DNA from: Thermoanaerobaculia bacterium | Lineage (GTDB): Bacteria > Acidobacteriota > Thermoanaerobaculia > Gp7-AA8 | NCBI GenBank assembly: GCA_035516895.1 | Contig: DATIZY010000017.1 | Coordinates: forward strand, 3,472-67,471 | Length of the DNA stretch: 64,000 bases | Reading direction: 5' to 3' | Shown: positions 1 to 64,000 of the stretch, piece after piece | How the letters are laid out: every line of letters starts with the position of its first letter | Numbering within the stretch: position 1 is the first letter of the stretch | The notes under the pieces: generated by a model | Database searches by the model: none | Seen by the model: only the letters and a program-made list of their open reading frames with translations | What the model was told of the DNA's origin: nothing | Position numbers and translations under genes: made by a program

Positions 1-273
1 TCTTCGACGATCAGAGCTCGGTGGCCTTGTGTCATCGGTTACGGCGGCGTCAAATTCCTGTGTCGCGCTAACTTTCCCGCCATGTTCGCGTCTCAATGTA
101 CAAGATGAGACGGCCCGCCGCGATTCTGATTCTTCTGCTTGTGACGAGCTGCCGCTTTTCCGATTCGGGGAAGCGCCTCGCGGCCGATGCCGTACTCCAA
201 ACGGTGATGCACCTTCAAGCGAGCGCGCCGCTGACCCAGAGCGCAGCGCGCACGCCGGCCGTCCGGGCGCACT

Positions 274-830
274 CACGCGCGTGCCGTCTCATCGCCTCTC
301 CAGAGATTCTGCGACGCGATGCGAAGCGCACGGTTGAACTTTGCCGACGCGTTCTCCCACGCCACGATTTCCGTCAGCTCCACGATCTCGTCCTCGTCGT
401 AGAGCGCGCGAACGCGCGAAAAAAGCTCGTCCGACACATCGCGGCCCGTGGTGCTGATGGCGTCTGCAAATTCCAGGACGGTCCGTTCTTCGGCTGAGAA
501 GAGCGGCGAGGTCGCGTAGTCGTTCAGCGCGAGAAGCTTTTCATCGCTGATCCCGAGCCCGCTGCCGACCGCAGCGTTGATGTCCTGTCAGAATTCGCAG
601 CCGTTCAGAGATGCGACGCGGCGGTTGATCAGCGCCTGCAGCTTCGGATCGATCAGCGCGGAGGCGTCGATGCCGCTCCACATCGCGCGCACGCCGTAGA
701 AGATCGACGGCCGCCGCGCATAGATCAAGTGATTGTTGAGCGGCGCGCCCCATCGTTTTCGCTGCGCTTCGAGCACGGCGCGCACGCGCGGCTCGACGCT
801 GTCCGGATCGACTCCCGAGATTCTGGCCAT
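274..830 (-). CDS. AhpD-like / carboxymuconolactone decarboxylase family protein, candidate selenoprotein: one in-frame TGA (588..590) at the CxxC position, read as Sec to give a ~185-aa protein
   Basis: ORF 588..899(-) ends ...ASLNGCEF-TGA. The same frame continues without a further stop to TGA at 274..276 as QDINAAVGSGLGISDEKLLALNDYATSPLFSAEERTVLEFADAISTTGRDVSDELFSRVRALYDEDEIVELTEIVAWENASAKFNRALRIA..., which is typical of the C-terminal half of the CMD/AhpD family. The TGA replaces the second Cys of the N-G-C-x-(F/Y)-C redox motif. A GGUC-loop hairpin lies 12 nt downstream. Confidence 0.5.
561..575 (-). other. Candidate bacterial SECIS apical hairpin: gcugc-GGUCG-gcagc, 12 nt downstream of the in-frame UGA
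   Basis: Minus-strand RNA reads UGA cag gac auc aac GCUGC GGUCG GCAGC. The spacing and the GGUC loop are the same as the E. coli fdhF SECIS minimal element (UGA, then a ~12-nt spacer, then a stem with a GGUC loop). Confidence 0.4.
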
Positions 831-844
831 GAAAGAATGATCGC

Positions 845-1609
845 ATGCCGGAGCTGCCGGAAGTCGAGATCTACAAACGCTTTTTCGAGCGGCATGCACT
901 CGGACAGACCGTCACACGCGTGCGCGTCCTCGACGCGCGCATCGCCGGCACGCGCAAGCTCTCGCAGCTCGCCGGCCGCGAGTTCCGGCGCGTGCGGCGA
1001 CACGGCAAACACCTCTTCGCCGACGCCGGCGACCTCTGGCTGCACATTCACTTCGGCATGAGCGGCGATCTCGCGTACTACCGCGACGGCGATCCGCCCC
1101 GGTTCGCGCGGCTCATCATCGATTTCGAGGGCGGGGAACATCTCGCGTACGAGGACATGCGCCTCTTCGGCATCGTCGACCTCACGCCTTCGCCCGAGGC
1201 GTATGTTCGAGAGCACGATCTCGGACCGGATCCGCTGGAGATCGATCTGCGCCGCTTCCGCGAGCGCATCGCCGGCCGCCGCGGCCGCATCAAAGCGCTG
1301 CTGCTTTCGCAGAATGTGATCGCCGGCGTCGGCAATCTCTACGCGGACGAGGCGCTGTTTCGGTCGGGCCTCCGGCCGGATCGTCCGTCCGTCCGGCTCA
1401 CCGCTGACGAGGTGAAGACGCTCTTCACGAAGATCCGCGGCGTGTTGCGCGAGACGATCGCGTTCAAATCGCGCGGCGAGACGTATCCCGCGCGCTTTCT
1501 CATCCAGCATCGTGAGGAGGGCGATCGCTGTCCGAAATGCGGCGGGACGATCCGGCGCACGGTTGTTGCAGGTCGGACGACGTACTTTTGCGCGAGGCAT
1601 CAGACGTGA
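845..1609 (+). CDS. Fpg/Nei-family DNA glycosylase/AP lyase (MutM-like)
   Basis: N-terminal MPELPEVE with catalytic Pro2/Glu3, a central helix-two-turn-helix region, and a C-terminal zinc finger CPKCGG...YFCARHQ. 254 aa. Confidence 0.85.
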   Translation: MPELPEVEIYKRFFERHALGQTVTRVRVLDARIAGTRKLSQLAGREFRRVRRHGKHLFADAGDLWLHIHFGMSGDLAYYRDGDPPRFARLIIDFEGGEHLAYEDMRLFGIVDLTPSPEAYVREHDLGPDPLEIDLRRFRERIAGRRGRIKALLLSQNVIAGVGNLYADEALFRSGLRPDRPSVRLTADEVKTLFTKIRGVLRETIAFKSRGETYPARFLIQHREEGDRCPKCGGTIRRTVVAGRTTYFCARHQT

Positions 1610-1614
1610 GCGAC

Positions 1615-2466
1615 GTGACGAGACTCATTGAAAGAATTGGTGATAATAAATCATTACAAAATGCGGCGGAGCCGATCCAGAACGTCGTGCGCGAGGCGCT
1701 GCCGGGCGACGTCAGGAACTTCCTGCACGGCACCTGGCTCGGTCATCCGCTGCATCCCGCGGTCACCAACATTCCGGTCGGCGCCTGGACCGCGGCGCTC
1801 TTCTACGATCTGATCGGCGAAGAGAAGGCGGCGACCTTGGCGATCGGCGTGGGCCTCGCGGGCGCCCTCGCATCGGCCCTCACCGGCCTGACCGACTGGT
1901 CGGAGACCGACGATCGCGCGCGCAGCATCGGACTGCTGCACGGCACGTTGAATGTCGCCGCCACCGCGCTCTACACGGCGTCACTGCTCGCACGCACGAG
2001 CGGACGACCCCGCGGCCGCGGCACCGCTCTCTCGACCCTCGGCTACGCCATCGCGATGGCCTCGGCGTACCTCGGCGGACATCTCGTATTCGCAGAGCAG
2101 GTGGGAGTCGATCACACCGCGACCGCGGACATGAAGAAGCCGGAGACGTTCACGCGCGCGGTCAAGATCGACGATCTGCGCGAGAACAAACCGGCGCGTG
2201 CGCTCGCCGGCGGCGTCGCGGTGCTGCTCGTCAAACGCGGCGACAACATTTTCGCGATCACCGAAACCTGTCCGCACATGGGTGGTCCGCTTTCGGAGGG
2301 AACGATCGCCGGCGACGCGATCGAGTGTCCGTGGCACGGCTCGCAGCTCGCGCTCGACGATGGTCATGTCGTGAACGGCCCGACCGCGTTTCCGGCGCGC
2401 TGCTTCGATGTGCGCCTGCGCGGCGGGTATGTCGAAGTGCGCGCACGGAGCGCGGGCTCTCGGTAG
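1615..2466 (+). CDS. Membrane protein with DUF2231-like N-terminal transmembrane domain and C-terminal Rieske [2Fe-2S] domain
   Basis: C-terminus carries CPHMGGPL...CPWHG, the Rieske CxH...CxxH boxes. N-terminus has several hydrophobic helices (HGTWLGHPLHP motif). The start was taken as GTG just after the fpg stop; GTG at 1606 is an alternative. Confidence 0.65.
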   Translation: MTRLIERIGDNKSLQNAAEPIQNVVREALPGDVRNFLHGTWLGHPLHPAVTNIPVGAWTAALFYDLIGEEKAATLAIGVGLAGALASALTGLTDWSETDDRARSIGLLHGTLNVAATALYTASLLARTSGRPRGRGTALSTLGYAIAMASAYLGGHLVFAEQVGVDHTATADMKKPETFTRAVKIDDLRENKPARALAGGVAVLLVKRGDNIFAITETCPHMGGPLSEGTIAGDAIECPWHGSQLALDDGHVVNGPTAFPARCFDVRLRGGYVEVRARSAGSR

Positions 2467-2505
2467 CGGCGAAGGGCCGTCGAGGCTCCGCGTTATGATC
2501 GCCGC

Positions 2506-2946
2506 ATGCCGACATGGGCGAAGGTGCTTTTCGGCATCGGCTGCGGGCTGGTGCTGCTGCTGATTGCGGTCGGTGCCGGCGTTTATTTCTTCGTCAACCG
2601 GCACAAAGACGAGTGGCTGGCCGAAGGCAGAAAAGCGCGCGAGGAGGCCCGAACGTTCGCCGCCGGACGAACGGGCGCCGACTGCGTCGAGGAGTCGATT
2701 CGGCGTCTGCGCGAATGTTCGGGGCTGATGTGCGAAGTGCGTGCGCGCGTGTTTCTCGACGGCTGTCTCGATGCCGCCGCCGACTCGCCGCGGCTTTGCG
2801 AGGGCGTTCCGCCGCGCAGTGAAATCATGAAAACCGTTCGTTGGTCGCTCGACGAGTGCTCACGGCGCGGCATGCCGGGGAGCCAGCCGTGCTCGCGTTT
2901 GGTCCAGGAAATCCAGAAGTACTGCGACCGAACGCTCCATCGGTGA
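2506..2946 (+). CDS. Hypothetical membrane-anchored Cys-rich protein
   Basis: N-terminal transmembrane helix (VLFGIGCGLVLLLIAVGAGVYFFV) followed by a soluble domain with eight Cys residues. No recognised family. Confidence 0.4.
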   Translation: MPTWAKVLFGIGCGLVLLLIAVGAGVYFFVNRHKDEWLAEGRKAREEARTFAAGRTGADCVEESIRRLRECSGLMCEVRARVFLDGCLDAAADSPRLCEGVPPRSEIMKTVRWSLDECSRRGMPGSQPCSRLVQEIQKYCDRTLHR

Positions 2947-2950
2947 GCGT

Positions 2951-3979
2951 TCATCGCCCGGCGCGCAGCACGAGCGGCATCGCCCAGTCCTGCCGCGCGG
3001 TCGCGATGTCGCGGCTGAAACGCAGCGTCGCGCCGTCGGACATCCACCGTCCGTCGCTGCAGCGTGAGATGGTCTCGATCGTTCTGCCCGTGCGAATGCG
3101 AATCGCGTTGGCCGTCGCCTCGCGCTCGGCGCGGTAGCGGAAGGCACGACGCCAGACGGACGAAAGATCGGTGCCGAGGTCGTTCATGGGCGCGTGCACG
3201 TCGCAGCGGGTCTCGCGGAAGAGCCCTTCGGCGATGCGGCGATCGCGCTCGATCGAATCGGCGAGCCACTTCGTCGGAAAAAATTGGGCGCCGCTCTTCC
3301 AATACGCCGCCGCCTGATATTGAAACGCTTCGAGCAGCCGCGGTACGACGTCGCGCTGCTGCAGCTCGGCGAACCAGGCAGGCGCGGGCAGCGGCATCTT
3401 CCAGCCGATGGCGTTGATCATGCGCAGCATCGACAGCGCCGCCGTCTGCGCCATCATTTCCTGCTGCGGCTCGAGCGAACGAGCGAGGTTCCACACCGCG
3501 TGCAAGTCGTCCCAGGCTCCCGGATCGTGCTTTCCCGCTTTCATGAGCGCGCTCGCGATGAGCGACCTCGCGATCGTCATCTGCATCCCGCGTCTCTCCG
3601 CCGTTTCGTTGTTGCCGACGCCGCTGATGCCGCCGTTGCGCTTCCAGACAATCCCCTCGCGCAGCAGGAGCTCGCGGATTGCGGAGACGTCGGGCAGGAC
3701 CGGCGGCTCGCCGATCGTGAGATCGCCGCGCGCGATCTCCCGCGCGACGTAGCCATCCAGTTGATCGCTTTTCGCCAGCGCGCCGCCGAGCACGGCCAAT
3801 TTCGCAGATGGCGCGTTGCCTGACAGCGGCGGGTACCGGCCGGCGACGGAGTCGAGCGTGCCCAGCCCCGCCGGCCACGTCTGCGCGGCGGCAACGGCAA
3901 CGGGTCGTTCGGCGCGGAACCAGGAGATGACCCAGACGACGAGGGCGAGCGCGGCCACGACGCCCAACGCTTTTTTCAT
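2951..3979 (-). CDS. Hypothetical signal-anchored protein
   Basis: N-terminal [21 protein letters not shown] signal/anchor and protein-like composition. Lies 10 nt downstream of the next minus-strand gene, so probably in an operon with it. Confidence 0.45.
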
Positions 3980-3988
3980 GTTCGACGT

Positions 3989-5302
3989 CTAGCGCGAGGA
4001 CGCGGCTGTGACCTTCGCCGTCGCACGCGCGAGATCGGCCACCGACGCCGCGCGATTCGGCGTCCGCAGCAGCGATGCGTTGAATTGCTCGATCGCGTCG
4101 CTCGTCCTGCCGTCCTGCAGGAGCAGCTCTCCGTAGAGCTCGTGCGCCGGCTTGAAATTCTCGGGCGGGCCCGACGGCACGCCGAGCGTCTCCTCCGCGG
4201 CAACGGCGAGCTCTGCCTGGTGCAGCGCATCGTTGAGGTTCCCGCGAGCCGCGTCGAGGAGCGCCGTCGCTTCGAGGCGATCCGTTTCCGATTCGATCTG
4301 CGGCAGCGATTTCCCGGCGTCGTCGAGCCGCTTGCCGGCGATCGACTGCAGCGTTTTGCCGAGCGGCTCGTCGAACGTGAAGCTGTCCCAATCGCCGGTC
4401 TCGACCGCGTATCGCACCTTCATCGTCTCCTTCGGCCGGCCGGTCGCCTCGTCGATGAGCTTCTTCGCTTCGGCGTAGCGGTGCATCTGCAGATCGGCGT
4501 ACTCGAGCCACGAGAGGCTGTGCATGTCGGGCTGCTTCCACTGTTTCGACAGCGCGAATGCGGCCTGATTCGATCGCGCGGTCTCTTCCCACATCCCGAG
4601 CTGCAGAAAGATGTGCGACGGCATGTGCAGCGCGTGCGGCGCCGACGAAGCCACGTTCGCGTAGCGGCGCGCGGCGCGAAGCCCGAGCGGCGCAAGAATT
4701 GGATCGTCATACGCGTGGATCATGTAGTGCAGCACGCCGGGATGATCGGGGTGCGACGGCAGCAGGTCCTCGAGGATCGCCGCCGCGCGGATCGATCTCC
4801 GCTCGTCGCGCTGATGCCATTCGCGTGCGCCGAGGATCGAGAGGGCCCAGAAGGTCTGCGCTTCGACATCCGCCGGAAACGCGCGCGCGAGCCGCTCCAT
4901 CGCCGCTTCGTACGCTTCGTTGCGCTGCTGCCTCTCGCCGCGGCCGTACAGCGCTTCGACCGCTTCGATGTAGCCGCGCTCGCGCGGAGTGGCGGAGGCG
5001 GCGAGCGGAATCATCTCCTGGACGACGCGCCGGCCGCCCTCGATGTCCTGCTGGTTCCAGAGCGGATGGTTGTACGTCATGGCCTCGCCCCAGTAAGCGA
5101 GGGCGAACTTCGGATCGACCTTCTGCGCCTCGCGGAACGCCTCGGCCGCCTGCGGATACGCGAAGTTGTGCAGGAGCAGCACGCCCCGGAGAAACGCCGG
5201 CTGTGCTTCCGGCGTGCCCGAGTTCGGGAAAACGATCGTGCCGAGGTGGTTCTGAGCGTGCGCGGCGGCGGCGAGGAGAGCGATCAGGAAGAATTTCCGC
5301 AT
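3989..5302 (-). CDS. Secreted TPR-like repeat protein
   Basis: Signal peptide MRKFFLIALLAAAAHAQ. Helical repeat-like segments (AEAFREAQKVDPKFALAYWGEAMTY...) consistent with a TPR-like fold. Confidence 0.5.
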   Translation of the reverse strand: MRKFFLIALLAAAAHAQNHLGTIVFPNSGTPEAQPAFLRGVLLLHNFAYPQAAEAFREAQKVDPKFALAYWGEAMTYNHPLWNQQDIEGGRRVVQEMIPLAASATPRERGYIEAVEALYGRGERQQRNEAYEAAMERLARAFPADVEAQTFWALSILGAREWHQRDERRSIRAAAILEDLLPSHPDHPGVLHYMIHAYDDPILAPLGLRAARRYANVASSAPHALHMPSHIFLQLGMWEETARSNQAAFALSKQWKQPDMHSLSWLEYADLQMHRYAEAKKLIDEATGRPKETMKVRYAVETGDWDSFTFDEPLGKTLQSIAGKRLDDAGKSLPQIESETDRLEATALLDAARGNLNDALHQAELAVAAEETLGVPSGPPENFKPAHELYGELLLQDGRTSDAIEQFNASLLRTPNRAASVADLARATAKVTAASSR

Positions 5303-5330
5303 GTCTGCATCTTATTCGCCGTGAGCCTTT

Positions 5331-5446
5331 TTTGAATTTCGAATTTCGAATTTCGAATTTCGAATTTCGAATTGAGAATGACGAATCGGCGATCTCTTCA
5401 TTCTTCATTCTGCATTCTTCATTCGAAATTCGAAATCCGAAATTCA
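5331..5446. repeat. Composite inverted tandem-repeat element: (GAATTTC)x5 tandem at 5334..5368, a 47-nt spacer rich in GAATGA/TCATTC, then inverted (GAAATYC)x3 at 5425..5445
   Basis: Read directly from the sequence. The two arms are reverse complements and could form a long hairpin/cruciform. Located in the divergent intergenic region between the minus-strand gene starting at 5302 and the plus-strand gene starting at 5464. Confidence 0.8.
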
Positions 5447-5463
5447 ATTAGACTCCTCCCGGC

Positions 5464-6171
5464 ATGAGAGTCCGCACCGGCACGAGCGGCTACAGCTACA
5501 AGGAATGGAAAGGCAGCTTTTATCCAGAAGATTTACCAGCAAATAAAATGCTGCAATATTATTCCGGCCGCTTCGAGACCGTCGAAATCAACAACACGTT
5601 CTATCGAATGCCGGACACGAAGATGCTCGCGAAATGGAGCGAACAGGTACCGCCATCGTTCACGTTCGTTCTGAAAGCGCCGCAGCGGATCACGCATCAG
5701 AGGAGACTCGCCGGCGCGGAGGAGGACGTCCGCCAGCTCTTCGACGTCGCCACCGCCCTCGGTCCGCAGCTCGGTCCGGTGCTGTTTCAGCTGCCGCCGT
5801 TCGCGCGCAAAGATGCTGCGAAGCTCCGCGATTTTCTCGGCATTCTTCCGCCGAAGGCGCAGGTGGCATTCGAGTTTCGCCACGACTCATGGTGCGATGA
5901 TGAGATCGACTCGATCCTGCGGGCGCGCGATGTGCCGATGTGCCTTTCCGACACCGACGAGGTCGCCGATCCGAACGCGCTCGTGATTCCGACGGCGTCG
6001 TGGGGCTATTTGCGGCTGCGGCGCACGGAGTACGACGATCGCGCGCTCGACGACTGGGCGCGGCGCGTCGAGGCGCAGCCGTGGCGCGAGGCCTACGTCT
6101 TCTTCAAGCACGAGGACGAAGCGAAAGGGCCGCTCTTTGCCGAACGGTTTCGCCGCAGAATCAGTGCCTAG
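5464..6171 (+). CDS. DUF72 (YecE/UPF0759) family protein
   Basis: N-terminal RTGTSGYSYKEWKGSFYP is the hallmark of DUF72. 235 aa. Confidence 0.8.
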   Translation: MRVRTGTSGYSYKEWKGSFYPEDLPANKMLQYYSGRFETVEINNTFYRMPDTKMLAKWSEQVPPSFTFVLKAPQRITHQRRLAGAEEDVRQLFDVATALGPQLGPVLFQLPPFARKDAAKLRDFLGILPPKAQVAFEFRHDSWCDDEIDSILRARDVPMCLSDTDEVADPNALVIPTASWGYLRLRRTEYDDRALDDWARRVEAQPWREAYVFFKHEDEAKGPLFAERFRRRISA

Positions 6172-6174
6172 TGC

Positions 6175-6873
6175 CTAGGCACTGACGTGTTCGCGAATGA
6201 AGTCGATCGTGCGGCGGATGATCGCCCGCGAGCGGTCGTCATCATTCAAAAGATCGAAGCCGTGCTCGCCGTTCGGATGGGCCATCACTTCGAGCTCGAT
6301 GTTTCGTGTGAGCGCTTCGCTGATGAATGCATCCACCGACGCGTTCAGCGCCTGGTGATCCTTGCCGGCGCGTGCGATCAGCATCGGCGGACAGTGCGCA
6401 CCGCTGCGCAGGCGCTCGAGCGGTGACGCGAGGATCGCGTAGTACGAAACGAGCGCGCGCACGTTCGGCTGATCGAAGCCGAAACTGAGGAAGGGACCGC
6501 CGCCGGAAAATGCCCAGAAGATCAGCCGCTCGGCATCGACCTCCGGCTGCACGCATGCGAACTCGATCGCCTCTTCGACGTCCTTCGTCGCTTGCGCGAT
6601 CGCGCTGCCGAAGAAGCGATGATTGAACGTCATCGCGGCGAAGCCGGACGAGGCCGCGAGCGCGCCGTAATCGCGGAACAGCTGCATGTTCTTCGGCTGG
6701 GCGCCGTCGGGCACCGGACCGCCGTGAATGAAAATGATCGCGGCATTCGGCCGGTCGTCCGGCGCGTAAACGTCGGCGAGGACGCCCGGCGCGTATTCGA
6801 TGTCGCTGCGGACGCGAATGCGGGTTTGCGGCGGACGCAACACCAGCGGCTTCGTTGCAATGGACTCCGGCAT
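6175..6873 (-). CDS. Alpha/beta-hydrolase fold esterase/lipase
   Basis: HGG oxyanion motif (IFIHGGP), nucleophile elbow FSGGG (GxSxG variant), and a conserved acidic/His region near the C-terminus. The start is ambiguous: Met at 6879 or 6873. Confidence 0.65.
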   Translation of the reverse strand: MPESIATKPLVLRPPQTRIRVRSDIEYAPGVLADVYAPDDRPNAAIIFIHGGPVPDGAQPKNMQLFRDYGALAASSGFAAMTFNHRFFGSAIAQATKDVEEAIEFACVQPEVDAERLIFWAFSGGGPFLSFGFDQPNVRALVSYYAILASPLERLRSGAHCPPMLIARAGKDHQALNASVDAFISEALTRNIELEVMAHPNGEHGFDLLNDDDRSRAIIRRTIDFIREHVSA

Positions 6874-6877
6874 GCGC

Positions 6878-7645
6878 ATGCTAACCTTCGCGCTCGTGTC
6901 TCTCTTCCGCAGCGTGGCGGTCTTCTCGCTCCTGTGGCTGCTGAAAGCGCTGAGCAGGATCTTTTATCGCCCCGACTTCGGCTGGATCGGCCCGACGCCG
7001 CGCGATCCATGGGCGGGCATCCGGCTCGTCGTGTTTCTCAATCACACGAGCCTCTTCGAGCCGGTGTTTGTCTGCGGAGTGCCGAACCGCTTCATCTGGC
7101 GTCTCGCCGCGCATGGCGTCATTCCCGCGGCGGCCAAAACGACCGAGCGCCCGCTCGTCGGCATGGTGTTCAAGTTCGTGGCGCACCACGTCGTTCCGAT
7201 CACGCGACAACGCGATCACACGTGGTTCGCGGTGCTCGACCGCATCGATCCGAAGTCGATGGTGGTCATCGCGCCGGAAGGCCGGATGAAGCGCGAGACG
7301 GGCCTCGACCTGCAGGGCAATCCGATGACCGTGCGCGGCGGCGTGGCCGACATCATGCTGTCGATCGAGCGCGGGCGCATGCTGCTCGCGTACAGCGGCG
7401 GTCTGCATCACGTGCAGGTGCCCGGCCATTTGCCGAACGTGTTCGAGCGGGTGCAGATGCGGATCGAGAACCTCGAGATCGCCGACTACATGGCCGAGCA
7501 GATGGCGAAAGGGGGAGCGGGCGAGTTCAAGAAGAGCGTCATTCGCGATCTCGAGGCGCGGCGCGACCGCTACTGCGTCGACGACCGCGAGAGAACGCTC
7601 GTGAATTCGACCGCCGGCATCGGCTCGCTGAACAGAAATCCCTGA
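6878..7645 (+). CDS. Lysophospholipid/1-acyl-glycerol-3-phosphate acyltransferase-like protein (PlsC family)
   Basis: N-terminal transmembrane helix, an NHTSLFEP motif (the NHxxxxD/E acyltransferase block I) and PEGRM (PEGTR-like block III). Starts within a few nt of the divergent hydrolase start. Confidence 0.55.
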   Translation: MLTFALVSLFRSVAVFSLLWLLKALSRIFYRPDFGWIGPTPRDPWAGIRLVVFLNHTSLFEPVFVCGVPNRFIWRLAAHGVIPAAAKTTERPLVGMVFKFVAHHVVPITRQRDHTWFAVLDRIDPKSMVVIAPEGRMKRETGLDLQGNPMTVRGGVADIMLSIERGRMLLAYSGGLHHVQVPGHLPNVFERVQMRIENLEIADYMAEQMAKGGAGEFKKSVIRDLEARRDRYCVDDRERTLVNSTAGIGSLNRNP

Positions 7646-8319
7646 ATGAATTCGCAGCGGTGTTCGCGCAGAAACGCCAGCTGCTCCTCGTTCTCCACCC
7701 CCTCGGCGATCACTTTGAGGCCGAGCTCGTGCGCGAGATCGAGGATGCTGCGGGTGATGGCGCGCGATCGCTCGGACCCTTCGACGCCTTTGACGAACGT
7801 GCCCGGAATCTTGACTCCGTCGACGTCGAGCGTCAGCAGGTGCGACAGCGACGAATGGCCGGTGCCGAAGTCGTCGAGCCAAAGCTCGGCGCCGAGGGAG
7901 CGGATTTCGTCGCCGACGGAGCGGAGATGTTTCGGATTTCTGATGAACGATGTCTCGGTGATCTCGAGATTGAGCCGCGAGATGCCGCCGAGTTTTTTCA
8001 GCCGCTGCGCGAGGCGGCCCTGCTCGAACTCGCGCGGCGAGAGATTCACGTTGAGCCGGAGTCCGTCCCAGCCCGCCGAATCGCGCAGAGCCTGCTGCAT
8101 CATCCACGAGTCGAGGCGGAACATTTCCGGACCTTCCTCGGCTCCGTGCGCGATGGGGACGCCGCTGCGGATCTCGCCGGTCGGACGGCGCGCGCGCAGC
8201 AGCGTCTCGGCCGCGACGATCGTTCGCGAATCGAGCTCGTGAATGGGCTGATAAAAGAGGACGAGCTGCTTCCGGTTCAGCGCGCGGCGGACGCCCGCTC
8301 GAGGTGCGGTCTTCGACAT
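7570..8319 (-). CDS. Stand-alone EAL-domain protein (c-di-GMP phosphodiesterase-like)
   Basis: Carries the QPIhELdsr, NLSPREF, EITET and DDFGTGHSSLS..L motifs, and the KIPGtFV and EGVEnEEQ motifs typical of EAL domains. The start was taken at the internal MSKTAPRAG; the longer upstream ORF region is Arg-rich and not protein-like. Confidence 0.7.
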   Translation of the reverse strand: MSKTAPRAGVRRALNRKQLVLFYQPIHELDSRTIVAAETLLRARRPTGEIRSGVPIAHGAEEGPEMFRLDSWMMQQALRDSAGWDGLRLNVNLSPREFEQGRLAQRLKKLGGISRLNLEITETSFIRNPKHLRSVGDEIRSLGAELWLDDFGTGHSSLSHLLTLDVDGVKIPGTFVKGVEGSERSRAITRSILDLAHELGLKVIAEGVENEEQLAFLREHRCEFIQGFLFSEPMPAVEFTSVLSRSSTQ

Positions 8320-8349
8320 GTCGCCATCAGCCTCTACAATCGGCGCGCC

Positions 8350-8988
8350 ATGCCGGTGGAGATTCTTCGCGTAGAGTCGCGTCGCGCGGCGCGGCAGCGG
8401 CGGATGCAGAAGGTGCAGCATCTGTTCGCGGCGGCGCTGCTGATCACGACGGCCATGCAGCACGGCCTCCGATCGCCGCTGGCGATCGCCGAAATCGCAG
8501 CCGGCGCGCTGTTGATTGCTGCGTTCGTGCGCGAGCGACTGCGCCACGGCCATCACGGCGGCGTGGCGTGGGTCGAGATCGCGGGCGCGGCGATGACGCT
8601 CGTCGAGGCGGTCGAGCGGACGCGCGGCCGTCATCATCTTTCGTTTGTCGTGCTGTCGTTTCTCGCGCCGGCGGTGCTGCTCGTCTTCGCGATCTTCGAC
8701 GCCCGCATCGCCGAAGCGCGCTACCTCAAAGCGGACGAGGACGGTTTCGAGGTCCGGCTTCGGCTCTTCTTCCGGCGCCGCGTGCGATGGAAAGAGATCC
8801 GCGGATTTCGAGCGACGAGCGACGCGATCGAGCTCGAAGGCGCTCGGAACATCTCGTTGCGCGGCATCGTCGATCGGGAGGCCGCGGTGCAGTGGAGTGT
8901 TGAGCAGTTCCGCAAGCGAGGCGTGCCGGAGCTAGAAGACACGGCGGACCAGGAGCAGCGTCGCATAGGCGAGGCCGGCGATCGCTAG
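8350..8988 (+). CDS. Putative membrane protein with bacterial PH-like (bPH_2/YdbT-like) C-terminal domain
   Basis: In-frame ATG at 8350 followed by three hydrophobic helices, then a DGFEVRLRLFFRRRVRWKEIRGF segment resembling bPH_2. It is the 3' portion of a long, otherwise implausible ORF (6592..8988). Confidence 0.4.
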   Translation: MPVEILRVESRRAARQRRMQKVQHLFAAALLITTAMQHGLRSPLAIAEIAAGALLIAAFVRERLRHGHHGGVAWVEIAGAAMTLVEAVERTRGRHHLSFVVLSFLAPAVLLVFAIFDARIAEARYLKADEDGFEVRLRLFFRRRVRWKEIRGFRATSDAIELEGARNISLRGIVDREAAVQWSVEQFRKRGVPELEDTADQEQRRIGEAGDR

Positions 8989-9645
8989 CAGGATCGTCCA
9001 CTTGTTGTCTTTGATCACCTGCCAGAGCGACGCCTGCTCCGGCGGTTTGTTCTGCTTCCGCGCGAGCACGTCCATGCGCGTATGTTCCTGCCGCAGGTCC
9101 TGCATGGTGTCGTTGACGCGCTGCTCGAACTGCTTGAGCGGCTGCGGCGATTCGGCGGGCACCGCGACGCCGCGCTGCGTGTCGATCTTCACGAGGTCCG
9201 AGGGCACCGGAGCGACAACGCGATCGCCGTGCTCGTCGCTCGTGACGTCGTACGCGCCCTGGTCGAAGAAGAGCACGGTCGGCCCCACGTTCGAGTCTTT
9301 GACGAAGAGCACGTTCTCTGCACCGGGACGAAACGCCGGGACGCCGATGCTGGTCTGATGCAGCGAACCGATGTGCCCGCCTGGAGTCACGATTGTGACT
9401 TCCGGTGCGGCCGATCCTTTCATCGCCTTCTCGACCTGGAATGTCGAGTACGTCAGGATCCAGCGGCCGCTGGGATCGAACCGCGATTCCTGGCTGACGC
9501 ATTTGCCGAGGATGATGGCCGCGGCTTTGTCGACTTTCTGCTGGAACGAAGCGGCCACGGCCAAGGAAGCCTGAAGAGCCGGCGCGGTGAAGAGAAGCGC
9601 GGAGAAGGCGAGGGCGCAGACTCGGTTATTTGAAGTCATGTCCAC
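8932..9645 (-). CDS. Secreted protein with C-terminal transmembrane anchor (hypothetical)
   Basis: Signal peptide MDMTSNNRVCALAFSALLFTAPALQA and C-terminal hydrophobic helix WTILLAIAGLAYATLLLV. Last gene of the minus-strand surface-protein operon. Confidence 0.5.
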   Translation of the reverse strand: MDMTSNNRVCALAFSALLFTAPALQASLAVAASFQQKVDKAAAIILGKCVSQESRFDPSGRWILTYSTFQVEKAMKGSAAPEVTIVTPGGHIGSLHQTSIGVPAFRPGAENVLFVKDSNVGPTVLFFDQGAYDVTSDEHGDRVVAPVPSDLVKIDTQRGVAVPAESPQPLKQFEQRVNDTMQDLRQEHTRMDVLARKQNKPPEQASLWQVIKDNKWTILLAIAGLAYATLLLVRRVF

Positions 9646-9678
9646 CGATGAACAAGCAATCGACAGGCCACGTTCCCG

Positions 9679-11070
9679 TCATGGACGCGGGGGCAAAACG
9701 ATGGCCCTTTCTTCGCTCGTTTCAATGACTTCCGTCTTATTGCCGATGCCGTGAACTCGCCAGCGGGCCGCCTTCCTGATCCTGCCGCGTGGGAGGAGAT
9801 CGATGTCGGGCCGGACCATCGGGAACGAGGTCTTCGGCGTCTGCGCGGCGAAGAGCACGCTGCCTGTGTCATCGAGAATTTCGAAGACGAAAAACGACGC
9901 GGCGCCCGGCTGAGACTCGTGCCACGAGAACGCGAGCTGACCGGCGAGCGTCACGCCGTCGAACGGCGCGTCGGGGATGATCGTCGGCCCCGTCGGTGCG
10001 GGGCCGAGGAGGATCGCTCCGGGACCGCTGTTCGATGCTGAGGCTGTCGATGCGACCGCGGCCACCGGGCCGCGTGCTGCAGTCAATGAGACAAGCACGT
10101 CGACGGTTGCTTCGGTCGGCGACGTGAACAGCGGCGTGCCGACGATCGTCACGTCTTTGCCGAATGTGATCGTCGTCTCCGATGAAAAGTTCTTGCCGAT
10201 GAGGTGAAGTGTGTATCGCTGGCCGGCCTGCAGCTTCGAGGGAGAGATGACATCGATGCGCGGCCCGATCACCATCTCGGTCGGACGCACCGGCTGCGGC
10301 ACTTCCGGTTGCGGCACGGGCACCGGTTCGGGCTGCGGTGCGGGTGGGGGCGGCGTGATGCGACTGCCAGCCGCTTCGCCGGATGGTTGCGGCTGTGGCT
10401 GCGGCTGCGGCTGTGGAACGGGAGCGGGCTGCGGCTGTGGCTGCGTGCCGGGGAGTTTTCCTGCCGTCGGTTCGCCGGTCGGCTGCGGAACCGGAGTCGG
10501 CTGCGGAACCGGAACAGGCTTTGGCTCTGGAGGAGGTTGCGGCGTCGGAACGGGCGCCGGTTGCGGCTGAGGAACAGGCGTGGGTTGTGGCTGCGGCTGC
10601 GGTTGCGGTTGCGGTTGTGGTTGTGGTTGTGGTTGCGGCTGCGGCTGCGGTTGTGGTTGTGGCTGTGGCTGTGGTTGTGGTTGCGGCTGCGGTTGCGGTT
10701 GTGGCTGCGGTTGCGGCTGTGGTTGTGGCTGCGGCTGCGGGTTCACGGTGAACGCATTCGCAACGCGCACCGGCGTCGGCGCGGCAGCCGTCGCCACGGG
10801 CGTGTAGACGAATGTGTACGCGCTCGTTGGCGCCGTCGGCGAGATCTGAATCGTGAATTGCAGGAACCTGTTCGGATTGCGCGGATTGGAAACGGCGATT
10901 TTGCCCGCTGGTTCGAACGAGATCCCGCCGCCCGGTGGCCACGTCACGTTTGTCGTGATGTCGAGAGTCTCGCCCTGGATGCCGCTGGACGGCGTGAGCG
11001 CGACCTTCGGAAGGGCGACCGACGCCGCGATGAGCAGCGCGCCGAGGGCGACGAAGAAGAGACGCTTCAT
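9679..11070 (-). CDS. Secreted PQ-repeat surface protein: two globular domains joined by a (PQ)n / Pro-rich linker
   Basis: Signal peptide MKRLFFVALGALLIAASVA. About 26 perfect PQ dipeptide repeats flanked by PxP-rich sequence, and a C-terminal beta-rich domain. The start ATG overlaps the stop of the upstream giant gene (ATGA), implying translational coupling. Confidence 0.6.
   Translation of the reverse strand: MKRLFFVALGALLIAASVALPKVALTPSSGIQGETLDITTNVTWPPGGGISFEPAGKIAVSNPRNPNRFLQFTIQISPTAPTSAYTFVYTPVATAAAPTPVRVANAFTVNPQPQPQPQPQPQPQPQPQPQPQPQPQPQPQPQPQPQPQPQPQPQPQPQPQPQPTPVPQPQPAPVPTPQPPPEPKPVPVPQPTPVPQPTGEPTAGKLPGTQPQPQPAPVPQPQPQPQPQPSGEAAGSRITPPPPAPQPEPVPVPQPEVPQPVRPTEMVIGPRIDVISPSKLQAGQRYTLHLIGKNFSSETTITFGKDVTIVGTPLFTSPTEATVDVLVSLTAARGPVAAVASTASASNSGPGAILLGPAPTGPTIIPDAPFDGVTLAGQLAFSWHESQPGAASFFVFEILDDTGSVLFAAQTPKTSFPMVRPDIDLLPRGRIRKAARWRVHGIGNKTEVIETSEERAIVLPPRP
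10584..10741. repeat. Perfect hexanucleotide microsatellite (GGYTGY)n of ~26 units, encoding (PQ)26 on the minus strand
   Basis: Directly visible as ggttgtggctgcggctgcggttgcggttgcggttgtggttgtgg... Degenerate copies extend upstream to ~10300. Confidence 0.85.
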
Positions 11071-14000
11071 TGGCTCACCGCGGACGTCGTCGAAGGATTG
11101 TTCGTCTTGGTTGCGTTGATGCTCGCCGGCACGGCGACCACCGTCGTTCCGTTCATCGCCTGGCCGCTGCTCGCGCCCCAGTTGAACGACATGGTCCCGA
11201 CGTATTGGTGAATGAACTTCGGCGGCGGGATCTGCCCTGTGGAGCTGCTGCGGTTCGCGTCGGCTGAGAACTGCAGGGACAAGTGCTGCGTGAGGCGCTG
11301 CGGCGTCCATGTGACGAGCGCCTGGTAATCCTCGCTGCGCGACTCCAGGTTCGTCAGGTCATTTTTCGAACGGCTGAAATTGACGCGGGGCTGCAGCATG
11401 ATTCCCCAGTTTGGGAGCGTCCAGCTCGGCTGCAGTGACGCGAGATACTGATCCGTGGTCCCGACGGCGGAGCTGCCCGCCGTACGCGTGCCCGACAGCA
11501 CAGCCGACAGATTGAGGTACGGCGTCGGAGTGCCGCCGAAGGTCAGCGTCGCCGCGCTCGTGGTCGAGTCGGAGATCGGTGTGATGCGATCGTGAAGTTT
11601 CTGCACCGTCATGGTCTGCGACAAATTGAAGATCCCGATCGCCTCGGTCACCGTGCCGTTGGCTCCCGATTGGGTGCGATCGAGATCCGGCAGTCCGTAG
11701 CTGGGATTGCCCGAGCCGCGATCGGCCGTCCAGTTCCCGCCTAACGCGAGCGTCGTTCGCTGGCCGATGGAGGTCGTGACCGCCAGGACTCCGCCATTTT
11801 CGCGATTGCGCGGAAGGATCGCGCCCGACGAGTTGCCGTCGCGGAGCGTTCGCAGCTGCAGCGAGAGCGACGTGCGATTGATGACCTTGGTCAGCGAGAG
11901 ATTCGCGCCCGTTCGATCGGGAACGCCGCCGGGTGTGAGTGCGCGGTTCGCCGGATTGACGTAGTCCGCCTCGGTTCGCCGCAGATTGAGCACATATGCG
12001 AACGTTCCCCAGTTGCCGGTCGCGTCGAGCCGCAGCGCGCTGCCCTCGTGTTTCGGTCCGACGGTGGTGGGGTTCGGGTCGAAGCCGCCGTGCGATCCTT
12101 CGAAGATCAGCGTCAGCTTCGGATCGAAGATGTACTTCGCGAAGACGCCGAACGCTTTGCCGACTCCGCCGGCGGAGTTCGGGCCGGCGTCGTCCGTGAC
12201 GCGGAAACCCATCAGCCGGAAGTCCCACTTGTCGTTCGGCTCGGTCTGCAGGGCCGCGGCGCGGATGATCGTCTTCGGACCGAAGTCTCCCGCGAGAACG
12301 CCGGCCGGCTTTGTGCCGAAGGTCTCATATCCCGAGGCGATCATGTGGAAGAGGTGGAGGCGGCCTTCGACGCCGCCGCGCGCGACGCCTGTCGCGAGCA
12401 GCTCCGACTGATCGAGAAAATCGGGCGCGGCGTAACCGATCTTCGCTTCCGGCTGCACGAGGCCCTGCTGCCGCGTGAAATCAGTCAGCCAGTTGCGGCT
12501 CTCCTGCACGGTCTTGTTCGGGTCGGCGAGATCGTGGCGCACCGACATGTCGCCGGTGACTTTCGCTCCCTTGGCGTTCTCGGCGAGGTCGGTTTGCGCG
12601 GAGAACTGCGTGCGCGCGGCATTCGGCTGTCCCGGCGCATCGCCGCCGGCGGCGGTGATCGTGCCGTTCGGCGTCACCGCCCAATCTTTTTGCAGCGATG
12701 GCGCGGCAGGCTGCGCCGCTTCGGGAGCGACCTCCACGTCGAAGCTCCACGTCGTGACCGCGCCCGCGAGCGACAGCCGGACCGAGTGCGTGCCGTTTGC
12801 GAGCGGCAGGAGCGAGTCGTAGTTGATCGAAGCCGCGTCGATTTTCGAGACATTCGTGACGTCGGTCTGATCGAGAGTCATCGCGACGTCCTGCGCTTTC
12901 ACCGTGCCGCTCCATGTCGCGCTGATGTGCGGCTGGTTCGTTGCGACTTTCGATCCGTCCGCCGGCTGCTGATTCGTGACGGCGGGCTTCTGCTGCACGA
13001 GAGCGATCGGCTGCTTCGCGGGCGCGCGCCCGACGTTCGCCGTCGGCGATGCGCCTAACACAACGCCGCCGGGCCCGATCGCCGTCACACGGACGGACGT
13101 GCCGCCGACGCCCGGCGGAATCGCGAAGTCGCTGGCTGCGGTGAGCGCCGAATAGACGACGTTGCCGGCGGCATCGAGCACGTCCACGCGGTACAGCAGC
13201 CCGCTGACGCCGCCGCGCCAGCGCACGTGCCGCTGCTGCACGGTCGCGGTGAGATCGACGTGCTGCGGCACGATCGCGAAGCGCTGCCACTCCGTCGGCT
13301 CGCTTTCGGTTTCGCCGGCGAACACGGCACGGACGCGCCAGCGATGAATGCCCGGCCCGATCTCCTGCAGCGTCCGGGCGCTCGGCTTCCATTGCGCGTC
13401 CGACAGCCGGAAGCGGCGCGGCAGGAGATCGTTGTCGATCTCCACGACGTAGCCGCTGCTGTTCGGAACGAGCGACCAGCGGAACAGCGGCGACGCGCTT
13501 CCGATCACCATGCCGTCGCGCGGCGCGAGCAGCGTCAGGCGCGAGACGCTGTTCGGCGCCATCAGCACGTGCAGCGAAGGTGCGGCGGCGAATTGCGGCG
13601 ACTCGATCTGCAGCTCGAGCGTGTGCGCGCCCTCGTACGAGATCGGCAGCGGCAGATGCGTGCGGACTTCGGCCGGATATCCGCCGCCGACGTTCACCGT
13701 GAATCGATCGAACGGCACGCCGTCGAACTTCCAGACGCCGATGATCGTGCCCGTTCCGGTCGTGGCCAGCAGGCCGCGGGGAAAGACGTTTTGCGACGGC
13801 GCGATCATCGTTCCTTCCGCCGGGAAAACGATCGCCGCGGTCGTGACGCCGAGGGGCGCGGCGATCGAGCCGCGCGGGTAGACGAGAAGCGTCGCGGTTG
13901 CGCTGCCGCCGTCGGGATTCGTCAGCATCAGCGTCGTCGCTCCCGGCGGCGCCTCGGCGATGACGCTCATCGTCACATCGGCGATTTCCGGCGTGATGAC

Positions 14001-16664
14001 GTTGACATTCTCGATGCGGACGCCGGGGTTGACGACCGACACGCGTGCACCCGGCTCGAAGAAGCGGCCTAACAAACGCTCGACGATCGAGCGCTCGCCC
14101 GTCGCGACCGCCGGCGGAACGACGGTGGTAATCACGGGACGCGGAGGCAGAATGCTGAGTGCGACGTCGACGAAATGCGTCGGATCGCTGTTGCCGATGA
14201 AGCGGAGCGTGGCCGGACCCACCGTCGCGTTCGCGGCGATGTCGATCTCGACCTGCTGCGTCTGCCCTGGCGCAATCGTGAACGATGGCGGATTCAGCGA
14301 CACGCCCGGAGGCGGAGTCGCCGTGATCGCGACGCCGCCGGTGAACGCGTTCGATCCGACGACGCCGATCGTCACATTGCCGCTGCTGCCGGCCGCGATC
14401 GAAGTCGCGGATGGCGCGGCGGTGAGCGCGTAATCGGGGCGGCCGCTGACGTTGATGTTCAGCGTCGCGGTCCTTGGGCCGCTGACACCGGCTGCGGTTC
14501 CGGAGAACAACACGCTGCCGGAACTCACGAGTGTGGAGGTGCCGATCGAGATCGTGACGTTGAGCGGAGTGCCCGGAGTCAGCGTGAATGCCGATGGAGT
14601 CACCGAAACGCCCGCAGTCGGGGACGTTGTGACGCTGACCGGACCCGAAAAACCGTTGAGGCCCGTCGCCAGCACGCTCACCTGCATGCTCGCCGATTGC
14701 GCGAGCGAGATCATCGACGGCGAGACCGAGAGTGTGAAGTCGGGCGACCCGGTGATCGTGATGAGGACCGGCGCGGTGTGCGTGCCGACGCCGGTTGCGG
14801 TGCCCGTGAACACGCCGCTGAATGTCGCGGGAGCCGCGCCCGGCGCGATCTTCACCGTGACCGTTTGCGATCCGCCGGCCGGTATCGTGAAGGCCGAAGG
14901 CGTGAAGGTGACGTCGGCGCTGCCCGGCGACGTGACGGACACGGAACCGGTGAATCCGTTCAGCGGTTGCGTCGAGACGGTGAGCGTCGACGTTCCGCCG
15001 GAGGCGATCGAAAGGGAGGAGGGATCAGCGGTGAGAGTGAAGTCGGGGCCGGCGACGACGTTCACCGCGATCGGAGCGGTGCGCGAGCCGGTGATGCCGG
15101 GCGCGGTTCCGGTGAACACGCCGTTGTGCAGCGCCGGCGTCGCGTTGGTCGCGGCGCTGATCGTCACGGTTTGCGAGGCGCCGGGCAGCAGAGAGAACGT
15201 CTGCGGCGAGAACGCGATGCCTGCCAGCGCCGGCGCGTTGACCGTGATGCTGCCGGCGAATCCGTTCACTCCCGCGGCGGAGACGTTCACCGTCGTGCTC
15301 TGCCCCGGAGCAATCGTGACGCTCGGCGGCGCGACGGTGAGTCGGAAATCGGGCGCAGCGACGACTGTGATCGTGACGTTCTGCGTCTTCGTCGTGCCGG
15401 ATGCCGGCGTGAAGGTGAACGTCGAGGTGTACGTTCCCGGCGCGACGTTGCTCGCGGCCTGAGCGACGAACGTCGCCGGCGCCGCGCTGCTCGTCGGAGT
15501 GAACGTGATTCCCGGCGGAGCGGCGGGCGTGACGGTGACCGTGCTGGTGAAGCACGCGTTCGGCGTGATCGACGCGTTGATCGATTGTCCTCCGCCGCCG
15601 GCGGTCAGCGTGATCGCGTTCGGGATGGCGGCCGGCGTGTAGTCGGGCGCGGTGACGGTGATCGAGAGGTTGACGTTCTTGTTGATGTTCGCGGCGGGAT
15701 CGGAAACGTTCAGGACCGCGATGTACGTCCCCGGCGCGGCAGTCCCCGCGTCGACGTTGAACGGAAGCGACTGGTTCGGCGGCATCGCCGCGGCGGCGGG
15801 AAGCGCACTGATGTTGACCCCCGCTGGAATCGAGGTGAACGCGACGCGCGGTGTGCCGCTGTAGCCGTTGACCGGAGCGAGATTGATCGCATCGGAGGCC
15901 GGCGCGCCGCCCTGACAAACGTTGATCGCAGGATTGCTGAAGATCGCCGAGATGTCGGGCTGCTGCACGATGATCGTCAGCGCGTTCGGAAATACCTTCT
16001 GAACTCCAAGCTCGTCGACGCCAGTGAGCGTGCCGCTGTACGCTCCCGGCGTCGCCCCTGCGCCTAACGAGAACGTGAACGTCAGCGGGTTGTACGGTTG
16101 TGGCGTCGTCTGCGCCGGAGGCACGTTGATGAACGACGGGAATCCGCTGAACGAGTACGTGAGCTGTTTCGCGCCGAAGCCGGGATCGGGTTTCGTCGTC
16201 ACGGTCACCGACTGCGCCGTCCCGCCGATGACCAGCGTCGTCGGGTTCGGAGCGACGCTCGCGGTGTACGACGGAGTGTTGACGACGAGTGTGACGGTCG
16301 TCGTGCCCGCGCCGAACGCATCGCGGAGAGTGATGGGATACGTGCCTGGGGTCGTGCCGGCGCCGACCGCGAATCGAAACGATGTCGACGCCGATGTCGA
16401 GTTGAGCGTGTACGGATAGGTCACCGGCGACGGCAGCGTGTTGACGCCGGCCGGCAGTCCGCCGACGACCACGGTTCCGGTGGCATTGACGCTGCCGGTC
16501 GCATAGGTGAGCGTGACTGCGACGGCCGGAGTGGTCTGCGTCGGAAGGGCGCTGACCATCGCGGGGACGGCATTCACGATCGCGTACGCAATCGGGACAG
16601 CGCAGAGAATCAGACCTGTCCAGAATGCGCGCCGAAAAACCACTCCACCGGGTCGAATGTCCAT
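11067..16664 (-). CDS. Giant (1865 aa) secreted cell-surface protein with >=7 tandem Ig-like repeats and a C-terminal beta-rich domain
   Basis: Signal/anchor at N-terminus. Repeated ~100-aa units begin PDF(T/R)L(T/S)... or PDY... and contain G(F/S)(T/A/S)GS..V and GVFTGTA blocks. The C-terminal ~530 aa is Ser/Thr/Asn/Gly-rich with alternating hydrophobic residues, possibly a beta-barrel or beta-helix. Confidence 0.8.
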   Translation of the reverse strand: MDIRPGGVVFRRAFWTGLILCAVPIAYAIVNAVPAMVSALPTQTTPAVAVTLTYATGSVNATGTVVVGGLPAGVNTLPSPVTYPYTLNSTSASTSFRFAVGAGTTPGTYPITLRDAFGAGTTTVTLVVNTPSYTASVAPNPTTLVIGGTAQSVTVTTKPDPGFGAKQLTYSFSGFPSFINVPPAQTTPQPYNPLTFTFSLGAGATPGAYSGTLTGVDELGVQKVFPNALTIIVQQPDISAIFSNPAINVCQGGAPASDAINLAPVNGYSGTPRVAFTSIPAGVNISALPAAAAMPPNQSLPFNVDAGTAAPGTYIAVLNVSDPAANINKNVNLSITVTAPDYTPAAIPNAITLTAGGGGQSINASITPNACFTSTVTVTPAAPPGITFTPTSSAAPATFVAQAASNVAPGTYTSTFTFTPASGTTKTQNVTITVVAAPDFRLTVAPPSVTIAPGQSTTVNVSAAGVNGFAGSITVNAPALAGIAFSPQTFSLLPGASQTVTISAATNATPALHNGVFTGTAPGITGSRTAPIAVNVVAGPDFTLTADPSSLSIASGGTSTLTVSTQPLNGFTGSVSVTSPGSADVTFTPSAFTIPAGGSQTVTVKIAPGAAPATFSGVFTGTATGVGTHTAPVLITITGSPDFTLSVSPSMISLAQSASMQVSVLATGLNGFSGPVSVTTSPTAGVSVTPSAFTLTPGTPLNVTISIGTSTLVSSGSVLFSGTAAGVSGPRTATLNINVSGRPDYALTAAPSATSIAAGSSGNVTIGVVGSNAFTGGVAITATPPPGVSLNPPSFTIAPGQTQQVEIDIAANATVGPATLRFIGNSDPTHFVDVALSILPPRPVITTVVPPAVATGERSIVERLLGRFFEPGARVSVVNPGVRIENVNVITPEIADVTMSVIAEAPPGATTLMLTNPDGGSATATLLVYPRGSIAAPLGVTTAAIVFPAEGTMIAPSQNVFPRGLLATTGTGTIIGVWKFDGVPFDRFTVNVGGGYPAEVRTHLPLPISYEGAHTLELQIESPQFAAAPSLHVLMAPNSVSRLTLLAPRDGMVIGSASPLFRWSLVPNSSGYVVEIDNDLLPRRFRLSDAQWKPSARTLQEIGPGIHRWRVRAVFAGETESEPTEWQRFAIVPQHVDLTATVQQRHVRWRGGVSGLLYRVDVLDAAGNVVYSALTAASDFAIPPGVGGTSVRVTAIGPGGVVLGASPTANVGRAPAKQPIALVQQKPAVTNQQPADGSKVATNQPHISATWSGTVKAQDVAMTLDQTDVTNVSKIDAASINYDSLLPLANGTHSVRLSLAGAVTTWSFDVEVAPEAAQPAAPSLQKDWAVTPNGTITAAGGDAPGQPNAARTQFSAQTDLAENAKGAKVTGDMSVRHDLADPNKTVQESRNWLTDFTRQQGLVQPEAKIGYAAPDFLDQSELLATGVARGGVEGRLHLFHMIASGYETFGTKPAGVLAGDFGPKTIIRAAALQTEPNDKWDFRLMGFRVTDDAGPNSAGGVGKAFGVFAKYIFDPKLTLIFEGSHGGFDPNPTTVGPKHEGSALRLDATGNWGTFAYVLNLRRTEADYVNPANRALTPGGVPDRTGANLSLTKVINRTSLSLQLRTLRDGNSSGAILPRNRENGGVLAVTTSIGQRTTLALGGNWTADRGSGNPSYGLPDLDRTQSGANGTVTEAIGIFNLSQTMTVQKLHDRITPISDSTTSAATLTFGGTPTPYLNLSAVLSGTRTAGSSAVGTTDQYLASLQPSWTLPNWGIMLQPRVNFSRSKNDLTNLESRSEDYQALVTWTPQRLTQHLSLQFSADANRSSSTGQIPPPKFIHQYVGTMSFNWGASSGQAMNGTTVVAVPASINATKTNNPSTTSAVSQ
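14160..16280. repeat. Tandem ~290-300-bp coding repeats (Ig-like domain units) inside the giant surface-protein gene
   Basis: Protein-level periodicity of ~97-105 aa (PDFTLTADPSSLSIASGG..., PDFTLSVSPSMISLAQSAS..., PDYALTAAPSATSIAAG...) maps to roughly this DNA interval. Confidence 0.6.
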
Positions 16665-16700
16665 CTGCCGCGACTCCCCGACTCGTTTTGGACGAGGGCG

Positions 16701-17348
16701 CTAGTGTAGTTGCCGCGCGATGAAATCCGCAACGACCGCGATCGATTCCGGCGTCACGAAGTGCCCCATCGGGAACTCGTGATACTCCGGCTCGACGCCG
16801 TGACTCTCGAGCACGCGCCGCATGCGCCGTGCCGCGAGCACCGGAATCACCTCGTCCTCCGTCCCGTGCACGATGAGCACGGGGATGTCGCGCGAGAACG
16901 GCGGCGGGTCGTCCTCGTTCAGCGCGCCGCTCATGACGACGATTCCTGCCGGCTTCTTCTGCAATCGAAAGCCGGCGTCGAGCGACATCAGCCCTCCCTG
17001 CGAGAATCCCCCGAGAATCATCGCATCCGGCGGCGTGGCGTAGCGGTCACGAAGTTCATCTATGAATTTGATTAACAATTCTCGTGAACGTTTTAGCGAG
17101 CCCGGCTCCGCGGGCCAGCCGTCGAACCACGTGTAGCCGAATGTGAACCCGGGCGCCGGCTCGAACGGCTCCGGCGCGTTGGGAAAAACAAAGCGGCAGC
17201 CGCTGCCCATCATCGGCGCAAGGTCGCTCAGATCCTTCGCATCGGCGCCGCGGCCGTGCAGCACGATCACCAGCGGAAGTTCGGTCGAATCAACGGCCCC
17301 GTCTGGCGCCCTAAGTTCATACCGCAGTGAGAGTTCGCCTTCGCGCAT
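16701..17348 (-). CDS. Phospholipase/carboxylesterase-family alpha/beta hydrolase
   Basis: VIVLHGRGAD, GFSQGG (GxSxG nucleophile), and Asp/His positions (LIVHGTEDEV..., MGHFV) matching the carboxylesterase/PHB-depolymerase-like fold. Start set at the internal Met so that it does not cover the pilT RBS. Confidence 0.65.
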   Translation of the reverse strand: MREGELSLRYELRAPDGAVDSTELPLVIVLHGRGADAKDLSDLAPMMGSGCRFVFPNAPEPFEPAPGFTFGYTWFDGWPAEPGSLKRSRELLIKFIDELRDRYATPPDAMILGGFSQGGLMSLDAGFRLQKKPAGIVVMSGALNEDDPPPFSRDIPVLIVHGTEDEVIPVLAARRMRRVLESHGVEPEYHEFPMGHFVTPESIAVVADFIARQLH

Positions 17349-17389
17349 TTCGCTGTACAATAATGCCTTAATCCAGCGAGGAGACATCC

Positions 17390-18571
17390 GTGCACATCAA
17401 CGACCTGCTGAAAATTGCCGCCGAACGGCGCGCGTCCGACCTCCACATCAAGGTCGGTTCGCACCCCGTCATCCGCGTCGACGGCGAGCTCACTCCGCTC
17501 GTGGAGCTGAAGCGTTTGATGCAGGAAGACACGATCGCCATGGCGTTCTCGATCATGTCTTCGCGGCAGAAGGAAAAGTTCAAAAATAATTACGAAATCG
17601 ATATCGCCTATTCTGTCCCCGGCCTCGGCCGTTTCCGCTGCAACATCTTCCAGCAGCGCGGCACGGTCGGCATGGTCCTCCGCGTCATCCCGGTCAAGAT
17701 CCTCTCGATCCGCGAGCTGATGCTGCCCGTTGTCCTCGAAAGGATCGCCGAAGAGCGGCGCGGGTTGATTCTCTGCACCGGAACGACCGGCTCGGGCAAG
17801 TCGACGACGCTCGCCGCGATGATCGACTACATCAACACGCACCGCACCGAGCACATCATGACGGTCGAGGACCCGATCGAGTTCCTCCACCGCGACAAAA
17901 AATCGATCGTCAATCAGCGCGAAGTCGAAGTCGACACGAAGTCGTTCTCCGGCGCGCTCCGATCGGCACTGCGCCAGGACCCCGACGTCATCCTCGTCGG
18001 CGAAATGCGCGACTACGAGACGATCGAGACCGCGCTGACCGCCGCCGAAACGGGCCACCTCGTGTTCTCGACGCTGCACACGATGGACGCGACCGAGACG
18101 GTCAACCGCATCATCTCGGTCTTCCCGCCGCACCAGCAGAAGCAGATCCGTTTGCAGCTCGCGGCCGTGCTCAAAGCCGTCGTCTCCCTGCGACTTCTCC
18201 CGCGCGCCGACGGCCTCGGCCGCGTTCCGGCGGCGGAAGTGCTCATCTCGACCGCGTACATCCGCGACTGCATCGAGAACAAAGAGAAGACGAAGCTGAT
18301 CAAGGACGCGATCGCGCAGGGCACGTCGCAATACGGCATGCAGACGTTCGACCAGTCGCTCTACACGCTCTACAAGAACGGACTGATCACGCTCGACGAA
18401 GCGCTGCGCCGCGCCTCGAACCCGGACGAATTCCGCCTCAAGCTGCAGGGCATTCAGTCGACCTCGGACATCTCCAAGGAAGAGATGGAGCAGAAGCTCA
18501 CGGTGGGCAGCGCAGGCGAGGCCGATCCGTTCTCGGACGATTCGCCGTTCGACTTCTCGAACCAGGTCTAG
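17390..18571 (+). CDS. pilT: Type IV pilus retraction ATPase PilT (twitching motility protein)
   Basis: DLHI N-terminal motif, Walker A GTTGSGKSTTLAAMI, Asp box and His box (LVGEMRD, TGHLVFSTLHT), and length (393 aa) all match PilT. GTG start preceded by AGGAG. Confidence 0.9.
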   Translation: MHINDLLKIAAERRASDLHIKVGSHPVIRVDGELTPLVELKRLMQEDTIAMAFSIMSSRQKEKFKNNYEIDIAYSVPGLGRFRCNIFQQRGTVGMVLRVIPVKILSIRELMLPVVLERIAEERRGLILCTGTTGSGKSTTLAAMIDYINTHRTEHIMTVEDPIEFLHRDKKSIVNQREVEVDTKSFSGALRSALRQDPDVILVGEMRDYETIETALTAAETGHLVFSTLHTMDATETVNRIISVFPPHQQKQIRLQLAAVLKAVVSLRLLPRADGLGRVPAAEVLISTAYIRDCIENKEKTKLIKDAIAQGTSQYGMQTFDQSLYTLYKNGLITLDEALRRASNPDEFRLKLQGIQSTSDISKEEMEQKLTVGSAGEADPFSDDSPFDFSNQV

Positions 18572-18602
18572 TTGATCGATCTTCGTGTTCGTGCTTCGTG
18601 AG

Positions 18603-18630
18603 GTGGTTCGTCAATGACACTACGAACCAC
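18603..18630 (+). other. Hairpin (9-bp stem GTGGTTCGT/ACGAACCAC, 10-nt loop) embedded in an extended imperfect palindrome with TTCGTG repeats, overlapping the downstream start codon
   Basis: Read directly from the sequence, 32 nt after the pilT stop. The ATG at 18614 of the next ORF lies in the loop. Confidence 0.4.
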
Positions 18631-21265
18631 AAACCACGAACAACGGATCACTCTTCATCTCGCGCTCTCCGGCATCTTCTTTCTGTCCGGCGGCGCGTCG
18701 CTGCTGTTCGAGACGCTGTGGTTCCGCGAGTGCGGTCTCGTCTTCGGCAACAGCGCCTGGGCCTCCGCGATCGTCCTCGGCGCGTTCATGGCGGGCCTGG
18801 CGATCGGGAACCTGATCGCACCAGGACTTCGCGCTGAGCCGCTGCGCGTCTACGCTGCGATCGAGATCACGATCGGTGTCTGCGGCTTTCTTCTCGTCCT
18901 CGTTCTGCCGCTGCTTTCGCCCGCATTCGCGCCGCTGTTCCGGCATCTCCTCGATTCGCCGATGCTCAACGCGGCGCGCCTCGTCGGCGCGTTCGTGTTG
19001 CTCGTGATTCCGGCCACCGGAATGGGCGCAACGCTGCCAACGCTCGTTCGCGCGCTCTCTCGGCGCGACGAGAGCTTCGGCCGCGTCCTCGGCCTGCTCT
19101 ACGGGTTCAATACGATCGGCGCGGTCGCCGGCGCGCTCGCCGGCGAGCTGATTCTCATTCGCGCGCTGGGCGTCCGCGGCACGGGCGCGTTTGCGGCGCT
19201 CTGCTCGATCACGGCGGGCGTATTGGCGTCACGACTGCGTGGCGCCGGCTCTCAGCCGGCGCAGAGCCGGTTCAGAAGCGGCTCTACCCCGATACGCTTT
19301 CTCCTCGCTGCCGCCTGCTCCGGCTTCGCCCTGCTGGCGCTCGAAGTGATCTGGTTCCGCTTCGTCCTGTTTTTCGTCGTCTCGACGAGCATCGCGTTCG
19401 CCGTAATGCTGGCGGTCGTCCTGGCCGGGATCGGCATCGGCGCGCTCATCGCATCGACGATCTGGAATCGCTTTCCGGACGCCGACGCGTACACGCCCGT
19501 GGTCGCCGCGGGATCGGCGGCGGCACTCGTGCTCTGCTACAGCGGCTTTTCGCCGATGCCGGTCCGGCATCTCGCGTCGAGCATGTTCATCGACGGCGCG
19601 CGTCTGATGCTGCCGGTCAGCATCCTCTCCGGCATTCTCTTCACGTTCATCGGACGTGCCCTCGAGCGCGAGATCAACGACGAATCGCGCGCGGCGGCCC
19701 TGGTCACCTTCGCGAACACCGTCGGTGCGGCGTTCGGCCCGCTCGTCGCCGGCTTCGCCCTGATTCCGTCGATCGGCATCGAAGCGTCGTTCTTCGCGAT
19801 CGGCGTGCTGTACGTCGTCGTCGCGTTGCTCACGATGCGATCGCTGCGCGTCGCGATCGCCGCCGCGGCCATCGCTTCGCTCACGCTCGTCTTTTTTCCG
19901 TGGCACCTCTGGAGGAACTACTTCCTTCCGCTCGCGACGCATCCGTACCGCCAGACGCACATCGTCGCGGTGTCGGAGGCGCCGACGGAGACCGCGGTGT
20001 ACCTCGAAGAAGACATCGCCGGCGATCCGTACGTCTACACGCTCTACACCAATGGGTTTTCGATGTCGGGCACCGCGTTTCCCTCACGGCGCTACATGAG
20101 CATGTTCGTCTATCTGCCGATCGCGCTGCGTCCGCAAACGAAGAGCGCGCTGCTGATCAGCTACGGCGTCGGCATCACCGCGAAGACTCTCACGCGGACG
20201 AAGCAGCTCGAATCGATCGATGTCGTCGACATCTCCCGCTCGATCCTCGACCACGGCCGCATCATCTGGCCGGGCGCGTCGTATCCGCTCGCCGATCCGC
20301 GCGTGCACGTGCACGTCGAGGACGGCCGCTTCTTTCTGCTGGCCACGCCGAAACGTTTCGATCTGATCACTGCCGAGCCGCCGCCGCCGAAAAATGCGGG
20401 CATCGTCAATCTCTACACGCGCGAGTATTTCCAGCTCATGCACGACCGCCTGACCGATCGCGGCATCGCGTCGTACTGGCTGCCGGCCTATCAGATGTCG
20501 CAATCCGACAACCTGGCGATCATCCGCGCGTTCTGCGATGTGTTCGACGACTGCAGCCTCTGGACGGGCGCACGCGCGGAGTGGATTCTCGTCGGCAGCC
20601 GGGGAGCCGATACGGCGCCCAGTGAGGAGGATTTTTCGCGGCAGTGGAGCGATCCGGCGACCCGCGCGTCGCTCGTCCGCATCGGTGTGGAGCGGCCGGA
20701 TCAGATGGCGACGACATTTCTCGCCGACGCGCCGATCCTCGAGCGCCTCACCGCGAATGCGAAGCCGCTCACCGACGATCATCCGCTGCGGCTCAGCGCC
20801 GAGATTCCGGTCGGCCTCTGCGATCTGATCTACGAAGTCACCGGCAACGCGCCGCGCGCGTTTCTCACGAGCGATTTCATTCGCCGGATTCTGCCGCCGC
20901 GAATTCGTGCCGCGGCTCCGTCCGACTTTCGCGCGCAGCAGGTCTTCGACGCGACTCTCTACGCGGAGCTCGGCATGAAGTCGCCGCGATCGCCGGAGCT
21001 CGTCCGAGCGCTCGTGACCCAGACGAACCTTCGTGCGCTGCCGCGCCTCGTGATGGGCAGCGACTTCTGGCTCGAGGACATCGCGCTGCGCGCGCGTGCG
21101 CGCGGCAGCCGCGATCCCTATCTCGCGTACATCGCGGCCGTCGGCGCGCTCAGCGATCACGACTTCGCCCGCGCCCGCGACCTTTTCGCCGAGGCGCGGA
21201 GGGGGTTGCCGAAGGCGAGCGAGATTCCGCAGTACGAGGCGCTCGCGTCGTCGCTCGCGCGGTAG
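18614..21265 (+). CDS. Fused polytopic membrane (MFS-like) / spermidine-synthase-like protein
   Basis: About 12 predicted transmembrane helices in the N-terminal ~450 aa. The C-terminal part has a spermidine synthase (PABS)-like methyltransferase fold: ALLISYGVGITAKTL ... VDVVDIS ... DPRVHVHVEDGRFFL ... FDLITAEPPPP. Confidence 0.75.
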   Translation: MTLRTTNHEQRITLHLALSGIFFLSGGASLLFETLWFRECGLVFGNSAWASAIVLGAFMAGLAIGNLIAPGLRAEPLRVYAAIEITIGVCGFLLVLVLPLLSPAFAPLFRHLLDSPMLNAARLVGAFVLLVIPATGMGATLPTLVRALSRRDESFGRVLGLLYGFNTIGAVAGALAGELILIRALGVRGTGAFAALCSITAGVLASRLRGAGSQPAQSRFRSGSTPIRFLLAAACSGFALLALEVIWFRFVLFFVVSTSIAFAVMLAVVLAGIGIGALIASTIWNRFPDADAYTPVVAAGSAAALVLCYSGFSPMPVRHLASSMFIDGARLMLPVSILSGILFTFIGRALEREINDESRAAALVTFANTVGAAFGPLVAGFALIPSIGIEASFFAIGVLYVVVALLTMRSLRVAIAAAAIASLTLVFFPWHLWRNYFLPLATHPYRQTHIVAVSEAPTETAVYLEEDIAGDPYVYTLYTNGFSMSGTAFPSRRYMSMFVYLPIALRPQTKSALLISYGVGITAKTLTRTKQLESIDVVDISRSILDHGRIIWPGASYPLADPRVHVHVEDGRFFLLATPKRFDLITAEPPPPKNAGIVNLYTREYFQLMHDRLTDRGIASYWLPAYQMSQSDNLAIIRAFCDVFDDCSLWTGARAEWILVGSRGADTAPSEEDFSRQWSDPATRASLVRIGVERPDQMATTFLADAPILERLTANAKPLTDDHPLRLSAEIPVGLCDLIYEVTGNAPRAFLTSDFIRRILPPRIRAAAPSDFRAQQVFDATLYAELGMKSPRSPELVRALVTQTNLRALPRLVMGSDFWLEDIALRARARGSRDPYLAYIAAVGALSDHDFARARDLFAEARRGLPKASEIPQYEALASSLAR

Positions 21266-21274
21266 ACTGCCGGC

Positions 21275-21769
21275 GTGGACGATCGCGACCTCTGCTACGC
21301 ATCGAGTCTGCGGATCCTGAAGTATCGCTTCAACAGCACGGCCGAGCTGCGGCGGAAGCTGCGGTCGAAAGGTTTCGATCGCGAAACGATCGAAGCGACG
21401 CTCGCGCGTTTGCGCGAGGAGAAGTGGCTCGACGACGCGCGCTTTGCCGCTGCGTTCGTCCGCACGCAGGCGCTCAAGCGCAAGGGGCGGCGGCGCATCC
21501 GCCGCGAGCTGATGGGAGCGGGCGTCGACGACGCGACGATTGCGAACGCCGTCGCGGAGAATGTCGATGCCGAGGGCGAGCGCGAGCGCGCGGCGGCGGC
21601 GGCGCAAAAGCGGCTGCCGATTCTCGCCAGACGCTACGGGTCGGAGGACGTGCGAAACAAATTGCGCGCGTATTTGTTGAAGCAGGGTTACGAAGCGTCA
21701 CTCGTATACGATGTGGTCGCTGATTTGATCAAGCGAGCGGCGAGCGGCGAGCAGCGAGCGGACGATTGA
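21275..21769 (+). CDS. recX: RecX regulatory protein
   Basis: Three-repeat helical architecture with AELRRKLRSKGF, EEKWLDDARFAAAFVR and RKGRRRIRRELMGAGV motifs. Lies immediately upstream of alaS, a conserved arrangement. Confidence 0.75.
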   Translation: MDDRDLCYASSLRILKYRFNSTAELRRKLRSKGFDRETIEATLARLREEKWLDDARFAAAFVRTQALKRKGRRRIRRELMGAGVDDATIANAVAENVDAEGERERAAAAAQKRLPILARRYGSEDVRNKLRAYLLKQGYEASLVYDVVADLIKRAASGEQRADD

Positions 21770-21811
21770 ACACCGCTTGCCGCTCGCCGGCCGCCCCTCG
21801 CCGGAGGCACG

Positions 21812-24496
21812 GTGCCGAGCGCTGACGAGATCCGCAGAACATTCCTCGACTACTTCGTCCGCAACGGACATCGCGAAGTGGCCAGCTCGTCGCTCGTTCC
21901 GGCCGGCGACCCGACGCTGCTCTTCACCAACGCCGGCATGAACCAGTTCAAAGACGTTTTCCTCGGCCGCGAGCCGCGCGATTACAAGCGCGCGACGACG
22001 TCGCAGAAATGCGTGCGCGCCGGCGGAAAGCACAACGATCTCGAAAACGTCGGCCGCACCGCGCGCCATCTCACGTTTTTCGAGATGCTCGGCAATTTCT
22101 CGTTCGGCGATTACTTCAAAGCCGACGCGATCCGCTTCGCGTGGGATCTGCTCGTCAACGGCTACAAGCTCGACAAGAACCGATTGTGGTTCACGGTGTT
22201 CGAAGGCGACGATGCGGTTCCGGCGGACGACGAAGCCGCGGATCTCTGGGTGAACGTCGGCGCTCCGCGCGATCGCGTGCTGCGCTTCGGCAAGAAGGAC
22301 AACTTCTGGTCGATGGGCGACACCGGTCCCTGCGGGCCGTGCTCGGAGATCCATTACTTCCGCGGCGAAGACATGTCGAAGAACACCGCCGCGCTCGTCA
22401 ACGGCCCCGGCGACGACACGATGGAGATCTGGAACCTCGTGTTCATGCAGTACGACCGCGATGCGGACGGCAAGCTCACGCCGCTGCCCGCGCCGTCGGT
22501 CGACACGGGCATGGGCCTCGAGCGCCTGACGAGCGTGCTGCAGAGGGTCGATACGGTTTACGACACGGATTCGTTCCGCACGATCATGAATGCGATCGCG
22601 GATTGCGCCGGGCGCGCATACGGCGGCGACATGGAGGACGAGCTCGACACCGCGATGCGCGTGCTTTGCGATCATGCGCGCTCGTCGACGTTCCTCATCA
22701 GCGACGGCGTCATTCCGGCGAACGAAGGCCGCGGCTATGTGCTGCGGCGCATCATCCGCCGCGCGATCCGCTTCGGACGAAAGCTGCCGAACGCCGTGCT
22801 GCTGTCGCAGCTCGTCGAGTCGGTGATCGCAGCGATGGGAGGCGCATATCCCGAGCTGAAATCGCGGCGACAGGCTGTTCTCGCGACGCTCACGGCCGAA
22901 GAGGAGCGCTTCTCGCGAACGCTGACCACCGGCATGGAGCGGGTCGGCCAGCTTCTCGACGAGATTCGCGCCCGCGGCGAGCGCACGATTTCAGGCGAGG
23001 AAGTCTTCCGCCTCTACGACACGTACGGCATTCCGATCGAGCTGATCGGCGAGATGGCCGAAGAGGAAGGCGTCACGCTCGACCGCGAAGGATTCGAGAC
23101 GATGATGGCCGGCGCGCGCGAGAAAGCGAAAGCGTCGTCGAAGTTCAAGAGCTCGACCGACGCGGCGACATTCGCGCGCATCGCCGAGAAAGTCGGGCCG
23201 GTCGAGTTCGTCGGCTACGAGCAGTTCGTCGACGTGCCATCGAGTGTCAAAGCGATTCTCATTGACGGCGAGGAGCAGGTCGTCCTGCATCACGGCACGG
23301 AAGGCGACGTCGTCCTCACGCCGACGCCGTTCTACGCCGAATCGGGCGGACAGATCGGCGACGCCGGAACGCTCGAGTGGGAGGGCGGCCGCGCGACCGT
23401 GCTCGACACGCAGAAGCCGGTCGGCGATCTCGTCGTTTCCCGCGTACGTGTCGACGAAGGCCACCTCGCGCACGGAAGCACGGTCCGCGCGAGCGTGCCC
23501 GTGCCGACACGCCTCGACACCACCGCGAATCACACGGCCACACACCTGCTGCACAAAGCGCTGAAGGACGTGTTAGGCGAGACCGTGCAGCAGGCGGGAT
23601 CGCTCGTCGCGCCCGATCGTCTGCGCTTCGACTACACGTATCACCAGCCGCTCACCGATGAACAGACGAAGCGCATCGAAGATCTTGTGAACGAGAAGAT
23701 CCGCGAGAACGTGCAGGTCACGAAGACCGTCATGCCCATCGCCGAGGCGAGGAAGAGCGGCGCGGTGGCGATGTTCGGGGAGAAGTACGGCGACAGTGTG
23801 CGCATCGTCGCGGCCGGCGACTGGTCGCGCGAGTTCTGCGGCGGATGCCACGTCGACCGCACCGGCGACATCGGCGTGTTCAAGATCGTCTCCGATCGAT
23901 CGCTCGCCGCCGGCGTGCGGCGCATGGAAGCGCTCACTGGACGCGGCGCGCTCGCGTATTTCCAGAACCTCGACGAATCGGCGCACGAGCTCCAGCAGCA
24001 GCTCAACGCGCGTTTGCCCGAGGTGCCGGCGTTCGTCCGCTCGCTGCAGGAAAAGCAGAAGCAGCTCGAGCGCGAGGTCAAGCAGCTGCGCATGAAACTG
24101 GCGTCAGGCGCCGGGTCACAGGCGTCGGAAGGTCCGATTCAGGTCGACGGCGTGTGGCTCGTCCGGCTGCGGATCGACGACATGAGCGCCGGAGATCTGC
24201 GCAACCTTGCCGATCAGGAGAGGTCCCGACTGAAGGGCGCCGGAGTCGTGGTCATCGGAAGCAGCAGCACGAACGAAGGCAAAGTCACGCTGCTGACCGC
24301 CGTGACGAAAGACCTCGTCGATCGCGTGCCGGCGAACACGCTGATTCAGAAGCTCGCGCCGATCGTCGGAGGCAAAGGCGGCGGCAAAGCCGATCTCGCG
24401 CAGGCCGGCGGAAAAGACGCCGGCAAGCTCGACGACGCTCTCGACAGCGCGCAGGGCGCGCTGCGAGAGCTCTTGTCCGCTACTGCTGAAGTGTGA
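21812..24496 (+). CDS. alaS: Alanine--tRNA ligase
   Basis: N-terminal IRRTFLDYFVRNGHREVASSSLVP..DPTLLFTNAGMNQFK, a C-terminal editing domain and C-Ala domain, 894 aa. Confidence 0.95.
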   Translation: MPSADEIRRTFLDYFVRNGHREVASSSLVPAGDPTLLFTNAGMNQFKDVFLGREPRDYKRATTSQKCVRAGGKHNDLENVGRTARHLTFFEMLGNFSFGDYFKADAIRFAWDLLVNGYKLDKNRLWFTVFEGDDAVPADDEAADLWVNVGAPRDRVLRFGKKDNFWSMGDTGPCGPCSEIHYFRGEDMSKNTAALVNGPGDDTMEIWNLVFMQYDRDADGKLTPLPAPSVDTGMGLERLTSVLQRVDTVYDTDSFRTIMNAIADCAGRAYGGDMEDELDTAMRVLCDHARSSTFLISDGVIPANEGRGYVLRRIIRRAIRFGRKLPNAVLLSQLVESVIAAMGGAYPELKSRRQAVLATLTAEEERFSRTLTTGMERVGQLLDEIRARGERTISGEEVFRLYDTYGIPIELIGEMAEEEGVTLDREGFETMMAGAREKAKASSKFKSSTDAATFARIAEKVGPVEFVGYEQFVDVPSSVKAILIDGEEQVVLHHGTEGDVVLTPTPFYAESGGQIGDAGTLEWEGGRATVLDTQKPVGDLVVSRVRVDEGHLAHGSTVRASVPVPTRLDTTANHTATHLLHKALKDVLGETVQQAGSLVAPDRLRFDYTYHQPLTDEQTKRIEDLVNEKIRENVQVTKTVMPIAEARKSGAVAMFGEKYGDSVRIVAAGDWSREFCGGCHVDRTGDIGVFKIVSDRSLAAGVRRMEALTGRGALAYFQNLDESAHELQQQLNARLPEVPAFVRSLQEKQKQLEREVKQLRMKLASGAGSQASEGPIQVDGVWLVRLRIDDMSAGDLRNLADQERSRLKGAGVVVIGSSSTNEGKVTLLTAVTKDLVDRVPANTLIQKLAPIVGGKGGGKADLAQAGGKDAGKLDDALDSAQGALRELLSATAEV

Positions 24497-25727
24497 TCGT
24501 CGCCGGCAACGAGTCGACCGTTCCGCATGCGTTCGATACGCGCACCCAATACATCGTCGGGTCCTTGAGGCCGGTGACGGTCATCGTGTCGGTCGTGCCG
24601 CTTGCGAGGGGTGCTGTGGTTACACCGGGAATTCCCTGGTACCACTGATACACGAAGGGTCCGGTTCCTTCGACCGCGACTTTGAGCGATGCGGTCTCGC
24701 CGCGGTTCAACCGCGAGCTGTGCGGCTGATTGATGCCCAGAATCCGAGGCGGATCGCACAGAATGCCGACGGGGAACACGGCTGAGGATTGCGTGCCGTC
24801 CGGCGTACTCGCAGTCACCGTGACCTGATACACGCGCGGAAACGTCATCGCTTCCGTATGGATCGTCACGACCGCGTCGCCGATACCGGGAGCGGGAATC
24901 GTTTGCGGCGAGATCGAAACCGTGAACGCATCGTTCGGCCCCGCGTTGCTCGTTGCTGCGAGAGCGACGTCTCCGTTGAAGGTCGGAAGCGTGGCCGTCG
25001 AGATCAGAACCGTCGTCTCGGCACCGTTCGGCAAATACAGCGGCTGCTGGCGGACCGAGCTCGGGAGGACCACGGTCACGTTTTTCGGCGGCGGGGGCGG
25101 CGCGGGGGCGGGCGAGCCGCCGGGCGTCGTACCGCCGCCGCAATCGACTCCGCTCGTATCGGCGTACGTCAGCGTGCCGCGCAGCGCAGTCGCTCCGCCT
25201 TCGCAATGCTGTTCGAACGTGGCGCTGAATTCGGCGACGTGCGGATTGAGAGTGCCGGCATCGTTTTGTTTGCAGTCGATCGTGAGGCTGGTAATCGTGA
25301 ACGTACCTGTGTCCGTGTTACAACCGCGCCCGTTTCCGGTAATGGACAGTCCCGGGTGGCCGGGGTCTTCGAAGGGCCACCGCATCGCGTTCGTGTATGT
25401 CCCGGCCGCGAGCGCCTCGTTGAGCATCGCGGTCGAGAAAACCAGGTCCCAATTAGTTCCGACTCCCGGCGCACCGCCGCCTGTGGACGACGCCTGGAAG
25501 TTGAACTCCACAGTATCGATCGTGCTCGTCGAGGCGCCTCCCTGCAAGTCTGCGGTCCAGGCGCCGTCGTTCTGAGTTATGTTCCAGGTCAAGCCCTGAC
25601 CGATGAAGTCACCGCTGTCGCTCTTCATCGTCAAGGTAACTGTCTGCGTTCCCGTTGTTTGAGCGAATGCAGCAACCGACAGTATGCTCAGCGCGAGCAC
25701 GCATGGCGCCCAGACACGAATTGCCAT
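24480..25727 (-). CDS. Secreted protein with C-terminal Ig-like domain (hypothetical)
   Basis: Signal peptide MAIRVWAPCVLALSILSVAAFAQ, a Pro-rich linker (PAPAPPPPP), and a C-terminal segment (PFVYQWYQG...MYWVRVSNACGTVDS) resembling an Ig I-set-like domain. Converges on alaS with a 17-nt overlap. Confidence 0.55.
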   Translation of the reverse strand: MAIRVWAPCVLALSILSVAAFAQTTGTQTVTLTMKSDSGDFIGQGLTWNITQNDGAWTADLQGGASTSTIDTVEFNFQASSTGGGAPGVGTNWDLVFSTAMLNEALAAGTYTNAMRWPFEDPGHPGLSITGNGRGCNTDTGTFTITSLTIDCKQNDAGTLNPHVAEFSATFEQHCEGGATALRGTLTYADTSGVDCGGGTTPGGSPAPAPPPPPKNVTVVLPSSVRQQPLYLPNGAETTVLISTATLPTFNGDVALAATSNAGPNDAFTVSISPQTIPAPGIGDAVVTIHTEAMTFPRVYQVTVTASTPDGTQSSAVFPVGILCDPPRILGINQPHSSRLNRGETASLKVAVEGTGPFVYQWYQGIPGVTTAPLASGTTDTMTVTGLKDPTMYWVRVSNACGTVDSLPATITLQQ

Positions 25728-25782
25728 CGCCTTCCCCCCTGCCGAAAATAACCAGAACGAAAATATTGTACCTCAATTTGTA

Positions 25783-26523
25783 ATGACGACACACGCGTGG
25801 GGAACACAGCCTGAGATGTTCGGGCCGAGGCACGAGCACCGGCTCGCAATTATTTTGAGGGAGGCCCGGTGCCTGCCGGCCGCCGGTCGCGTCCTCGATG
25901 CCGCGGTCGGCCTCGGTCAGCTTGCAGATCGTCTGGCTGCGAGCGGCCTGCGGCCGGTCGGGATCGATGCGTCGTTCGAGGCCGTGCTCCACGTCCGCCG
26001 CACCACGGCGATTCCGGTGGTCCTCGGCGACCTCACGCGGCTGCCGTTTCGGGATCGCGTGTTCGACGGAGTGACGACCGGCGAGACGCTCGAGCACCTC
26101 GATGACGACGCGGGCGCGGCGGGCGAGATCGGCCGCGTTCTGAAGCGGGACGGATCGGTGATCGCCACCGTGCCCGCACTGCAGTCGCTCTGGTCGGCGA
26201 GTGACGATTACTACGAGCATCGCCGCCGCTACTCGCGCGAGCAGCTCGCGAATCTGTTTCGCCGCGCCGGCCTAACAGTGCGCCGCGCGCGCTACTGGGG
26301 GTTCCCGGTCGTACTCACGTACGACACGCTGTTTCTGCTGCCGATGAACAAACGCCGCGCGCGGCGAAGCGTTGCGAGCGACGCCGCGCTGCAATCGGTG
26401 GCGCGGGCGGGACGCTCGCGCGCGCTCGTCGGGCTGGTGCGCGCGGCCTTTGCAGTCGATCGGCTGTTCGGCTGGGTCCCGTTCGGGCCCGGACTATTGC
26501 TGGTCGCACGAAAGTTAGAATGA
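25783..26523 (+). CDS. Class I SAM-dependent methyltransferase
   Basis: Motif I VLDAAVGLGQLADRLA (GxGxG-like), motif post-I IDAS, and acidic loop FDGVTTGETLEHL. Start at the internal Met to avoid the Arg-rich upstream stretch. Confidence 0.65.
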   Translation: MTTHAWGTQPEMFGPRHEHRLAIILREARCLPAAGRVLDAAVGLGQLADRLAASGLRPVGIDASFEAVLHVRRTTAIPVVLGDLTRLPFRDRVFDGVTTGETLEHLDDDAGAAGEIGRVLKRDGSVIATVPALQSLWSASDDYYEHRRRYSREQLANLFRRAGLTVRRARYWGFPVVLTYDTLFLLPMNKRRARRSVASDAALQSVARAGRSRALVGLVRAAFAVDRLFGWVPFGPGLLLVARKLE

Positions 26524-26529
26524 GACGTC

Positions 26530-28173
<1,644 letters not shown>

Positions 28174-28178
28174 CTCGC

Positions 28179-28329
28179 ATGAGTGCTATCATCTCTCGCA
28201 CATGATCACCACTGCCCGAATCTTCGCGCTGTTTTTTAGCCGCGACAGAGCGGGCTCGGTGACCGTCTAACAAACGTTCGCGAACAGAATCGAGGCCCGC
28301 TACCGCAAGGCAGCGGGCCTTTTTGTTTT
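28179..28329 (+). promoter_or_regulatory. Candidate pheA leader-peptide transcription attenuator
   Basis: A 22-codon mini-ORF (28202..28270) encodes MITTARIFALFFSRDRAGSVTV with 3 Phe in 5 residues. It is preceded by an 8-codon mini-ORF overlapping via ATGA. The segment AGCGGGC (28249..28255) can pair with GCCCGCT (28296..28302) as an antiterminator, as an alternative to the downstream terminator stem. Confidence 0.3.
28293..28329 (+). terminator. Intrinsic terminator: perfect 9-bp GC-rich stem (AGGCCCGCT/AGCGGGCCT), 10-nt loop, then TTTTGTTTT
   Basis: Read directly from the sequence. Lies between the mutase gene and the pheA RBS (GGAGGA at 28331). Confidence 0.7.
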
Positions 28330-28340
28330 CGGAGGAAATC

Positions 28341-29177
28341 ATGAGAGTGGCGTACCAGGGCGAAGCAGGCGCATTCAGTGAATCGGCGGCACGGCGGATC
28401 CTCGGCGGCGACATCGTCGGCGTGCCCTGCCATTCGTTCGAGCGGATGTTTGCCGCGGTCGGCGACGGCGACGCCGACTGCTGCGTCGCGCCGATCGAGA
28501 ACAGCCTCGCCGGCTCGATCCATCGCAACTACGATCTCCTGCTCGAATCGCAGCTGACGATCGCCGGCGAAACGAGCATGCGCATCGTGCACAACCTCAT
28601 CGCGCCGCCCGATGCCGCGCTCGATCGCATCCGCCGCGTCTACTCGCACCCGGTCGCGCTCGCGCAATGCGCGCGCTTTTTCACGACGCACCCCCATCTC
28701 GAAGCCGTGCCGGTGCACGACACCGCGGGCGGGGTGCGGATGGTGATGGACCGCCGCCGCGACGATGAAGGCGCAATCGCGTCGGCCACCGCCGCGGAGA
28801 TTTACGGCGGACGGGTCCTGCTCGAGAGCATCGAGGATAACGCGCAGAACTACACGCGATTTTTTCTGCTGACGGCGGCCGATCGCGCGCGCGACGTCGT
28901 TCTGCGCGAGACACCGCGGCGCTGGAAGACGTCGATCGTCTTTCGCGTCGCGAACAAACCCGGCGCGCTGTTTCGCGCCCTCGGCGCCTTTGCAATCTTC
29001 GAAATCGATTTGTCGAAGATCGAGTCGCGGCCGGTCGCCGGACGGCCGTGGGAGTACGCCTTCTATCTCGATCTCGCGGGCAAGTCGGATGACGCACAAG
29101 TGTCGCGCGCGCTCGACAACCTCATCGGGATGGCCGAAATGGTCCGCATCCTCGGCTCCTATCCCACGCGCTGGTGA
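28341..29177 (+). CDS. pheA: Prephenate dehydratase (monofunctional, with C-terminal ACT domain)
   Basis: RVAYQGEAGAFSE N-terminus, TRF (FLL) and ESRP motifs (IESRPVAGRPWEYAFYLD), ACT domain region, strong RBS. 278 aa. Confidence 0.85.
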   Translation: MRVAYQGEAGAFSESAARRILGGDIVGVPCHSFERMFAAVGDGDADCCVAPIENSLAGSIHRNYDLLLESQLTIAGETSMRIVHNLIAPPDAALDRIRRVYSHPVALAQCARFFTTHPHLEAVPVHDTAGGVRMVMDRRRDDEGAIASATAAEIYGGRVLLESIEDNAQNYTRFFLLTAADRARDVVLRETPRRWKTSIVFRVANKPGALFRALGAFAIFEIDLSKIESRPVAGRPWEYAFYLDLAGKSDDAQVSRALDNLIGMAEMVRILGSYPTRW

Positions 29178-29252
29178 AGGATCGCGAAACGTGATTTGGA
29201 TCACCTTCGCAATGGAATTCTTGTAGAATCCTTTGCCTCGGAGGCTTTTCGA

Positions 29253-31070
29253 ATGCGTTTTCGCCCACAGCTAATTTTTGCAATTGCTATTTTTGCAACT
29301 TCAGCATTTGCAAATGATGTCTATCTTGCCATCGGCGGCAGCGTCGGTTCGTTCCGCACGGACACGAGAATCTTCAATCCCTCGTCGACGAAAGACATTC
29401 AGATCCAGGCGTACTTGCTTCCCACCGGCAACGTTGACAACACCGGCGTGCAGCCGACGTCGATGACCGTACCGAAGCGCTCGATGCTCGAATACGACGA
29501 CGTCGTGAGCTCGCTCTTCGGTACGACCGGTCTCGGAGGCATTCGCTTCAGCTCGTCCGATGACTTCGTCGCCACGCAGCGCGTGTACTCGAGCGCGTCG
29601 GATGGAAGTACGAACGGCCAGTTCGTGGCTGGCGTCGACGGCGCGAACGCGCTCACGAACGGCGTCATCATCCAGATGAAGTCGAACGGATCGCCCGGGC
29701 AGGCGCGCACGTTCCGCACGAATCTCGGCCTTGTCAATCCGAACACGACCGCCGCCAACGTCACCTGGCGCGTCTACGACAAGGACAACAACCAGGTTGG
29801 TCAGTCGTTCACGCAGAAGGTCGCGCCACTCGGCGTCGTGCAGCCGTTGCCCATCAGCGCGTTCCAGAATACCGGGACGCCGTCCGCCGACCTGAGCGAC
29901 ACGTGGATCAGCTTCACCTCCGACCAGCCGGTGATCGCGTACGGTTCGGTCATTGACAACCTGAACAACGCCGGTACGTACATCGCTGCGGCCCCGGATG
30001 TCGCGAGCTCCACTCCGACAGCCATCGACCTCAGCATCGGCGGCAGCGTCGGCGCGTTCCGCACCGACATGCGAATCTTCAATCCGTCGACGCAGCCCAT
30101 TCAGATTCAGGCCTATCTTCTGCCGATCGGCAACGTTGACAACTCCGGCGTCCAGCCGAAGACCATCACCGTTCCGGCGCGTTCGATGGCGGTCTACGAC
30201 GATGTCGTGAGCTCGCTCTTCGGCGCATCCGGACTCGGCGGCATTCGTTTGAGCGCATCTTCGAATTTCATCGCCACGCAGCGCGTCTATTCGACCGCGG
30301 CCGATGGCAGCACGAACGGACAGTTCGTCGCCGGCGTCGACGAAACGGCTGCGATGAAAAACGGCGTCGTCATTCAGATGAAGTCGAACGGCTCACAGGG
30401 TCAGGCGCGCACGTTCCGCACGAACATCGGAGTGGTGAATCCGACCACCAGCGCGGCGAACGTGACGTGGCGCGTCTACGACAAGAACAACAATCTCGTC
30501 GGCCAGCCGTTCACGCAGACGATGCCGCCGCTCGCGGTCATCGGACCGTCGGCGATCTCCGCGTTCCAGGCTCCCGGATCGCCCTCGGCGGACCTCAGCG
30601 ACACGTGGGTGACGTTCTCCTCCGATCAGCCGATCCTCGCGTACGGCTCCGTCATCGACAATCTGAACAATGCGGGAACGTATGTCGCAGGAGCGTCCGA
30701 CAGCGGCGGGATCGCGGCGGGGCCGCCGGCTCCGCAGGGGAAGTCGTACAACGTCACGGAACGGAGCTTCTCGATCACGATCAGCCCGTCGATTCTTCCC
30801 GAGGATCTGAAGCCGGGCGCTGTGGTGACGCTGCACATCTCGGTCAGAGACTCCGATCACGGCTTCGAGCTGATCGATCCGAACGGCGAGGTGTTGATCG
30901 GCCCGGTGATCTTCAACCCCGGCGACGAGATCGACGAGACGTTCACCGTCACCGCGAACGGGACGTACACGTACTTCTGCACGAATCCCAGCTGTGGTAC
31001 TGGTCACTACAGCATGGCCGGCACATTCGACGTCGGCTCATCGTCGGACGGCACAGGCCCGCACTACTGA
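29253..31070 (+). CDS. Secreted protein with internally duplicated ~235-aa domain and C-terminal cupredoxin-like domain
   Basis: Signal peptide MRFRPQLIFAIAIFATSAFA. Two near-identical halves (AIGGSVGSFRTDTRIFNPS... / SIGGSVGAFRTDMRIFNPS...). C-terminus HGFELIDPNGE...YTYFCTNPSCGTGHYSMAGTFDV offers His/Cys/His/Met as candidate type-1 Cu ligands. Confidence 0.6.
   Translation: MRFRPQLIFAIAIFATSAFANDVYLAIGGSVGSFRTDTRIFNPSSTKDIQIQAYLLPTGNVDNTGVQPTSMTVPKRSMLEYDDVVSSLFGTTGLGGIRFSSSDDFVATQRVYSSASDGSTNGQFVAGVDGANALTNGVIIQMKSNGSPGQARTFRTNLGLVNPNTTAANVTWRVYDKDNNQVGQSFTQKVAPLGVVQPLPISAFQNTGTPSADLSDTWISFTSDQPVIAYGSVIDNLNNAGTYIAAAPDVASSTPTAIDLSIGGSVGAFRTDMRIFNPSTQPIQIQAYLLPIGNVDNSGVQPKTITVPARSMAVYDDVVSSLFGASGLGGIRLSASSNFIATQRVYSTAADGSTNGQFVAGVDETAAMKNGVVIQMKSNGSQGQARTFRTNIGVVNPTTSAANVTWRVYDKNNNLVGQPFTQTMPPLAVIGPSAISAFQAPGSPSADLSDTWVTFSSDQPILAYGSVIDNLNNAGTYVAGASDSGGIAAGPPAPQGKSYNVTERSFSITISPSILPEDLKPGAVVTLHISVRDSDHGFELIDPNGEVLIGPVIFNPGDEIDETFTVTANGTYTYFCTNPSCGTGHYSMAGTFDVGSSSDGTGPHY
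29300..30700. repeat. Intragenic tandem duplication (~700 bp x2) encoding the two homologous domains
   Basis: The protein halves are ~60-70% identical with conserved blocks in the same order, which implies a DNA-level tandem duplication. Confidence 0.6.
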
Positions 31071-31166
31071 TCGTGCGGGCGGGCGGCGGGGCGGGTTTGC
31101 GGAGTGTGCCTGCCCTTGGGCCCGGCAACAGTCAGCCTCGAGGTTGACGCGCGCCGGTCTGAACTG

Positions 31167-31203
31167 AGGGCGGGCACGCCACGCCCGCCGCCCGCTCTTT
31201 CTG
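31167..31203 (+). terminator. Possible intrinsic terminator: GC-rich hairpin GGGCGGGC-acgccac-GCCCGCC followed by a weak T-rich tract
   Basis: Read directly from the sequence, ~100 nt after the stop of the duplicated-domain gene. The T tract is interrupted (TCTTTCT). Confidence 0.3.
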
Positions 31204-31238
31204 CTAATCTGTTCCATGCGCAGAACGTGGCGGGTGTG

Positions 31239-33716
31239 ATGGAGCTGTTGCATTTCGCAAAGAGCCGGCGCGGCGGAGAGCTGATCGGAATCGTCGTTCT
31301 CGCCGCCGGGATCAGCCTCGCCGCGGCCATCCTCACGTACCACCCGAACGATTCCTCCGCGTTCTACACCTCCACGAACACCACGATCTCGAACGCCATC
31401 GGCTACTACGGCGCGAGCGTCGCGTGGATCTTCGTCGGATTCTTCGGTTTCGGCAGCCTGCTCTTCCCGCTGTCGCTGCTCATCATCGGATGGCAGAAGT
31501 TCGTCGGACAAGAGCTCGAGTACCTGCAGACGAAGCTGATCGGATTCGTCACGCTCGTCGTCTCCGTCCCGCCGATGCTGCATTTGCTTTTCGGCAGCGT
31601 TTGGGTCCGCGGCGCGCTCCTCGCCGCCGGCGGCTACCTCGGACAGGAAATCGAGCGCACCGCAACCGCGAATCTCAATCGCCCCGGCGCGGCGATTCTC
31701 TTCGCCACGCTGATTCTCGTCGGCCTGTTGCTCGCGACGCGCATGAGCCTCGCGGCGACGTTAGGCGCGCTGCAGAAGAAGATCGTCGAAGGGCTGCGCG
31801 CGCTGTCGCTGCAGTGGGCCCGCCTGACGGAGCGCCGGCGCAAGGAGAAAATGAAGGAGGCCGTCGTGCGCAAGCACGCGCTTCGCCTCGTCGAGCCGGA
31901 CGAGATGCCGGCCGCGGCCCCGGAGAGCGGGCCCGTCGTGCGCGAGGTGAAAGGCGCCGGCCGATTTCAGATCCGCAAAGTGACGAAAGCCGATCTGCGG
32001 AAAGCCGCGGAAGCGCTTCAGGAAAATCCCGATCCGTTTTCGCTGTACGGCGGCGAAGGTGCAGCGACGGGCCTCAGCCCGTCGAACGGCGCCCTCAATG
32101 CCGCCGCCTCCAGCGACCGCGAAGAAATCGAAGAGCAATTCGAGGAGCCGCTGTTTCTCAGACCGAAGCCGCCGATTCCGCGGCCCGCGCCGAAGCGAGA
32201 GGCGAAACCGGCGAAGCGGGAGATGCGCTCGTGGAGCGATCAGCTGCCGTCGGTCGGTCTCCTGACCGCCGGACCGCAGCAGGACCAGATCAACGAGGAA
32301 GTCCACAGGAAGTTTCTCGAGATCGGGCATCTGATCGAGGAGAAGTGCCGCGAGTTTTCGGTCGACGGCGAGGTGACCGCCTACCATCCCGGTCCCGTCG
32401 TCACGACGTTCGAGTTCAAACCCTCCGCCGGCGTGAAGTACGCGAAGGTCGTGAATCTCGGCGACGACCTGGCGATGGCGCTCAAAGCGGAGTCGATCCG
32501 CATCGAGCGCATCTCCGGATCGTCGACGGTCGGCATCGAAGTTCCGAACCGCAAGCGCGACCGCATCATGCTGCGCGACGTCATCGATCACGAGAGCTTC
32601 GCGAACTCGACGACGCTCCTCACGCTCGCACTCGGCAAAGACATTCACGGCGAGCCGATCGTCACGGACCTCGCCCGCATGCCGCATCTGCTCGTCGCCG
32701 GCGCGACCGGCTCCGGCAAATCGGTCGGCCTCAACTCCATGATCGTCTCGCTGCTCTACAAAGCGCTGCCGCGGCAGCTCCGCATGCTGATGATCGATCC
32801 GAAGATGGTCGAGCTGAAGATCTACGAGGACATCCCGCATCTGCTGCATCCGATCGTCACCGATCCGAAGCTCGCATCGAATGCGCTCATCTGGGCGGTC
32901 GCCGAGATGGAGAATCGCTATCGCACGCTCGCCGAATGCGGCGTGCGCAACATCGATCAGTACAACGCTCTGCTCAAGGACCCCGAGGCGCATCGCCGCG
33001 CGCGCAAGGCGGCGCCGGACGATCCGACGCCGACTCCCGAGCCGATGCAGTACATCGTGATCATCATCGACGAGTTCGCGGATCTGATGATGGTCGCGCC
33101 GAAAGACGTCGAGGATTCGGTCACCCGGCTCGCGCAAAAGGCGCGTGCGGTCGGCATTCATCTGATCGTCGCGACGCAGCGGCCGTCGGTCGACGTCATC
33201 ACCGGCGTGATCAAAGCGAATTTCCCGTCGCGCATCGCCTATCAGGTCGCGTCGAAAGTGGACTCGCGCACCATCCTCGACACGCAGGGCGCCGAAAAGC
33301 TCCTCGGCTCGGGCGACATGCTGTTCCTTCCGCCGGGCACCGCGCGCATTCGCCGCATCCATGGCGCGTACGTTTCGGAGAAAGAGATCAACGACATCGT
33401 CGATTTCGTGAAGAAGAATCAGGGCGAGCCGAAGTTCCTCGAAGAGATCACGAGAGTCGCGGAAGAAAAGACCGCGGCCGACGGAATCGAATACCTCGAC
33501 GATCCGAAGTACGACGACGCCGTTCGCGTGGTGCTCTCGACCGGACAGGCTTCGGCGTCCTATCTGCAGCGCCGCATGAAGCTCGGCTACTCGCGCGCCG
33601 CGCGCCTGATCGAGATCATGGAAGCGAACCGCATCGTCGGGCCGTCGCAGGGTTCGAAGCCGCGCGAGATCCTGATCCGCGCCGAGGATTACCCGCCGGC
33701 GAGCGGACAGCTGTAG
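31239..33716 (+). CDS. ftsK: DNA translocase FtsK/SpoIIIE
   Basis: N-terminal transmembrane helices, a Pro/charged linker, Walker A LLVAGATGSGKSVGLN and Walker B IIIDEFADLM, and a C-terminal gamma (winged-helix) domain SYLQRRMKLGYSRAARLIEIME. Confidence 0.9.
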   Translation: MELLHFAKSRRGGELIGIVVLAAGISLAAAILTYHPNDSSAFYTSTNTTISNAIGYYGASVAWIFVGFFGFGSLLFPLSLLIIGWQKFVGQELEYLQTKLIGFVTLVVSVPPMLHLLFGSVWVRGALLAAGGYLGQEIERTATANLNRPGAAILFATLILVGLLLATRMSLAATLGALQKKIVEGLRALSLQWARLTERRRKEKMKEAVVRKHALRLVEPDEMPAAAPESGPVVREVKGAGRFQIRKVTKADLRKAAEALQENPDPFSLYGGEGAATGLSPSNGALNAAASSDREEIEEQFEEPLFLRPKPPIPRPAPKREAKPAKREMRSWSDQLPSVGLLTAGPQQDQINEEVHRKFLEIGHLIEEKCREFSVDGEVTAYHPGPVVTTFEFKPSAGVKYAKVVNLGDDLAMALKAESIRIERISGSSTVGIEVPNRKRDRIMLRDVIDHESFANSTTLLTLALGKDIHGEPIVTDLARMPHLLVAGATGSGKSVGLNSMIVSLLYKALPRQLRMLMIDPKMVELKIYEDIPHLLHPIVTDPKLASNALIWAVAEMENRYRTLAECGVRNIDQYNALLKDPEAHRRARKAAPDDPTPTPEPMQYIVIIIDEFADLMMVAPKDVEDSVTRLAQKARAVGIHLIVATQRPSVDVITGVIKANFPSRIAYQVASKVDSRTILDTQGAEKLLGSGDMLFLPPGTARIRRIHGAYVSEKEINDIVDFVKKNQGEPKFLEEITRVAEEKTAADGIEYLDDPKYDDAVRVVLSTGQASASYLQRRMKLGYSRAARLIEIMEANRIVGPSQGSKPREILIRAEDYPPASGQL

Positions 33717-33812
33717 GGCGGCCCGACCGGGCACCGCGTCGTTCCCGAGACCCGAAGTTCGTGCACGCGGCGCCGTTTGCAGGGTGGTGCTAACCTTCTC
33801 GCGTCAGTTTCC

Positions 33813-34523
33813 ATGATCCACCGGTACGAGAGCGCGCCGCAGCCACATCTAATCATCGAGGAAATCTTGCCGGCCGACGTTTATGCGTCGCTTCGATTTC
33901 CCGACCACCTGATCGCCGATGGTGAGGCCTGGGGCATTACGGCGAGCGATGACGCGTACGCGAAGGTGCTCGAGGACCCGGGGTGGCGCGCGCTGCACGA
34001 TCATTTGTGCGGGGAACAGTTCGTGATGGAAGTCCTGCGCGCATTCGCCGTGGACATGCAGCGCGAACGCTGCCTCGTCGATGCCCGCCGCGCGCGGCTG
34101 GTCCCTTTCAGCGAATCGCGCGCGGAGAAGGCGATGCGCACGCTTTCGGATCCCGCCGACCCGAACGAGATCTTCACGCGTCTCGATTTCCAGTCGAAGA
34201 AAGCGGGGGGCTACCGTGATTTCGTCCATCTCGACTGGGCACGGCGGATCACCGGCGGCATACTTTTTTTCTCCGATGCTGCCGAAGAAGACCTCGAAGG
34301 TGGCGAGCTCGCGTTCTATCGAGACCGCGATTTCCGTAATGATCGCTGGTGCCACGACCCGGAGCTCGTCACGCAATATGCTCCGCGGGCGAACAGCGGT
34401 GTGATTTTCCTCAACACCAACGGCGCGTTTCACGGCCCGCGGCCCATCGTGCGTTTGCGCGGACGCCGCCGGTGGCTGTACTACGCGATTTCCAGCCGCA
34501 TCGACGTCTGGCCGCACGACTGA
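33813..34523 (+). CDS. Putative 2OG-Fe(II) oxygenase-like protein (hypothetical)
   Basis: Candidate H-x-D...H triad (VHLDWAR ... AFHGP) within a double-stranded beta-helix-like pattern. Its stop overlaps the start of the downstream glycosyltransferase (TGATG). Confidence 0.4.
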   Translation: MIHRYESAPQPHLIIEEILPADVYASLRFPDHLIADGEAWGITASDDAYAKVLEDPGWRALHDHLCGEQFVMEVLRAFAVDMQRERCLVDARRARLVPFSESRAEKAMRTLSDPADPNEIFTRLDFQSKKAGGYRDFVHLDWARRITGGILFFSDAAEEDLEGGELAFYRDRDFRNDRWCHDPELVTQYAPRANSGVIFLNTNGAFHGPRPIVRLRGRRRWLYYAISSRIDVWPHD

Positions 34524-35656
34524 TGAACGTTCTTCTCGTCTGGAACGGGCCCGACAGCGACGAGGAGCGATCCGTGCTCGCGCGGCGCGAGATCGACTTT
34601 CTCCACCGCCTCCGCGAGCTGCATGTCGACGCATCGGTTGCACTCTTCGGAGATCGCGGAGGGCTCGCCGCCGATCTCAAAGCCGCCGGCATATCCACCT
34701 TCGTGCTGCCGACTGCGCTGCCGCCGGCCGCGCAATCGGTGACGCGCCTTCCCTTCGCCGCGGCCGGGCTGCGGAGACTCGTGAGGCGGCTTCGGCCCGA
34801 CGTGATCGAGGCGACGGAGCCGATGCCCGCGATCGCGGCGGGACTCGCGACCGTGGGACTTCGAGCATCCCGGGCGGTGATCTATCGCCGCCAGCACGCC
34901 GGCGGAAGGATGCGAGTGCGGCTTGCCGGCCGCGTCGCGGCGGGGCTCAATCACCGGACAATCGTCTCGTGCGAGGCGATGCGGGCACTCGCGTGCACCG
35001 ACGACCGATCGCGTGCCGCTCTCGTCGACATCGCGACGACAGGGTCAACGGTGCCCGCGGACGTCGATCCGGGCGACGTCGCCGCGGCGCGGCGCGCCCT
35101 CGGCATCGATGACGCCGCGCACGTCGTCGGCAGCATCGCGCAACTTCGGCATGAGAAAGGGATCGATGTGCTGATCCGCTGCCTCGAGCACATCGCTCTC
35201 GACGACGTGCATCTGGTGATCGCCGGCTGCGGACCGGAGGAGCGGAATCTTCGGCGGATCGCCGCGGCACAGCGCGTCCCGGTGCACTTTCTCGGGCATC
35301 GATCGGATATCTCCCTCTGGCTGCGGGCCGCGGACGTGATCGCCATTCCGAGCCGGCGGCAATCGGTCGGCCGCCTGACGCTCGAGGCAATGGCCGTCGG
35401 GAAACCTGTCGTCGCGTCGCGCGTGGGCGGCTTGCCGGAGGCGCTGATCGACGGCCAGAGCGGACTGCTCGTTGCGGCCGAGGATGAGGTAGCGCTCGCG
35501 GGGGCGTTGCGCGAAGTCCTCAGCGACCGGGCGCTTGCGACGCGACTGGGCGCCGGCGCGCACGAACGCTGGCGCTCGCGCTATACGATGGCACACATGG
35601 CCGCGTCCCGTGTCGCCGTGTGGCGGCGCGCTCTCGCCGCTCGGGAGAGAACGTGA
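34523..35656 (+). CDS. GT family 1 glycosyltransferase (GT4-type, GT-B fold)
   Basis: N-terminal MNVLLVWNGPDSD, C-terminal EAMAVGKPVVASRVGGLPE (the E-x7-E motif region) and QSGLLV. 377 aa. Confidence 0.8.
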   Translation: MNVLLVWNGPDSDEERSVLARREIDFLHRLRELHVDASVALFGDRGGLAADLKAAGISTFVLPTALPPAAQSVTRLPFAAAGLRRLVRRLRPDVIEATEPMPAIAAGLATVGLRASRAVIYRRQHAGGRMRVRLAGRVAAGLNHRTIVSCEAMRALACTDDRSRAALVDIATTGSTVPADVDPGDVAAARRALGIDDAAHVVGSIAQLRHEKGIDVLIRCLEHIALDDVHLVIAGCGPEERNLRRIAAAQRVPVHFLGHRSDISLWLRAADVIAIPSRRQSVGRLTLEAMAVGKPVVASRVGGLPEALIDGQSGLLVAAEDEVALAGALREVLSDRALATRLGAGAHERWRSRYTMAHMAASRVAVWRRALAARERT

Positions 35657-36723
35657 TCACGCTCTTCTGCGTTCGTCCGCGCGGCCTGAACGTCGGCAAC
35701 GATACGATCTTCGTCGGCCTTCGCCATCTGCTGCGCGGCGCGTTCGACGATCTCGTGAACATCGTTCAGATCGAGGCTGCCGGCGGCGCTCCGGGCGAGA
35801 GCGGGCTCGAAGCGCGCACGATTCACGAGATGAACCTGTACGGTCACGGCGTTGTGGTAGGCGGTGGCAATCTGTACGAGAACGGTCAGCTGCGCGTTGA
35901 TCCGAACGCCCTTCGGGCGCTTCGTCCTCCGCTGATGCTCTTCAGTTTGTCCTACGGCCGCGTCTACGACAGCCGCCACGAGCTCGTCCGGCGCACCGAC
36001 GCGATGCCGGAGCCGCTGGTCATCGAGCTGCACCGGCAGGCTGCGATCTCGGTCGCACGCGACGAAGCGACGCTCGCGTATCTCCGCTCCCTCTCGTTCG
36101 ACCGTCCGATCCTCGGCGGATGTCCGTCGCTGCTCGTGAACGACATTGACATTCCGGCGGCATCGTCTCCCGGCTGTCTTCTGGCAATCCGTCATCCCGC
36201 GCTCATGAGCGTGCCGCTCCGCGACCAGACACGGCTGCACGCCACGCTCGTCAATCTCATCAACGCACTGGAGGCGGACGGATTCGGCCCGGTTCGCATC
36301 CTCTGTCACGACACGCGCGACGTCGCGTTTGCGGCGTCGCTCGCCGACATCGAGTACGTCCTCGCGGACGACGTCTACGCGCAGCTGGCGATGCTGCGGG
36401 CAGCGCGTCTCGTGGTCACGTTCCGCCTCCACGCTTTTCTTCCATGCGTCAGCTTCGGGACGCCCGCGATCAATCTCAGCTACGACGAGCGGTCGATGAG
36501 CCTCGTGCGAACGATCGGCATGGAAAGCTGGGACATCGATCTGATTCGCAGCGGCGACGTCGTGGCCGAAGTCCGCAAACGATGTGCGAGGCTCGAGGAC
36601 TACGCAGCGATTCGAGACGCGACGGCGCAGCGGCGCAGCGAGCTCGCCGCGACGATGCGCGCGCAGATGGCCGAGTTCGCAGGCCTCGTCAGGGACTACG
36701 CGTCACTCCAGCCATCCCGATAA
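35653..36723 (+). CDS. Polysaccharide pyruvyl transferase family protein (CsaB/WcaK-like)
   Basis: N-terminal GLNVGNDTIFVGL (the G-x-N-x-GD/N motif of the PS_pyruv_trans family), length ~356 aa. GTG start overlaps the glycosyltransferase stop (GTGA). Confidence 0.65.
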   Translation: MITLFCVRPRGLNVGNDTIFVGLRHLLRGAFDDLVNIVQIEAAGGAPGESGLEARTIHEMNLYGHGVVVGGGNLYENGQLRVDPNALRALRPPLMLFSLSYGRVYDSRHELVRRTDAMPEPLVIELHRQAAISVARDEATLAYLRSLSFDRPILGGCPSLLVNDIDIPAASSPGCLLAIRHPALMSVPLRDQTRLHATLVNLINALEADGFGPVRILCHDTRDVAFAASLADIEYVLADDVYAQLAMLRAARLVVTFRLHAFLPCVSFGTPAINLSYDERSMSLVRTIGMESWDIDLIRSGDVVAEVRKRCARLEDYAAIRDATAQRRSELAATMRAQMAEFAGLVRDYASLQPSR

Positions 36724-37533
36724 ATCGCGTCCGATCAGCCGGCCGGTTGCGACGATGTCGTCGCGGTAAATGCCGATCAGGTGATTGCGAACCTCCGGGT
36801 CGATCCGCGGCGCCGGCCGGTACGTCCGGGCCAGGAGCGCTTCGATCATCCCCGTTCCCCGCCAGCGCCGCGGCACGAGCGATTGCAGCGCGACGACCGA
36901 CGGCCAGAGAACGCGGTTGAGCGCCCTCGAACGCGGGATGGCGGCCGCGTTGTGTCGTCGTGAAGGATCGATCGGAACGTCGGGATCGACACCGAGAAAC
37001 GCGAACAGCGATCGAAGGGCGATGCGAGGCCCGGACGCGAAATCGTCGTAGAGCATGACGTGAATCCGATCGCGCGCGAACCGATCGAAGTAGCGCTGCA
37101 GCCGGGGAAAGTAAAAGCCCCGTTCGCGGCAGGGCCGGCCGGGCGCCGTGGCCTCCTCGAAGCTTCCGTGCTCACGCAAAATTCGCGTCAAGCCGAGGTA
37201 GTCGGACCAGGCGCGGTCCGCGGGATTTCGAAGGCAAACGACGATCCGGACATCGGGCAGATCGCGACGGATGCGCTCCGCGGCGGTCGCGCTGTCGAGG
37301 TAGTTCGGTGAAATCTCGCCGATCGCGGTTTGATTCGTCACGCCATCGAAGAGCCGCTCGTAGTCGGCGAGCGCTTGTGCAGTCTCGCGGCCGTGCTCTC
37401 GCGCTTCGGTCCAGAAGAAGTTTGTCTCCTTGACCGGCGTCAGGTAGATCGCGGGATGCTGTCGAAGGTAGTGGTGCAGCGAGGTCGTGCCCGCCTTCGC
37501 CGCGCCGATGACGAGAAAATTCGGCCGCGTCAC
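36703..37533 (-). CDS. Sulfotransferase-family protein
   Basis: 5'-PSB motif PNFLVIGAAKAGTTSL (PxxxxGxxKxGTT) and 3'-PB motif VCLRNPADRAWSDY (RNPxDRxxS). GTG start overlaps the flippase stop (GTGA). Confidence 0.7.
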   Translation of the reverse strand: MTRPNFLVIGAAKAGTTSLHHYLRQHPAIYLTPVKETNFFWTEAREHGRETAQALADYERLFDGVTNQTAIGEISPNYLDSATAAERIRRDLPDVRIVVCLRNPADRAWSDYLGLTRILREHGSFEEATAPGRPCRERGFYFPRLQRYFDRFARDRIHVMLYDDFASGPRIALRSLFAFLGVDPDVPIDPSRRHNAAAIPRSRALNRVLWPSVVALQSLVPRRWRGTGMIEALLARTYRPAPRIDPEVRNHLIGIYRDDIVATGRLIGRDLSGWLE

Positions 37534-38903
37534 GTCCGCCGGACCTCGGCGAGGATCACGGCAACGTCTCCGCTCCGGACCAGAACGAAGAGGGCGAGGG
37601 CGAGCGCGGCGATCGCTCCGAGCGGTGCGCTCACTCGGGCGATTCCGACGCCGATGAGAGCCGCCGCGCCGATGAACAGGAGCGGTGCGTCCGCGAGGCC
37701 GATCTTCGCGAATCGCCGCATCGCGGTCATCAGGAGTCCGCGTCCGATCAGTCTGCCGATGAGGACTCCCGCCGCAACGCCGATCGCGCCGAAGCGCGCG
37801 AGGAGCGCCACCGCGAGGATCGTCGATCCGGCTCCGCGCGCCGTTACCCGGAAAAGCTCGGGCGCGTGGCCGGTGCAGAGGAGCGTCGAGCCGGCCGGTC
37901 CACTCGAGACGAGAACAGCGGCGGCGACCGAGAGCAGCACGAGCGGAGCGCCGCCGGCGCCCGCGTACGCCGGGCCGAAGATCGAGAGCATCACCTGCGG
38001 CGCGGCAATGCAGACGACGAGCAGAGGCAGCGCCAGCGTCAGCATCCATCGCGCGGCCGAATGGTAGTAGTGCGCGAGAAGCGTGCGATCGCTCGTCAGC
38101 GTGCGCATGAACGGCGTGGCCGCCGTCGTGATCGCGCCGTGAAGCAGCAGAAACGCCGAGGCGATTTTCTGCGCGACGGCGTAGCGAGCCACCTCGGTCG
38201 TCGCAGCAAACGCGCCGAGAATCAGAATGTCTGCCGATGCCGCGGCCTGATGCATCACGACCACGCCGAGCATCGACCGGCCGCTGCGAAGGAACGCGCT
38301 GCGGTCGAGCCGGCCGACGCGCCATCGCACGTGGAATCCGAAGAGCAGGGTCACCGCCCACGAGATCGCAAACGCAAGGGCGAAATTCGATGCGGCGGGC
38401 GATTGGGCGGACACGATCAGCGCGCCCGCCGCCGCGACCGCCGGTTGTACGACCGAATCCGCCGCTGCGGCGATGACCACATTACCGCTCGCGCGCAACG
38501 CGCCCGCGACATATTGACCGGCTGCCATGCACGGCAGCGCCGCCGCGAGCCAGAGGCCGAACGTCGGCAGCGCATGACCCGTGATCAAAGACCCGGCAAC
38601 GGTGGCCGCGGCGATTCCCGTGGAAGTGGCGACAACGACGATCGCACCGAATCGATTCGCTGCACCGTCGGGATTGATTGCGAGAAGCGCTTGATCGAGA
38701 CCCAGCCGCGCCGCCGGCGCGACGAACTGAAGAATGGTGAATCCGACGACGAAGCGTCCGAACTCATCGACCGGAATCGAACGCGCAACGGTCGCGTAGA
38801 AGACATAGGTGGCGAGGACATCGAAGCCACGGCCGGCGATCGTTGCCAACGTTCCCCGCGTGACGCCGCGGACGCGGAACGCCAGCTCCTCTGCTCCGCT
38901 CAC
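37530..38903 (-). CDS. Polysaccharide biosynthesis protein / oligosaccharide flippase (Wzx-like, MOP superfamily)
   Basis: About 12-14 transmembrane helices and the overall polysaccharide-transporter profile. 457 aa. Confidence 0.7.
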   Translation of the reverse strand: MSGAEELAFRVRGVTRGTLATIAGRGFDVLATYVFYATVARSIPVDEFGRFVVGFTILQFVAPAARLGLDQALLAINPDGAANRFGAIVVVATSTGIAAATVAGSLITGHALPTFGLWLAAALPCMAAGQYVAGALRASGNVVIAAAADSVVQPAVAAAGALIVSAQSPAASNFALAFAISWAVTLLFGFHVRWRVGRLDRSAFLRSGRSMLGVVVMHQAAASADILILGAFAATTEVARYAVAQKIASAFLLLHGAITTAATPFMRTLTSDRTLLAHYYHSAARWMLTLALPLLVVCIAAPQVMLSIFGPAYAGAGGAPLVLLSVAAAVLVSSGPAGSTLLCTGHAPELFRVTARGAGSTILAVALLARFGAIGVAAGVLIGRLIGRGLLMTAMRRFAKIGLADAPLLFIGAAALIGVGIARVSAPLGAIAALALALFVLVRSGDVAVILAEVRRT

Positions 38904-39316
38904 CGGCGGGCACCCGGGGAGTGTCGCATTTCGAAGTCGCGTCGGCCGCCCGCGAAACGTGCCGACAACCGCGCCCTAAACGGCGAGGTCGTGCGAGCGT
39001 GGTATCGGCAGACGCGCGCGTAGGCGTCCGCCGCGCCGCGCACGTAGAGTGTTGCGGTCGGGCCCGCCATCTGACGTACTCTCGCGGATGCAACGCGACG
39101 CGCGTCGCGATCGGATCTCGCGGAATGAATGCGTTCGATCAGCAGACGATGCTGCCGGTCCGCGATCGCGGCGACGCGCGAACACACGGAGTCCTGGCCG
39201 ATTGCTCCGATGAGAATGAACCCGGCGCCAAAATCGGCCTCGACCGTTGTCATCTCTCTCAGCGCCTCCCGATCGTTTGGATCGGGGAGAATGGCGACGC
39301 GGTTTGTCCTGGGCAT
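38900..39316 (-). CDS. Hypothetical protein (possible polysaccharide-cluster component); the ORF could extend to 39691
   Basis: Its stop overlaps the flippase start by 4 nt (ATGA). The C-terminal half is protein-like (VAILPDPNDREALREMTTVEADFGAGFILIGAIGQ). No family recognised. Confidence 0.3.
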   Translation of the reverse strand: MPRTNRVAILPDPNDREALREMTTVEADFGAGFILIGAIGQDSVCSRVAAIADRQHRLLIERIHSARSDRDARRVASARVRQMAGPTATLYVRGAADAYARVCRYHARTTSPFRARLSARFAGGRRDFEMRHSPGARR

Positions 39317-39796
39317 GTCGAGACGAACGTTCCGAAGCGGTCGCGTGATACTACACCGGCGCCGCTGGGCCGAGGTTCGCCTATCAAGCGGCACCGGCAC
39401 ATCCCTCGCACGCACGTACTCTCCACTCCGATGAGTTTCGAGTTGCTCTGGACGAACGCGGTCCACCATCGCCCGGTCGCACGCAACCTGCGGCCGCTCG
39501 TCGAAAGCGTGCATCGCGATCTCGTCGAGCGCAGCCCATCGCTCGGGCGCGACCTCGAGGCGCTCGTCGAATTTCTCGCCTCGGATTTCGGACGCACCGA
39601 CGCGAATTGCTGCGCCGTCGATCGCTTCTTCGCCGGGACGGAAGACCTGGGGCGGACTGCCCGAGCCGGTGCGTGCGATCTTCGCGGACATGAGCGGAAC
39701 GCTGCACGACGCGATTTACGCGCCGAACATCGCATCGACGTTCGACAGTCTTCCGGAGCAGCTCCTCACGCGCATCCGCGCGCTACAATTTCGTCG

Positions 39797-40093
39797 ATGA
39801 CCGCGTTTCTCGAAGCGACGGCGCTGCTGCTTCCGATCGACGCCGGCGGCCGCAGCGAGCCGATCGCGCCGCGCGAGGGCTCCTATCGCCCGCGCGCCGG
39901 ATCGATGCGCGTTCGTTTCATCGAAGGGCCGCCGTCGCTGGAGCCCGGCGGCTGCGCGCGAGTCGTCCTCGAAGTCGAGGAAGGTGTCGAAGCCGATCTC
40001 GCTCGCGGCAGCGAGCTGCCGATCATCGAAGACGATCGCATCGTCGGCATGCTCACCGTCACGCGGCTGTGGCGCAGCGCGATCGCGGTTTAG
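39797..40093 (+). CDS. Small hypothetical protein (beta-barrel-like, ~98 aa)
   Basis: In-frame ATG and protein-like composition (MRVRFIEGPPSLEPGGCARVVLEVEEG...IVGMLTVTRLW). Ends 10 nt before the deacetylase-family gene. Confidence 0.3.
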   Translation: MTAFLEATALLLPIDAGGRSEPIAPREGSYRPRAGSMRVRFIEGPPSLEPGGCARVVLEVEEGVEADLARGSELPIIEDDRIVGMLTVTRLWRSAIAV

Positions 40094-40102
40094 AATGGAA
40101 GC

Positions 40103-40969
40103 GTGATCGTTGGACGGGAGGGGAGACGCAGGCTCACGTCGCGGCGAAGCTCGTTCCGCACCATCGCCCTCCTCACGCTGATTCCGGTTTTCGCGCTCCT
40201 CGCGATTCTCGTCTGGAGCTTCATCGCGATGAACGTGCGCTTCCCGCTTCCCGCCGCGCACAAATCGCCGCTGAGGCCCGCGCCGCCGCCGGCCGCCGCC
40301 GTGCCGCATCGGGGAGACATCGTGCTGATCCTCGACGACGTCGGCTTCGACCATCAGCCGGTCGAGGAGGCCATGCGCATCGATCCGAACCTGAACTTCT
40401 CCGTGCTGCCGAACGCGGCGCACGCGCGTGAGGTGGCCACGCTGCTGCACGAGCATGGCTTCGAAGTTCTCTGCCATCTGCCGATGGAGCCGGAGCACTT
40501 TCCGCAAGTCTCGCCCGGATCGGGCGCGGTGCTGACGTCGATGACCGACGAAGAGATCGCGCGCACGACGATCGAGAACGTCGAATCCGTGCCGTACGCT
40601 CGCGGCGTGAACAATCACATGGGCTCGCGCGCGACCGCGGATTCGCGGGTCATGCAATCGGTGCTCTCTGCGCTGCCCGAGGACATGTATTTCATCGATT
40701 CGCGAACGACGCCCGATTCCGTCGCCGCATCTCTCGCGCATCGGATGCGCATTCCCGCAGCGACGCGCAATGTATTTCTCGACGACGTGCCGCACGACGA
40801 CGCGATCCGGCGCCAGCTCGAGGAGCTCGCGCGCGAGGCACACGCGCGCGGCGTCGCCATCGGCATCGGTCACATGTACCCGTCGACGATCCGCGTTCTC
40901 ACGGCCGAGGCGCCGGCGCTGCGGCGCGAGGGATTCCGGTTCGTTCGCGCGAGCCAGGCCGTGCGATGA
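40103..40969 (+). CDS. Divergent polysaccharide deacetylase family protein (YibQ-like)
   Basis: N-terminal transmembrane anchor, then IVLILDDVGFD, NFSVLPNA, EVLCHLPMEP and ARGVNNHMGS blocks characteristic of the divergent polysaccharide deacetylase family. Confidence 0.7.
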   Translation: MIVGREGRRRLTSRRSSFRTIALLTLIPVFALLAILVWSFIAMNVRFPLPAAHKSPLRPAPPPAAAVPHRGDIVLILDDVGFDHQPVEEAMRIDPNLNFSVLPNAAHAREVATLLHEHGFEVLCHLPMEPEHFPQVSPGSGAVLTSMTDEEIARTTIENVESVPYARGVNNHMGSRATADSRVMQSVLSALPEDMYFIDSRTTPDSVAASLAHRMRIPAATRNVFLDDVPHDDAIRRQLEELAREAHARGVAIGIGHMYPSTIRVLTAEAPALRREGFRFVRASQAVR

Positions 40970-41045
40970 TCGTCCGCCGCTCACCGCTGGCCGTTCGCCG
41001 AGCATCGGTTTCGGCCTGCGGGTCGCGGTCACCGGCCACCGACGG

Positions 41046-41765
41046 ATGCTTCTCGCGCTTTTCCTGATCGATCTCGCGGCGGGTCTCTATCTTTTCCTGC
41101 CGCTCGTCGGCCGGCGCAACGCCGGCGTGAAGTTTTATCGGCTGATCTTCGTCGTCAGCGGCGCACTCGTCCTTTGCTCGCTGATCGGGCATTGGACCGT
41201 CATCGATTCGATCATCATCGCGCTGACGCTCATCGTGTACTCGACGCTGCGTTATCCGAAGCGGCTCATCTTCCGCGTTCCCGTCGTTCTGCTCGGCATG
41301 GCGTACATCGCAGATGCGATCGCGCTCTGGCACGCCGCGACCGGATCGTCGTGGGCGTGGAGTGTCGCCGGCGCGATCTCCAGCATCGCTCTGCTGGGCT
41401 GCGTGAACCTCGCCATGCTCCTCGGCCACTGGTATCTCGTCGTGCGCGGAATGAGCATCGATCCGCTGAAGCGGCTGACGCACGCGACGCTCGCCGCCTC
41501 GATCGTGCGCGTGATCGTCGTTGCGATCGCGCTCCTCATGCCCGGCGTCTGGAATGCGATCGCGATCCGGCAGGGGATCTTCTTCTGGATGCGCGCCGGT
41601 TGGGGACTGGTCGGGCCGCTCGCGCTCTACCCGATGGTTTGGGGAACGGTGAAGATTCGCTCCACGATGGCGGCGACGGGGATTCTTTACGTCGACGTCG
41701 TTGCGGTCGTCATCGGCGAGGTGTTAGGCGCGTGGCTGTCGGCGCTCGGTCATCTGCCGCTGTAG
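41046..41765 (+). CDS. Hypothetical integral membrane protein (6-7 transmembrane helices)
   Basis: Strongly hydrophobic helical segments throughout. The upstream part of the ORF is Arg/Ser-rich and was discarded. Confidence 0.5.
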
Positions 41766-42524
41766 CGCGCCGGCGACGTTCTCCTCCAGGTGCTGCACCT
41801 TCGACGTGCCGGGGATCGGCAGCATCACGGTCGACCGATCGAGCAGCCACGCCAGTGCGTCGCCCGGATCGAGCTTGCCGACGGCCAGCGGGAACCACGG
41901 GATGAAGCCGATCTGCTCGCGCTCGCAATAATCGACGACGTCATCCCACTGCCGCTCCTGCATGTTGTATTTGTTCTGCACCGAAACGACCGGAAAGAAT
42001 CTTCGCGCGCGCTCGATCTGCTCGATGTTCACTTCCGACAGTCCGGCGTGGCGGATTTTTCCTTCGCGCTGAAACTGCTGAATCGCCTCGAACTGATCTT
42101 CTTCCGCCACGTTCGGATCGATTCGATGCAGCTGCCACAAATCGATGCGTTCGAGCCGCAAACGTTTCAGACTGCCGTCGATCTCTTCGCGCAACCGCTC
42201 GGGACGGCCGTTCGGCACCCACTGACCCGGACCGGGGCGATCGAGGCCGCCTTTCGTCGCGATCACCAGACCTTTCGGATAAGGATGCAATGCCTCGGCG
42301 ATGATCTGCTCGCTGACGTGCGGCCCGTACGATTCGGCCGTGTCGATCAGATTGATGCCGAGCTCGATCGCGCGCCGAAGCACCGCGATGCATTCCCTGC
42401 GATCGTTCGGCGGTCCCCAGACGCCGTCGCCGGTTAGGCGCATGGCGCCGAATCCGAGGCGGTGAACCGGAAGGTCTCCGCCGAGCTTGAACGTGCCGCT
42501 CCCGGCGGCGCTGATCGTTTTCAT
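41724..42524 (-). CDS. Aldo/keto reductase
   Basis: [49 protein letters not shown] and [13 protein letters not shown] motifs. Confidence 0.75.
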
Positions 42525-42532
42525 GTCGTGCC

Positions 42533-42964
42533 TCATTCCTCCGCACCGGGTGGCGCGGCACCGTAGACGTGGCGATCGTGCGTTGCAAGATCGAATCCGT
42601 GGAGCGCCGGATTCGGCGGATATCCGCGGTGCACCGCCTGGCATCGATAGCACACGATCACGTCCTTCACCATGCGCCAGACGATGTAGTCGAGAATCGT
42701 AACGCCGAGGAGCGACAGGCCGTACGTCCACGGAACGAAAATCGATCCGACGACCACGATGGCGATGCCGGTGGTGCGGTTGAAATCTTTCTGAAAGTAG
42801 AGCTGGTCGTGACCGCAGGCGGCGCAGCGGCCGATGATCGAGCCGTCCGGCGGAGCGATCACGTCGTTCGGCGCGCCGCACCGATCGCAGAGACGCGCGG
42901 TTTCGCCCGCTTCGCGCGCCTGGCGCGCGTCGCATTTCGGGCAGAGAAAGTGGACGGAGGCCAC
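42533..42964 (-). CDS. Zinc-ribbon membrane protein (hypothetical)
   Basis: Four CxxC pairs (CPKCD...CDRCG, CAACG, CYRCQ) flanking one transmembrane helix. Confidence 0.45.
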
Positions 42965-42971
42965 GCGCGGA

Positions 42972-43529
42972 TTATCGCGCGCGCTCGATGTAGCGGTTCT
43001 CGCTGGGGTCGACGATGATCTCTTCGCCCGCGGTGACGAACGGCGGCACCTGCACGACGACGCCGTTTTCGAGCGTCGCAGGTTTGTACGACGCGGACGC
43101 CGTGGCGCCCTTCATCATCGGCTGCGTCTCGACGATCTTCGCTTTGACGGTCTTCGGCAGCTCGATGCCGAGCGGCCTTCCCTCGTAGAACTGCACCTGC
43201 AGCTTCACCCCGGGCGACAGCCACGCGGCGGAGTCGCCGAGGTCGTCTTCGGAGATCTCGATCTGCTCGTAATTCTCGGTGTTCATGAAGTGATGCGCAT
43301 GACCGTCGGAGTAGAGGTACTCCATCTCGTGCTGGTTGATGAAGGCCTGCTCGATTTCGTCCTGAGATCGGAAACGATGCTCGAACTGGTTGCCGGTGCG
43401 CAGGTTGCGCATCTTGACCTGGACCATCGCGCGGAGGTTGCCGGGCGTGTGGTGATGGAAATCGAGGACCTTGCAGAGGTCGCCGTTGAAGAGGACGACC
43501 ATTCCCTTGCGTAGATCATTTGCCTGCAT
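42972..43529 (-). CDS. efp: Translation elongation factor P
   Basis: NDLRKGMVVLFNGDLCKVLDFHHHTPGNLRAMVQVKMRNLRTGN (a KOW-like domain carrying the conserved modified Lys region), three-domain length of 185 aa. Confidence 0.9.
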   Translation of the reverse strand: MQANDLRKGMVVLFNGDLCKVLDFHHHTPGNLRAMVQVKMRNLRTGNQFEHRFRSQDEIEQAFINQHEMEYLYSDGHAHHFMNTENYEQIEISEDDLGDSAAWLSPGVKLQVQFYEGRPLGIELPKTVKAKIVETQPMMKGATASASYKPATLENGVVVQVPPFVTAGEEIIVDPSENRYIERAR

Positions 43530-43577
43530 GCGGCACCCCAAACGGCTGATTCAGCGGGCGTTATTCCAGTGGCGGCG

Positions 43578-45563
43578 CTAGGTCGGCAGGACGCGGATCG
43601 GCAGCACGATCGCCTGAAGTCCGTCGAACTGCAGCCGCCGCTGGATCGCGTTCGGCGTCTCGTTGTGCAGCAGCCGGTAGTACCACTTTTCGTCGCGGAA
43701 GATCAGCTTGCCCACGAAGAAGATCGCGCGCGGATACTCCTCCGCGATCTTCTTGCACACTTCGGTGATGCTGTCGACGGCTTCCGTTCCGATCGCGATG
43801 CGGTAGTCGGCGGCCATGCCCTGGCTCTGCGCCCACCGCACGTACTTCTGCAGATTCGCGCGCGTTTCACTGTCGAGCGATTCGATCTCCTGCGCGCCCT
43901 TGAACGTACCGGAGTCGACAACGGCGGCGCTGACGAAAATGAAATTCTTGAACATGCGCGGAAAGAGCCGGTGGATCGACAGCACCTCGTGAATGCCGAA
44001 ACCGGAAAACGACTTCACCATGATGACGGCCGTCGGCGCGTTCTTTTCGAGCTGCGGCGCGGATTTGACGTCCGGCGCCGGCGGAACCGTCGCCAGAATC
44101 TCGTCCAGGCTGCGCATCCCGGCGCTGACGTTCTGATAATGCTTGTGAATCGCGAACGCGATGAAGACGAGAACGGTCGTGATCGCGATGGTGATCCAGC
44201 CGCCCTGGCGGAACTTCTCCATGATCGTAATGCCGAGGATGCTGACGCACAGGATGAATCCGAAGCCGTGAATCGCGAGTCGGCTCCTCCACTTCGGCTC
44301 CTTCTTTCGGTCCTGGATCCAATGTTTCGCCATGCCGAGCAGCGACAGCGAGAACGTGATGAACACGTTGATCGAATACATGACCACGAGCGTCGTGATG
44401 TCGCCTCGCGTGTAGAGCAGCGCCGCGAGACCGGCGAGGCCCATCAGCAGGATGCCGTCCTGGGTGACCAGACGGTCGGACAACTGGGAGAAGCGATGCG
44501 GCATCCATGAATCGATTGCCATGTTGGACAGGATCCGAGGACCATCGAGGAATCCCGCCTGCGCCGCCACGAACAGCAGCGCCGCCTCGGTGATGAGCGT
44601 GAAGACGATGACGGTCGCGCCGAAGGAGAAATGGCCGAAGAGGTTGCCGAGCAGCACAGCGTTCATCGTCTTGCCGCTCTCCGGACGGGCGTCGGTCAGC
44701 AGGTAGCCGAAGATGATGCCGCCCGCCGTGAAGGCCAGCGATGCCGCCATCAGCGCCATCGTTTTTTTCGCCGTGACGACGCGCGGCTCGCGAAGGATCG
44801 ACACGCCGTTCGAGACCGCCTCGATGCCGGTGTACGTGCCGCCGCCCATCGACCAGGCGCGCAGGATCAACAGCATCAGCGGAATCCACCCGAGCGATTG
44901 CGCCGAAACGTGAAAGTCGTGCGCCGCGTCGGTGAAGACTCTCGGCAGGCCGCGCCAGTCGACGAGCAGCGCGTAGGAGATCGCAAGGACGTGCATGATC
45001 ACGAACGCGACGAAGATCGGCGTGAGGAGCTTGACCGATTCCTTCACGCCGCGAAGATTCAAAACGACGAGAAACGCGAGGATCAGAATCTCCGCCGGCA
45101 TCTTCAAGTGATGCACGCGGATCGGAAGGAACGAGAAGATCTGCTCGCATCCGTCGGAGATCGACACGGTGATCGTCAGGACGTAATCGACGAGCAGCGC
45201 GCAGCCGGAGATGACGCCAACGCGGTTGCCGAGAAGCTTCGTGGCGACGAGGTATCCGCCGCCGCCGCCCGGGAAGTACTCGATCAGGTTCGCGTACGCG
45301 GTGGAGATCACGGTGATCGTCAGCGCGGTCATCGCGGCGAGGATGATCGCCAGGTGCGTGTGGGTGCCGAGCGCGCGGTAGGCCTCGTCGGGGCCGTACG
45401 CCGAGGACGACAGGCCGTCCGCGCCGAGACCGACCCACGCGAGGAAGGCGATCAGCGACGTGTGGTGAAAGATCTCCGGATCGCTGACGTTGCGCGCTTT
45501 TCCGATCACGATCCGCCGCAGACGGCGGATCCGCGTCTCTTCTCCTTCCGGATTCTCGCTCAT
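43578..45563 (-). CDS. APC-superfamily transporter with ~200-aa cytoplasmic C-terminal domain (KimA/YdaO-like candidate K+ importer)
   Basis: 12 transmembrane helices of the amino-acid/polyamine/organocation (APC) fold, plus a soluble tail. The ATG overlaps the kup stop (TGATG). Confidence 0.7.
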   Translation of the reverse strand: MSENPEGEETRIRRLRRIVIGKARNVSDPEIFHHTSLIAFLAWVGLGADGLSSSAYGPDEAYRALGTHTHLAIILAAMTALTITVISTAYANLIEYFPGGGGGYLVATKLLGNRVGVISGCALLVDYVLTITVSISDGCEQIFSFLPIRVHHLKMPAEILILAFLVVLNLRGVKESVKLLTPIFVAFVIMHVLAISYALLVDWRGLPRVFTDAAHDFHVSAQSLGWIPLMLLILRAWSMGGGTYTGIEAVSNGVSILREPRVVTAKKTMALMAASLAFTAGGIIFGYLLTDARPESGKTMNAVLLGNLFGHFSFGATVIVFTLITEAALLFVAAQAGFLDGPRILSNMAIDSWMPHRFSQLSDRLVTQDGILLMGLAGLAALLYTRGDITTLVVMYSINVFITFSLSLLGMAKHWIQDRKKEPKWRSRLAIHGFGFILCVSILGITIMEKFRQGGWITIAITTVLVFIAFAIHKHYQNVSAGMRSLDEILATVPPAPDVKSAPQLEKNAPTAVIMVKSFSGFGIHEVLSIHRLFPRMFKNFIFVSAAVVDSGTFKGAQEIESLDSETRANLQKYVRWAQSQGMAADYRIAIGTEAVDSITEVCKKIAEEYPRAIFFVGKLIFRDEKWYYRLLHNETPNAIQRRLQFDGLQAIVLPIRVLPT

Positions 45564-47440
45564 CAAATCTCGATTTGCGCGCCGAGCTCCAGCACCTGAT
45601 TCGGCGGGAGACAGAAGTAGGTCGATGCGCTCGAAGCGTTGCGCAGCATCCAGCCGAAGAGGTGATCGCGCCACAGCGCCATGCCGGGCGCGCGCGTGGC
45701 GATCAGCGTCTCGCGTCCGAGGAAGTAGCTCGTGGTCATCGGAGCAAACGTGACGGGGCCTTTGATTTTCGCGAGGAGCTTCGGCAGATCGGGCTCCTCG
45801 ATGAATCCGAAATGGACGACGAGACGATACACGCCGCTCCCGAGGTCCTTCCAGAAGTAGCGTTGCCCCTCGGCAACGCGCGCCGTCTCGTCGATCTCGA
45901 CGTTGAGCAGGACGACGGTCTCGTGGACGACCTTGTTGTGTTTGAGATTGTGCAGCAGTGTGGTCGGGATGCCTGTTTGCGACCGCGACAGAAACACCGC
46001 CGTGCCCGGCACGCGCGGAACGGTGTTGCTGGCCAGATCACGGAGGAAATCATCGATCGAGAGCGCTTGCTGCCCGAGCCGCTGATTCAAAATGCGCCGC
46101 CCAGTCTGCCACGTCGTCATCAAAGTATAGATGGCAATGCCCACGGCGAGTGGAAACCACCCGCCCTCCGCCACCTTGACGATATTGGCGAGAAAGAACG
46201 AAAGATCGATCGTCAGAAGGGGCACGGTGACGGCGATGATCGTCGCCAGCGACCAGCGCCACAGCTCCCGCTCGACGACGGCGACGAGCGCGGTGGTGAT
46301 CGCCATCGTCGTCGTCACCGCAACGCCATACGCCGCGGCGAGGTTCGTCGACGCACGGAAGGCGAGGACGAGGCCGATCGAGCAGATCATCAGGATCCAG
46401 TTGACCGAGGGGATGTAGATCTGCCCGATCTCCCGTGCCGAGGTGTGGCGGATGACCAGCCGCGGCGAGTAGCCGAGCTGTACCGCCTGCCGCGACAGCG
46501 AGTACGCGCCGGAGATGACGGCCTGCGAGGCGATGATCGTCGCCATCGTCGCCAGAATCACGAGCGGAACCTGCGCCCATCGCGGAGCGAGCAGGAAGAA
46601 CGGATGCTCGGTGCCCCGCGGATGATGCAGCAGCAGCGCGCCCTGGCCGAGATAATTCAGAACGAGCGATGGAAAGACGAGCACGAACCAGGCGATGCGA
46701 ATCGGCTTCGCGCCGAAATGGCCCATATCGGCATACAGCGCCTCGCCGCCCGTGACCGCGAGAAACACAGCGCCGAGAACGAGAAACCCGCGATGGCCGT
46801 TGCGGACAAAGAAGTCGATTGCGTACTGCGGATCGAACGCGAGCAGCACGCGCGGAACCTGAATGATGTGCCAGATGCCGAGCAGCGCAATGACCACGAA
46901 CCAGAGACCCATCACCGGTCCGAACGCCGCACCCACTCTCGCAGTCCCGAACCGCTGCACGACGAAGAGCGCCACCAGCACGATGACCGTGATGGGCACG
47001 ACATACGGCGTGAACACCGGCGTCGCCACCTCGATGCCTTCGATCGCGCTGAGCACCGAGATCGCCGGCGTGATCATCCCGTCGCCGTAGAGCAACGCCG
47101 CTCCGAAGAGGCCGAGGCTGACGAGAACGAACCGCCGGCGGCGGTCGCCGCGGGCGCCGACGAGCGACATCAGCGCGAGGATGCCGCCTTCTCCGCGGTT
47201 GTCGGCGCGCATCACCAGCGCGAGGTACTTGATCGAAATGATCACCACGAGCGACCAGATGATCAGCGACAGCGTGCCGAGGACGTTGGCGGGAGTGGGG
47301 AGGACGCCGTGCGCGGGCCGGAAGCATTCGCGCAGCGCATACAGCGGGCTCGTGCCGATGTCGCCGTACACGACGCCGAGCGCGCCAACGGAGAGGACGA
47401 GGAGATAACGACGGTTACTCTGCCCGGGTACAGGTTCCAT
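45563..47440 (-). CDS. kup: KUP/HAK/KT family potassium transporter
   Basis: N-terminal LGALGVVYGDIGTSPLY signature, ~12 transmembrane helices, and a C-terminal cytoplasmic domain. 625 aa. Confidence 0.85.
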   Translation of the reverse strand: MEPVPGQSNRRYLLVLSVGALGVVYGDIGTSPLYALRECFRPAHGVLPTPANVLGTLSLIIWSLVVIISIKYLALVMRADNRGEGGILALMSLVGARGDRRRRFVLVSLGLFGAALLYGDGMITPAISVLSAIEGIEVATPVFTPYVVPITVIVLVALFVVQRFGTARVGAAFGPVMGLWFVVIALLGIWHIIQVPRVLLAFDPQYAIDFFVRNGHRGFLVLGAVFLAVTGGEALYADMGHFGAKPIRIAWFVLVFPSLVLNYLGQGALLLHHPRGTEHPFFLLAPRWAQVPLVILATMATIIASQAVISGAYSLSRQAVQLGYSPRLVIRHTSAREIGQIYIPSVNWILMICSIGLVLAFRASTNLAAAYGVAVTTTMAITTALVAVVERELWRWSLATIIAVTVPLLTIDLSFFLANIVKVAEGGWFPLAVGIAIYTLMTTWQTGRRILNQRLGQQALSIDDFLRDLASNTVPRVPGTAVFLSRSQTGIPTTLLHNLKHNKVVHETVVLLNVEIDETARVAEGQRYFWKDLGSGVYRLVVHFGFIEEPDLPKLLAKIKGPVTFAPMTTSYFLGRETLIATRAPGMALWRDHLFGWMLRNASSASTYFCLPPNQVLELGAQIEI

Positions 47441-47525
47441 CGACGGCCGCGGCACGGTACCACATGCTTGATATACTCCGCGCCCTCTGCCCAGCAACGT
47501 GCACCGCGAACTGGGGTTGAGGGCA

Positions 47526-48959
47526 ATGCGAGAGATTCAGGGGTTGCGCCAGGTAGCTGCAGTTGTCCTCCTGCTGGTCGCGGCAGCGGCGCGTGGTGAT
47601 TGCGTTTCGACTGTCCGCAGCGTCAGCCAGTTGTCGATCTTTCCGAATCTCGTGGCGGGTCCGATTGCCACGAATGGATCGATCGTCGTCGCCGGCAAAA
47701 CGGATCCGAGCACCTCGACTCCGGGCGTCGACTATTCCCTCTACGACACGAGCCTGAATCCGATCTCGGCCGACAGGCAGGTGGCCACGAGCTCTTTCAA
47801 CGGTCCGGTGGCGCTCCTTTACGCAGACTCCTCGAACGCATTCGGTCTGTTCTTTCAGCAAACGAACGGCGTCCTCATGCTGCAACGGATCGATGCAAGC
47901 GGGAATCCCATCGGAGCTCCGATCGCGATGCCGCACAACTGGTCGCTCAACGACGACTTCCAGGTGGTGTGGGACAAGGCCGCGGGCGCGTACGCCCTCG
48001 CTCACCTCGTCACCAGCGGCCCCGACCTCGGCGCCTGGCTCACGCTCGTCTCGCCGTCGGGCAGCATCGTCTCCGATACGAATGTCACGCTCTTCGCAAC
48101 CGGAAGCGTGCGCGTCGCGGTCCTGCCCGATGGCACCGCCGCGGTCCTGTGGTCGCGCCCCGGCTCGCCGGGTCCGACCTTCGTCACGCTCGTCAGCAAC
48201 GGGGCGGTCACACATTCGACGCTGGTCACGTCGCAGCAGTTGGACGGTCCGGTCATCGCTACGAACGGCAGCTCGATTCTGGTGATTTATCAATCGCCGA
48301 AGAGCGGTGGCGGGACGGAGCTGCGCGACTTCATTGTCAACGCGTCCGGCACAGTCACTTCAGCAGATGCGTCGATGATGAGCGGCAAGGGAGTCGACAT
48401 CGCTCCGCTGTCGCTGCAGTGGAATCCCGCGCTCTCCGAATGGGCGCTCGTGTACGCCGATTCCGTCGTCGGCTTCAACGAGTTCCCCGGCGAGGTGCAC
48501 CTTCGCCGCTTCCAGACGCTTTCCGGTACAGCGAGCGACACGTTCCTCTCGCCCAATGCGATCTTCGATCTTCTGCCCGCGCGCTTTCCGATCGTCTTTC
48601 TGAACAACGGCTACGTCGCCTCGATCGCGCGACTCCTCTCGATTCAGCAGGGCGGCGAGTCGTATCTCGTCAGCCTCTGTCCGCTCGTTGGATCGATTGC
48701 CGTCGATCGCACGCTGGCGCGGCCGTTCGACACGATCACGTTCCGCGGAAGCGCCAGCGGCGGTACGCCTGGCTATACCTACACGTGGCAATTCGGCGAC
48801 AACGATTCCCTCAGCGGCCAGACGGTGCAGCATCACTATTCCGCCGTCGGCACCTACACCGTGACGCTGACGGCTCACGACGCCGCCGGAGCGACTTCGG
48901 TCGCCAGGATCACCGTGGGGATCAGCGACACCGTGCGGGGCCGCGCAGCACGGCATTGA
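47526..48959 (+). CDS. Secreted protein with C-terminal PKD domain
   Basis: Signal peptide after MREIQ...; C-terminal YTWQFGDNDSLSGQTVQHHYSAVGTYTVTLTAHDAAGAT matches the PKD domain consensus (WxFGDG...HxY...GxYxVxL). Confidence 0.6.
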   Translation: MREIQGLRQVAAVVLLLVAAAARGDCVSTVRSVSQLSIFPNLVAGPIATNGSIVVAGKTDPSTSTPGVDYSLYDTSLNPISADRQVATSSFNGPVALLYADSSNAFGLFFQQTNGVLMLQRIDASGNPIGAPIAMPHNWSLNDDFQVVWDKAAGAYALAHLVTSGPDLGAWLTLVSPSGSIVSDTNVTLFATGSVRVAVLPDGTAAVLWSRPGSPGPTFVTLVSNGAVTHSTLVTSQQLDGPVIATNGSSILVIYQSPKSGGGTELRDFIVNASGTVTSADASMMSGKGVDIAPLSLQWNPALSEWALVYADSVVGFNEFPGEVHLRRFQTLSGTASDTFLSPNAIFDLLPARFPIVFLNNGYVASIARLLSIQQGGESYLVSLCPLVGSIAVDRTLARPFDTITFRGSASGGTPGYTYTWQFGDNDSLSGQTVQHHYSAVGTYTVTLTAHDAAGATSVARITVGISDTVRGRAARH

Positions 48960-48968
48960 GGCGCTCGG

Positions 48969-51900
48969 TCAGCCGGCGCTGACGTCGTCCGGCGCTGCTG
49001 TCAGCAGCTCGATGAACTTCTCCGCCGGAACGGGCGCCTTGATGAGGTAGCCCTGCATCTGATCGCAGCCGAACTTCTTGAGGAACGACGATTGCTCGGT
49101 GAACTCCACGCCTTCCGCGATGACTTTGAGGCGCAGGCTGTGCGCCATTGCGATGATCGCGGTGACGATCGCCGCGGTGTCGGGATCGTGGGTGATGTCG
49201 CGGACGAACGACTGATCGATCTTCAGCGTGTCGATCGGGAATCGTTTGAGGTAGCTGAGCGACGAATGTCCCGTGCCGAAGTCGTCGAGCGAGATCCGAA
49301 CGCCGAGCTTCTTGAGCTCGTAAAGCGTCCGCACGCTCGTCTCGGGGCTCTGCATCGCGCTGCTCTCGGTGATCTCCAGCTCGAGCAGCCGCGGCGGCAG
49401 TCCGGTTTCCTGCAGGATTTCGCGCACGCTCTGCACGAGGTCGGGCTGCTGCAGTTGGACGACCGAAAGATTGACCGCGAGCGAGAGCGCGCGATGGCCG
49501 GCGTCGTGCCATGCCTTGGCCTGCGCACACGCCGCACGCAACGCCCAGCCGCCGATCGGAATCATCACTCCGATCGCCTCGGCGAGCGGAATGAAGACGC
49601 TGGGGGGGATCATCCCGAGCGTCGGATGGTTCCAGCGGAGCAGCGCTTCCATTCCGCTGATGCGGCCCGTGCGGAAATCGAAGATCGGCTGGTAGTAGAC
49701 CGCGAGCTCGTTGTTCGCGAGCGCTTTGCGCAGCCCATGCTCGAGCGCGATGCGCTGCAGCGCTTTCGCGTTGATGAACGCGTTGAAGAGCTGGTAGTTG
49801 TCGCGGCCCTGCTCCTTCGCCTGATACATCGCCGTGTCGGCGTTCTTGATCAGCGTCTCGGCGTCGAACCCGTCGTCGGGATAGAGGCTGATGCCGATCG
49901 ACGTCGTCATGAAGAATTCGCGTCCTTCGATCTGGAACGGATAGCGCACGGCGTCGATGATCTTCTGCGCGACGAGCGCCGCGTCTTCACCCTGGAACAG
50001 GTGCGGCAGGAGGATCGTGAATTCGTCGCCGCCGAGGCGGGCGACGGTGTCGCTTTCGCGGACGCAGGACTGCACGCGCGCGGAGACCGCCTGCAGCAGC
50101 TGATCGCCGATGTTGTGGCCGAGCGAGTCGTTGATGACTTTGAACCGGTCGAGATCGAGGAAGAGCACCGCGAGCTTCGACCGCTCGCGCTGCGCGTGTG
50201 AGATCGCCACGGTCAGGCGGTCTTTGAACAGCAGCCGGTTCGGCAGCCCGGTCAGCGCATCGTGATACGCCAGGTGCTTGATCTGCTCCTCGGCGTAGGT
50301 GCGCTCGGTGATGTCGCGCGCGACGCAGACGAAGCCGCCGCCCTCGATCGCGCTGATCGAGATCTCCTGCGGGAACGTGAGGCCGTCGTGACGCAGGCCG
50401 GGCGCTTCGCCGCGCCACTTTCCGCGCTGCTTCACGATCGGCAGAATCGTCGAGGTGAAACGCTCGTACGTCGACGGCTCGTAGAGCGTGTGCAGCGAGA
50501 GGCCGATCATCTGCCTCGGATCGGCATAGCCGTACAGCTTCGCGAGCGCGTCGTTGACGACGGTGAGCTCGAGACGATGGTTGACGATGCCGATGCCGTC
50601 CATCGACGCGGTCATCGCCGCCGATTGCTTCTGCAGTGTTTCTTCCGCGCGCTTCCGCTCGGTGACGTCGTTCGCGACGTGGAGGAAGCCGGTGAGCCAG
50701 CCGTCGTCGCGGCGCAGCGAGGTGACCGACAGCAGCACCGTGATCGCGGTCGCGTCGCTCTTGACGTACGTCCACTCGCGCTCCTCGATGCCTTCGCGAT
50801 CGGCGCGATGCGCCACGATGTCGAATCCGCTGAGGCGATATCCGAACTCGCTCTGCAGCCGGTTCGCGTGGTCCTCGAGCTCTTCGGGCCGGTGCAAGTC
50901 GATGACCGAGCGCCGGCCGATGACGTCGGAGGCTTTGTAGCCGAGCATCCTCTCCGCGCCGGAGTTGAACACGGTGATGATGCCTTCGGCGTCGGTGGCG
51001 ATGATCGAGACGCCGGTCGCCGCATCGAGCACCGCTTTGCGCTGCGCATTCGCCGACGCGAGCTGCTGCTCGGCCATCCTGCGCTCGGTGATGTCGTAGA
51101 CGAAGCTCTCGAACAGCGGCGGCTCGTCTTCATCGTGCACCATGTGCGCATTGATCTGCACCCACAGCGGAGTCCCGTTCTTCTTGCGCCACAGGACCTG
51201 TGTTTCGGCCACTTCGCCGCTGGCTGCATGCGCGATGAGATCCGCGTGACGCTCTTCCGGATTGAGGTAGACCTCGGCGAGGTTCATCCGCAGCAGCTCG
51301 TCGGGCGAGTCGTAACCCAGCATGCGGGCCAGCGCGTTGTTCGCGGTGGTCAGGCGTCCGTCGACGGTCGCCTGGAAAATGCCGACGGATGCGAAGTTGA
51401 AAATGTTCCGGTACTTCTCTTCCGAAGCGGCGAGCGCTTTCTCGGCCTGACGCCGCTCGGTAACGTCGTGAATGATCGAGTAGAGGTAGCGATGCGGCCC
51501 GATCTCGACCGGGCCGGAATGCACCTCGACGTCGCGGATCGCGCCGTTCGCGACGCGGTGCCGGAACTCGAACACGGAGCGGTCCTGCCGTGCGGCGTTC
51601 GCCATTTCTCTGCGGATGTGTTCCTGTTCGAGCAGATTGATGTCCCAGATTTTCATCGAGCGCAGGCGCTCGACGCTCCATCCGTAGTACTCGGAGGCCG
51701 CGACGTTCGCGTCGATGATCGCGCCGCTGTCAGGATCGAGGATCAGCTGCACGGCGCGGTTGTTCTCGAACATCTGCCGGTAACGGCGCTCGTTTTCGCG
51801 CAGCGCGGTTTCCTGGCGCTTCTGATCGATCGCCGATGCGACCTGCTGCGCGACGAATACGAGGATCTCCTTGTCCCGCGTTGTCAGCCGTTTGTCGGCC

Positions 51901-52781
51901 TCGTACGTCTGTACGCCGATCACGCCCCACGTCCGCTCGCCGGTCCTGAGCGGCGCGCCGAGCCAGTCCATCGAGCGATGTCCGACAAGCTCGATCTCGC
52001 CTTCGGCGCACAGCCGGTCGAAGACCTCCGGTGTGGCGAGCAGCGGTTTGCCGGTCCGCAGGACGAACGCCGTGCATCCCCGGCCGGGCGGCTCGCCCTC
52101 GGGCGCCGGATCGTAGGCGTCGACGAAGTATGGATAGCTGAGGATGTTGCGCGCCGCGTCGTACTCCGCGATGTAGAAGTTGCTCGCCTCCATCAGCGTC
52201 TGGATGACGGCGTGGATCTCGGGATAAAACTCGGCGAGATCGCTCGTCTCGCGCGCCATCTGGGCGATGCGGAAGAGCGCCGCCTGCAGCCCCTCGACGC
52301 GCCGCGATTCGGTGACGTCGCGGAAGTGCCACGCGCGGCCGGCGCATTTGCCGTCCGCGATCACCGGCACCGAGCCTCGCATCAGCGTGCGGCCGTCTTT
52401 GAGCGGAATCGGATCGCCCGTGCGGATCTCGTTCGGATGTTTGTAGAGGTAGGTGACCTCGTCGATGAAGCTGTTCCAGTCGGCGACCCTTTGCGCCGCG
52501 TACTGGAGCAGATGCTCGTCATCTGCGCTCGCCGCCACGTTTTCCGGAATGCCCCAGATCTCGAGAAATCTGCGGTTGTACGACAGCACCTTGCCGTCGG
52601 GATCGACGACCAGCACGCCGTCGAGCATCGCCTCCTGCTGCGCCTTGAGGACCGCCACCGTCGTTCGAGGCGAGCGCAGCCCTGCCGCGCGCAGGGCGCG
52701 GAACCAGCGCGCAAAGTCGCGGCGCGCTTTCGCCAGCCGCGACGAGCGCGGACGAGAGTACTCGGGCAGATGGAGGCTCAT
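48969..52781 (-). CDS. Multidomain sensor: PAS/GAF repeats, GGDEF diguanylate cyclase, EAL phosphodiesterase
   Basis: Several PAS-like blocks, a GAF-like region, RLGGDEFTILL (the GGDEF motif), and an EAL domain with ELEITESSAM / DDFGTGHSSLSYL / QGYLIKAP. Confidence 0.85.
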   Translation of the reverse strand: MSLHLPEYSRPRSSRLAKARRDFARWFRALRAAGLRSPRTTVAVLKAQQEAMLDGVLVVDPDGKVLSYNRRFLEIWGIPENVAASADDEHLLQYAAQRVADWNSFIDEVTYLYKHPNEIRTGDPIPLKDGRTLMRGSVPVIADGKCAGRAWHFRDVTESRRVEGLQAALFRIAQMARETSDLAEFYPEIHAVIQTLMEASNFYIAEYDAARNILSYPYFVDAYDPAPEGEPPGRGCTAFVLRTGKPLLATPEVFDRLCAEGEIELVGHRSMDWLGAPLRTGERTWGVIGVQTYEADKRLTTRDKEILVFVAQQVASAIDQKRQETALRENERRYRQMFENNRAVQLILDPDSGAIIDANVAASEYYGWSVERLRSMKIWDINLLEQEHIRREMANAARQDRSVFEFRHRVANGAIRDVEVHSGPVEIGPHRYLYSIIHDVTERRQAEKALAASEEKYRNIFNFASVGIFQATVDGRLTTANNALARMLGYDSPDELLRMNLAEVYLNPEERHADLIAHAASGEVAETQVLWRKKNGTPLWVQINAHMVHDEDEPPLFESFVYDITERRMAEQQLASANAQRKAVLDAATGVSIIATDAEGIITVFNSGAERMLGYKASDVIGRRSVIDLHRPEELEDHANRLQSEFGYRLSGFDIVAHRADREGIEEREWTYVKSDATAITVLLSVTSLRRDDGWLTGFLHVANDVTERKRAEETLQKQSAAMTASMDGIGIVNHRLELTVVNDALAKLYGYADPRQMIGLSLHTLYEPSTYERFTSTILPIVKQRGKWRGEAPGLRHDGLTFPQEISISAIEGGGFVCVARDITERTYAEEQIKHLAYHDALTGLPNRLLFKDRLTVAISHAQRERSKLAVLFLDLDRFKVINDSLGHNIGDQLLQAVSARVQSCVRESDTVARLGGDEFTILLPHLFQGEDAALVAQKIIDAVRYPFQIEGREFFMTTSIGISLYPDDGFDAETLIKNADTAMYQAKEQGRDNYQLFNAFINAKALQRIALEHGLRKALANNELAVYYQPIFDFRTGRISGMEALLRWNHPTLGMIPPSVFIPLAEAIGVMIPIGGWALRAACAQAKAWHDAGHRALSLAVNLSVVQLQQPDLVQSVREILQETGLPPRLLELEITESSAMQSPETSVRTLYELKKLGVRISLDDFGTGHSSLSYLKRFPIDTLKIDQSFVRDITHDPDTAAIVTAIIAMAHSLRLKVIAEGVEFTEQSSFLKKFGCDQMQGYLIKAPVPAEKFIELLTAAPDDVSAG

Positions 52782-52838
52782 CGAGAAAAGCTACTTATTT
52801 TAGATGAATTTCCGTCAAAAGCGCCGCTGCGGCGGCGC

Positions 52839-52890
52839 GTTGTCAGTTGTCAGCGGGAGGCTGCCGGCGGCGGGATTGACAACTGACAAC
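52839..52890. repeat. Palindromic element GTTGTCAGTTGTCAG, a 22-nt GC-rich spacer, then TTGACAACTGACAAC (14/15 match)
   Basis: Read directly from the sequence. It abuts the TAG stop of the M50 protease gene and sits upstream of the sensor gene start. The same heptamer motif recurs at 54756..54807. Confidence 0.75.
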
Positions 52891-53579
52891 TAGTCTTCCG
52901 GGCGATTGTACGACCGGAAGAACTGCCACTGCTGATAGCTGGACCAGACAAACCACGCCATCAGCAGAGCGATGAAAGGCTGGCGCAGGAACATGCTGAC
53001 AATGGTCAGCAGCGCGCCGACGATCATCGAGAGCCAGATCGAGATCAGAAACGAGGTCCGTTCGCTCGCGAAGAGCCGCAGAAAATGCCGGACCATCGCG
53101 TAGCCGTCGAGGGGCGCTACGGGCAGTAGATTGAAGAATCCCCACAGAATGTTCGCCTCCGCAAGGAGCGGCAGAAGCGCGGCAAAGAACGGGTCCTGCG
53201 ACATCCGCGGAAACGACACGATCACGATGCGAAGCAGAAACGCGAGCAGAAAGCTCGAGCACGGCCCGGCCGCGCTGATCAGCAGGTCCTGCCACGGTCG
53301 CGCGCGCCGCTCGTTCATCGTCACGCCGCCGATGCCCTGCAGCATGATGCGGCTCGGCCCGAAGCCGAACGCGCCGATCACTGCCGCGTGCGCGAGCTCG
53401 TGAAAAAGCACGCTGATGACGATGACCGGAATCCACAGCAGCGCGTATTTCATGCCGCCCGCGCCGCCGACATCGCTCATCACCCAGAAGGCGAGGAGGA
53501 TGAGGAAGCTGAAGTCGAGATCGATCGTCGTGCCCAGGATCGAGCCGAGGTGAATGCGCCCCACGGTTGCGTAGGTTAC
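52890..53579 (-). CDS. Site-2 protease family (M50) membrane metalloprotease
   Basis: HELAHA zinc-binding motif within a transmembrane helix, a downstream LDG motif (NLLPVAPLDG), multiple transmembrane helices. The start is uncertain (GTG); the upstream ORF part is Arg-rich. Confidence 0.65.
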   Translation of the reverse strand, partial: VTYATVGRIHLGSILGTTIDLDFSFLILLAFWVMSDVGGAGGMKYALLWIPVIVISVLFHELAHAAVIGAFGFGPSRIMLQGIGGVTMNERRARPWQDLLISAAGPCSSFLLAFLLRIVIVSFPRMSQDPFFAALLPLLAEANILWGFFNLLPVAPLDGYAMVRHFLRLFASERTSFLISIWLSMIVGALLTIVSMFLRQPFIALLMAWFVWSSYQQWQFFRSYNRPED

Positions 53580-53635
53580 GCGAAAAGTTCGCCGTTCGCC
53601 GATGTCGCGAACTGCGAACCCGATATGCTTTCCGC

Positions 53636-54757
53636 ATGAAGTTCGAGACGAAAGCCGTGCACGTCGGCGGCAAACCCGATGAATCGACGGGCGCGATCGC
53701 GCCTCCGATCGAGCTCTCGACGACGTTCGAGCGGAGCGGCAAAGACGGCGAACCGGCACACGGTTACAGCTACATCCGCGATCACAATCCAACGCAGACG
53801 CGTCTCGAAGCGGCGCTCGCGGCGATCGATTCGGCCGAGGCGGCGCTGGTGTTCAGCTCGGGGATGTCGGCGGTGTCGGCGCTCTTTCAATCGCTGCCGC
53901 CCGGCTCGCACGTTCTTCTGCCGGGCGACGGCTACTACGCCGTGCGGATCCTCGCGAACGATTTTTTCCCACGCTGGGGGCTCACGCACGATCTCGTGTC
54001 GCTCACCGATGTCGACGCCGTGCGCAAAGCGATCCGCAAGGAAACGCGCGCGATCTGGTGCGAGTCGCCGTCGAATCCGATGATGCACATCTGCGACATC
54101 GCCGCGCTCGCCGACGTCGCCCATCGCGCGAACGCGATTCTCATCGCCGACGATACCTTCGCAACGCCCGCGCTGCAGCGTGCGATCGAGCTCGGCGCCG
54201 ACCTCGTCATGCACTCGACCACCAAATACCTCGGCGGCCACAGCGACGTGCAGGGCGGCTCGCTCGCGTTCCGGCGCCGCGACGAGCGGTTCGAGAAGGT
54301 CGAGCATGTGCGCACGATCGTCGGCGGCGTCGCGTCGCCATTCAATTCGTGGCTCGTGCTGCGCGGCATTCGCAGCCTCGCTCCGCGCATGCGCCTGCAT
54401 TGCGAGAACGCGGGCGCCGTCGCGGAGTTTCTGGCGAAGCATCCGCGCGTCGAGGCGGTGCACTATCCCGGCCTCGCGTCGCATCCGGGCCACGCGATCG
54501 CCGCCCGTCAGATGTCCGACTTCGGCGGGATGATGTCCTTCCGCGTGAAGGGCGGGCGGGAGGAAGCGCTGACGGTGACCGCGAAGGTGAAGGTGTTCAC
54601 GCGCGCGACGTCGCTCGGAGGGGTCGAAAGCCTCATCGAGCATCGCGCGTCGAGCGAAGGGCCGGCTTCCCGCACACCGCCGAACCTGCTTCGGATGTCG
54701 ATCGGCCTCGAGCACAGGGACGACCTCATCGCCGACCTCGATCAGGCGCTAGAATAG
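53636..54757 (+). CDS. Cys/Met-metabolism PLP-dependent enzyme (cystathionine gamma-synthase / beta-lyase / O-succinylhomoserine sulfhydrylase family)
   Basis: SGMSAV, DDTFATP, and HSTTKYLGGHSD with the PLP lysine. 373 aa. Confidence 0.85.
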   Translation: MKFETKAVHVGGKPDESTGAIAPPIELSTTFERSGKDGEPAHGYSYIRDHNPTQTRLEAALAAIDSAEAALVFSSGMSAVSALFQSLPPGSHVLLPGDGYYAVRILANDFFPRWGLTHDLVSLTDVDAVRKAIRKETRAIWCESPSNPMMHICDIAALADVAHRANAILIADDTFATPALQRAIELGADLVMHSTTKYLGGHSDVQGGSLAFRRRDERFEKVEHVRTIVGGVASPFNSWLVLRGIRSLAPRMRLHCENAGAVAEFLAKHPRVEAVHYPGLASHPGHAIAARQMSDFGGMMSFRVKGGREEALTVTAKVKVFTRATSLGGVESLIEHRASSEGPASRTPPNLLRMSIGLEHRDDLIADLDQALE

Positions 54758-54807
54758 TTGTCAGTTTTCAGTTGTCAGTTGTCAGAGAAAGCGATCGACA
54801 ACTGACA
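54756..54807. repeat. Second copy of the TTGTCAG-heptamer palindrome: (TTGTCAG)x3.5, then a 13-nt loop, then GACAACTGACA
   Basis: Read directly from the sequence, immediately after the TAG stop of the PLP-enzyme gene and before the small zinc-ribbon ORF. Confidence 0.75.
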
Positions 54808-54819
54808 CCGAACGACTCC

Positions 54820-55107
54820 ATGAAGAACTTCGAGATCCAATGCCCCTGCTGCGAAGCGACGATCGTCGTCGACCGGATGACCGGCGAGATCCTTCTGCAC
54901 AAGGCGAAGGAAAAGAAAGCGAATCAGTCGCTCGAGTCGATGGTCTCGAATCTCCAGACGCAGAAGGGCGAGATGGAGAAGTTTTTCGAGAAGCAGATCG
55001 AAAGCCAGAAGGACCGCTCCCGCATTCTCGAGGAAAAATTCAAAGAGGCGATGCAGCGCGCCGACAAATCCGACAAGCCGCTCATCAATCCGCTGGACCT
55101 CGATTGA
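54820..55107 (+). CDS. Small zinc-ribbon / coiled-coil protein (hypothetical, 95 aa)
   Basis: N-terminal CPCCE...; the rest is Lys/Glu-rich and helical. Ends 50 nt before the agmatinase-family start. Confidence 0.4.
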   Translation: MKNFEIQCPCCEATIVVDRMTGEILLHKAKEKKANQSLESMVSNLQTQKGEMEKFFEKQIESQKDRSRILEEKFKEAMQRADKSDKPLINPLDLD

Positions 55108-55156
55108 GTTGCCGGTCGCCGATGTCGCGCGGCGCGGAAACCGGCAAACGGCAACC

Positions 55157-56131
55157 ATGAAGAAGCACTTCGATCCCGATGCGGCGGCGTCGGAAGGCTC
55201 CGGCATCTACGGCCTTCCGTTCACGCCCGACGAGGCGAAGGTCGTCATCATCCCGGTGCCTTTCGAAGCGACGACCTCGTATGGTGGCGGCACGTCGCGC
55301 GGTCCGGCGGCGGTGTTCGAGGCATCGAAGCAGGTCGATTTGCTCGATCACGAGACCGGCCGGCCGTACGAGGCGGGCATCGCGATGCTTCCGATCCCGC
55401 GGAAGGTCGTCAACTGGAACGCGAAGGCGAAGAAGTCGGGCCGAAAGCGCGTCCGCGCGATCAATGCGATCAGCGAGTCCGTCAACAACTGGGTCTACGA
55501 GACAACGCGCGACCTCCTCCACGCCGGCAAGATGCCCGTCGTCCTCGGCGGCGATCACTCGGTGCCGTTCGGCGCGATCTGCGCGTACGGCGAACGCTAT
55601 CCGCACATGGGCATCCTGCACCTCGATGCGCATTGCGATCTGCGCGATTCGTACGAGGGGTTCACGTACTCGCACGCGTCGATCTTTCACAATGTGATCA
55701 TGCGAACGCGGCTGAGAAAGCTCGTGCAGGTCGGCGTGCGCGACGTCGGCAGCCGCGAGATCCGCCTGATCGACAACTCGTTCGGCCGCATTCGCACGTT
55801 TTTCGACGACGAGCTCGCCGCGCGCAAGGAACAAGGCGTGCCGTGGGGCGACATCGCCGAGGAAATCGTCGACGAGCTTCCGTACGACGTCTATCTGTCG
55901 TGGGACATCGACGGGCTCGATCCGACGCTCTGTCCCGGAACCGGAACGCCGGTGCCGGGTGGACTCTCGTGGAACGAAGCGATCGGCCTGTTGCGCGCGA
56001 TCCTCCGGGCGAAAAAGCGGATCGTCGGCCTCGATCTGTGCGAAGTCGCGCCGGGAAGAACGGAGTGGGACGCGAACGTCGGCGCGCGCCTGCTCTACAA
56101 GATGATCGGCTTCGCCCTCGCGACGCAATGA
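55157..56131 (+). CDS. Arginase/agmatinase/formiminoglutamase-family ureohydrolase (agmatinase-like)
   Basis: Mn-binding signature blocks GGDHS, DAHCD and SWDIDGLDP. Confidence 0.8.
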   Translation: MKKHFDPDAAASEGSGIYGLPFTPDEAKVVIIPVPFEATTSYGGGTSRGPAAVFEASKQVDLLDHETGRPYEAGIAMLPIPRKVVNWNAKAKKSGRKRVRAINAISESVNNWVYETTRDLLHAGKMPVVLGGDHSVPFGAICAYGERYPHMGILHLDAHCDLRDSYEGFTYSHASIFHNVIMRTRLRKLVQVGVRDVGSREIRLIDNSFGRIRTFFDDELAARKEQGVPWGDIAEEIVDELPYDVYLSWDIDGLDPTLCPGTGTPVPGGLSWNEAIGLLRAILRAKKRIVGLDLCEVAPGRTEWDANVGARLLYKMIGFALATQ

Positions 56132-56466
56132 CGGCGAAGCAGATCTTCAATCGCCTGCGAAAGAAAGCGCTGACCTATCCCGGCGCCGTCGAGGATCATC
56201 CCTGGGGCGACACGGCCATCAAAGTCAACGGCAAAGTGTTCGTGTTCCTCGGCGAAGAGGGCGCGTCATTCAAGCTGCCGAACTCGCGCGACATGGCGCA
56301 CGATCTGCCGTTTGCCGAGCCGACGCGCTACGGTCTGGGCAAGCACGGATGGGTGAGCGCGCACTTCACGAGAAAATCGAAGCCGTCGATCTCGCTGCTC
56401 GAAGCGTGGCTCGATGAGAGCTATCGCGCCGTCGCTCCGAAGAAGATGGTCGAGAGGCTCGGCTGA
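56128..56466 (+). CDS. MmcQ/YjbR-family protein
   Basis: ALTYPGAVEDHPWGDTAIKVNGKVFVFL is the YjbR family signature. ATG overlaps the agmatinase stop (ATGA). Confidence 0.6.
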   Translation: MTAKQIFNRLRKKALTYPGAVEDHPWGDTAIKVNGKVFVFLGEEGASFKLPNSRDMAHDLPFAEPTRYGLGKHGWVSAHFTRKSKPSISLLEAWLDESYRAVAPKKMVERLG

Positions 56467-56504
56467 TCCGTCGTGAGGGGTGAGTGCGGGCCGTGGGTCC
56501 GGAG

Positions 56505-57194
56505 TCACGCGCTCGGCATGTGCACGTACATCGACTGAATCGCCACTTTGCCCGGTCCGGTGAAGCGGTTCATGAACAGAGTGAATCCGCCTAACAAGCC
56601 TGTCGAGAGCCGCTGCGCGATCGTTTCCATCTTGACGTGCGTGTCTTTGTAGAGCCAGCCGCCCGGCTCGACGTCGATCTGCTCGTGCGGCTCGAGCGTT
56701 TTCTCGAAGACGTTGCCGTAGCCGTGAAGCCAGAGGATTCCGCTGCCCTGCCGCGCGTGAAAGCGATCGATGAAGAAGCCGGTGCCGCCGAAGAGAATGT
56801 TGGCGACGCCTTTGACGCGCTCGAAGTCGTAATCGATGTTGCCCGTCGCGGCGAGGAACTGGTGCTCGCGCACGTGGATCTCGTCGCCGTGCTCCATGTG
56901 GATCGCGAAGATGTGTCCGGCGCCGTCGCGGCTGAAGGCGATCTGCCCGCGGCCGGTGGTCTCGGTGATGAAGATCTGCATGCCGGCCATCATTCGCTTG
57001 AACGCGCCGGCCATCGGGCGGACGCCGATGCCGACCGTCGGATTTTTCCAGAGAAGAATGTGATGCTCGAAGTAGACCGGCACGGTGGAGACGTCGACGG
57101 TCAGGACGGGCACGAGCTCGCCGTCGACGTGGTAGGTCACGCCGGCGAAAGTTTCCTCGTGAGCGGCAGTCTTGAGAAGAACGGGTGCAGTCAT
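56505..57194 (-). CDS. AIM24 / TIGR00266-family protein
   Basis: ~229 aa with the conserved AIM24 (DUF124) profile (GELVPVLTVD..., ILFGGTGFFIDRF..., GSGILWLHGYGNVFE...). Confidence 0.65.
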   Translation of the reverse strand: MTAPVLLKTAAHEETFAGVTYHVDGELVPVLTVDVSTVPVYFEHHILLWKNPTVGIGVRPMAGAFKRMMAGMQIFITETTGRGQIAFSRDGAGHIFAIHMEHGDEIHVREHQFLAATGNIDYDFERVKGVANILFGGTGFFIDRFHARQGSGILWLHGYGNVFEKTLEPHEQIDVEPGGWLYKDTHVKMETIAQRLSTGLLGGFTLFMNRFTGPGKVAIQSMYVHMPSA

Positions 57195-57196
57195 TC

Positions 57197-57730
57197 TTAC
57201 AACCTCAAAATCAATTTCGTCATGTCGTGCTGATTGCCGTCGGGATCGGTTCCGTAACCGGGCTGGGGGAACGCCTTGAATCCGAGGTTCTCGAGCGTTC
57301 GGACGGCGTCGGCCTCGAGGTCGGAGATCAGCATCGCATTGACGTGGCGCAGGCCGCGGTCGCGTGCGATATCGATCAGGTGATTCACGAGCAGGGTGCC
57401 GAGGCCGCGGCCGCGGAATTGCGGGTTGAGCATCCATTTGATTCTGCCGACGAGGCGCAGCGGTCCGCCGAGCCGGTGCAGCGTCGCGTCGGCGAGGATC
57501 TCGTTTCCCTTTAGCGCGAGAAGCGGGAACACCTTTGCAAAGTCGATGTTCTGTCCCCACTGCTCGATGAGCGCGCGGTTGTCGACCATGTCCCAGGCGA
57601 AGCGTTTGTAATTGTCCGGCAGTCGGTGAAAAAAGTCGTAGAGCGCATCGACGTCATGCTCGCCGAACGGCCGGAGCATGACGCGCGTACCGTCGCGGAG
57701 GACGGCTTCCTGCGGATAGCGATGCAGCAT
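57197..57730 (-). CDS. GNAT-family N-acetyltransferase
   Basis: Acetyl-CoA binding motif A (RGRGLGTLLVNHLIDIAR) and overall GNAT fold. Separated by 2 nt from the downstream AIM24 gene. Confidence 0.7.
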   Translation of the reverse strand: MLHRYPQEAVLRDGTRVMLRPFGEHDVDALYDFFHRLPDNYKRFAWDMVDNRALIEQWGQNIDFAKVFPLLALKGNEILADATLHRLGGPLRLVGRIKWMLNPQFRGRGLGTLLVNHLIDIARDRGLRHVNAMLISDLEADAVRTLENLGFKAFPQPGYGTDPDGNQHDMTKLILRL

Positions 57731-57751
57731 CTCTCGCCCGCGCATTGTAGT

Positions 57752-58795
57752 GGGGTCAGAGCTGTACTTGTGATTTTTCTACGATGCGTAGAGTGCCGAA
57801 AGTGCCGAGGTACTCTCGGTCGCTATGTCACGACCGCTTCGACTCGAATTTCCCGGCTCCGTTCACCACGTCACCTCTCGCGGCAATGCGCGTCAATGCA
57901 TCTTCTTCGACGACGCCGATCGCGAATGCTTTCTCGATCTGCTCGGCACTGCGGTCAAACGTTTCGACTGGATCGTGACCGCGTACGTGCTGATGTCGAA
58001 TCATTTTCATTTCGTCGCTCAACTGACGGATGAGAATCTCTCGCGCGGCATGCAGTGGCTGAACGCGCAATACGCGGCGGCGTTCAATCGCGATCATGGC
58101 CGCTCCGGACATGTGCTCCAGGGACGGCCTGACATCCGGCTCATCGATCACGAAACGTACGCGCTCGAGGTGCTGCGCTACGTTGTGCTGAATCCGGTTC
58201 GCGCGCGCATGGTCCGTAAGCCGGAGTACTACGAGTGGAGCAGCCATCGCGCGGTGCTCGGGGTCGCGACGGCTCCGGAGTGGCTGGCGGTCGACGACGT
58301 GCTTATGCAGTTCGGATCGGAGCGCGACCTCGCTCGCGCCGCCTATCGCGAGTTCGTCGATGCGGCGATCGGATCGACGGAATCGCCCTGGGCGAACCTC
58401 GTCGGACAGATGTACCTCGGCAGTGAAGGGTGGATGCAGCGCGTGCGCGAACGCGTCGATCTGAAGCCGCGCTCTTCCGATCATCGGCGATCGCAGCGGT
58501 TCCTTCCATCGGCAACCATGGCAGAGATCATCCGGCGCGTGGCCGAAGCCTTTTCGATCGAGGAGACCCAGATCCGTTTTGGACGCGGCGGTCTGGCGCG
58601 GACCGTTGCGGCCTGGGTCGCCTGGCACGAGGGTCAGCTCACGGCGACCGAGATTGCTGCCGGCCTTCGGTTTCGCTGTGCGGGTTATGTCGCTCGGCTC
58701 GTACGGCGCTGTGAGCGGGAGCTGACGCGCGATGCCAGGCTTCAGCAGATCGTCTCTACGATTTGTAGAAAAATCACAAGTACAGCTCTGACCCC
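57752..58795 (+). mobile_element. 1044-bp element bounded by ~42-bp terminal inverted repeats (GGGGTCAGAGCTGTACTTGTGATTTTTCTAC...TAGAG) carrying a REP-associated tyrosine transposase-like gene
   Basis: Left IR 57752..57793 and right IR 58754..58795 are reverse complements: 31 nt perfect, a 6-nt mismatch block, then 5 nt perfect. A possible TAGT direct repeat flanks both ends. Confidence 0.65.
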
Positions 58796-58799
58796 CTAG
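57825..58799 (+). CDS. REP-associated tyrosine transposase-like protein (HuH Y1 transposase domain plus C-terminal DnaA-like HTH)
   Basis: Matches the RAYT-like family: HHVTSRGNARQCIF, the HuH motif region YVLMSNHFHFV, and GHVLQGR ... YVVLNPVRA. The C-terminal ~90 aa resemble the DnaA C-terminal helix-turn-helix. The last codons lie inside the right inverted repeat. Confidence 0.75.
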   Translation: MSRPLRLEFPGSVHHVTSRGNARQCIFFDDADRECFLDLLGTAVKRFDWIVTAYVLMSNHFHFVAQLTDENLSRGMQWLNAQYAAAFNRDHGRSGHVLQGRPDIRLIDHETYALEVLRYVVLNPVRARMVRKPEYYEWSSHRAVLGVATAPEWLAVDDVLMQFGSERDLARAAYREFVDAAIGSTESPWANLVGQMYLGSEGWMQRVRERVDLKPRSSDHRRSQRFLPSATMAEIIRRVAEAFSIEETQIRFGRGGLARTVAAWVAWHEGQLTATEIAAGLRFRCAGYVARLVRRCERELTRDARLQQIVSTICRKITSTALTP

Positions 58800-59791
58800 T
58801 CGTCGAGGGCGCCGTCGGGGAGGGCAACGCGGCGCCCGCTGATCGCTGCAACGATACGCGGCACGTGCACATGGCACGTCTCGACGATCACGCTCACCTT
58901 TCGCGGCGGCGTCCCGGCGACGGCCGTGCCGGCGATGAAGACGCCCGGCACGTTCGTCTCCATCGTCTCGGGATCGTGCAGCGGCGCGCGCTCGGGGCCC
59001 CGCAGCTGCACGCCTAACATCTCGAACAGCGTCGGATCCTGACGGTATCCCGTCATCAGCAGCACGAAATCAAACGGGAGCTCTTTCCCGGACAGAACGA
59101 CCGAATCGGGACGGATCGCGTCGACGCATGTTCGCGGCAGAAAGCGCACATGGCCGTCGCGAACGAGCGCGCGAACTTCGGGCAGCAGCCAGAACTTGAC
59201 GACTTTCGGATCGAAGTCGTCGCCGCGATAGCTGAGGGTGACGTCGGCTCCGGCGCGATGGCAGCGCACCGCCGCCTCCACCGCCGAGTTTCGCCCGCCG
59301 ACGACCAGCAGCCGCTTGCCGAAATACTTGTGCGGATCGCCGAGGTAGTGCGAGACGTGCGGGAGGTCCTCGCCGGGGACGTCGATCAGCCGCGGCGCGT
59401 GAAATGCGCCGATTGCCAGCACCACCACTTCGACGCGAATGCGGGCCCGGGTCGTCTCCAGCTCGAAGCCGCCGGGCCTCTTCTGAATGTCGACGACGCG
59501 CTCATACGTCCGGACTGTCAGGCCGAAATGCTGGACGAGCGCGCGGAGGTAGGCGAGGAACTCCTCGCGCGTGATCTTCTGCTGATTCGCCGTCTGGATC
59601 GGCATGCCGGCGAGCGCGAGCCGGTCGGAGCTCGAATGAAAGAGCATCAGCGGCGGATACCACTCGATCGTCGAGCCGATCTGCGCGGCGTCGAGCTGCA
59701 CGTAGTCGATGCCCGCTTGCTTCAACGCGACGGCGAGCTCGAGTCCGATCGGCCCCGCGCCGATCACCGCAACAGGATGCGACTCGATCAT
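58796..59791 (-). CDS. FAD-dependent pyridine nucleotide-disulfide oxidoreductase (YpdA / thioredoxin-reductase-like)
   Basis: N-terminal dinucleotide fold VAVIGAGPIGLELA, a second Rossmann motif LLVVGGRNSAVEAA, and C-terminal GVFIAGTAV. 331 aa. Confidence 0.75.
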   Translation of the reverse strand: MIESHPVAVIGAGPIGLELAVALKQAGIDYVQLDAAQIGSTIEWYPPLMLFHSSSDRLALAGMPIQTANQQKITREEFLAYLRALVQHFGLTVRTYERVVDIQKRPGGFELETTRARIRVEVVVLAIGAFHAPRLIDVPGEDLPHVSHYLGDPHKYFGKRLLVVGGRNSAVEAAVRCHRAGADVTLSYRGDDFDPKVVKFWLLPEVRALVRDGHVRFLPRTCVDAIRPDSVVLSGKELPFDFVLLMTGYRQDPTLFEMLGVQLRGPERAPLHDPETMETNVPGVFIAGTAVAGTPPRKVSVIVETCHVHVPRIVAAISGRRVALPDGALDD

Positions 59792-60249
59792 GTGCTCATG
59801 CCCAGCTCGCGCAGCACGCTGACTTTTGCGTCGATCATGACGTGATGCTCGAGACCGAGAAGGTCGGCGAGCTTGCGGACGAGGTAGTTCTCGTAGTCCG
59901 TCAGCTTGCGGTCGGAGTAGACGATGCGCCACATCGTCCTGACGATCTCGATGCGCTCGGCGAGCGACGAGTTCTTGCGAATATAATTCGTGAGCGCGAA
60001 GTGATCGATCGTCCGGCCCCGCAGCTCGTCGGCCTGCGCGATCAGCATGCGCGCGTCGTCGTCGCTCAGTGTGAACGCGCCCTTCAGAAACCCGACTACG
60101 TCTCCATCCTCGGCCGGCGAGAACTGGCCGTCGGCATATGCGATCTCGAGGAGGACCGCGGCGGTGGCGAGGCGCAGCGGGTCCTGGCGCGGGCCGCTTT
60201 CTTCGGCGCGGCTCTTGAACACCTGCATCAGTTTTGCGAAGCTCACCAC
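59788..60249 (-). CDS. TerB-family (tellurite-resistance-like) protein
   Basis: TerB-like helical pattern (AAVLLEIAYADGQFSPAEDGDV ... ERIEIVRTMWRIVYSDRKLTDYENYLVRKLADLLGL). Its stop overlaps the oxidoreductase start (ATGA). Confidence 0.6.
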   Translation of the reverse strand: MVSFAKLMQVFKSRAEESGPRQDPLRLATAAVLLEIAYADGQFSPAEDGDVVGFLKGAFTLSDDDARMLIAQADELRGRTIDHFALTNYIRKNSSLAERIEIVRTMWRIVYSDRKLTDYENYLVRKLADLLGLEHHVMIDAKVSVLRELGMST

Positions 60250-60263
60250 TGGAGTTTAAACGA

Positions 60264-60740
60264 ATGCCTCGCGTCGACATTTCGCATCTTCCCGACGACT
60301 CCCGCATCTGGATCTTCGGCATCTCGCCCGCGCTCGACGATCGCAAATCCGCGCGTCTCACGGCCGAGGTCGATTCGTTCCTCGACCGCTGGGCCGCGCA
60401 CGGCCAGCCGATCGTCTCCGCGCGCGATCTGCTGCACGGCAGCTTTCTCGTCATCGCGGTCGATCGTCGGTCGGAGACCTCCGGCTGCTCGATCGATCGA
60501 ATGTTCGGACTTCTGCAACAGCTCGAGCGCGAGCTCGGCGTCTCGATCCTCGATGCCAATCGCGTCTTCTACCGCGGCGGCGATGGCGCCGTGCTTGCGA
60601 TGAGCCGCGCGCATTTTCGAGACAGCGGCGACCGCCACACGGTTGTGTTCGACACGATCGCGGAGCGGCTGAGTGCGGTTCGGAGCGGCGCCTGGGAGCG
60701 CGCCGCCGAAGCGTCGTGGCATCGCGCGTTGCTGGCGTGA
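60264..60740 (+). CDS. Hypothetical protein
   Basis: Protein-like ORF divergent from the TerB-like gene. No family recognised. Confidence 0.35.
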   Translation: MPRVDISHLPDDSRIWIFGISPALDDRKSARLTAEVDSFLDRWAAHGQPIVSARDLLHGSFLVIAVDRRSETSGCSIDRMFGLLQQLERELGVSILDANRVFYRGGDGAVLAMSRAHFRDSGDRHTVVFDTIAERLSAVRSGAWERAAEASWHRALLA

Positions 60741-60767
60741 AATCAGACACTTCGGTGAGCACTGCCC

Positions 60768-61316
60768 TTGCAAAAGATCAGCAGCGTGAGCACTGCCCTG
60801 CCAAAGAAGCCCCCGCTTCTGATCGTCGACGACGACAAGGCCGTCGCCCGCCTTCTCGCGCGCGTCGCCGAGCGCGCGGGCTTCGACGCCGACGTCGCGA
60901 AGGACGGGGTGCAGGCGGTGGAAATGCTCGACAAGAAGCCGTACGACATCGCCATCATCGACCTGATGATGCCGCGCATGAGCGGCTACGACCTCGTGCA
61001 GAAGATCAGCACATTGCAGCCGCGGCCCGTCGTGCTCGTGGCCACCGCGCTGATGAACGGCGACGTCGCCAGCCTCGACGATTCGATGGTCCGGCGCGTC
61101 ATCAAGAAACCGTTTGATATCAATGCAGTCGCCGAAGCGCTGATCGAGACCGCGCGCGAGGTCGCCGAGCGGCGCGCTGCGACGCCGCTCCCGTCGGTCA
61201 CGGTGATCGCCGGGAATGCGACGATCATCGCGAAGGAAGCAAACGTCGTCGTGCCTCCGCCGGACGAAACGACCCCCGACGACTCAGCCGCGCCGCCACC
61301 CGAAAAAACGAAGTAG
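60768..61316 (+). CDS. Single-domain response regulator (CheY-like receiver)
   Basis: LLIVDDD, phosphoacceptor region DIAIIDLMMP, T/S and K positions (VLVATALM ... KKPF). Confidence 0.7.
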   Translation: MQKISSVSTALPKKPPLLIVDDDKAVARLLARVAERAGFDADVAKDGVQAVEMLDKKPYDIAIIDLMMPRMSGYDLVQKISTLQPRPVVLVATALMNGDVASLDDSMVRRVIKKPFDINAVAEALIETAREVAERRAATPLPSVTVIAGNATIIAKEANVVVPPPDETTPDDSAAPPPEKTK

Positions 61317-61327
61317 CGCCCGACGCA

Positions 61328-62224
61328 TCAGCGCCGGTCGTGGTGCTTGTGCTGGTCCTTGTCGTCGCCGTGGTGACCGTTGCTGTCCTTGTGCTGGTTC
61401 TTGTCGTCCTGGTGCGAATGCTGGCCGTGTTGATCGTGCGTCGAGTGGTGGACCGTCTGGTGATGCTCGTGGACCGGCCCTGAATAGCGGTGCAAGTCGT
61501 AATGGTGCACGTAGGTCCTGCGGTTCACCCACGTGCGACGCCACGGCGCGTTGTTGATGTAGACGACGTGCGTGCCCCAGCCGAAGCGGCTCGTGCCCCA
61601 GCCCCATGGCGAGAAGACGGCGCCGAGGGTCACGCCGGCGCTGAAGCGGATGGCGGCGCCGATCGTGAAGCCGTGTCGCGGCGGCGCGTACACGATCACC
61701 GGATCGTACGACGGCACGACGATATAGTCGCGCCGCGCCGGCACGATCTCGATGTACGGTCCGCTGTTGACGACGATGTCGCTGTTGGATCGCAGGTAGC
61801 CGTACTCGTAGGCCCGATGCCGCATTCGCTGCACGGCATCCATCACCTGCGTGGGTTGCGCGAGAAACGCCTCGCCGAGCCGCTGCGTCCAGTCGGGATC
61901 CGAAGCCATCGTCTCGAGCACGGACGGGAACGGCAGCAACGCCTGAACGCTCGGGTCCCACGGCAGCTGATCCTCGGAGATGGCAGCTATCAGCGCCTCG
62001 CCGTGAAGACCGTGGTGGTCGTCGGCCCAGTTGGCAGCGTCGGGAATCTGATCCCAGTATGTCGAAGCGGTCAGAATCTGGGCGAGCAGCGGATCGGGAT
62101 CGAGCGCAACGCGCGAGACGATGTCATCGAGCTCGCGCGGGGAGAAGGATGGCGCCGGAGGACCGCTGACCGCGAACGCCTGAACGGCAATGAATAGAAG
62201 GGACATCGAGAGTACAGATCGCAT
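61328..62224 (-). CDS. Secreted hypothetical protein with His-rich C-terminal tail
   Basis: Signal peptide MRSVLSMSLLFIAVQAFA. The C-terminus HHYDLHRYSGPVHEHHQTVHHSTHDQHGQHSHQDDKNQHKDSNGHHGDDKDQHKHHD is extremely His/Asp-rich. Confidence 0.5.
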   Translation of the reverse strand: MRSVLSMSLLFIAVQAFAVSGPPAPSFSPRELDDIVSRVALDPDPLLAQILTASTYWDQIPDAANWADDHHGLHGEALIAAISEDQLPWDPSVQALLPFPSVLETMASDPDWTQRLGEAFLAQPTQVMDAVQRMRHRAYEYGYLRSNSDIVVNSGPYIEIVPARRDYIVVPSYDPVIVYAPPRHGFTIGAAIRFSAGVTLGAVFSPWGWGTSRFGWGTHVVYINNAPWRRTWVNRRTYVHHYDLHRYSGPVHEHHQTVHHSTHDQHGQHSHQDDKNQHKDSNGHHGDDKDQHKHHDRR

Positions 62225-62325
62225 CCGCGCAGGATACACAACTGCCGGGTTCGCTTGCAGCGCGGAGCGCCGCAGTTATCAGTCCGGCGGGCTGAGAGGC
62301 CGCCGCTCCACTGAAGGCGCCGCCG

Positions 62326-64000
<1,675 letters not shown>

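Follow-up and report, generated by a model that had tools for sequence, protein, structure and literature searches.

The locus described here raises the question of whether a TGA triplet lying within an apparently continuous reading frame marks the end of a gene or is decoded as an amino acid. The triplet (588..590, minus strand) is codon 81 of a minus-strand frame in the window, by which we mean the whole stretch of DNA analysed (64 kb), and as a predicted selenocysteine (Sec) codon it would supply the second redox position of a CxxU motif, C78-E-F-U81. The first position of this motif, predicted to be the resolving one, is the Cys78 codon (597..599, minus strand), identified from the translation and from an invariant alignment column (TGC in 72 and TGT in 9 of the 81 sequences compared below). 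In our reading, positions 276-830 (minus strand) very probably represent a single intact gene encoding a thiol/selenol oxidoreductase of 185 residues with the CMD/AhpD fold, in which UGA81 would be decoded as Sec.

The coding sequence of this YciW-related/AhpD-like selenoprotein (276..830, minus strand) comprises 185 codons including Sec81, beginning with an ATG at 830-828 and followed by a terminal TGA stop at 273..275 on the same strand. Its extent is supported by the translation, the match to NCBIfam NF053654, the N-termini of orthologues and the pattern of coding substitutions; the N-terminus MARI/MARV is common to the orthologues and the window protein, so that the start position matches. 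The frame 830..276 contains a single internal TGA, preceded in the minus-strand translation by RRVASLNGCEF and followed by QDINAAVGS, and UGA is predicted to be read twice in this gene, once as Sec and once as a stop. An earlier note on this DNA had described the same frame, with the TGA at 588..590 in N-G-C-E-F-TGA-Q-D and 104 further codons, and this part stands, while the boundary that it placed at 274 was off by two nucleotides. In a scan of the 64-kb window, this was the only site at which a TGA separates two coding-like stretches that are not antisense to another gene; two other TGA candidates were rejected as antisense to large ORFs, and the scan for in-frame TGA revealed no further selenoprotein genes in the window. 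A scan of positions 1-1800 found no promoters or terminators.

The comparative set comprised 81 sequences, namely the window gene and its 80 best orthologues, the latter spanning four phyla (Acidobacteriota, Chloroflexota, Methylomirabilota and that of Rubrobacter). TGA stands at the position of codon 81 in 80/80 of these orthologues, and the TGA form is found in the Chloroflexota isolates Ktedonobacter racemifer DSM 44963, Dictyobacter aurantiacus and Ktedonosporobacter rubrisoli, the complete genome of the last being NZ_CP035758.1; relatives are present in at least 548 species genomes. A single internal stop is found in each of the 81 sequences, and the 104 codons 3' of it are free of stops throughout. 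Differences per codon position in the downstream half amount to 0.19/0.13/0.52, which is a coding pattern, and amino-acid identity is 0.76 downstream of the TGA versus 0.71 upstream, with both halves substituting like coding sequence. The natural variants P0013, P0024 and P0007 have Cys at the Sec site and P0035 has Ser (seen in the protein entry alone), while solved homologues have Cys there, the second Cys of NGCAFC in PDB 2gmy aligning with the TGA position; the earlier note had looked to Cys homologues for a match at the TGA, and this is where their Cys falls. A conserved in-frame UGA flanked by coding sequence that is itself conserved, and Cys homologues that align at the UGA, are generic marks of a selenoprotein gene, and all are present here. 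Protein databases represent the family unevenly: among 120 matches, 24 are “full-length” entries with W at the Sec site, 73 are C-terminal halves, 5 stop at NGCxF and no more than a handful carry Cys. One of the 24 W entries (JGI) was checked against its DNA, where the codon is TGA.

Just downstream of the UGA, a bacterial SECIS minihelix is predicted at 560..576 (minus strand), with a 5' arm C576-G575-C574-U573-G572-C571 (576-571), a loop G570 G569 U568 C567 G566 (GGUCG, 570-566) and a 3' arm G565-C564-A563-G562-C561-G560 (565-560). The hairpin occupies +15..+31 counted from the U of the UGA, with a spacer of 11-12 nt, and overlaps codons N85-A-A-V-G-S-G91. Its location right after the UGA and its small loop containing a G agree with the criterion set out for bacterial SECIS elements, which calls for a small apical loop containing G (PMC1088965), the spacing being judged against E. 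coli fdhF. The 6-bp hairpin belongs to the minimum-free-energy fold and alone folds at -11.7 kcal/mol; the fold z-score of the 71-nt hairpin segment is -0.27 and not significant. Similar hairpins (five or more Watson-Crick pairs, GU in the loop and a spacer of 10-13 nt) occur after 0.4% of TGA triplets, and after 0.7% of positions overall, in this window of 65% GC, and the hairpin alone, in a single sequence, is only moderately unusual. Since the single-sequence fold statistics are not significant, the case for the hairpin is a comparative one. In the alifold consensus, the core stem pairs (+16..+20 with +26..+30) are kept in 80-81 of the 81 sequences, including changes from G-C to G-U, the outer +15/+31 pair is kept in 64/81, and the loop nucleotides G22 and U23 are invariant (81/81). 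Codons 86-90 of the hairpin have a normalised synonymous entropy of 0.25, the lowest among 111 five-codon windows, where the median of the gene is 0.75, and Ala86 is encoded by GCU in 80/81 sequences when elsewhere in these genes GCU accounts for only 10% of Ala codons. No double compensatory changes were seen in the stem across the 81 sequences, only G-C to G-U, because the stem barely varies; its support comes from suppression at synonymous sites and from G-U wobbles. Rfam returned nothing relevant, be it for the whole window at the gathering threshold or for 480-660 at E up to 10.

Since the five Cys-form relatives examined also keep the stem, it is not confined to genes with a UGA, and these Cys forms do not discriminate when taken as a negative control. 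The stem is absent from more distant CMD paralogues with NGCEFCQDIKRA. Remnant SECIS elements have been described after Sec-to-Cys conversion (PMC1794560), and the stem in the Cys forms would fit such a remnant, though with room for another constraint; given that the stem is found in Cys forms at ~50% identity, the hairpin might have a function beyond the recruitment of SelB.

Taken as a selenoprotein gene, the locus would work as follows. SelB, carrying GTP and Sec-tRNA(Sec), would be recruited by the mRNA hairpin CGCUGC-GGUCG-GCAGCG, which lies 11-12 nt 3' of the UGA in a part of the coding sequence that specifies N-A-A-V-G-S, so as to decode UGA codon 81 as Sec in translation. In the product, C78-x-x-U81 would form a redox centre at a helix N-terminus; Sec81 probably takes the place that the attacking Cys has in CxxC enzymes of the AhpD type, and Cys78 would resolve the intermediate to a selenenylsulfide, to be re-reduced by some reductant. 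The substrate could be a peroxide, a peroxiredoxin, or another disulfide or electrophile.

Searches by tblastn with E. coli SelA, SelB and SelD gave no match in the 64-kb window, no selA, selB or selD turned up in the 9 kb further upstream that the assembly locus L096 adds, and ARAGORN found no tRNA-Sec in the window, in 80 related loci or in L096; the absence of Sec genes from the window and its 9-kb flank is uninformative for the genome as a whole. Among the relatives, selA (TIGR00474, 547 bits) was found only in four Pyrinomonadaceae genomes, at 2-3 kb from the orthologue, and weak GTPase-type SelB matches in the loci L054 and L058 were not counted. Members of the Acidobacteria and Chloroflexi that decode Sec have been reported (PMC1794560). 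The gene indicates that the source organism, probably an acidobacterium of the class Thermoanaerobaculia, very likely has the selenocysteine trait. TGA is the stop of 17/38 predicted ORFs in the window, in addition to terminating the selenoprotein gene; since TGA otherwise serves as a normal stop in the window, the code is the standard one and any recoding site-specific.

Other readings of the internal TGA have to be weighed against selenocysteine. Had a nonsense mutation or a sequencing error struck the second Cys codon, the locus would be a pseudogene reduced to an 80-residue stub, which is how gene callers render it (an 80-aa ORF in L096, L097 and L098), and the Sec machinery was indeed not found in the window. 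The conservation data nevertheless refute this reading, whose probability we take to be practically nil: the TGA recurs in every orthologue, and the downstream codons are stop-free in 81/81 sequences, show a coding pattern and are better conserved than the upstream half. The earlier note had judged Sec recoding likelier than a pseudogene, and the same data bear it out; the strain-specific nonsense mutation that it wished to see tested is contradicted by the presence of TGA in four phyla, and the resequencing doubt by an identical TGA in three independent assemblies of near-identical sequence. The genome is represented by the assemblies ENA ERZ27256514 (contig k141_4525868 and its bin), JGI 3300032892 and SRR8881010. 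The gene could instead be split, residues 1-80 and a restarted C-terminal piece assembling together into the CMD fold, with the hairpin serving translational coupling or another role. The 73 database entries that represent C-terminal halves, starting from a GTG or ATG just past the TGA, can be read in this way, as can the persistence of the hairpin stem in Cys forms. In the window, however, Val88 is encoded by GUC, which is not a start codon (GUC or GUU in 23/81), and the first in-frame ATG/GTG/TTG past the TGA lies at 437, codon 132, so that no restart is available; the split would moreover remove the second redox residue and leave no CxxC or CxxU, though the Cys forms show that this position matters. 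We regard a split gene as extremely improbable.

It could also be argued that the UGA is translated, but into a standard amino acid (Trp, Cys, Gly or Arg), by site-specific read-through or reassignment. The 24 database entries with W agree with this, as implied by the alternative-code gene calls of JGI, and Sec insertion in the family is itself deduced from sequence comparison. Against reassignment of the code stand the normal use of TGA as a stop in 17 of the 38 ORFs and at the gene's own terminus, and the presence of a single credible in-frame TGA. The site is, furthermore, that of the redox Cys of a CxxC enzyme, at which Trp would inactivate the enzyme and natural variants show Cys, not Trp; it is followed by a hairpin with SECIS geometry and an invariant loop G-U, and selA lies near the orthologue in four relatives. 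A standard amino acid at codon 81 seems very unlikely to us, and the gene is discussed below as that of a predicted selenoprotein.

The gene belongs to the family NF053654, with a match at E=1e-94 that aligns residues 1-178 with positions 1-178 of the 179 in the profile and scores 315.3 bits, just above the cutoff of 310, in a scan run with Cys in place of the TGA. This equivalog model (“GroundWater_YciW”, “YciW-related (seleno)protein”; NCBIfam release 20.0, June 2026), whose name makes room for Sec forms, covers proteins with NGCxF-[U/C]-QD, the second redox position being TGA in the window gene and TGA or Cys in the family. The protein also matches Pfam CMD PF02627 (E=4e-10, 40 bits versus a cutoff of 23). 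An AlphaFold2 model of P0013, a Cys-form orthologue that is 65% identical, has a pLDDT of 91 and the AhpD/CMD all-helical fold, with the CxxC at a helix N-terminus and TM-scores of 0.7-0.8 to Bmp8, 6k40 and 2pfx. The discovery is not new, since NCBI already curates this very family as a (seleno)protein. Our search found no paper on the NF053654 family itself; the “GroundWater” prefix suggests an origin in a 2026 survey of selenoproteins in groundwater MAGs, to judge from the citation of that survey in PMC13188914.

A divergent gene for an Fpg/Nei DNA glycosylase (845..1609, plus strand; Pfam Fapy_DNA_glyco, H2TH, zf-FPG) lies next to the selenoprotein gene, the two start codons being 14 bp apart (831-844), and is followed by a gene for a DUF2231 and Rieske [2Fe-2S] membrane protein (1606..2466, plus strand; Pfam, gene call in L096), which overlaps the Fpg stop by 4 nt and is kept with Fpg in 8 loci. 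The Fpg/Nei gene is, in our reading, translationally coupled to the DUF2231-Rieske gene. No neighbour gene is universally conserved, the largest neighbour cluster accounting for 14/81 loci, and the head-to-head pairing with Fpg/Nei occurs in 12/80 loci, restricted to the Thermoanaerobaculia-type clade. The divergent pairing pointed out in the earlier note is thus confirmed by Pfam, but the theme of oxidative damage that was read into it amounts to clade-specific synteny and is no trait of the family as a whole. It seems unlikely that the three genes form a functional module in the Thermoanaerobaculia-type clade; if they did, a reductase based on Sec would be linked with a membrane iron-sulfur protein and with the repair of oxidised bases, a new role for a selenoprotein of the CMD family.

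These results have consequences for annotation, as standard gene callers halve or shorten the gene (three assemblies show 80-aa stubs, and 73/120 matches are halves) or read “W” through a wrong code. Because it is cut or miscoded in these ways, a widespread redox enzyme of soil and groundwater is systematically misrepresented, and with relatives in so many species genomes, mostly from aerobic soil phyla, it could provide a useful marker of selenium use there. The biology is not of a new kind, given that AhpD-like selenoproteins with CxxU are catalogued, as is this very family, and the find is correct but ordinary.

A direct comparison with the fdhF SECIS of E. coli supports the likeness that the earlier note had seen in a hairpin some 12 nt past the UGA with a GGUC loop: in both, the minihelix occupies +15..+31 from the U of the UGA with an 11-nt spacer, and the apical loop contains G-U (GGUC at +22..25 in fdhF, GGUCG at +21..25 in the window). 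Unlike fdhF, the window stem has no bulged U and no lower stem enclosing the UGA, its G-U lies one position earlier and its loop has 5 nt, a C-G-closed GUG or GUC triloop being found in 64/81 relatives. At the level of the protein, nothing substantive separates the window sequence from NF053654. AhpD-like selenoproteins with CxxU have been known since 2005, when they were found in the Sargasso Sea (PMC1088965), and include “AhpD-like 1” from the GOS data of 2008 (PMC2398784); the family is reviewed in PMC9312934 and PMC13188914, the latter placing it (COG2128/YciW) in TIGR01926 peroxid_rel. The window protein shares with this family the CMD/AhpD superfamily, the COG-level assignment to YciW and a CxxU with Sec second, and its gene shares a SECIS hairpin that follows the UGA closely and has a G in the loop. 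It reaches 23.6 bits on TIGR01926 (E=3.6e-5), short of the cutoff of 81.8, and therefore represents a related but different subfamily; while the published family is mainly marine, the window family occurs in Acidobacteriota, Chloroflexota, Methylomirabilota and Rubrobacter of soil and groundwater.

The window family shares the all-helical fold, and the placing of the redox pair at the N-terminus of a helix, with AhpD/CMD proteins bearing a CxxC, for which structures are available from Mycobacterium tuberculosis (AhpD, 1gu9), Deinococcus radiodurans (AhpD, 6k40), Pseudomonas aeruginosa (7xw1/2ijc) and Agrobacterium tumefaciens (Atu0492, 2gmy). The nucleophile of the CxxC in M. tuberculosis AhpD is the second Cys (Cys133), and Sec81 of the window protein occupies the position of this AhpD second Cys. 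The structural likeness of the P0013 model to 1gu9 is weak (TM 0.47, E=0.37), the window protein scores 15.9 bits on the AhpD domain model TIGR00778, below the cutoff of 27.8, and in contrast to AhpD, no AhpC partner gene is found near the window gene. In 2gmy, a His follows four residues after the second Cys (NGCAFCVDMH, CxxC-x3-H), whereas the window family has a nearly invariant Asn (Asn85). The description as an AhpD-like selenoprotein thus holds for the (seleno)protein family and the CMD fold and fails for AhpD proper, given the Asn in place of His at +4 and the scores on TIGR00778 and TIGR01926; its sequence signatures place the family with YciW-related proteins and not with AhpD proper. 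The best structural match to the P0013 model is the debrominase Bmp8 (6ohi/6ohj; Foldseek E=1e-7, TM 0.74-0.80), which is also among the best PDB sequence matches (E=3e-15) at an identity of ~20-22%. Bmp8 is a CMD enzyme that uses its Cys pair for reductive dehalogenation; no halogenation genes are found near the window gene, and the likeness serves as a reminder that CMD proteins with a CxxC can take non-peroxide substrates.

The minus-strand frame opens with an ATG at 830-828 and continues for 185 sense codons to a TGA stop at 275-273, and the coding sequence, taken from translation, therefore spans 276-830. The earlier note had the frame and its internal TGA at the CxxC position right, with a lower bound (274) that was two bases off. 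The one TGA inside the frame lies at 590-588 and corresponds to codon 81, in the context ...INRRVASLNGCEF-TGA-QDINAAVGSGLG..., and when Cys is put in at this position the product matches Pfam CMD PF02627 with 40 bits against a cutoff of 23.

Searching about 5.8 billion proteins yielded 145 relatives, the best 120 of which were sorted by the residue at the TGA site: 73 are C-terminal halves starting just past it, 5 end at NGCxF, 24 “full-length” JGI calls have Trp, one entry has Ser, and a few have Cys (protein matches P0013, P0024, P0007, P0025, P0033). One of the Trp entries was followed back to its DNA (locus L085), where the codon is TGA. Scanning one genome per species, we found a relative in at least 548 genomes; the codon was TGA in 80/80 of the best loci, and every one of these orthologues contained exactly one internal stop. 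The best 80 loci include Acidobacteriota (Thermoanaerobaculia, Blastocatellia/Pyrinomonadaceae, Bryobacteraceae), Chloroflexota, among them the isolates Ktedonobacter racemifer DSM 44963, Dictyobacter aurantiacus and Ktedonosporobacter rubrisoli, as well as Methylomirabilota/Rokubacteria and Rubrobacter. The half 3' of the TGA has the substitution pattern of a coding sequence, with 0.19, 0.13 and 0.52 differences at codon positions 1, 2 and 3, and amino-acid identity is higher in the downstream half (0.76) than in the upstream half (0.71). Three independent assemblies (ENA ERZ27256514, JGI 3300032892, Logan SRR8881010) contain the window gene again, differing at 1-2 nt and with the TGA unchanged, so that neither a sequencing error nor a private nonsense mutation can explain this codon; the gene callers in these records report only an 80-residue stub.

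The predicted SECIS hairpin (minus strand; C576 G C U G C571 / loop G570 G U C G566 / G565 C A G C G560) occupies +15 to +31 (numbering from the U of UGA). It belongs to the minimum-free-energy fold of a 71-nt segment with a fold z-score of -0.27, and an equivalent hairpin stands behind 0.4% of the TGA triplets in the window; by itself, it is unremarkable in sequence of 65% GC. RNAalifold on 81 sequences (the window gene and the best 80 orthologue loci) gave the same helix, in which the five core pairs (+16 to +20 with +26 to +30) form in 80-81/81, varying only by G-C to G-U, one U-A to U-G and a single mismatch, while the outer pair +15/+31 is present in 64/81 and G22 and U23 of the loop never change. 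In the window's clade the loop reads GGUCG, and in most others C-GUG-G, able to close as a triloop. Because the stem is almost invariant, no double-compensatory covariation occurs in it among the 81 sequences, and support for the hairpin was therefore taken from synonymous sites. Of 111 five-codon windows along the gene, codons 86-90 have the lowest normalised synonymous entropy (0.25; gene median 0.75): in 80/81 sequences Ala86 is encoded by GCU, elsewhere the rarest Ala codon in these genes (10%), Gly89 is only GGC or GGU and Ser90 only AGC or AGU, and at Gly93 and Ser95, a few codons further, all synonymous codons are in use. The E. coli fdhF minihelix, extracted from MG1655 for comparison, occupies the identical +15 to +31 interval with its GGUC loop at +22 to +25, so the likeness to fdhF proposed earlier is accurate; the window hairpin differs in having no bulged U and a loop one base longer, with the G-U one position earlier.

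The stem (GCUGC...GCAGC) is also kept in Cys forms, even in a sister clade at about 50% identity, and specifically in the five members with readable DNA (L083 2163-2777; L084 258-800; L094, region 654-677; L099 418-972; L100 183-737). In L100 the loop G-U is gone, and the residue at +4 past the Cys is His, where Sec forms have Asn. The stem is absent from more distant CMD paralogues with NGCEFCQDIKRA. Remnant SECIS-like structures are documented after Sec-to-Cys conversion (PMC1794560), and the stem in the Cys forms is either such a remnant or an additional constraint on the sequence; the stem alone is not diagnostic.

No tRNA genes and no tblastn matches to E. coli SelA, SelB or SelD were found in the window, a 64-kb sample of the genome, and the 9 kb beyond its start (L096) added nothing on the Sec machinery. 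In four Pyrinomonadaceae genomes, the orthologue has a bona fide selA (TIGR00474, 547 bits, cutoff 268) at a distance of 2-3 kb (L003 9126-10235; L021 12726-14162; L037 13121-14230; L024 9258-10076), which lends indirect support to Sec decoding; neither selB nor selD adjoins it at these loci. These selA genes are convergent with and downstream of the selenoprotein orthologue, with a histidine kinase gene between the two in L021. Sec decoding is on record for Acidobacteria and Chloroflexi (PMC1794560). Five Acidobacteriota/Pyrinomonadaceae loci carry, 5-8 kb upstream of the orthologue, an array of 28-32 closely packed tRNA genes, whose order hardly differs between the loci and which cover most anticodon families (L027 1813-4819; L031 2325-5479; L046 1859-4825; L069 2871-5754; L071 1967-5069); none of the five arrays includes a tRNA-Sec.

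Other readings of the internal TGA fare less well. Decay into a pseudogene is ruled out by the conservation. A reassigned genetic code is likewise excluded, as TGA is the ordinary stop in 17/38 predicted ORFs of the window, the gene's own stop included, and the code is therefore standard; moreover, only one credible in-frame TGA flanked by coding sequence on both sides occurs in the 64 kb. A gene split in two at this point is contradicted by the window sequence, where the first start codon past the TGA is at codon 132. Read-through inserting a standard amino acid fits poorly with a site at the catalytic Cys position, with the SECIS-like hairpin and with the linkage to selA. Selenocysteine at codon 81 is strongly supported, and the earlier note was right in both its observation and its selenoprotein interpretation.

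The window is ordinary chromosome, encoding AlaRS, FtsK, methylmalonyl-CoA mutase, 2-oxoglutarate dehydrogenase E1 and GGDEF/EAL signalling proteins. The ordinary cyclic-di-GMP signalling proteins comprise a GAF-PAS-GGDEF-EAL protein of 1270 aa (48969-52781, minus) and a separate EAL-domain protein (7570-8637, minus). A very large ORF (11067-16664, minus; 1865 aa, GC3 0.84), whose Pfam matches are all marginal (Fn3-like, ASH), may encode a large secreted or surface protein of no assigned family. Divergent from the selenoprotein gene, with 14 bp between the start codons (831-844), are genes for Fpg/Nei and a DUF2231-Rieske membrane protein, which overlap by 4 nt (845-2466). Neither a sigma-70-like site nor a terminator was found in window 1-1800; the promoters must sit within the adjacent genes, unless the transcripts are leaderless. 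The three-gene arrangement is kept in 12 loci (ten Thermoanaerobaculia MAGs, L001 from Acidobacteria gp7 and L068 from Candidatus Gilichinskyi gelida), an indication that the window belongs to the Thermoanaerobaculia. Among Blastocatellia/Pyrinomonadaceae, a Pyridox_ox_2 (PNPOx-like flavoprotein) gene follows 3' on the same strand in L044 (9522-10331) and 13 other loci, and a MOSC-domain gene lies 5' in L071 (9184-9813) and 6 others, a redox neighbourhood unlike that of the window. Ktedonobacteria have yet other neighbour genes, and the most widely shared neighbour reaches at most 14/81 loci. The divergent pairing in the earlier note holds, but the “oxidative damage theme” attached to it is a clade-level association and no evidence on function.

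The protein is an end-to-end equivalog match to NCBIfam NF053654.1, “GroundWater_YciW: YciW-related (seleno)protein” (E=1e-94, 315.3 bits, cutoff 310), so that its exact subfamily is already catalogued under a curated model named for a (seleno)protein. It scores below the cutoffs of the AhpD core domain TIGR00778 (15.9 vs 27.8) or of TIGR01926 (23.6 vs 81.8), the model that a 2026 review gives to the classical marine “AhpD-like” selenoprotein (PMC13188914). Published descriptions of AhpD-like CxxU selenoproteins (COG2128/YciW) include the Sargasso Sea survey of 2005 (PMC1088965), the GOS survey of 2008 (PMC2398784) and the lists in later reviews (PMC9312934, PMC13188914). What the gene still offers is a correction of annotations and a marker for selenium use among Acidobacteriota and Chloroflexota of soil and groundwater.

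A PDB profile search retrieved CMD-family proteins (2gmy, 2ijc/2o4d/7xw1, Bmp8 6ohi, D. radiodurans AhpD 6k40), with the second Cys of NGCAFC aligned to the TGA column, as the earlier note had placed it. For P0013, a natural Cys form, AlphaFold2 predicts an all-helical fold (pLDDT 91) and puts the CxxC at the N-terminal end of helix 86-98; the predicted fold superposes on Bmp8, 2pfx, 6k40 and 2oyo with TM 0.7-0.8, and only weakly on M. tuberculosis AhpD (TM 0.47). In AhpD, Cys133 is the nucleophile and Cys130 resolves; by analogy, Sec81 would attack and Cys78 would resolve. Whereas CxxC homologues have His four residues past the second Cys (CVDMH in 2gmy), the window family has a nearly invariant Asn, and a selenol, deprotonated already at neutral pH, would not need the activating His.

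Follow-up and report, generated by a model that had tools for sequence, protein, structure and literature searches.

The locus and the architecture of the element

The 64-kb window analysed here (the whole stretch of 64,000 nucleotides) comes from an uncultured soil acidobacterium and contains a 116-nt AT-rich palindrome at 5332-5447. It fills the 161-nt divergent spacer between a gene for a 437-aa protein (3989..5302, minus strand) and a gene for a DUF72 (YecE-like) protein (5464..6171, plus strand; Pfam PF01904, E = 1.9e-60). This position, with start codons at 5302 and 5464, agrees with an initial reading made from the letters alone (hereafter the sequence-only reading), as does the identity of the DUF72 product. 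The other product had been called a secreted TPR-like protein; its TPR matches are all sub-threshold (TPR_2 at 23.5 bits, cut-off 27), and its N-terminus, judged by eye, resembles a signal peptide.

According to the inverted-repeat search, the predicted folds and the heptad parse, the element (5332..5447, assigned to neither strand) is an imperfect palindrome of 16 heptads, eight in each arm, with TT/AA ends. On the plus strand the 5' arm (5334..5389) reads (GAATTTC)x5, GAATTGA, GAATGAC, GAATCGG, every unit beginning with GAAT, and the 3' arm (5390..5445) reads CGATCTC, TTCATTC, TTCATTC, TGCATTC, TTCATTC, GAAATTC, GAAATCC, GAAATTC, where all units except the first end in ATTC or ATCC; heptads of the GAATTTC type thus lie on one arm and those of the GAAATTC type on the other. 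The five perfect GAATTTC units at 5334-5368 and the three inverted units at 5425-5445 had been recognized from the outset, and the exact period-7 run even extends beyond the five perfect copies, to span 5334-5373. What had been taken for a separate spacer of 47 nt between the perfect arrays is 56 nt long (5369-5424), and the 7-nt register runs on through it, from GAATTGA to GAATCGG and from CGATCTC to the last TTCATTC. Tandem Repeats Finder (TRF) reports period 7 with 6.3 copies and 97% matches at 5330-5373, and further period-7 rows at 5395-5424 and 5421-5445; the element at 5332-5447 is therefore a heptanucleotide repeat in the sense of at least three head-to-tail 7-nt copies.

The best inverted repeat pairs 5332-5384 with 5395-5447 (53-nt arms, 81% complementary, 10-nt gap). 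The unit itself is an odd palindrome, GAA-N-TTC, in which the centre base is G or T in the 5' arm and C or A in the 3' arm, and the palindrome TTCGAA formed at the unit junctions occurs seven times inside the element at 7-bp spacing. Restriction-site avoidance was rejected as an explanation: outside the element TTCGAA is found 16 times against 6.5 expected and is not depleted. The GC content is 34%, against 64.8% in the window, which upholds the sharp AT-richness described before and lowers the background from the ~68% then quoted. With up to two mismatches allowed, the 14-mer GAATTTCGAATTTC has 11 matches in the window (0.36 expected), all of them within the element.

Predicted folding indicates that each strand of the element can fold into a hairpin, or the element into a cruciform, as the complementarity of its arms had led the sequence-only reading to propose. 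The calculated energies are -49.7 kcal/mol (z = -5.1) for RNA of the plus strand, -61.4 kcal/mol (z = -6.6) for RNA of the minus strand and -31.2 kcal/mol (z = -5.3) for DNA, and none of 200 shuffled sequences folded as well. The RNA strand that has the same sense as the 437-aa gene owes its greater stability to G.U pairs; it folds better by 2.5-11.7 kcal/mol in four of the five lineages or alleles compared, and equally well in the fifth (L236). A known structured RNA family was rejected for the element, with no match to Rfam covariance models at the gathering score across the whole window. An intrinsic terminator was likewise rejected: there is no terminator-like site in the element, the stem is AT-rich, the flanking genes point away, and on the plus strand the T-run precedes the stem, whereas a terminator would need it after a GC-rich stem.

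Inferred promoters and the ancestral spacer

A -10-like box, TAAGAT (5309..5314, minus strand), lies outside the hairpin, 6 nt upstream of the start codon (ATG) of the 437-aa gene, and would be the promoter of a leaderless mRNA of this gene. By reading the sequence, a candidate -35-like TTCAAA (5331..5336, minus strand) can be placed 16 nt further upstream, in the outermost repeat unit and the adjoining A-run, and the AT-rich repeats occupy the position where an UP element of this promoter would be. At the thresholds applied, a promoter-consensus scan reported nothing inside the element, nor at TTCAAA/TAAGAT.

The pair of DUF72 and 437-aa genes is syntenic in about 35 loci, among which both start codons can be placed in 16 distinct ones. 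In 14 of these 16 orthologous loci the spacer is only 18-26 nt long and carries no array. All 16 possess a TAnnnT box, which begins at position -12 to -14 relative to the start codon, and in 13 it is a perfect TATAAT; in most related Thermoanaerobaculia TATAAT lies 6-8 nt before the start codon. So short a spacer, with TATAAT so near the start codon, suggests leaderless transcripts. In the alignment the TAAGAT of the window, the counterpart of the orthologous TATAAT, is kept at the same distance from the start codon. As far as can be reconstructed from these loci, the comparison shows that the spacer was ancestrally about 20 nt long and that the hairpin is confined to one small clade at one orthologous site; on the same evidence, the element is not a conserved operator.

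Two sister lineages carry different versions at the same site. L236 (DUF72 89% identical) has AAAGTTC GAAGTTC / GAACTTC GAACTCC GAACTTC in a 97-nt spacer, and L239 (DUF72 85% identical) has (GAAGTTC)3 (GAATTAA)3 ... TTCATTC (GAACTTC)6 in a 191-nt spacer. The centre pair, T:A in the window, is G:C in both and has therefore undergone a compensated change. No target-site duplication was seen when filled and empty sites were compared. Among all fetched loci, the strain group (L001, L002, L072) has GAATTTCGAATTTC at the orthologous site, and the only other occurrence is a single one inside a hairpin of the AAATTTC type in L088; no further GAATTTC array is present in the 64-kb window or in the fetched non-orthologous loci of relatives.

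Variation among closely related strains

Alleles of the element were reached via the neighbouring protein and cluster representatives (an exact sequence look-up of the DUF72 protein of the window gave no match). Among strains with an identity of at least 99.4%, three alleles of the site are found, which differ by whole 7-nt units: that of the window, with five GAATTTC and a 161-nt spacer; that of L234, with one GAATTTC fewer and a 154-nt spacer; and that shared by L233, L001 and L002, with four GAATTTC, one extra TGCATTC and unit conversions, again in a 161-nt spacer. The existence of the 154-nt allele implies that the total length of the element is not fixed. An inversion (flip) of the centre was rejected as the origin of the two 161-nt alleles, in which the orientation of the centre is identical. 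When the window is compared with L001, the flanks (about 7.2 kb) differ by 11 substitutions (0.15%), and within the 116-nt element alone there are two 7-nt indels and 2-3 substitutions. All indels between the compared near-identical strains are 7-nt units within heptamer arrays, with no other indel in seven strain-to-window alignments (about 31 kb aligned, overlaps included). Other arrays vary by 7 nt as well: L152 carries one more GTTGTCA and L088 one more GAATTTC; in L152 a T-to-C change also regularizes the right arm. The suggestion of slipped-strand variation is thus well founded, and the copy number, which the sequence-only reading had proposed to compare among strains, is variable rather than invariant.

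Short-read assemblers can collapse or mis-join tandem repeats, and an assembly artefact of a low-complexity region might therefore be suspected. However, the same element is present with identical flanks in contigs of four further samples (ENA ERZ27256514, ERZ27256617, JGI 3300032892, Logan SRR8881010), which exhibit only whole-unit differences, and we regard the chance of an artefact as negligible.

A wider class of heptamer hairpins

The same architecture recurs, with unrelated units, at five other intergenic sites of the window, which brings the number of period-7 hairpin elements to six per 64 kb, and more are found in relatives. None of the five is assigned to a strand. A small one at 6160..6185 (AGTGCCT AGTGCCT AGGCACT) lies where DUF72 and the gene after it converge at their stop codons. 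At 21733..21803, (GCGAGCG)x4 followed by CCGCTYG-type units lies between two plus-strand genes, its left arm overlapping the end of the upstream ORF, and at 52838..52892, (GTTGTCA)x2 with (TGACAAC)x2 lies between two minus-strand genes (three GTTGTCA in L152). The element at 53586..53621, (GTTCGCC)x2 with GCGAACT GCGAACC, is in a divergent spacer, 15 nt upstream of where a Cys/Met-metabolism gene starts, and that at 54755..54810, (GTTGTCA)x4 with GACAACTGACA, lies between the stop codon of the Cys/Met-metabolism gene and the ATG of a 95-aa gene. Members of the class in the window and in relatives thus occupy divergent, convergent and co-directional junctions, at gene starts, gene ends and intercistronic gaps. 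The earlier alternative of a generic dispersed repeat devoid of promoter association is therefore true of the type of repeat, but not of the exact GAATTTC array, which is not dispersed.

Inverted pairing is a property of period 7 in particular: a partner within 150 nt was found for 35 of 140 period-7 arrays, compared with 4/92 for period 6, 6/82 for period 8 and 4/235 for period 9. When units composed almost wholly of G/C are set aside, 22 of 72 period-7 arrays remain partnered, against 1.7% at random positions. The polarity of the arms is constant: on either strand the 5' arm is rich in G/T and the 3' arm in A/C. Of the two strands of the three co-directional elements in the window, the antisense one has the slightly better fold, and a class-wide sense-strand bias in folding, as evidence of RNA function, was accordingly discarded.

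The distribution of these hairpins is uneven. The syntenic sister species L163/L164 is without the hairpins at three of the window sites. At the 3' end of DUF72, relatives possess a single AAATTTC (L074), three direct copies (L077) or full hairpins (L003, L075, L088), a series from single unit to array to hairpin that favours, as far as it can be read from extant sequences, growth in place. A MITE or another small mobile insertion was rejected in view of this series, the lack of a duplicated flank and the lack of other copies in the window and the fetched loci. In IMG/VR, (GTTGTCA)3 occurs at 63 loci. Inverted pairing of arrays into a hairpin with fixed polarity was seen only in high-GC contigs (15 of 31 arrays), as opposed to 0 of 12 in low-GC, cyanobacteria-like contigs. 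A scan of viral contigs for (GAATTTC)3 retrieved one low-GC phage-like sequence on three contigs; it has a direct array only and was rejected as an unrelated sequence.

Possible functions and origins

It is tempting to consider the element as a selected contingency or tuning locus, in which changes of 7-nt units switch or grade the 437-aa secreted protein and/or DUF72, via promoter geometry or a hairpin in the 5'-UTR. The repeat does lie between two start codons and overlaps the putative -35/UP region of the TAAGAT promoter, natural populations contain three length or sequence alleles, the element has been kept at its site in three lineages, and there are precedents for such control (PMC8262952, PMC12721329, 10.1101/2021.05.14.444153). 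However, like arrays with like 7-nt polymorphism are found at gene 3' ends and intercistronic sites, outside any promoter logic, and the flanking genes are not obvious targets of phase variation in a soil bacterium. Moreover, the -10 box is outside the array and at a fixed distance from the ATG, and unit changes therefore leave the -10/-35 spacing unaltered, which further counts against this proposal; we consider it unlikely. An RNA-level element, i.e. a transcribed hairpin acting in cis (for instance as an insulator in the 5'-UTR or in antisense, as a modulator of translation, or as an RNase III or stability determinant), is an even less probable explanation. In the translational version, the G/U-rich 5' arm would mask the A/C-rich 3' arm near the start codon. 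The better fold of RNA with the same sense as the 437-aa gene (-61.4 against -49.7 kcal/mol in the window) could hint at such a role, as far as predicted energies go; the polarity is fixed, with the A/C-rich arm adjoining downstream start codons, and a post-transcriptional role has been argued for heptamer repeats just before start codons (MacGregor 2015, PMC4679880). On the other hand, with the conserved -10 box as its promoter the 437-aa mRNA would begin downstream of the hairpin, the antisense strand is the better folded one in the co-directional elements, Rfam has no match, and the primary sequence is not conserved outside the clade.

Mobile or maintained elements of the REP/REPIN kind deserve attention, since the window encodes a RAYT-like Y1 transposase (57825-58799; NCBIfam REP-associated tyrosine transposase 66 bits, E = 3e-18; Pfam Y1_Tnp 25.5 bits, cut-off 23), which might have made, moved or maintained the element. 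The gene is conserved and syntenic; a perfect 31-nt inverted repeat flanks it, and all four distinct homologous loci examined are also flanked by inverted repeats, which share the motif GTCAG with some heptamer units. In L009 and L012 a hairpin without a gene resembles the RAYT-flanking repeat and holds a tandem heptamer, while in L159 the start of a heptamer hairpin matches 11 of 14 bases of the repeat that flanks the RAYT gene of its own genome. Nonetheless, the curated NCBIfam cut-off is 80, higher than the score obtained, and the GAATTTC element, which occurs once in the window, has no sequence in common with the repeat flanking the RAYT-like gene there (GGGGTCAG...TTTTTCTAC) and is missing from the fetched non-orthologous sequence of relatives. 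The flanking repeat GGGGTCAGAGCTGTACTTGTGATTTTTCTAC is not similar to the element, and none of the fetched loci holds a further copy of it. Unlike the members of a REPIN family, heptamer hairpins are built from unrelated units at different sites, filled and empty sites do not differ by target-site duplications, and the series from seed to array argues for growth in place; altogether, a REPIN-like origin seems very unlikely. Still more improbable is the interpretation put forward by the sequence-only reading, an array of binding sites for a dedicated dimeric regulator that recognizes GAA-N-TTC or the junction TTCGAA. GAA and TTC are indeed kept while the centre base varies between lineages, TTCGAA is repeated seven times at 7-bp spacing, and heptameric direct repeats serve as operators for SARP regulators and ToxT/H-NS. 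However, self-complementarity explains the conservation of GAA/TTC equally well, a 7-bp spacing puts successive sites on different faces of the helix, and no regulator gene was found adjoining the element among its neighbours. The element is missing from most orthologous promoters, its unit changes between sisters, the architecture recurs with unrelated units, and the lack of a further GAATTTC array in the window or other fetched loci means that there is no sign of a regulon.

A proposed scenario

In our opinion, the element is probably a slippage-driven, hypermutable palindrome of heptanucleotide tandem repeats, one member of a generic intergenic class in Thermoanaerobaculia, whose reshaping of the promoter region is incidental. 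A short self-complementary sequence would have served as the seed, from which the array would have grown in place by replication slippage in 7-nt steps. The complementarity of the arms may persist through the self-pairing of GAA/TTC, with the centre base fixed by hairpin-templated (quasi-palindrome) correction or by selection, and no dedicated sequence-specific partner would be required. As by-products, two back-to-back leaderless promoters would have been moved about 135-170 bp apart, AT-rich DNA resembling a -35/UP region would have been supplied to the retained TAAGAT of the 437-aa gene, and cruciform-prone DNA would have been placed between divergent transcription units; gain and loss of units may tune expression slightly. 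We infer the neutrality of the element in the same way as any promoter or regulatory effect that it may have.

The persistence of the element at 85-89% identity of DUF72, together with the constant polarity of the arms, could, to the extent that sequence comparison can tell, reflect selection or active maintenance and not slippage alone. It is conceivable, though doubtful, that heptamer hairpins are actively maintained structured elements of high-GC soil bacteria, Thermoanaerobaculia included, rather than passive debris of slippage; fixed polarity, compensated changes of the arms and long persistence at the site fit this view. The cause could then be an RNA-level function (the masking of an unstructured A/C-rich leader) or DNA processing, e.g. 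by the RAYT-like Y1 transposase.

The locus provides a natural series of unusual clarity, comprising an empty ancestral 20-nt site with putative back-to-back leaderless promoters, short and long versions in sisters and three alleles among strains that differ by single units. If the polarity or the persistence reflects function, these hairpins would add to intergenic DNA a widespread layer of structure that has gone unstudied. If there is no function, they would be useful for tracing slippage in replication and the dynamics of palindromes, and would warn against taking every promoter-proximal repeat for the site of a regulator.

Comparison with known repeats

Knowledge of heptanucleotide repeats in cyanobacteria dates back to 1990, and in many bacteria no class of long simple-sequence repeats is commoner. 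For Acidobacteria, a literature search on heptamer repeats yielded nothing of relevance. Long heptanucleotide simple-sequence repeats, including the short tandemly repeated repetitive (STRR) sequences of heterocystous cyanobacteria, were surveyed by Mrazek et al. 2007 (as summarized in PMC4679880), and in Nostoc PCC 7120 the repeat csR1.1, ttgtcagttgtcagttgtca, is present in 44 copies (PMC2408588). Like STRR, the arrays described here are intergenic, slippage-prone, head-to-tail 7-nt units at many sites per genome, and the GTTGTCA of two other elements of the window is exactly the unit of csR1.1. They differ in being inverted pairs that form a hairpin, with fixed polarity and in an acidobacterial host, and the unit GAA-N-TTC of our element is private to one clade. 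The TAACTGA direct repeats of marine Beggiatoaceae, cyanobacteria and Bacteroidetes, for which a translational role was proposed, comprise 169 direct sets and one indirect repeat of one dominant unit (MacGregor 2015, PMC4679880). They too form intergenic sets of 2-6 heptamers, often just before start codons, and CAACTGA, the reverse complement of the GTTGTCA of the window in another register, is one base off TAACTGA; in the class described here, by contrast, units are site-specific, inverted pairing is common and there is no start-codon bias. An uncultured acidobacterial class thus organizes its repeats as hairpins with fixed arm polarity, a rule absent from the cyanobacterial and Beggiatoaceae descriptions compared here.

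The 7-bp repeats upstream of hmw1A/hmw2A in H. influenzae and the TTTTGAT heptads of PctxAB in V. cholerae (PMC8262952, PMC12721329, 10.1101/2021.05.14.444153) resemble our element in that a 7-nt repeat of strain-variable copy number lies in a promoter or 5' region. However, these are direct arrays for which an effect on expression was measured and, for ctxAB, binding proteins are known, whereas the array of the window is palindromic and lies outside the interval from the -10 box to the start codon. With REP/REPIN elements it shares the combination of intergenic imperfect palindromes and, in the same window, a RAYT-like gene with flanking inverted repeats, but, unlike the heptamer hairpins, the REPINs of one genome have one sequence in common. 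E. coli provides an established DNA-level route, quasi-palindrome template-switch mutagenesis, that can render the arms of imperfect palindromes complementary. It would fit both the compensated change from T:A to G:C and the T-to-C change in L152, and it is a mutational mechanism, not a family of elements.

The closest published description of the architecture, i.e. intergenic tandem heptamers paired on opposite strands, is that of the "class 3 global regulator binding sites" of Geobacter metallireducens, with five tandem MTYCTGA and eight opposite-strand pairs (Aklujkar 2009, PMC2700814). There, one consensus unit occurs at 16 sites, which were interpreted as putative binding sites of the IHF/HU type (PMC2700814), whereas the class described here employs many units, and polymorphism among strains and restriction to a clade are shown.

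Structure and setting of the heptamer palindrome

The 161-nt spacer between the 437-aa gene (3989-5302, minus strand) and the DUF72 gene (5464-6171, plus strand) is mostly occupied by an imperfect heptamer hairpin at 5332-5447 (hereafter, the element). The N-terminus of the 437-aa protein resembles a signal peptide, and its TPR matches all fall below threshold; the DUF72 product matches its Pfam family with E = 1.9e-60. The arrays described in the sequence-only reading were confirmed with small corrections: five perfect GAATTTC units occupy 5334-5368, with the exact period-7 run reaching 5373, and GAAATTC, GAAATCC and GAAATTC stand at 5425-5445. The AT-richness noted there is also real (34% GC), although the background of the window is ~65% (64.8%) rather than ~68% GC, and the gap between the arrays exists but comprises 56 nt, not 47. 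These 56 nt form no separate spacer; they keep the 7-nt register (GAATTGA GAATGAC GAATCGG on the left, CGATCTC TTCATTC TTCATTC TGCATTC TTCATTC on the right), and thus 5334-5445 consists of 8 + 8 heptads. GAAT opens all left-arm units, and ATTC or ATCC closes all right-arm units except the first. The top inverted repeat pairs 5332-5384 with 5395-5447 (53 nt, 81% complementary, gap of 10 nt). The computed folding energy is -49.7 kcal/mol for plus-strand RNA (z = -5.1), -61.4 kcal/mol for minus-strand RNA (z = -6.6) and -31.2 kcal/mol for DNA (z = -5.3), and in each case 0/200 shuffles matched it. An extra GAATTTC (GAAATTC on the gene strand) lies at 5291-5297, 8 nt inside the 437-aa ORF, in codons 2-4 (R-K-F), where orthologues keep CAAATTC or CAAACTT; it may be fortuitous, or it could pair with the array.

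The 437-aa protein has relatives in MAGs of Acidobacteriota, class Thermoanaerobaculia (top genome match 68% identical), and the divergent gene pair is kept in ~35 loci, with start codons 18-26 nt apart in most of them. In 16/16 distinct loci with both starts placed, a TAnnnT box begins 12-14 nt upstream of the 437-aa start codon (TATAAT in 13), and a TATAGT-like box lies at an equal distance from the DUF72 start in loci read on that strand, such as the relative L003. This ~20-nt back-to-back promoter, CAC/CAT-GGCGTCAC-TATAAT-CGCGCC-ATG, is conserved in many Thermoanaerobaculia (e.g. L003:3128-3147, L004:9981-10000; window 5303-5314). A spacer this short cannot accommodate a leader, so the two mRNAs most likely have none or almost none. 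The window retains TAAGAT (5309-5314, minus strand) 6 nt upstream of the 437-aa start codon and outside the hairpin, which is therefore a ~140-nt addition between two back-to-back core promoters. TTCAAA, which lies 16 nt upstream of TAAGAT and is contributed by the outermost repeat unit and an A-run, is a possible -35 candidate that would place the AT-rich repeats in the UP position; the promoter consensus scan gave no match at TTCAAA/TAAGAT at its thresholds.

The spacer has also been enlarged independently in other lineages: in L101 (78 nt, other sequence) and in L078, by an unrelated 116-nt palindrome (GTGTCATCCTGAGC...GAAGGATCTC) missing at this spot from the near-identical L076. The inserted palindrome is a dispersed element of ~90-116 nt, GTGTCATCCTGAGC..GGCGAAGGATCTC.. 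plus its reverse complement, which is different from the heptamer hairpins and has copies at L078:2277-2395, L076:1690-1780, L078:1481-1570 and L091:2225-2320, the last nested within the loop of a heptamer hairpin.

Allelic variation and evolution of the unit

Contigs from other samples, with flanks 99.4-99.9% identical, together with the window provide three alleles of the element. The window allele has five GAATTTC units (161-nt spacer); that of L234 (ERZ27256617) lacks one of them (154 nt); and that of L233, the same as L001 (ERZ27256514), and of L002 (JGI 3300032892) has four, with one extra TGCATTC (161 nt), TTCATTC-to-TGCATTC conversions and GAAATCC-to-GAAATTC. The window and L001 differ by 11 substitutions in ~7.2 kb of flanks (0.15%), as against two 7-nt indels and 2-3 substitutions inside the 116-nt element. 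Seven strain-to-window alignments (~31 kb aligned in all, overlaps included) contain no indels other than 7-nt units. Likewise, the strain L152 carries one additional GTTGTCA at 52839, with a T-to-C change that regularises the opposite arm, and L088 has one GAATTTC more than L003 and L080.

In the sister lineage L236 (DUF72 89% identical), AAAGTTC GAAGTTC and GAACTTC GAACTCC GAACTTC face each other at the same site, adjoining the same TAAGAT box, in a 97-nt spacer. L239 (85% identical) has (GAAGTTC)3 (GAATTAA)3 GAATTGC, a loop, and CTCATTC TTCATTC (GAACTTC)6 GAACTTT GAAATTC, in a 191-nt spacer. These versions identify the unit as an odd palindrome, GAA-N-TTC. The central N of 5'-arm units is T in the window and G in L236 and L239; that of 3'-arm units is A or C, a compensated change. 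Pairing between GAA and TTC already makes a direct array nearly self-complementary, and two arms would arise once the centre base changes in half of it. The 3' end of DUF72 in relatives, with a single AAATTTC (L074), three direct copies (L077) or full hairpins (L003, L075, L088), has the look of a stepwise expansion in place.

Heptamer hairpins as a class

Five further intergenic hairpins in the window have tandem-heptamer arms: AGTGCCT x2 / AGGCACT at convergent stop codons (6160-6185), GCGAGCG x4 / CCGCTYG between two plus-strand genes (21733-21803), GTTGTCA x2 / TGACAAC x2 between two minus-strand genes (52838-52892), GTTCGCC x2 / GCGAAC x2 in a divergent spacer (53586-53621), and GTTGTCA x4 / GACAACTGACA in the gap from a stop codon to the following ATG (54755-54810). 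The syntenic sister species L163/L164 has spacers of 48, 23 and 9 nt in place of the last three. Directly after the hairpin at 52838-52892 lies a separate classical intrinsic terminator (GCGCCGCCGCAGCGGCGC then TTTT; 52817-52838, minus strand), so the heptamer hairpin is not itself a terminator; L163 lacks both. The terminator precedes a promoter-like TTGACG-N17-TAAAAT of a 1270-aa PAS/GAF protein. Hairpins elsewhere carry unrelated units (AAATTTC type in L003/L080/L088, GTTGCGC in L010, GAATGTT in L020, GTTCTTA in L091, GTTGTCA twice in L107, GTCAGGC in L159, AGGACTG in L161, AAATYCG in L024, a Nitrospirales MAG) at divergent, convergent and co-directional junctions.

Tandem Repeats Finder was run on the window and 151 fetched loci (~1.5 Mb), a partner being an inverted array at most 150 nt away. 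Partners accompany 35/140 arrays of period 7, and 1/9, 4/92, 6/82 and 4/235 of periods 5, 6, 8 and 9, respectively; periods 10 and 11 have none. With almost pure G/C units excluded, 22/72 heptamer arrays have a partner, compared to 1.7% of 300-nt positions drawn at random from these loci. The hexamer repeats GGTTGC/GGCTGC at 10384-10740 (up to 26 copies), in the minus-strand ORF 9679-11310, encode a long (PQ)n/(PX)n linker of a product with a hydrophobic, signal-like segment; they are a coding repeat with no relation to the heptamer class.

The arrangement of heptamer repeats as hairpins in high-GC lineages seems to be new, as does their fixed polarity, with a G/T-rich 5' arm and an A/C-rich 3' arm on both strands. 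The polarity is kept at the element's locus in 3/3 lineages, and in 12/14 elements of the window and relatives (sequences read by eye). In IMG/VR, (GTTGTCA)3 is found at 63 viral or proviral loci (L170-L232), and (GAATTTC)3 at 3. The former fall into two GC classes; in the high-GC class an inverted (TGACAAC)n arm usually comes after the array, and AGTGAA or AGAGAA is a frequent start of the loop. Among distinct arrays of at least three GTTGTCA units, the inverted partner lies downstream in 15/31 and upstream in 2/31 on contigs of at least 55% GC, versus 0/12 with a partner below 45% GC.

Origin and possible roles

The element has a defined palindromic structure, is restricted to one clade, is polymorphic by 7-nt steps and belongs to a generic class. 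We consider it probable that it is a slippage-driven heptanucleotide-repeat palindrome, which arose in this clade within a very compact divergent promoter. The palindrome would have grown in place, its arms being homogenised through hairpin-templated correction or selection, and effects on both promoters, via spacing, AT-rich upstream DNA or cruciform-prone DNA between divergent transcription units, would be incidental. The same promoter position and unit-by-unit variation could instead mark a selected tuning or contingency locus, which we regard as unlikely for a class found at junctions of every orientation. An element acting in RNA is somewhat less likely still. It could be hinted at by a further feature that seems new: in 4/5 lineages or alleles, the RNA strand with the sense of the 437-aa gene is the more stable one, by 2.5-11.7 kcal/mol, a difference that may reflect chance or selection. 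The sequence-only reading had also proposed binding sites for a dimeric regulator; the element offers no evidence for a specific regulator, and we give an operator array very little credence. An assembly artefact is next to inconceivable for alleles recovered from several samples.

A REPIN-like element related to the RAYT-like gene (57825-58799, plus strand) is a rather improbable origin. That gene scores 66 bits against the NCBIfam REP-associated tyrosine transposase (cut-off 80) and 25.5 bits against Pfam Y1_Tnp (cut-off 23), and the C-terminal region of its product is weakly DnaA-C-like. More than 5,700 proteins match it at E <= 1e-10; those of the best 120 with an organism name all belong to Thermoanaerobaculia or Acidobacteriota. 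The clusters seem to be single-copy, and two conserved gene neighbourhoods account for the loci examined. The gene is flanked by a perfect 31-nt inverted repeat, GGGGTCAGAGCTGTACTTGTGATTTTTCTAC (57752-57782 and 58765-58795). Repeats of this kind, with conserved ends GGGGTCAG.GC and TTTTTCTAC and a variable middle matching within each pair, flank the gene in 4/4 distinct homologous loci examined. A 90-nt near-perfect hairpin in L009:3635-3725 and L012:4166-4255 (GGGGTCAGGTC TTCACTT TTCACTT TCTTATT...) looks like a gene-less doublet of this repeat; three compensatory double changes between the two species preserve pairing of the stem (TTCACTT/AAGTGAA to TTCAGTT/AACTGAA and TCCAGTT/AACTGGA). That polar heptamer hairpins form an actively maintained functional class, possibly tied to the RAYT-like gene, strikes us as doubtful.

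Comparison with known heptamer repeats

The element lacks the defining features of a REPIN, terminator, MITE, Rfam RNA or conserved operator, and has 3/3 features tested for a heptanucleotide repeat of the STRR kind. STRR-type heptamers of cyanobacteria have long been known. In Nostoc PCC 7120, ttgtcagttgtcagttgtca occurs in 44 copies (PMC2408588), and its unit is identical to the GTTGTCA of the window hairpins 52838-52892 and 54755-54810. Among long simple-sequence repeats of many bacteria, the heptanucleotide class is reported as the most abundant (Mrazek 2007, as cited in PMC4679880). A CTGA/TCAG core is met repeatedly among units reported from several phyla; our literature search found no description of heptamer repeats in Acidobacteria. 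The element is real and, as a heptanucleotide simple-sequence repeat, of an ordinary kind; its architecture is a variant, a polar palindromic array in an unstudied phylum with a well-resolved natural history. The TAACTGA repeats comprise 169 direct sets and one indirect repeat (MacGregor 2015; PMC4679880), and the functional promoter heptamers of H. influenzae hmw1A and V. cholerae ctxAB are direct arrays, unlike the palindrome described here. The nearest published architecture is that of Geobacter metallireducens, in which eight opposite-strand pairs of five tandem MTYCTGA units were read, without a test, as sites of a global regulator (PMC2700814).

What the first reader, a model, noticed from the sequence alone, without database searches (positions are those of the whole stretch)
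8932..17348. Surface-protein operon: esterase, 1865-aa giant Ig-repeat protein, PQ-linker protein and anchored protein, with ATGA translational coupling
Four co-directional minus-strand genes are packed with gaps of 36, -4 and 33 nt. The giant protein has a signal/anchor sequence, at least seven ~100-aa PDF(T/R)LT-type Ig-like repeats, and a ~530-residue C-terminal Ser/Thr/Asn-rich beta-type domain of unknown nature (a beta-barrel anchor or beta-helix is possible). Its stop overlaps the start of a second secreted protein whose two domains are bridged by (PQ)26. The architecture is reminiscent of adhesin/two-partner or autotransporter-like systems, but the parts do not match a characterised family by eye. 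A pilT gene diverges immediately upstream (17390).
Basis: partly seen in the sequence, partly recalled or inferred. Interest (0 to 1): 0.6.

Follow-up and report, generated by a model that had tools for sequence, protein, structure and literature searches.

The report
Giant Ig-repeat protein with 26-strand barrel
The 1865-residue protein belongs to an undescribed family of soil-bacterial outer-membrane proteins that join a long chain of Ig-like domains to an unusually large (about 26-strand) membrane barrel, and the "four-gene operon" around it is really a two-gene cassette remnant sitting between two unrelated housekeeping-type genes.

Summary
There are four co-directional minus-strand genes with gaps of 36, -4 and 33 nt, an ATGA overlap, 8 Ig-like repeats, (PQ)26 and a divergent pilT.

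The giant's C-terminal ~505 residues are predicted with high confidence to form a ~26-strand outer-membrane beta-barrel. They have no Pfam, NCBIfam or PDB sequence match. A conserved five-domain Ig-like "core" precedes the barrel. Core plus barrel defines a family of about 186 clusters, all from uncultured Acidobacteriota and Gemmatimonadota.

The esterase and the "anchored" protein do not belong to this system. In relatives that lack the giant they sit directly next to each other.

The PQ protein is a short form (463 aa) of a 2050-2445-aa partner. In relatives that partner is followed by a ~655-aa fn3 protein. The window lacks about 7 kb of that module. The short form recurs in a second lineage, so it is not a one-off.

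Most likely mechanism (inferred): a barrel-anchored surface fibre with a translationally coupled partner. It resembles an autotransporter but belongs to no known type V class. A translocon role or a periplasmic role is not excluded.

The parts
16701..17387 (-). Cytoplasmic alpha/beta-hydrolase (Abhydrolase_2 carboxylesterase); likely start M14 at 17348. A flanking backbone gene, not part of the giant module.
   Evidence: Pfam PF02230, E 2.1e-25, and no signal sequence. Directly adjacent to the anchored-protein gene in L028-L031, which lack the giant.
16536..16664 (-). Giant protein aa 1-43: N-terminal Sec-type signal or anchor segment.
   Evidence: Read from the sequence. Orthologues have typical cleavable signals.
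14154..16535 (-). Giant aa 44-837: eight ~100-aa Ig-like repeats forming a variable stalk. Six of them open with PD[FYI].
   Evidence: Repeat alignment and HMM. Weak fn3_5, ASH and HYDIN-type Ig hits. Repeat number ranges from 0 to about 13 across the family.
12735..14153 (-). Giant aa 838-1310: conserved core of five beta-sandwich domains (IPT/TIG-like, domain X, 'FRW' fn3-like, 'LYRV' domain, CopC-like Ig).
   Evidence: Found in essentially all full-length family members; some consist only of signal + core + barrel. AF2 pLDDT about 85-95.
12696..12734 (-). Giant aa 1311-1323: Pro/Ala-rich flexible linker between core and barrel.
   Evidence: pLDDT below 50 at model residues 478-485. Across the family the linker is 7-58 aa, median 20.
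11178..12695 (-). Giant aa 1324-1829: predicted ~26-strand outer-membrane beta-barrel ending in a beta-signal-like motif YVGTMSFNW.
   Evidence: AF2 models. Foldseek hits only large outer-membrane barrels, best TM to MtrB. Strand and turn analysis. Conserved terminal W in 41 of 54 sequences. No Pfam, NCBIfam or PDB match.
11067..11177 (-). Giant aa 1830-1865: disordered Ser/Thr/Asn-rich tail plus the stop codon. TGA at 11067-11069 overlaps the ATG of the next gene.
   Evidence: pLDDT below 40. Tail length is 6-68 aa in the family. ATGA junction.
9679..11070 (-). Short-form partner ('PQ protein', 463 aa). Signal; N-terminal Ig-like domain (aa ~20-106); Pro-rich linker aa 107-262 including (PQ)26 (nt 10585-10740); IPT domain (aa 263-355); FxW domain (aa 356-463).
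   Evidence: It matches only the N-terminal third of the 2050-2445-aa partners in relatives. The same short form occurs in L032. Its IPT+FxW pair is homologous to the giant core (hhalign 96%, E 3.6e-9).
9640..9670 (-). Conserved ~30-nt leader upstream of the anchored-protein gene. It marks the right-hand boundary of the inserted module.
   Evidence: The same motif precedes the gene in L003, L027, L028, L030 and L031, whichever gene lies upstream.
8932..9645 (-). Anchored protein (likely start 9639; 235 aa): signal + ~150-aa beta domain + C-terminal transmembrane helix. A flanking backbone gene of a large unannotated family.
   Evidence: At least 697 relatives at 55-75% identity, all 'hypothetical'. 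No Pfam or PDB match. Adjacent to the esterase in relatives without the giant.
17390..18571 (+). Divergent PilT-like ATPase; backbone gene.
   Evidence: T2SSE, E 3.4e-45. Same position in L003, L028, L030 and L032.

Best explanation
The region is a mosaic.

1. Backbone. A conserved gene pair, a cytoplasmic esterase and a small membrane-anchored exported protein, belongs to the backbone alaS-recX-spermine-synthase-like-pilT | est-anch | acyltransferase-DUF72.

2. Module. A separable module lies between that pair. Its full form has three genes: a giant barrel protein, a 2050-2445-aa secreted partner, and a ~655-aa fn3 protein. The window carries a short form: the giant plus a 463-aa partner that ends right after its IPT+FxW domains, and no fn3 gene.

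3. The giant. It consists of a Sec signal, 8 variable Ig-like repeats, a conserved five-domain Ig-like core, a short Pro/Ala linker, a ~26-strand outer-membrane beta-barrel and a disordered tail.

Shown here: the gene structure, the domain structure, the family and its distribution, the synteny, and the predicted fold.

Inferred mechanism:
- The protein is exported by Sec.
- Its barrel is inserted into the outer membrane by BAM. It has a conserved beta-signal-like last strand.
- The conserved core docks on or in the barrel.
- The variable Ig array projects from the cell surface as a fibre of roughly 30-50 nm, acting in adhesion or as surface matrix. This is an autotransporter-like topology, in which the linker or last core domain passes through the wide barrel.
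- The partner is made in fixed proportion through ATGA coupling. It probably joins the giant through its paralogous IPT+FxW pair, and its 150-residue polyproline-like spacer holds a second Ig head at a distance.

My confidence is about 0.85 for the architecture and the mosaic gene history. It is about 0.5 for surface exposure and the fibre role.
For: Barrel:
- AF2 of aa 838-1865 with a 54-sequence alignment gives pLDDT 86.1 and pTM 0.83, with 26 long antiparallel strands. The barrel-only model agrees.
- Foldseek returns only large outer-membrane barrels at probability 1.0 and about 10% identity: TonB receptors, ushers, MtrB (best TMq 0.52), SlpA and LptD.
- Strands alternate hydrophobic and polar residues. 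Even-to-odd connections are 2-5 aa and odd-to-even connections are 4-19 aa.
- The last strand carries a conserved aromatic end.

Family:
- 186 representatives have E<=1e-3. The domain is always C-terminal, in proteins of 900-2400 aa.
- The core is conserved in all full-length members.
- 23 loci come from Acidobacteriota and Gemmatimonadota MAGs.

Mosaic:
- est-anch are adjacent in L028-L031.
- The module lies between them in L003, L026/L027, L032 and L033.
- The DNA is collinear with L003 except for about 7 kb.
- No remnant of the missing part is present in the window.
- The short form is shared with L032, whose giant is 75% identical.

Coupling: the next co-directional ORF starts -4 to +20 nt after the barrel gene in about 17 loci.

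Partner-core homology: hhalign 96%, E 3.6e-9.

For surface exposure (inference):
- Thirteen to about 19 Ig-like domains (roughly 45-75 nm) exceed periplasmic width.
- Repeat number varies from 0 to 13.
- The Ig array is less conserved (51-68%) than the core and barrel (60-76%).
- Related loci L017/L019 encode a neighbour with a similar head plus Ricin lectin domains.
Against: - No coordinates or PAE could be inspected, so the location of the core (lumen, outer face or periplasmic face) is unknown.
- By the short-turn rule, the barrel's N-terminal end lies on the periplasmic side. Some family members have linkers of only about 7-10 aa, which is barely enough to cross a barrel.
- The most conserved barrel motifs sit in the long loops, which is unusual for exposed loops.
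- Family members with no Ig array at all exist. The core+barrel therefore has a function of its own that a simple stalk model does not explain.
- Everything comes from uncultured MAGs. There is no expression, localisation or phenotype data.
- The direction of the event at the est-anch site (insertion or loss) is not resolved.
Confidence: 0.55

Rival explanations
1. Export platform. The conserved core+barrel is a translocon, usher-like or two-partner-like, that moves the translationally coupled downstream protein across the outer membrane. The giant's own Ig array is an accessory.
For: - A secreted protein is tightly coupled (-4 to +20 nt) in about 17 loci.
- The partners vary (Ig/IPT giants, unrelated proteins in Gemmatimonadota) while core+barrel stays conserved. 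This is the pattern of a transporter with variable cargo.
- Minimal members consist of signal + core + barrel only.
- A 26-strand lumen is as wide as or wider than a 24-strand usher pore. Ushers rank among the best Foldseek hits (E 4e-9).
- Long loops and core are both highly conserved.
Against: - L035 has no co-directional partner.
- No chaperone, POTRA, TPS or usher signatures were found.
- The full model gains nothing over the barrel alone when compared with complete ushers (TMt 0.31 in both).
- The window's partner has lost its C-terminal ~1600 aa, yet the giant is retained intact in two lineages.
Confidence: 0.2
2. Periplasm-facing scaffold. The barrel anchors the protein in the outer membrane while the core and Ig array stay in the periplasm, as in LptD, SlpA or OmpM. 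It would act as an envelope tether or an assembly scaffold.
For: - Both barrel termini fall on the short-turn (periplasmic) side.
- Linkers are as short as about 7-10 aa.
- pTM 0.83 implies that the core is docked to the barrel rather than free (my inference from the score).
- Known C-terminal large barrels with N-terminal extensions (LptD, SlpA) are among the structural hits.
Against: - Arrays of 13 to about 19 Ig-like domains are longer than a periplasm is wide.
- Repeat number varies from 0 to 13 between orthologues, which is unexpected for a fixed-distance tether.
- No peptidoglycan-binding or inner-membrane-binding domain (SLH, OmpA, LysM) was found.
Confidence: 0.15
3. The four genes form one dedicated adhesin operon of a known autotransporter, two-partner or T9SS kind.
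For: The genes are co-directional and tightly spaced, with no convincing terminator between them. Co-transcription is therefore plausible.
Against: - est-anch are adjacent without the giant in relatives.
- The giant family occurs elsewhere without them.
- The esterase has no signal.
- No model of any known secretion-system barrel or sorting domain matches.
Confidence: 0.05
4. The C-terminal domain is not a membrane barrel. It would be, for example, a soluble beta-solenoid or an AlphaFold artefact.
For: - Only predictions are available.
- The hydrophobic faces of several strands are weak.
Against: - The second model, built from 54 sequences, has pLDDT around 90 across the domain.
- All top structural matches are outer-membrane barrels.
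- The pattern is a regular series of hairpins with short turns on one side.
- The terminal strand motif is conserved.
Confidence: 0.03

Closest known systems
Classical monomeric autotransporters (type Va secretion)
   Same: One polypeptide with a Sec signal, an N-terminal passenger-like region and a C-terminal outer-membrane beta-barrel. The passenger is large, repetitive and variable.
   Different: - The barrel has about 26 strands and 505 aa, against 12 strands and about 280 aa.
- No PF03797 match.
- The linker is disordered and Pro/Ala-rich rather than an alpha-helix.
- The passenger is built of Ig-like sandwiches, not a beta-helix.
- A conserved five-domain core has no counterpart.
- A translationally coupled partner gene is present.
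Inverse autotransporters (type Ve: intimin, invasin)
   Same: A chain of bacterial Ig-like domains attached to an outer-membrane barrel. Repeat number varies.
   Different: The domain order is reversed: here the barrel is C-terminal. Barrel size is 26 strands against 12. There is no IAT_beta or LysM match.
Chaperone-usher pathway ushers (FimD, PapC)
   Same: A large barrel (24 strands) combined with Ig-like/beta-sandwich domains. The lumen is wide enough for folded Ig-type domains. These are among the best structural matches (Foldseek E 4e-9, TMt 0.38-0.45 for the barrel).
   Different: - No usher Pfam match.
- No periplasmic chaperone or pilin genes.
- The Ig-like domains all lie N-terminal to the barrel rather than inserted into it or C-terminal to it.
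- The full model aligns no better to complete ushers than the barrel alone does.
26-strand barrels that sheath a partner (MtrB with MtrA/MtrC; LptD with LptE)
   Same: Same predicted strand count. MtrB gives the highest TM-score (0.52 by query, 0.46 by target). These barrels work with a protein lodged in the lumen, and an adjacent gene encodes the partner.
   Different: - No sequence similarity (about 11% identity, no PF11854 or PF04453 match).
- No haem-binding motifs: the giant has 3 Cys and the PQ protein has none.
- No LptD-type jellyroll.
- The N-terminal extension is a 1300-aa Ig-like array.
Two-partner secretion (type Vb: TpsB/TpsA)
   Same: A barrel gene sits next to a very large secreted partner gene and is expressed together with it.
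   Different: TpsB proteins are 16-strand Omp85 barrels with POTRA domains, and TpsA proteins carry a TPS domain. None of these features is present.

Membership tests
Classical autotransporter (type Va) | C-terminal 12-strand beta-barrel matching Pfam Autotransporter (PF03797), about 250-300 aa | tested here: not met
   No hit in the giant at E<=0.1, nor in 9 barrel homologues at E<=10. The model has about 26 strands over 505 aa.
Classical autotransporter (type Va) | Signal peptide plus N-terminal passenger in the same polypeptide | tested here: met
   Signal-like N-terminus and 1300 aa of Ig-like domains upstream of the barrel.
Classical autotransporter (type Va) | Linker segment running through the barrel lumen, with the passenger on the cell surface | not testable with these tools
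The linker is 13 aa with low confidence and spans 7-58 aa in the family.
Inverse autotransporter (type Ve) | N-terminal 12-strand barrel followed by C-terminal Ig-like passenger | tested here: not met
   The barrel is C-terminal, and no IAT_beta or Big_1 hit was found.
Two-partner secretion (type Vb) | Omp85-type 16-strand barrel with POTRA domains; partner with an N-terminal TPS domain | tested here: not met
   No Omp85, ShlB, POTRA or TPS/haemagglutination hits in the giant, the PQ protein or the long partners.
Chaperone-usher usher | Usher Pfam domain (PF00577) with PapC_N/PapC_C, and linked chaperone and pilin genes | tested here: not met
   No Pfam hits. The neighbouring genes are not chaperones or pilins. 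Only the barrel fold resembles an usher.
TonB-dependent receptor | Plug domain (PF07715) plus 22-strand TonB_dep_Rec barrel | tested here: not met
   No Pfam or NCBIfam hits. About 26 strands and no plug-like insert are predicted. Foldseek similarity is limited to the barrel (TMq 0.28-0.43).
T9SS cargo | C-terminal Por_Secre_tail sorting domain (~80-100 aa beta-sandwich) | tested here: not met
   No PF18962 or TIGR04183 hit. The C-terminus is a 505-aa barrel plus a disordered tail.
MtrB/PioB porin-cytochrome | MtrB_PioB barrel (PF11854) with adjacent multihaem cytochromes (CxxCH motifs) | tested here: not met
   No Pfam hit. The giant has 3 Cys and the PQ protein has none. Only strand number and TM-score resemble MtrB.
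SLH-anchored barrel proteins (SlpA/OmpM) | N-terminal SLH domain and coiled coil upstream of a large C-terminal barrel | tested here: not met
   No SLH hit. The N-terminal part is all-beta and Ig-like.
New family defined here (Ig-core + ~26-strand barrel) | Conserved ~470-aa five-domain core followed by a Pro/Ala linker and a ~505-aa C-terminal barrel with a YV[AG]T-h-x-h-[RH]-W end | tested here: met
   The window protein is the query. Homologues score 1e-229 to 1e-30 with the same layout.
PEP-CTERM / exosortase substrate (considered for the anchored protein) | C-terminal PEP motif + transmembrane helix + Arg cluster (TIGR02595) | tested here: not met
   No NCBIfam hit. There is no PEP motif directly before the helix.

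The most novel reading that the evidence does not exclude
The family could be a new single-polypeptide secretion and display class, a "26-strand autotransporter" or "auto-usher". A very wide barrel, gated by one of its own conserved Ig-like core domains, would export or display a chain of folded Ig-like domains. It would also dock or export a translationally coupled partner protein. This would fall outside type Va-Ve, chaperone-usher and T9SS, and it is confined to Acidobacteriota and Gemmatimonadota.
Probability: 0.25. Interest if true: 0.8.

Novelty: new variant of a known kind. Interest (0 to 1): 0.55.

Why it matters
Acidobacteriota and Gemmatimonadota are among the most abundant soil bacteria. 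Almost nothing is known about how they build their cell surface or attach to particles and roots.

This family has about 186 sequence clusters and no annotation. It joins an adhesin-like Ig array to a barrel twice the size of any autotransporter barrel, with a highly conserved multi-domain core and a coupled partner gene.

If the array is surface-exposed, this raises the question of how a large Ig-type passenger crosses the outer membrane through its own barrel. If it is not, the family is a new kind of envelope-spanning scaffold or translocon. Either result would add a class to the catalogue of outer-membrane protein architectures.

The work also gives a practical correction. The esterase and the anchored protein should not be annotated as part of an adhesin operon.

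Tried and rejected
- Pfam and NCBIfam scans of all four proteins, of family members and of nine barrel homologues at E<=10 found no outer-membrane-protein, secretion-system or sorting-domain family.
- PDB sequence searches with the anchored protein, the family profile and a long partner gave nothing relevant.
- The search for related loci with the broad alignment A2 failed because it had no conserved 7-10-column stretch. The narrower alignment A1 worked.
- BLASTP of the giant against itself did not detect the repeats. An HMM did.
- The promoter and terminator scan was uninformative.
- Rfam and tRNA scans found nothing, so there is no c-di-GMP riboswitch or similar element ahead of the giant.
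- tblastn for the missing partner C-terminus, the fn3 gene or a second giant copy elsewhere in the window found nothing.
- Five literature searches returned no description of this family. The held library is incomplete.
- The minimum linker length (about 7-10 aa) was examined as a test of whether the linker threads the lumen. It was inconclusive.
- A PEP-CTERM reading of the anchored protein was rejected.
- A functional link to pilT or the EAL gene was rejected. Both are backbone genes that are also present, or variably absent, in relatives regardless of the module.
Full report
OBSERVATION

- esterase, 16701-17387;
- a 1865-aa giant, 11067-16664;
- a 463-aa protein, 9679-11070;
- a 237-aa protein, 8932-9645.

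The junction sequences give gaps of 36, -4 and 33 nt. The middle junction is an ATGA overlap of the giant's stop codon with the next start codon. Codon-position GC (GC3 0.78-0.84, against 0.43-0.56 at position 2) supports all four as real genes.

Two starts should probably be moved:
- The esterase probably starts at M14 (17348), because the L003 orthologue aligns only from residue 15.
- The small protein probably starts at the ATG at 9639, because MTSNN.. aligns with MPSNN.. and MTSNN.. in relatives.

The other details also check out:
- The giant has eight ~100-aa repeats at aa 44-838. An HMM built from repeats 5-8 recovers repeats 2-4 independently.
- (PQ)26 lies at aa 111-162 within a 156-residue Pro-rich linker.
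- The divergent gene at 17390 is a PilT-sized T2SSE ATPase.

WHAT THE GIANT IS

Neither Pfam nor NCBIfam recognises the last 565 residues. Nine homologues scanned at E<=10 also hit no outer-membrane family.

A word-indexed search found only 8 relatives. A profile built from them (A1), run exhaustively against 1.84 billion cluster representatives, found 186 proteins with E<=1e-3 and 134 with E<=1e-30. In every hit longer than a fragment, the domain sits at the C-terminus of a 900-2400-aa protein.

AlphaFold2 on the domain alone, with 9 sequences, gave an all-beta hairpin series at pLDDT 75.5. With a 54-sequence alignment (A3) of aa 838-1865 the model reached pLDDT 86.1 and pTM 0.83. It shows:
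- five beta-sandwich domains;
- a 13-residue low-confidence linker;
- 26 long antiparallel strands;
- a disordered 37-residue tail.

Foldseek against the PDB returns only large outer-membrane barrels at probability 1.0 and about 10% identity: TonB-dependent receptors, PapC/FimD ushers, MtrB, SlpA and LptD. The 26-strand MtrB gives the best TM-score, 0.52. No solved structure shares the overall architecture; every TMq for the full model is 0.31 or lower. A family profile finds no relevant sequence relative in the PDB.

Many strands alternate hydrophobic and polar residues. Connections from even to odd strands are 2-5 residues, and those from odd to even strands are 4-19. By the usual rule for outer-membrane proteins (established knowledge: short periplasmic turns, long external loops), both ends of the barrel lie on the periplasmic side.

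The last strand carries a conserved Y-V-[AG]-T-h-x-h-[RH]-W motif, with W in 41 of 54 sequences. It is followed by a variable 6-68-aa tail.

I take the barrel as well supported, at about 0.9.

THE CONSERVED CORE

The 470 residues before the barrel (aa 838-1310) are an IPT/TIG-like domain, a "domain X", an fn3-like "FRW" domain, a "LYRV" domain and a CopC-like Ig domain. They are conserved in essentially all full-length family members. Some members consist of nothing but signal, core and barrel. The N-terminal Ig-like repeats range from none to about thirteen.

Core plus barrel is therefore the functional unit, and the repeat array is an optional, variable extension. Between orthologues the array is somewhat less conserved (51-68% identity) than the core and barrel (60-76%).

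A pTM of 0.83 for a 1028-residue chain, split about equally between core and barrel, implies a mean inter-body error of only about 6-7 A. This is my calculation from the TM kernel. AlphaFold is therefore predicting the core docked to the barrel rather than dangling from it. I could not see coordinates, so I do not know on which face the core sits or whether a domain fills the lumen.

DISTRIBUTION

A scan of one genome per GTDB species found 23 loci, all in metagenome-assembled genomes:
- 15 Acidobacteriota, including Thermoanaerobaculia and Holophagae;
- 7 Gemmatimonadota;
- one short contig binned as Gammaproteobacteria.

One word-search hit is labelled Vicinamibacterales. Every source name is "hypothetical protein", apart from one stray "DUF4402" and one "cupredoxin-like" label. 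Five full-text searches found no description of the family.

THE NEIGHBOURS: NOT ONE OPERON BUT A MOSAIC

L003 is an Acidobacteriota MAG whose giant is about 60% identical. It is collinear with the window from alaS through pilT, the esterase and the giant, and again from the small anchored protein onward. Where the window has 1.5 kb, however, L003 has 8.5 kb.

In L003 the gene after the giant encodes 2146 aa. Its order of parts is: signal, an N-terminal Ig-like head, IPT repeats, a Pro/Thr/Gln-rich linker, an IPT+FxW pair, and then about 1400 further residues with no database match. A 653-aa fn3 protein follows it, and then the anchored protein.

The same three-gene module is found in two kinds of setting:
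- between the esterase and the anchored protein in L026/L027 and L033;
- in more distant Acidobacteriota without those flanks, as L005-L007, L010 and L011, with partners of 2139-2445 aa conserved along their whole length.

The window's PQ protein matches only the head and the IPT+FxW pair. It stops exactly at the end of the FxW domain..EERAIVLPPRP*, against ..ERPILLPLPPNGFSC.. in L003. No trace of the missing parts exists elsewhere in the window.

This is not a one-off decay. L032 is a forest-soil contig whose giant is 75% identical. It has the same short partner, ending at the same point, with the same ATGA overlap and a PQPQPT-type linker. The folded parts of the window's short partner keep a coding GC3 pattern. 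The short form therefore looks like a maintained variant.

The decisive point for the "operon" claim comes from L028/L029 and L030/L031. These relatives share the backbone alaS-recX-spermine-synthase-like-pilT | esterase ... acyltransferase-DUF72. In them the esterase is followed directly by the anchored protein, 32-90 nt later, and there is no giant.

A ~30-nt leader (TGGCnnAnnGnTTGCTT...ATGnCTTCAAATAACC) precedes the anchored-protein gene in every case. It does so whether the upstream gene is the esterase, the fn3 gene or the PQ gene.

The anchored protein belongs to a large family of its own: at least 697 relatives of about 231 aa, 55-75% identical, with no annotation. The esterase has no signal sequence. 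The giant family occurs in many other contexts without either gene.

The esterase and the anchored protein are therefore backbone genes that flank a separable module. They are probably co-transcribed with it here, since nothing like a terminator separates them. They are not components of it. Whether the module was inserted at this site or lost from the relatives cannot be decided from these data.

THE PARTNER RELATIONSHIP

In about 17 related loci the next co-directional ORF starts between -4 and +20 nt after the barrel gene and encodes a protein with a signal sequence.
- In Acidobacteriota this is the long Ig/IPT partner.
- In Gemmatimonadota and some other loci it is an unrelated secreted protein of 200-720 aa.
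- In L035 there is none.

The partner's IPT+FxW pair is homologous to the IPT and FRW domains of the giant's own core, skipping domain X (hhalign probability 96%, E 3.6e-9). In L005-L011 the partner's N-terminal repeats are of the same type as the giant's. The two proteins are built from the same parts, which suggests that they share a compartment and interact.

MECHANISM

Shown: gene structure, domain structure, the family, synteny and the predicted fold.

Inferred: the giant is exported by Sec, and its barrel is inserted by BAM. The conserved core is docked to the barrel.

I favour, at about 0.5, a surface-display topology like that of an autotransporter. The linker or the last core domain would pass through the wide barrel, and the variable Ig array would project tens of nanometres from the cell. 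My reasons:
- Thirteen to about nineteen Ig-like domains are longer than a periplasm is wide.
- Repeat number varies freely between orthologues.
- Related loci encode a neighbour with a similar head plus Ricin lectin domains.

The short partner would be made in fixed ratio through ATGA coupling. It would attach through its IPT+FxW pair and hold its Ig-like head on a ~150-residue polyproline-type spacer.

Two rivals remain open:
- Export platform (0.2). Core+barrel is an export platform for the coupled partner. This is supported by the conserved-machine, variable-cargo pattern, by the minimal family members and by the usher-sized lumen.
- Periplasmic scaffold (0.15). The whole N-terminal part stays in the periplasm, as in LptD or SlpA. 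This is supported by the periplasmic position of the barrel's N-terminus and by linkers as short as about 7-10 residues.

The unusually high conservation of the long loops fits any model in which they contact the conserved core or a partner.

COMPARISON AND NOVELTY

The layout works like an autotransporter: signal, passenger, C-terminal barrel. It nonetheless fails the defining tests of every class I considered:
- type Va: 12-strand PF03797 barrel, helical linker;
- type Ve: N-terminal barrel;
- type Vb: Omp85 barrel with POTRA domains, TPS domain in the partner;
- ushers: PF00577, plus chaperone and pilin genes;
- TonB-dependent receptors: plug domain;
- T9SS cargo: C-terminal sorting domain;
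- MtrB: multihaem cytochrome partners;
- SLH-anchored barrels: SLH domain.

I classify it as a new variant of a known kind, namely barrel-anchored Ig-repeat envelope proteins. There is roughly a one-in-four chance that it represents a truly new secretion or display class.

Interest is moderate to high for outer-membrane and secretion specialists. It is tempered by the complete lack of experimental data and by my inability to inspect the model's geometry.

Noticed in passing
window 8932-9670 (-); L028 9324-10696; L030 9250-10696: The esterase and the small anchored protein form a conserved adjacent pair in relatives. The anchored protein (signal + ~150-aa beta domain + C-terminal transmembrane helix) belongs to an unannotated family with at least 697 relatives at 55-75% identity. 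A ~30-nt leader upstream of it is conserved whichever gene precedes it.
   Followed up: partly
window 17348-17390: The start codons of pilT (GTG at 17390, + strand) and the esterase (ATG at 17387 or 17348, - strand) are only 2-41 nt apart. Both promoters must therefore lie inside the neighbouring coding sequence. The consensus scan found no sigma-70-like site there.
   Followed up: partly
L003 14300-18165; L027 1851-8003; L033 10467-16679: The ~1400-aa C-terminal region of the long partner proteins is conserved across Acidobacteriota loci. It has no Pfam, NCBIfam or PDB sequence match, and it contains several Cys, unlike the rest of the system. Its fold and role are unknown.
   Followed up: partly
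L018 6264-7178; L020 9285-10244; L004 1032-2694: In Gemmatimonadota loci the gene after the barrel gene encodes a signal-bearing protein with a phage T4 gp19 tail-tube-like domain (E 3e-16). L004 has two small secreted proteins upstream whose N-termini look similar to each other (compared by eye only).
   Followed up: no
L017 3587-7417; L019 3599-7384: Immediately upstream of the barrel gene lies a 1261-1276-aa secreted protein. Its Cys-containing N-terminal head resembles that of the barrel protein, and it carries three Ricin-type lectin domains (E 5e-60). This hints at carbohydrate binding in the system.
   Followed up: no
L001 18-2607 and 2604-5647: In L001 (barrel domain 77% identical to the window's; the most similar barrel homologue found) both the giant and the partner are broken by frameshifts. 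These could be MAG assembly errors or pseudogenes. This partner is of the long type, with IPT repeats instead of a PQ linker.
   Followed up: partly
L002 1343-2877: In a Vicinamibacterales MAG contig the barrel gene is followed, on the opposite strand, by RHS-repeat and DUF6869 genes rather than by a partner.
   Followed up: no
window 7570-8637 (-): An EAL-domain (c-di-GMP phosphodiesterase) gene lies downstream of the anchored protein. It is present in L003, L026/L027 and L032 but absent at this position in L028, L030 and L033, so it is not tied to the giant module.
   Followed up: partly
window 6592-8988 (+), 10204-11211 (+), 14175-16067 (+): Long ORFs of 335-798 aa lie antisense to the real genes. 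They are artefacts of the 65% GC content and have the wrong codon-position GC pattern. They should not be annotated.
   Followed up: yes
window 24480-25727 (-): A secreted 415-aa protein with weak Ig_3 and Ig_7 (CHU_C-associated) hits. An Ig_7-bearing protein sits in the equivalent backbone position (next to alaS) in L028 and L030; its homology to the window protein was not tested. It is unrelated to the giant.
   Followed up: no

Follow-up and report, generated by a model that had tools for sequence, protein, structure and literature searches.

Does a 26-unit hexanucleotide run inside a coding sequence represent a genuine coding repeat, does its length differ between closely related genomes, and what would it contribute to the encoded protein? 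We asked these questions of a locus in a 64,000-nucleotide stretch of acidobacterial DNA (hereafter, the window), in which a gene on the reverse strand encodes an unusually regular Pro-Gln (PQ) segment.

The Pro-Gln tract and the protein that carries it

A single uninterrupted run of exactly 26 GGYTGY units, located with the regular expression (GGYTGY)n, occupies window positions 10583..10738 of the forward strand. On the reverse strand, in the codon register of the gene, the tract reads (CCR CAR)26 at 10585..10740 and encodes (PQ)26, residues 111-162. The initial annotation had placed this (PQ)26-encoding run at 10584..10741, which is borne out to within one base at each end. TRF reports the tract at 10583..10740 with a period of 6, 26.3 copies and 85% matches. 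Four-unit GGYTGY matches number 25 in the window, all confined to the PQ gene, against 0.00 expected from 100 dinucleotide-preserving shuffles.

At the DNA level the tract is heterogeneous. Its 52 variable bases are all synonymous third positions, each forward-strand Y being the third base of a CCR or CAR codon, and four unit variants are present (GGTTGT, 9; GGCTGC, 8; GGTTGC, 6; GGCTGT, 3). The longest exactly periodic (period-6) stretch is 23 bp, or 3.8 units, and exact internal repeats, at whatever offset, reach at most 23 nt in the window allele and 32 nt in the second allele described below. The description of the repeat as perfect therefore holds for the protein and for the degenerate formula, but not for the DNA, with its four unit variants and 23 bp of exact periodicity. 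Because the A/G interruptions leave so short an exactly periodic stretch, slippage should be much less frequent than in an array of 26 identical units; the tract does change length in frame (see below), but its proneness to slippage had been overstated.

Other readings of the same bases were set aside. TRF scores a period of 24 above the period of 6, yet third-position autocorrelation is flat at lags 1-12, including lag 8, and a higher-order period was rejected. Six terminator-like matches with 20-pair "stems" on the forward strand (10603..10674) are G-T-paired self-pairings of the repeat within a gene on the opposite strand, and are not terminators. The forward-strand frame at 10580..10807, a 75-aa shadow ORF beginning MGCGCGC, is made by the repeat on the opposite strand and is not a gene. 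It had been called a (GC)n artefact from the outset, and the comparison with orthologues agrees, since the reverse-strand frame joins an N-terminal domain and a C-terminal module that are each conserved. The PQ tract is a real, though ordinary, kind of coding repeat.

The whole PQ gene (9679..11070, reverse strand) encodes 463 aa and starts at MKRLFF, an internal start within the ORF 9679..11310. Its product begins with a signal-peptide-like N-terminus (11011..11070, reverse strand), MKR followed by LFFVALGALLIAASVAL, which was read by eye; a hydrophobic leader is also present in the aligned orthologues. A conserved N-terminal domain of ~85 aa follows (aa ~25-110; 10741..10998, reverse strand), as delimited by orthologue alignment, and ends in ANAFTVN right before the tract. 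The proline-rich linker spans ~150 aa, consisting of (PQ)26 and then 100 aa of degenerate X-Pro repeats (aa 163-262; 10285..10584, reverse strand) that include a second run, (PQ)5, and the islands TGEPTAGK and SGEAAGSR. Degenerate copies had been noted for ~280 bp beyond the tract, and they are indeed present, over ~300 bp toward lower coordinates. The two non-proline islands lie at ~10456..10479 (aa 198-205) and ~10360..10380 (aa 231-237), respectively, and an island consensus, GEATGGR, is kept within the hypervariable linkers of L002, L005, L006, L007, L008 and P0003. Such an island could be a candidate processing or binding site.

The C-terminal module (~200 aa; 9679..10284, reverse strand) was assessed with Pfam, AlphaFold (AF2) and Foldseek, and is predicted to comprise an IPT/TIG-like domain followed by a second Ig/FN3-like beta-sandwich domain. 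In the Pfam search, residues 270-337 match an Ig-like Qn_am_d_aIII/TIG domain (PF09099; 25.7 bits, cut-off 22), and PF01833 falls just under its threshold (19.2 bits against 20.9). The AF2 model, built from an 11-sequence alignment, shows two beta-sandwich domains with a pLDDT of 78.8. Foldseek searches with this module retrieved tandem Ig/FN3 adhesion modules (NCAM Ig5-FN1 and Yersinia InvE) as well as the IPT/TIG domains of EBF1/EBF3, with an rmsd of 2.2-2.9 over ~90 columns. A score over the curated cut-off and a matching fold thus both point to a predicted IPT/TIG-like Ig domain. Matches of the PQ protein to Pfam Trypan_PARP, NCBIfam TonB and PDB sequences were rejected as low-complexity only. 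No secretion-system signal was identified with Pfam or NCBIfam in the PQ protein or in the fused homologues described below. Folded domains flank the tract on both sides in a protein with a signal peptide, the latter judged by eye, and given the signal-like leader and the adhesin-like Ig folds the protein may be surface-exposed.

The PQ gene is flanked by two genes on the same strand. The start codon of the PQ gene and the TGA stop of the upstream gene share bases in an ATGA, and this translationally coupled neighbour (11067..16664, reverse strand) encodes 1865 aa with many Ig/Fn3-like repeats. The downstream gene (8932..9645, reverse strand), in the same strand block, encodes 235/237 aa with a signal-like N-terminus and a hydrophobic C-terminus. 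Exact-sequence database look-ups with the 463-aa PQ protein and its 1865-aa neighbour returned no match. The same gene order recurs in L001, L002 and L017. In two Acidobacteriota MAGs (L003, 4144..10953; L004, 3220..9678), a homologue of the giant protein and the C-terminal module are found in a single ~2200-aa ORF, which has no proline-rich linker. The 1865-aa protein shares 34% identity over 543 aa with the fused homologue, and Pfam detected no domain in the fused giants of L003 and L004. This fusion argues that the 1865-aa and PQ proteins work together. Relatives carry the labels 'Thermoanaerobaculia bacterium' (P0003) and 'Thermoanaerobaculaceae' (L004; Acidobacteriota). The PQ gene would belong to a three-gene envelope or adhesin-like module of a soil bacterium, a Thermoanaerobaculia-type acidobacterium.

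Orthologues, linker evolution and codon usage

Full or near-full orthologues were compared at L002, L006, L007, L009 and L011, with 44-69% identity in the C-terminal module. All five retain the N-terminal domain and the C-terminal module, and their linkers are hypervariable. Right after NAFTVN, orthologues carry only (PQ)4-6 where the window carries (PQ)26, and the tract is therefore a lineage-specific expansion. The initial annotation had proposed a recent expansion, and the (PQ)4-6 runs at the homologous site bear this out. Past their short PQ runs, the orthologues have amplified different units, among them (PQPQPTPT)n in L006 and (TTTQPPP)n in L012, and their linkers may have PT, PA, PV, PE or PK in place of PQ at the same site. 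One relative, L010, is without both the linker and the N-terminal domain. NAFTVN and RPTE are separated by 151 aa in the window, 157 aa in L006, 138 aa in L007 and 109 aa in L009, and total protein length is 463 aa in the window and 462 aa in L006. From these alignments, total spacer length looks loosely conserved across orthologues, with composition free.

One to several extra IPT/TIG domains are inserted between the linker halves of L002 (P0002, aa ~170-255), P0003, L011, L012 and L015, and the window protein has no extra IPT/TIG domain within its linker. Judging from the alignments, the linkers appear to be where domains are gained and lost in this protein family. Searching for homologues with only the N-terminal domain gave no match, though P0002 contains the domain, which marks a sensitivity limit of the search.

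Codon usage in the tract was compared with that of 23 other high-GC3 ORFs in the window. In this reference, Pro codons are 71% CCG, 22% CCC, 3% CCA and 3% CCT, and Gln codons are 88% CAG and 12% CAA. The tract uses CCA at 12/26 Pro codons (46% against 3%, binomial p = 2e-10) and CAA at 15/26 Gln codons (58% against 12%, binomial p = 5e-8), and neither CCC nor CCT occurs among its 26 Pro codons (p = 5e-4). GC3 falls from 0.79-0.84 in the folded domains to 0.65 in the degenerate linker and 0.48 in the tract. A roughly 50:50 mixture of A and G with zero transversions at 26 four-fold-degenerate sites indicates that the sites did not saturate independently. This pattern fits the spread and mixing of a few founder variants (CCG/CCA and CAG/CAA) by many duplications and deletions; both founder codons of each pair are already present in the short PQ runs of the orthologues. 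It is likewise what a dynamic array would show if purifying selection maintained PQ. The variants follow one another in an order that cannot be told apart from a random permutation, and no clear block-duplication history could be recovered from it.

The mixed codons also weaken predicted structure. The minimum free energy (MFE) predicted for the tract mRNA is -19.2 kcal/mol, compared with -41.4 +/- 6.4 kcal/mol under the window's usual codon usage (0/300 as weak) and -70.4 kcal/mol with all-preferred codons; for the forward DNA strand the predicted values are -20.6 and -73.2 kcal/mol, respectively. The weaker structure from A-ending codons is a purely compositional effect. Selection of codon order against exact repeats was rejected (longest repeat 23 nt, against 25.8 +/- 4.6 in same-composition permutations), as was selection of codon order against structure, the actual MFE being slightly stronger than that of same-composition permutations.

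A-ending codons are also enriched in related linkers. At orthologue loci with any CCA, this codon accounts for 12-29% in the linker and 3-16% in the domains; a short L008 fragment is without CCA. CAA makes up 33-80% in each orthologue linker and 17-57% in the domains of the same locus. The enrichment may reflect selection or a regional mutation bias; the high-GC3 ORFs of the window contain no further proline-rich region that could act as an internal codon control. As a tentative and rather doubtful extension, the family-wide enrichment might be a selected stabiliser of long (CCG-CAG)n / (CTG-CGG)n-type arrays. The enrichment cuts the predicted hairpin potential of the array about three- to four-fold; if it is selected, a very long dipeptide spacer would stay replicable and translatable while its units remained similar enough for length tuning.

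Length variation between near-identical genomes

Only one database protein (P0001) is 100% identical to the query, and it is encoded on the ENA contig k141_4525868 (L001; ENA ERZ27256514, MEGAHIT k141), an independent assembly that, like the window, derives from a metagenome. L001 aligns to window positions 1..10757 with 99.5% identity over 10.8 kb, or ~99.9% outside tandem repeats. Its first base lies 16 nt ahead of the tract, which it crosses in full, with 30 units compared with 26 in the window. The first 21 and the last three units are identical base for base. A single 24-bp event was ruled out as the difference between the two alleles, which requires either two in-frame 12-bp indels or one 24-bp indel together with three substitutions. 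Among the first 700 bases compared, the remaining ~520 aligned bases, on both sides of the tract, are identical, and the rest of the alignment (~10.6 kb) holds ~14 substitutions (0.13%).

The alignment further contains two 7-bp indels, both in a heptamer repeat that lies between genes (5370..5440). Every one of the four indels separating the window from L001 therefore falls in a tandem repeat, and by simple arithmetic on this comparison the 156-bp tract has roughly ten times its share of events. The heptamers belong to an AT-rich intergenic spacer (5303..5463) that separates the divergent genes 3989..5302 (reverse strand) and 5464..6171 (forward strand, DUF72). This spacer contains (TTTCGAA)6.3 at 5330..5373, CATTCTT-type heptamers and an inverted (TTCGAAA)n arm at ~5422..5447; between the window and L001 one heptamer was gained, one was lost and three substitutions occurred. 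It may be a variable regulatory repeat or hairpin.

Heritable in-frame length variation, which the initial annotation had predicted, is thus observed between two assemblies as alleles of 26 and 30 units. The further expectation of change in 2-aa steps without a frame break holds as regards the frame, but the observed steps are of 12 bp (two units), not of single units. An identical repeat number in related strains, named beforehand as evidence against the idea, was not found, the counts of 26 and 30 being taken from two assemblies rather than from read pileups.

Two further near-identical contigs end before they can yield an allele length: L017 (Logan, SRR8881010) begins 18 nt before the tract end, and L018 stops short of the tract. 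L017 and the window show nine substitutions over 2753 bp, all of them within the PQ gene (L017 1..924 against window 9679..10602), with none in the 1.8 kb downstream of it, and four of the nine are non-synonymous (V194A, A216T, A343T and R432K). The PQ gene is a local divergence hotspot, by way of a recombined allele or diversifying selection.

These observations raise the possibility of an adaptive contingency locus, that is, a selected hypermutable device diversifying the reach of a surface antigen or adhesin, for example in escape from phages or predators. Copy number does differ between near-identical genomes, the clustering of all L017-window substitutions in the PQ gene (four of them non-synonymous) is in keeping with such a device, and so are the hypervariable linkers among orthologues. 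However, the repeat unit is a multiple of three within a coding region, so that on/off switching is impossible, and the units are non-identical, with at most 3.8 in exact succession, which lowers slippage. Moreover, the roughly conserved linker length in orthologues indicates stabilising rather than diversifying selection on length, and the sample is two alleles. We consider this explanation unlikely.

Alternatively, the tract length could have been mis-assembled, by collapse or expansion, in the window, in L001 or in both, with no true polymorphism. Short-read contig ends do lie at or within the tract (L001 starts at window position 10757 and L017 at 10602), which shows that the tract is hard to assemble. 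Most database homologues (P0004-P0010) start inside or just past the linker with artificial internal start codons. An assembly artefact would be in line with this truncation of homologues and with the contigs of three short-read assemblies ending at or inside the tract. However, exact internal repeats do not exceed 32 nt in either allele, so an assembly at k = 141 should not collapse or expand the tract; with exact repeats limited to 23-32 nt, paths at this k are unique. Both assemblies agree base for base over the first 21 and last three units and differ by exactly 2 x 12 bp, in frame, and the ~14 point substitutions elsewhere indicate that they represent different genomes. An artefact is accordingly very improbable.

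A functional role of the PQ run itself, as a binding surface, a self-association or low-complexity adhesive segment or a modification site, is just as hard to credit: Gln-rich and Pro-rich segments can mediate interactions, and 52 residues free of amino-acid interruption despite third-position variation suggest purifying selection or a very recent protein-level spread, but orthologues have PT, PA, PV, PE or PK instead, L010 does without linker and N-terminal domain altogether, and composition is not conserved apart from the alternate prolines.

A probable variable spacer and its known counterparts

With a probability of roughly 70%, the tract is a lineage-specific in-frame PQ expansion that serves as a length-variable linker spacer in an exported Ig-domain protein. 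In this arrangement, (PQ)26 lies within the first half of a ~150-residue linker between the N-terminal domain and two C-terminal Ig-like domains of a protein predicted to be Sec-exported. The alternating X-Pro pattern would be expected to adopt an extended polyproline-II-like (PPII) conformation, by analogy with TonB-type linkers and from the alternate prolines and PPII geometry. PPII geometry spans ~0.31 nm per residue. The spacer would then reach ~16 nm over its 52 residues, or ~0.6 nm per PQ, and the difference between 26 and 30 units would correspond to ~2.5 nm.

Length change would arise when near-identical units misalign, through replication slippage or unequal recombination, and the array gains or loses multiples of 6 bp. 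Since changes occur in multiples of 6 bp, the frame would never be broken, and heritable length alleles would result, of which those with 26 and 30 units are observed. The third-position A/G mixture would lower both exact repeat length and hairpin potential, so that the array would vary without the hypermutability of a perfect microsatellite. Given that total linker length looks loosely conserved, gaining or losing a few units is probably close to neutral, a matter of tuning and not of switching. More generally, slippage drives the evolution of XY direpeats, and synonymous codons can 'freeze' them (PMC10652141), a picture that fits the tract.

The locus leaves the current understanding of repeat biology unchanged. 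Its value is as a documented non-pathogen example of an in-frame variable dipeptide spacer, set in an uncharacterised acidobacterial module that combines a predicted secreted Ig-domain protein with a giant Ig-repeat partner. It is also a small natural case in which a long protein repeat is kept without long exact DNA repeats (A/G only, no CCY, rare codons enriched). In practice, the tract is a possible strain-typing marker and a flag for assembly caution. Members of this gene family listed in metagenome protein catalogues are nearly always truncated, since the linker is where contigs break.

In functional class, the tract would work like the variable in-frame dipeptide spacers of exported multidomain proteins. 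It shares with them an alternating dipeptide repeat with synonymous variation, here (PQ)26 with CCG/CCA and CAG/CAA. Simple-sequence contingency loci resemble it in having a short tandem repeat whose copy number differs between close relatives (26 and 30 units, n=2). However, those loci have homogeneous tracts that alter the frame or the promoter spacing, whereas the PQ tract is heterogeneous as DNA and always in frame. A phase-variable contingency locus was rejected on the grounds of four unit variants, a 6-bp unit inside an ORF and two alleles that are both in frame.

TonB/TolA domain II consists of proline-rich X-Pro polyproline-II rods whose length sets reach (PMC12204202), and the alternating X-Pro of the PQ tract would be expected to give a similarly extended PPII spacer. 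Unlike TonB, the PQ protein has no TonB C-terminal domain and no N-terminal SHLS-motif membrane anchor, and its spacer links Ig-like domains. Identity as TonB was rejected, with NCBIfam NF008084 scoring 17.3 bits against a cut-off of 315, over aa 90-166 only, and no Pfam TonB domain. In Bordetella pertactin, region 2 (PQP)n varies in copy number among isolates and is used for typing (PMC12243275). Both are Pro-Gln-rich coding repeats in exported adhesin-type proteins (predicted here), but pertactin has a tripeptide unit in few copies within an autotransporter passenger, and Pfam found no autotransporter domains in the PQ protein.

The SD repeats of staphylococcal Clf/Sdr proteins, which lie between folded adhesin domains, undergo rearrangements that keep the frame, and their length varies by strain (PMC3324548). 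The PQ tract differs from them in its composition, its acidobacterial host, the absence of an LPXTG anchor and of a Gram-positive wall, and its 6-bp base unit with no clear 18-bp higher order. Membership of the Sdr family proper was rejected, the repeat being PQ rather than SD and the C-terminus (...AIVLPPRP) having no LPXTG. What the two would have in common is an in-frame length difference in a repeat placed between folded domains of an exported adhesin-type protein, a setting that is predicted for the PQ protein.
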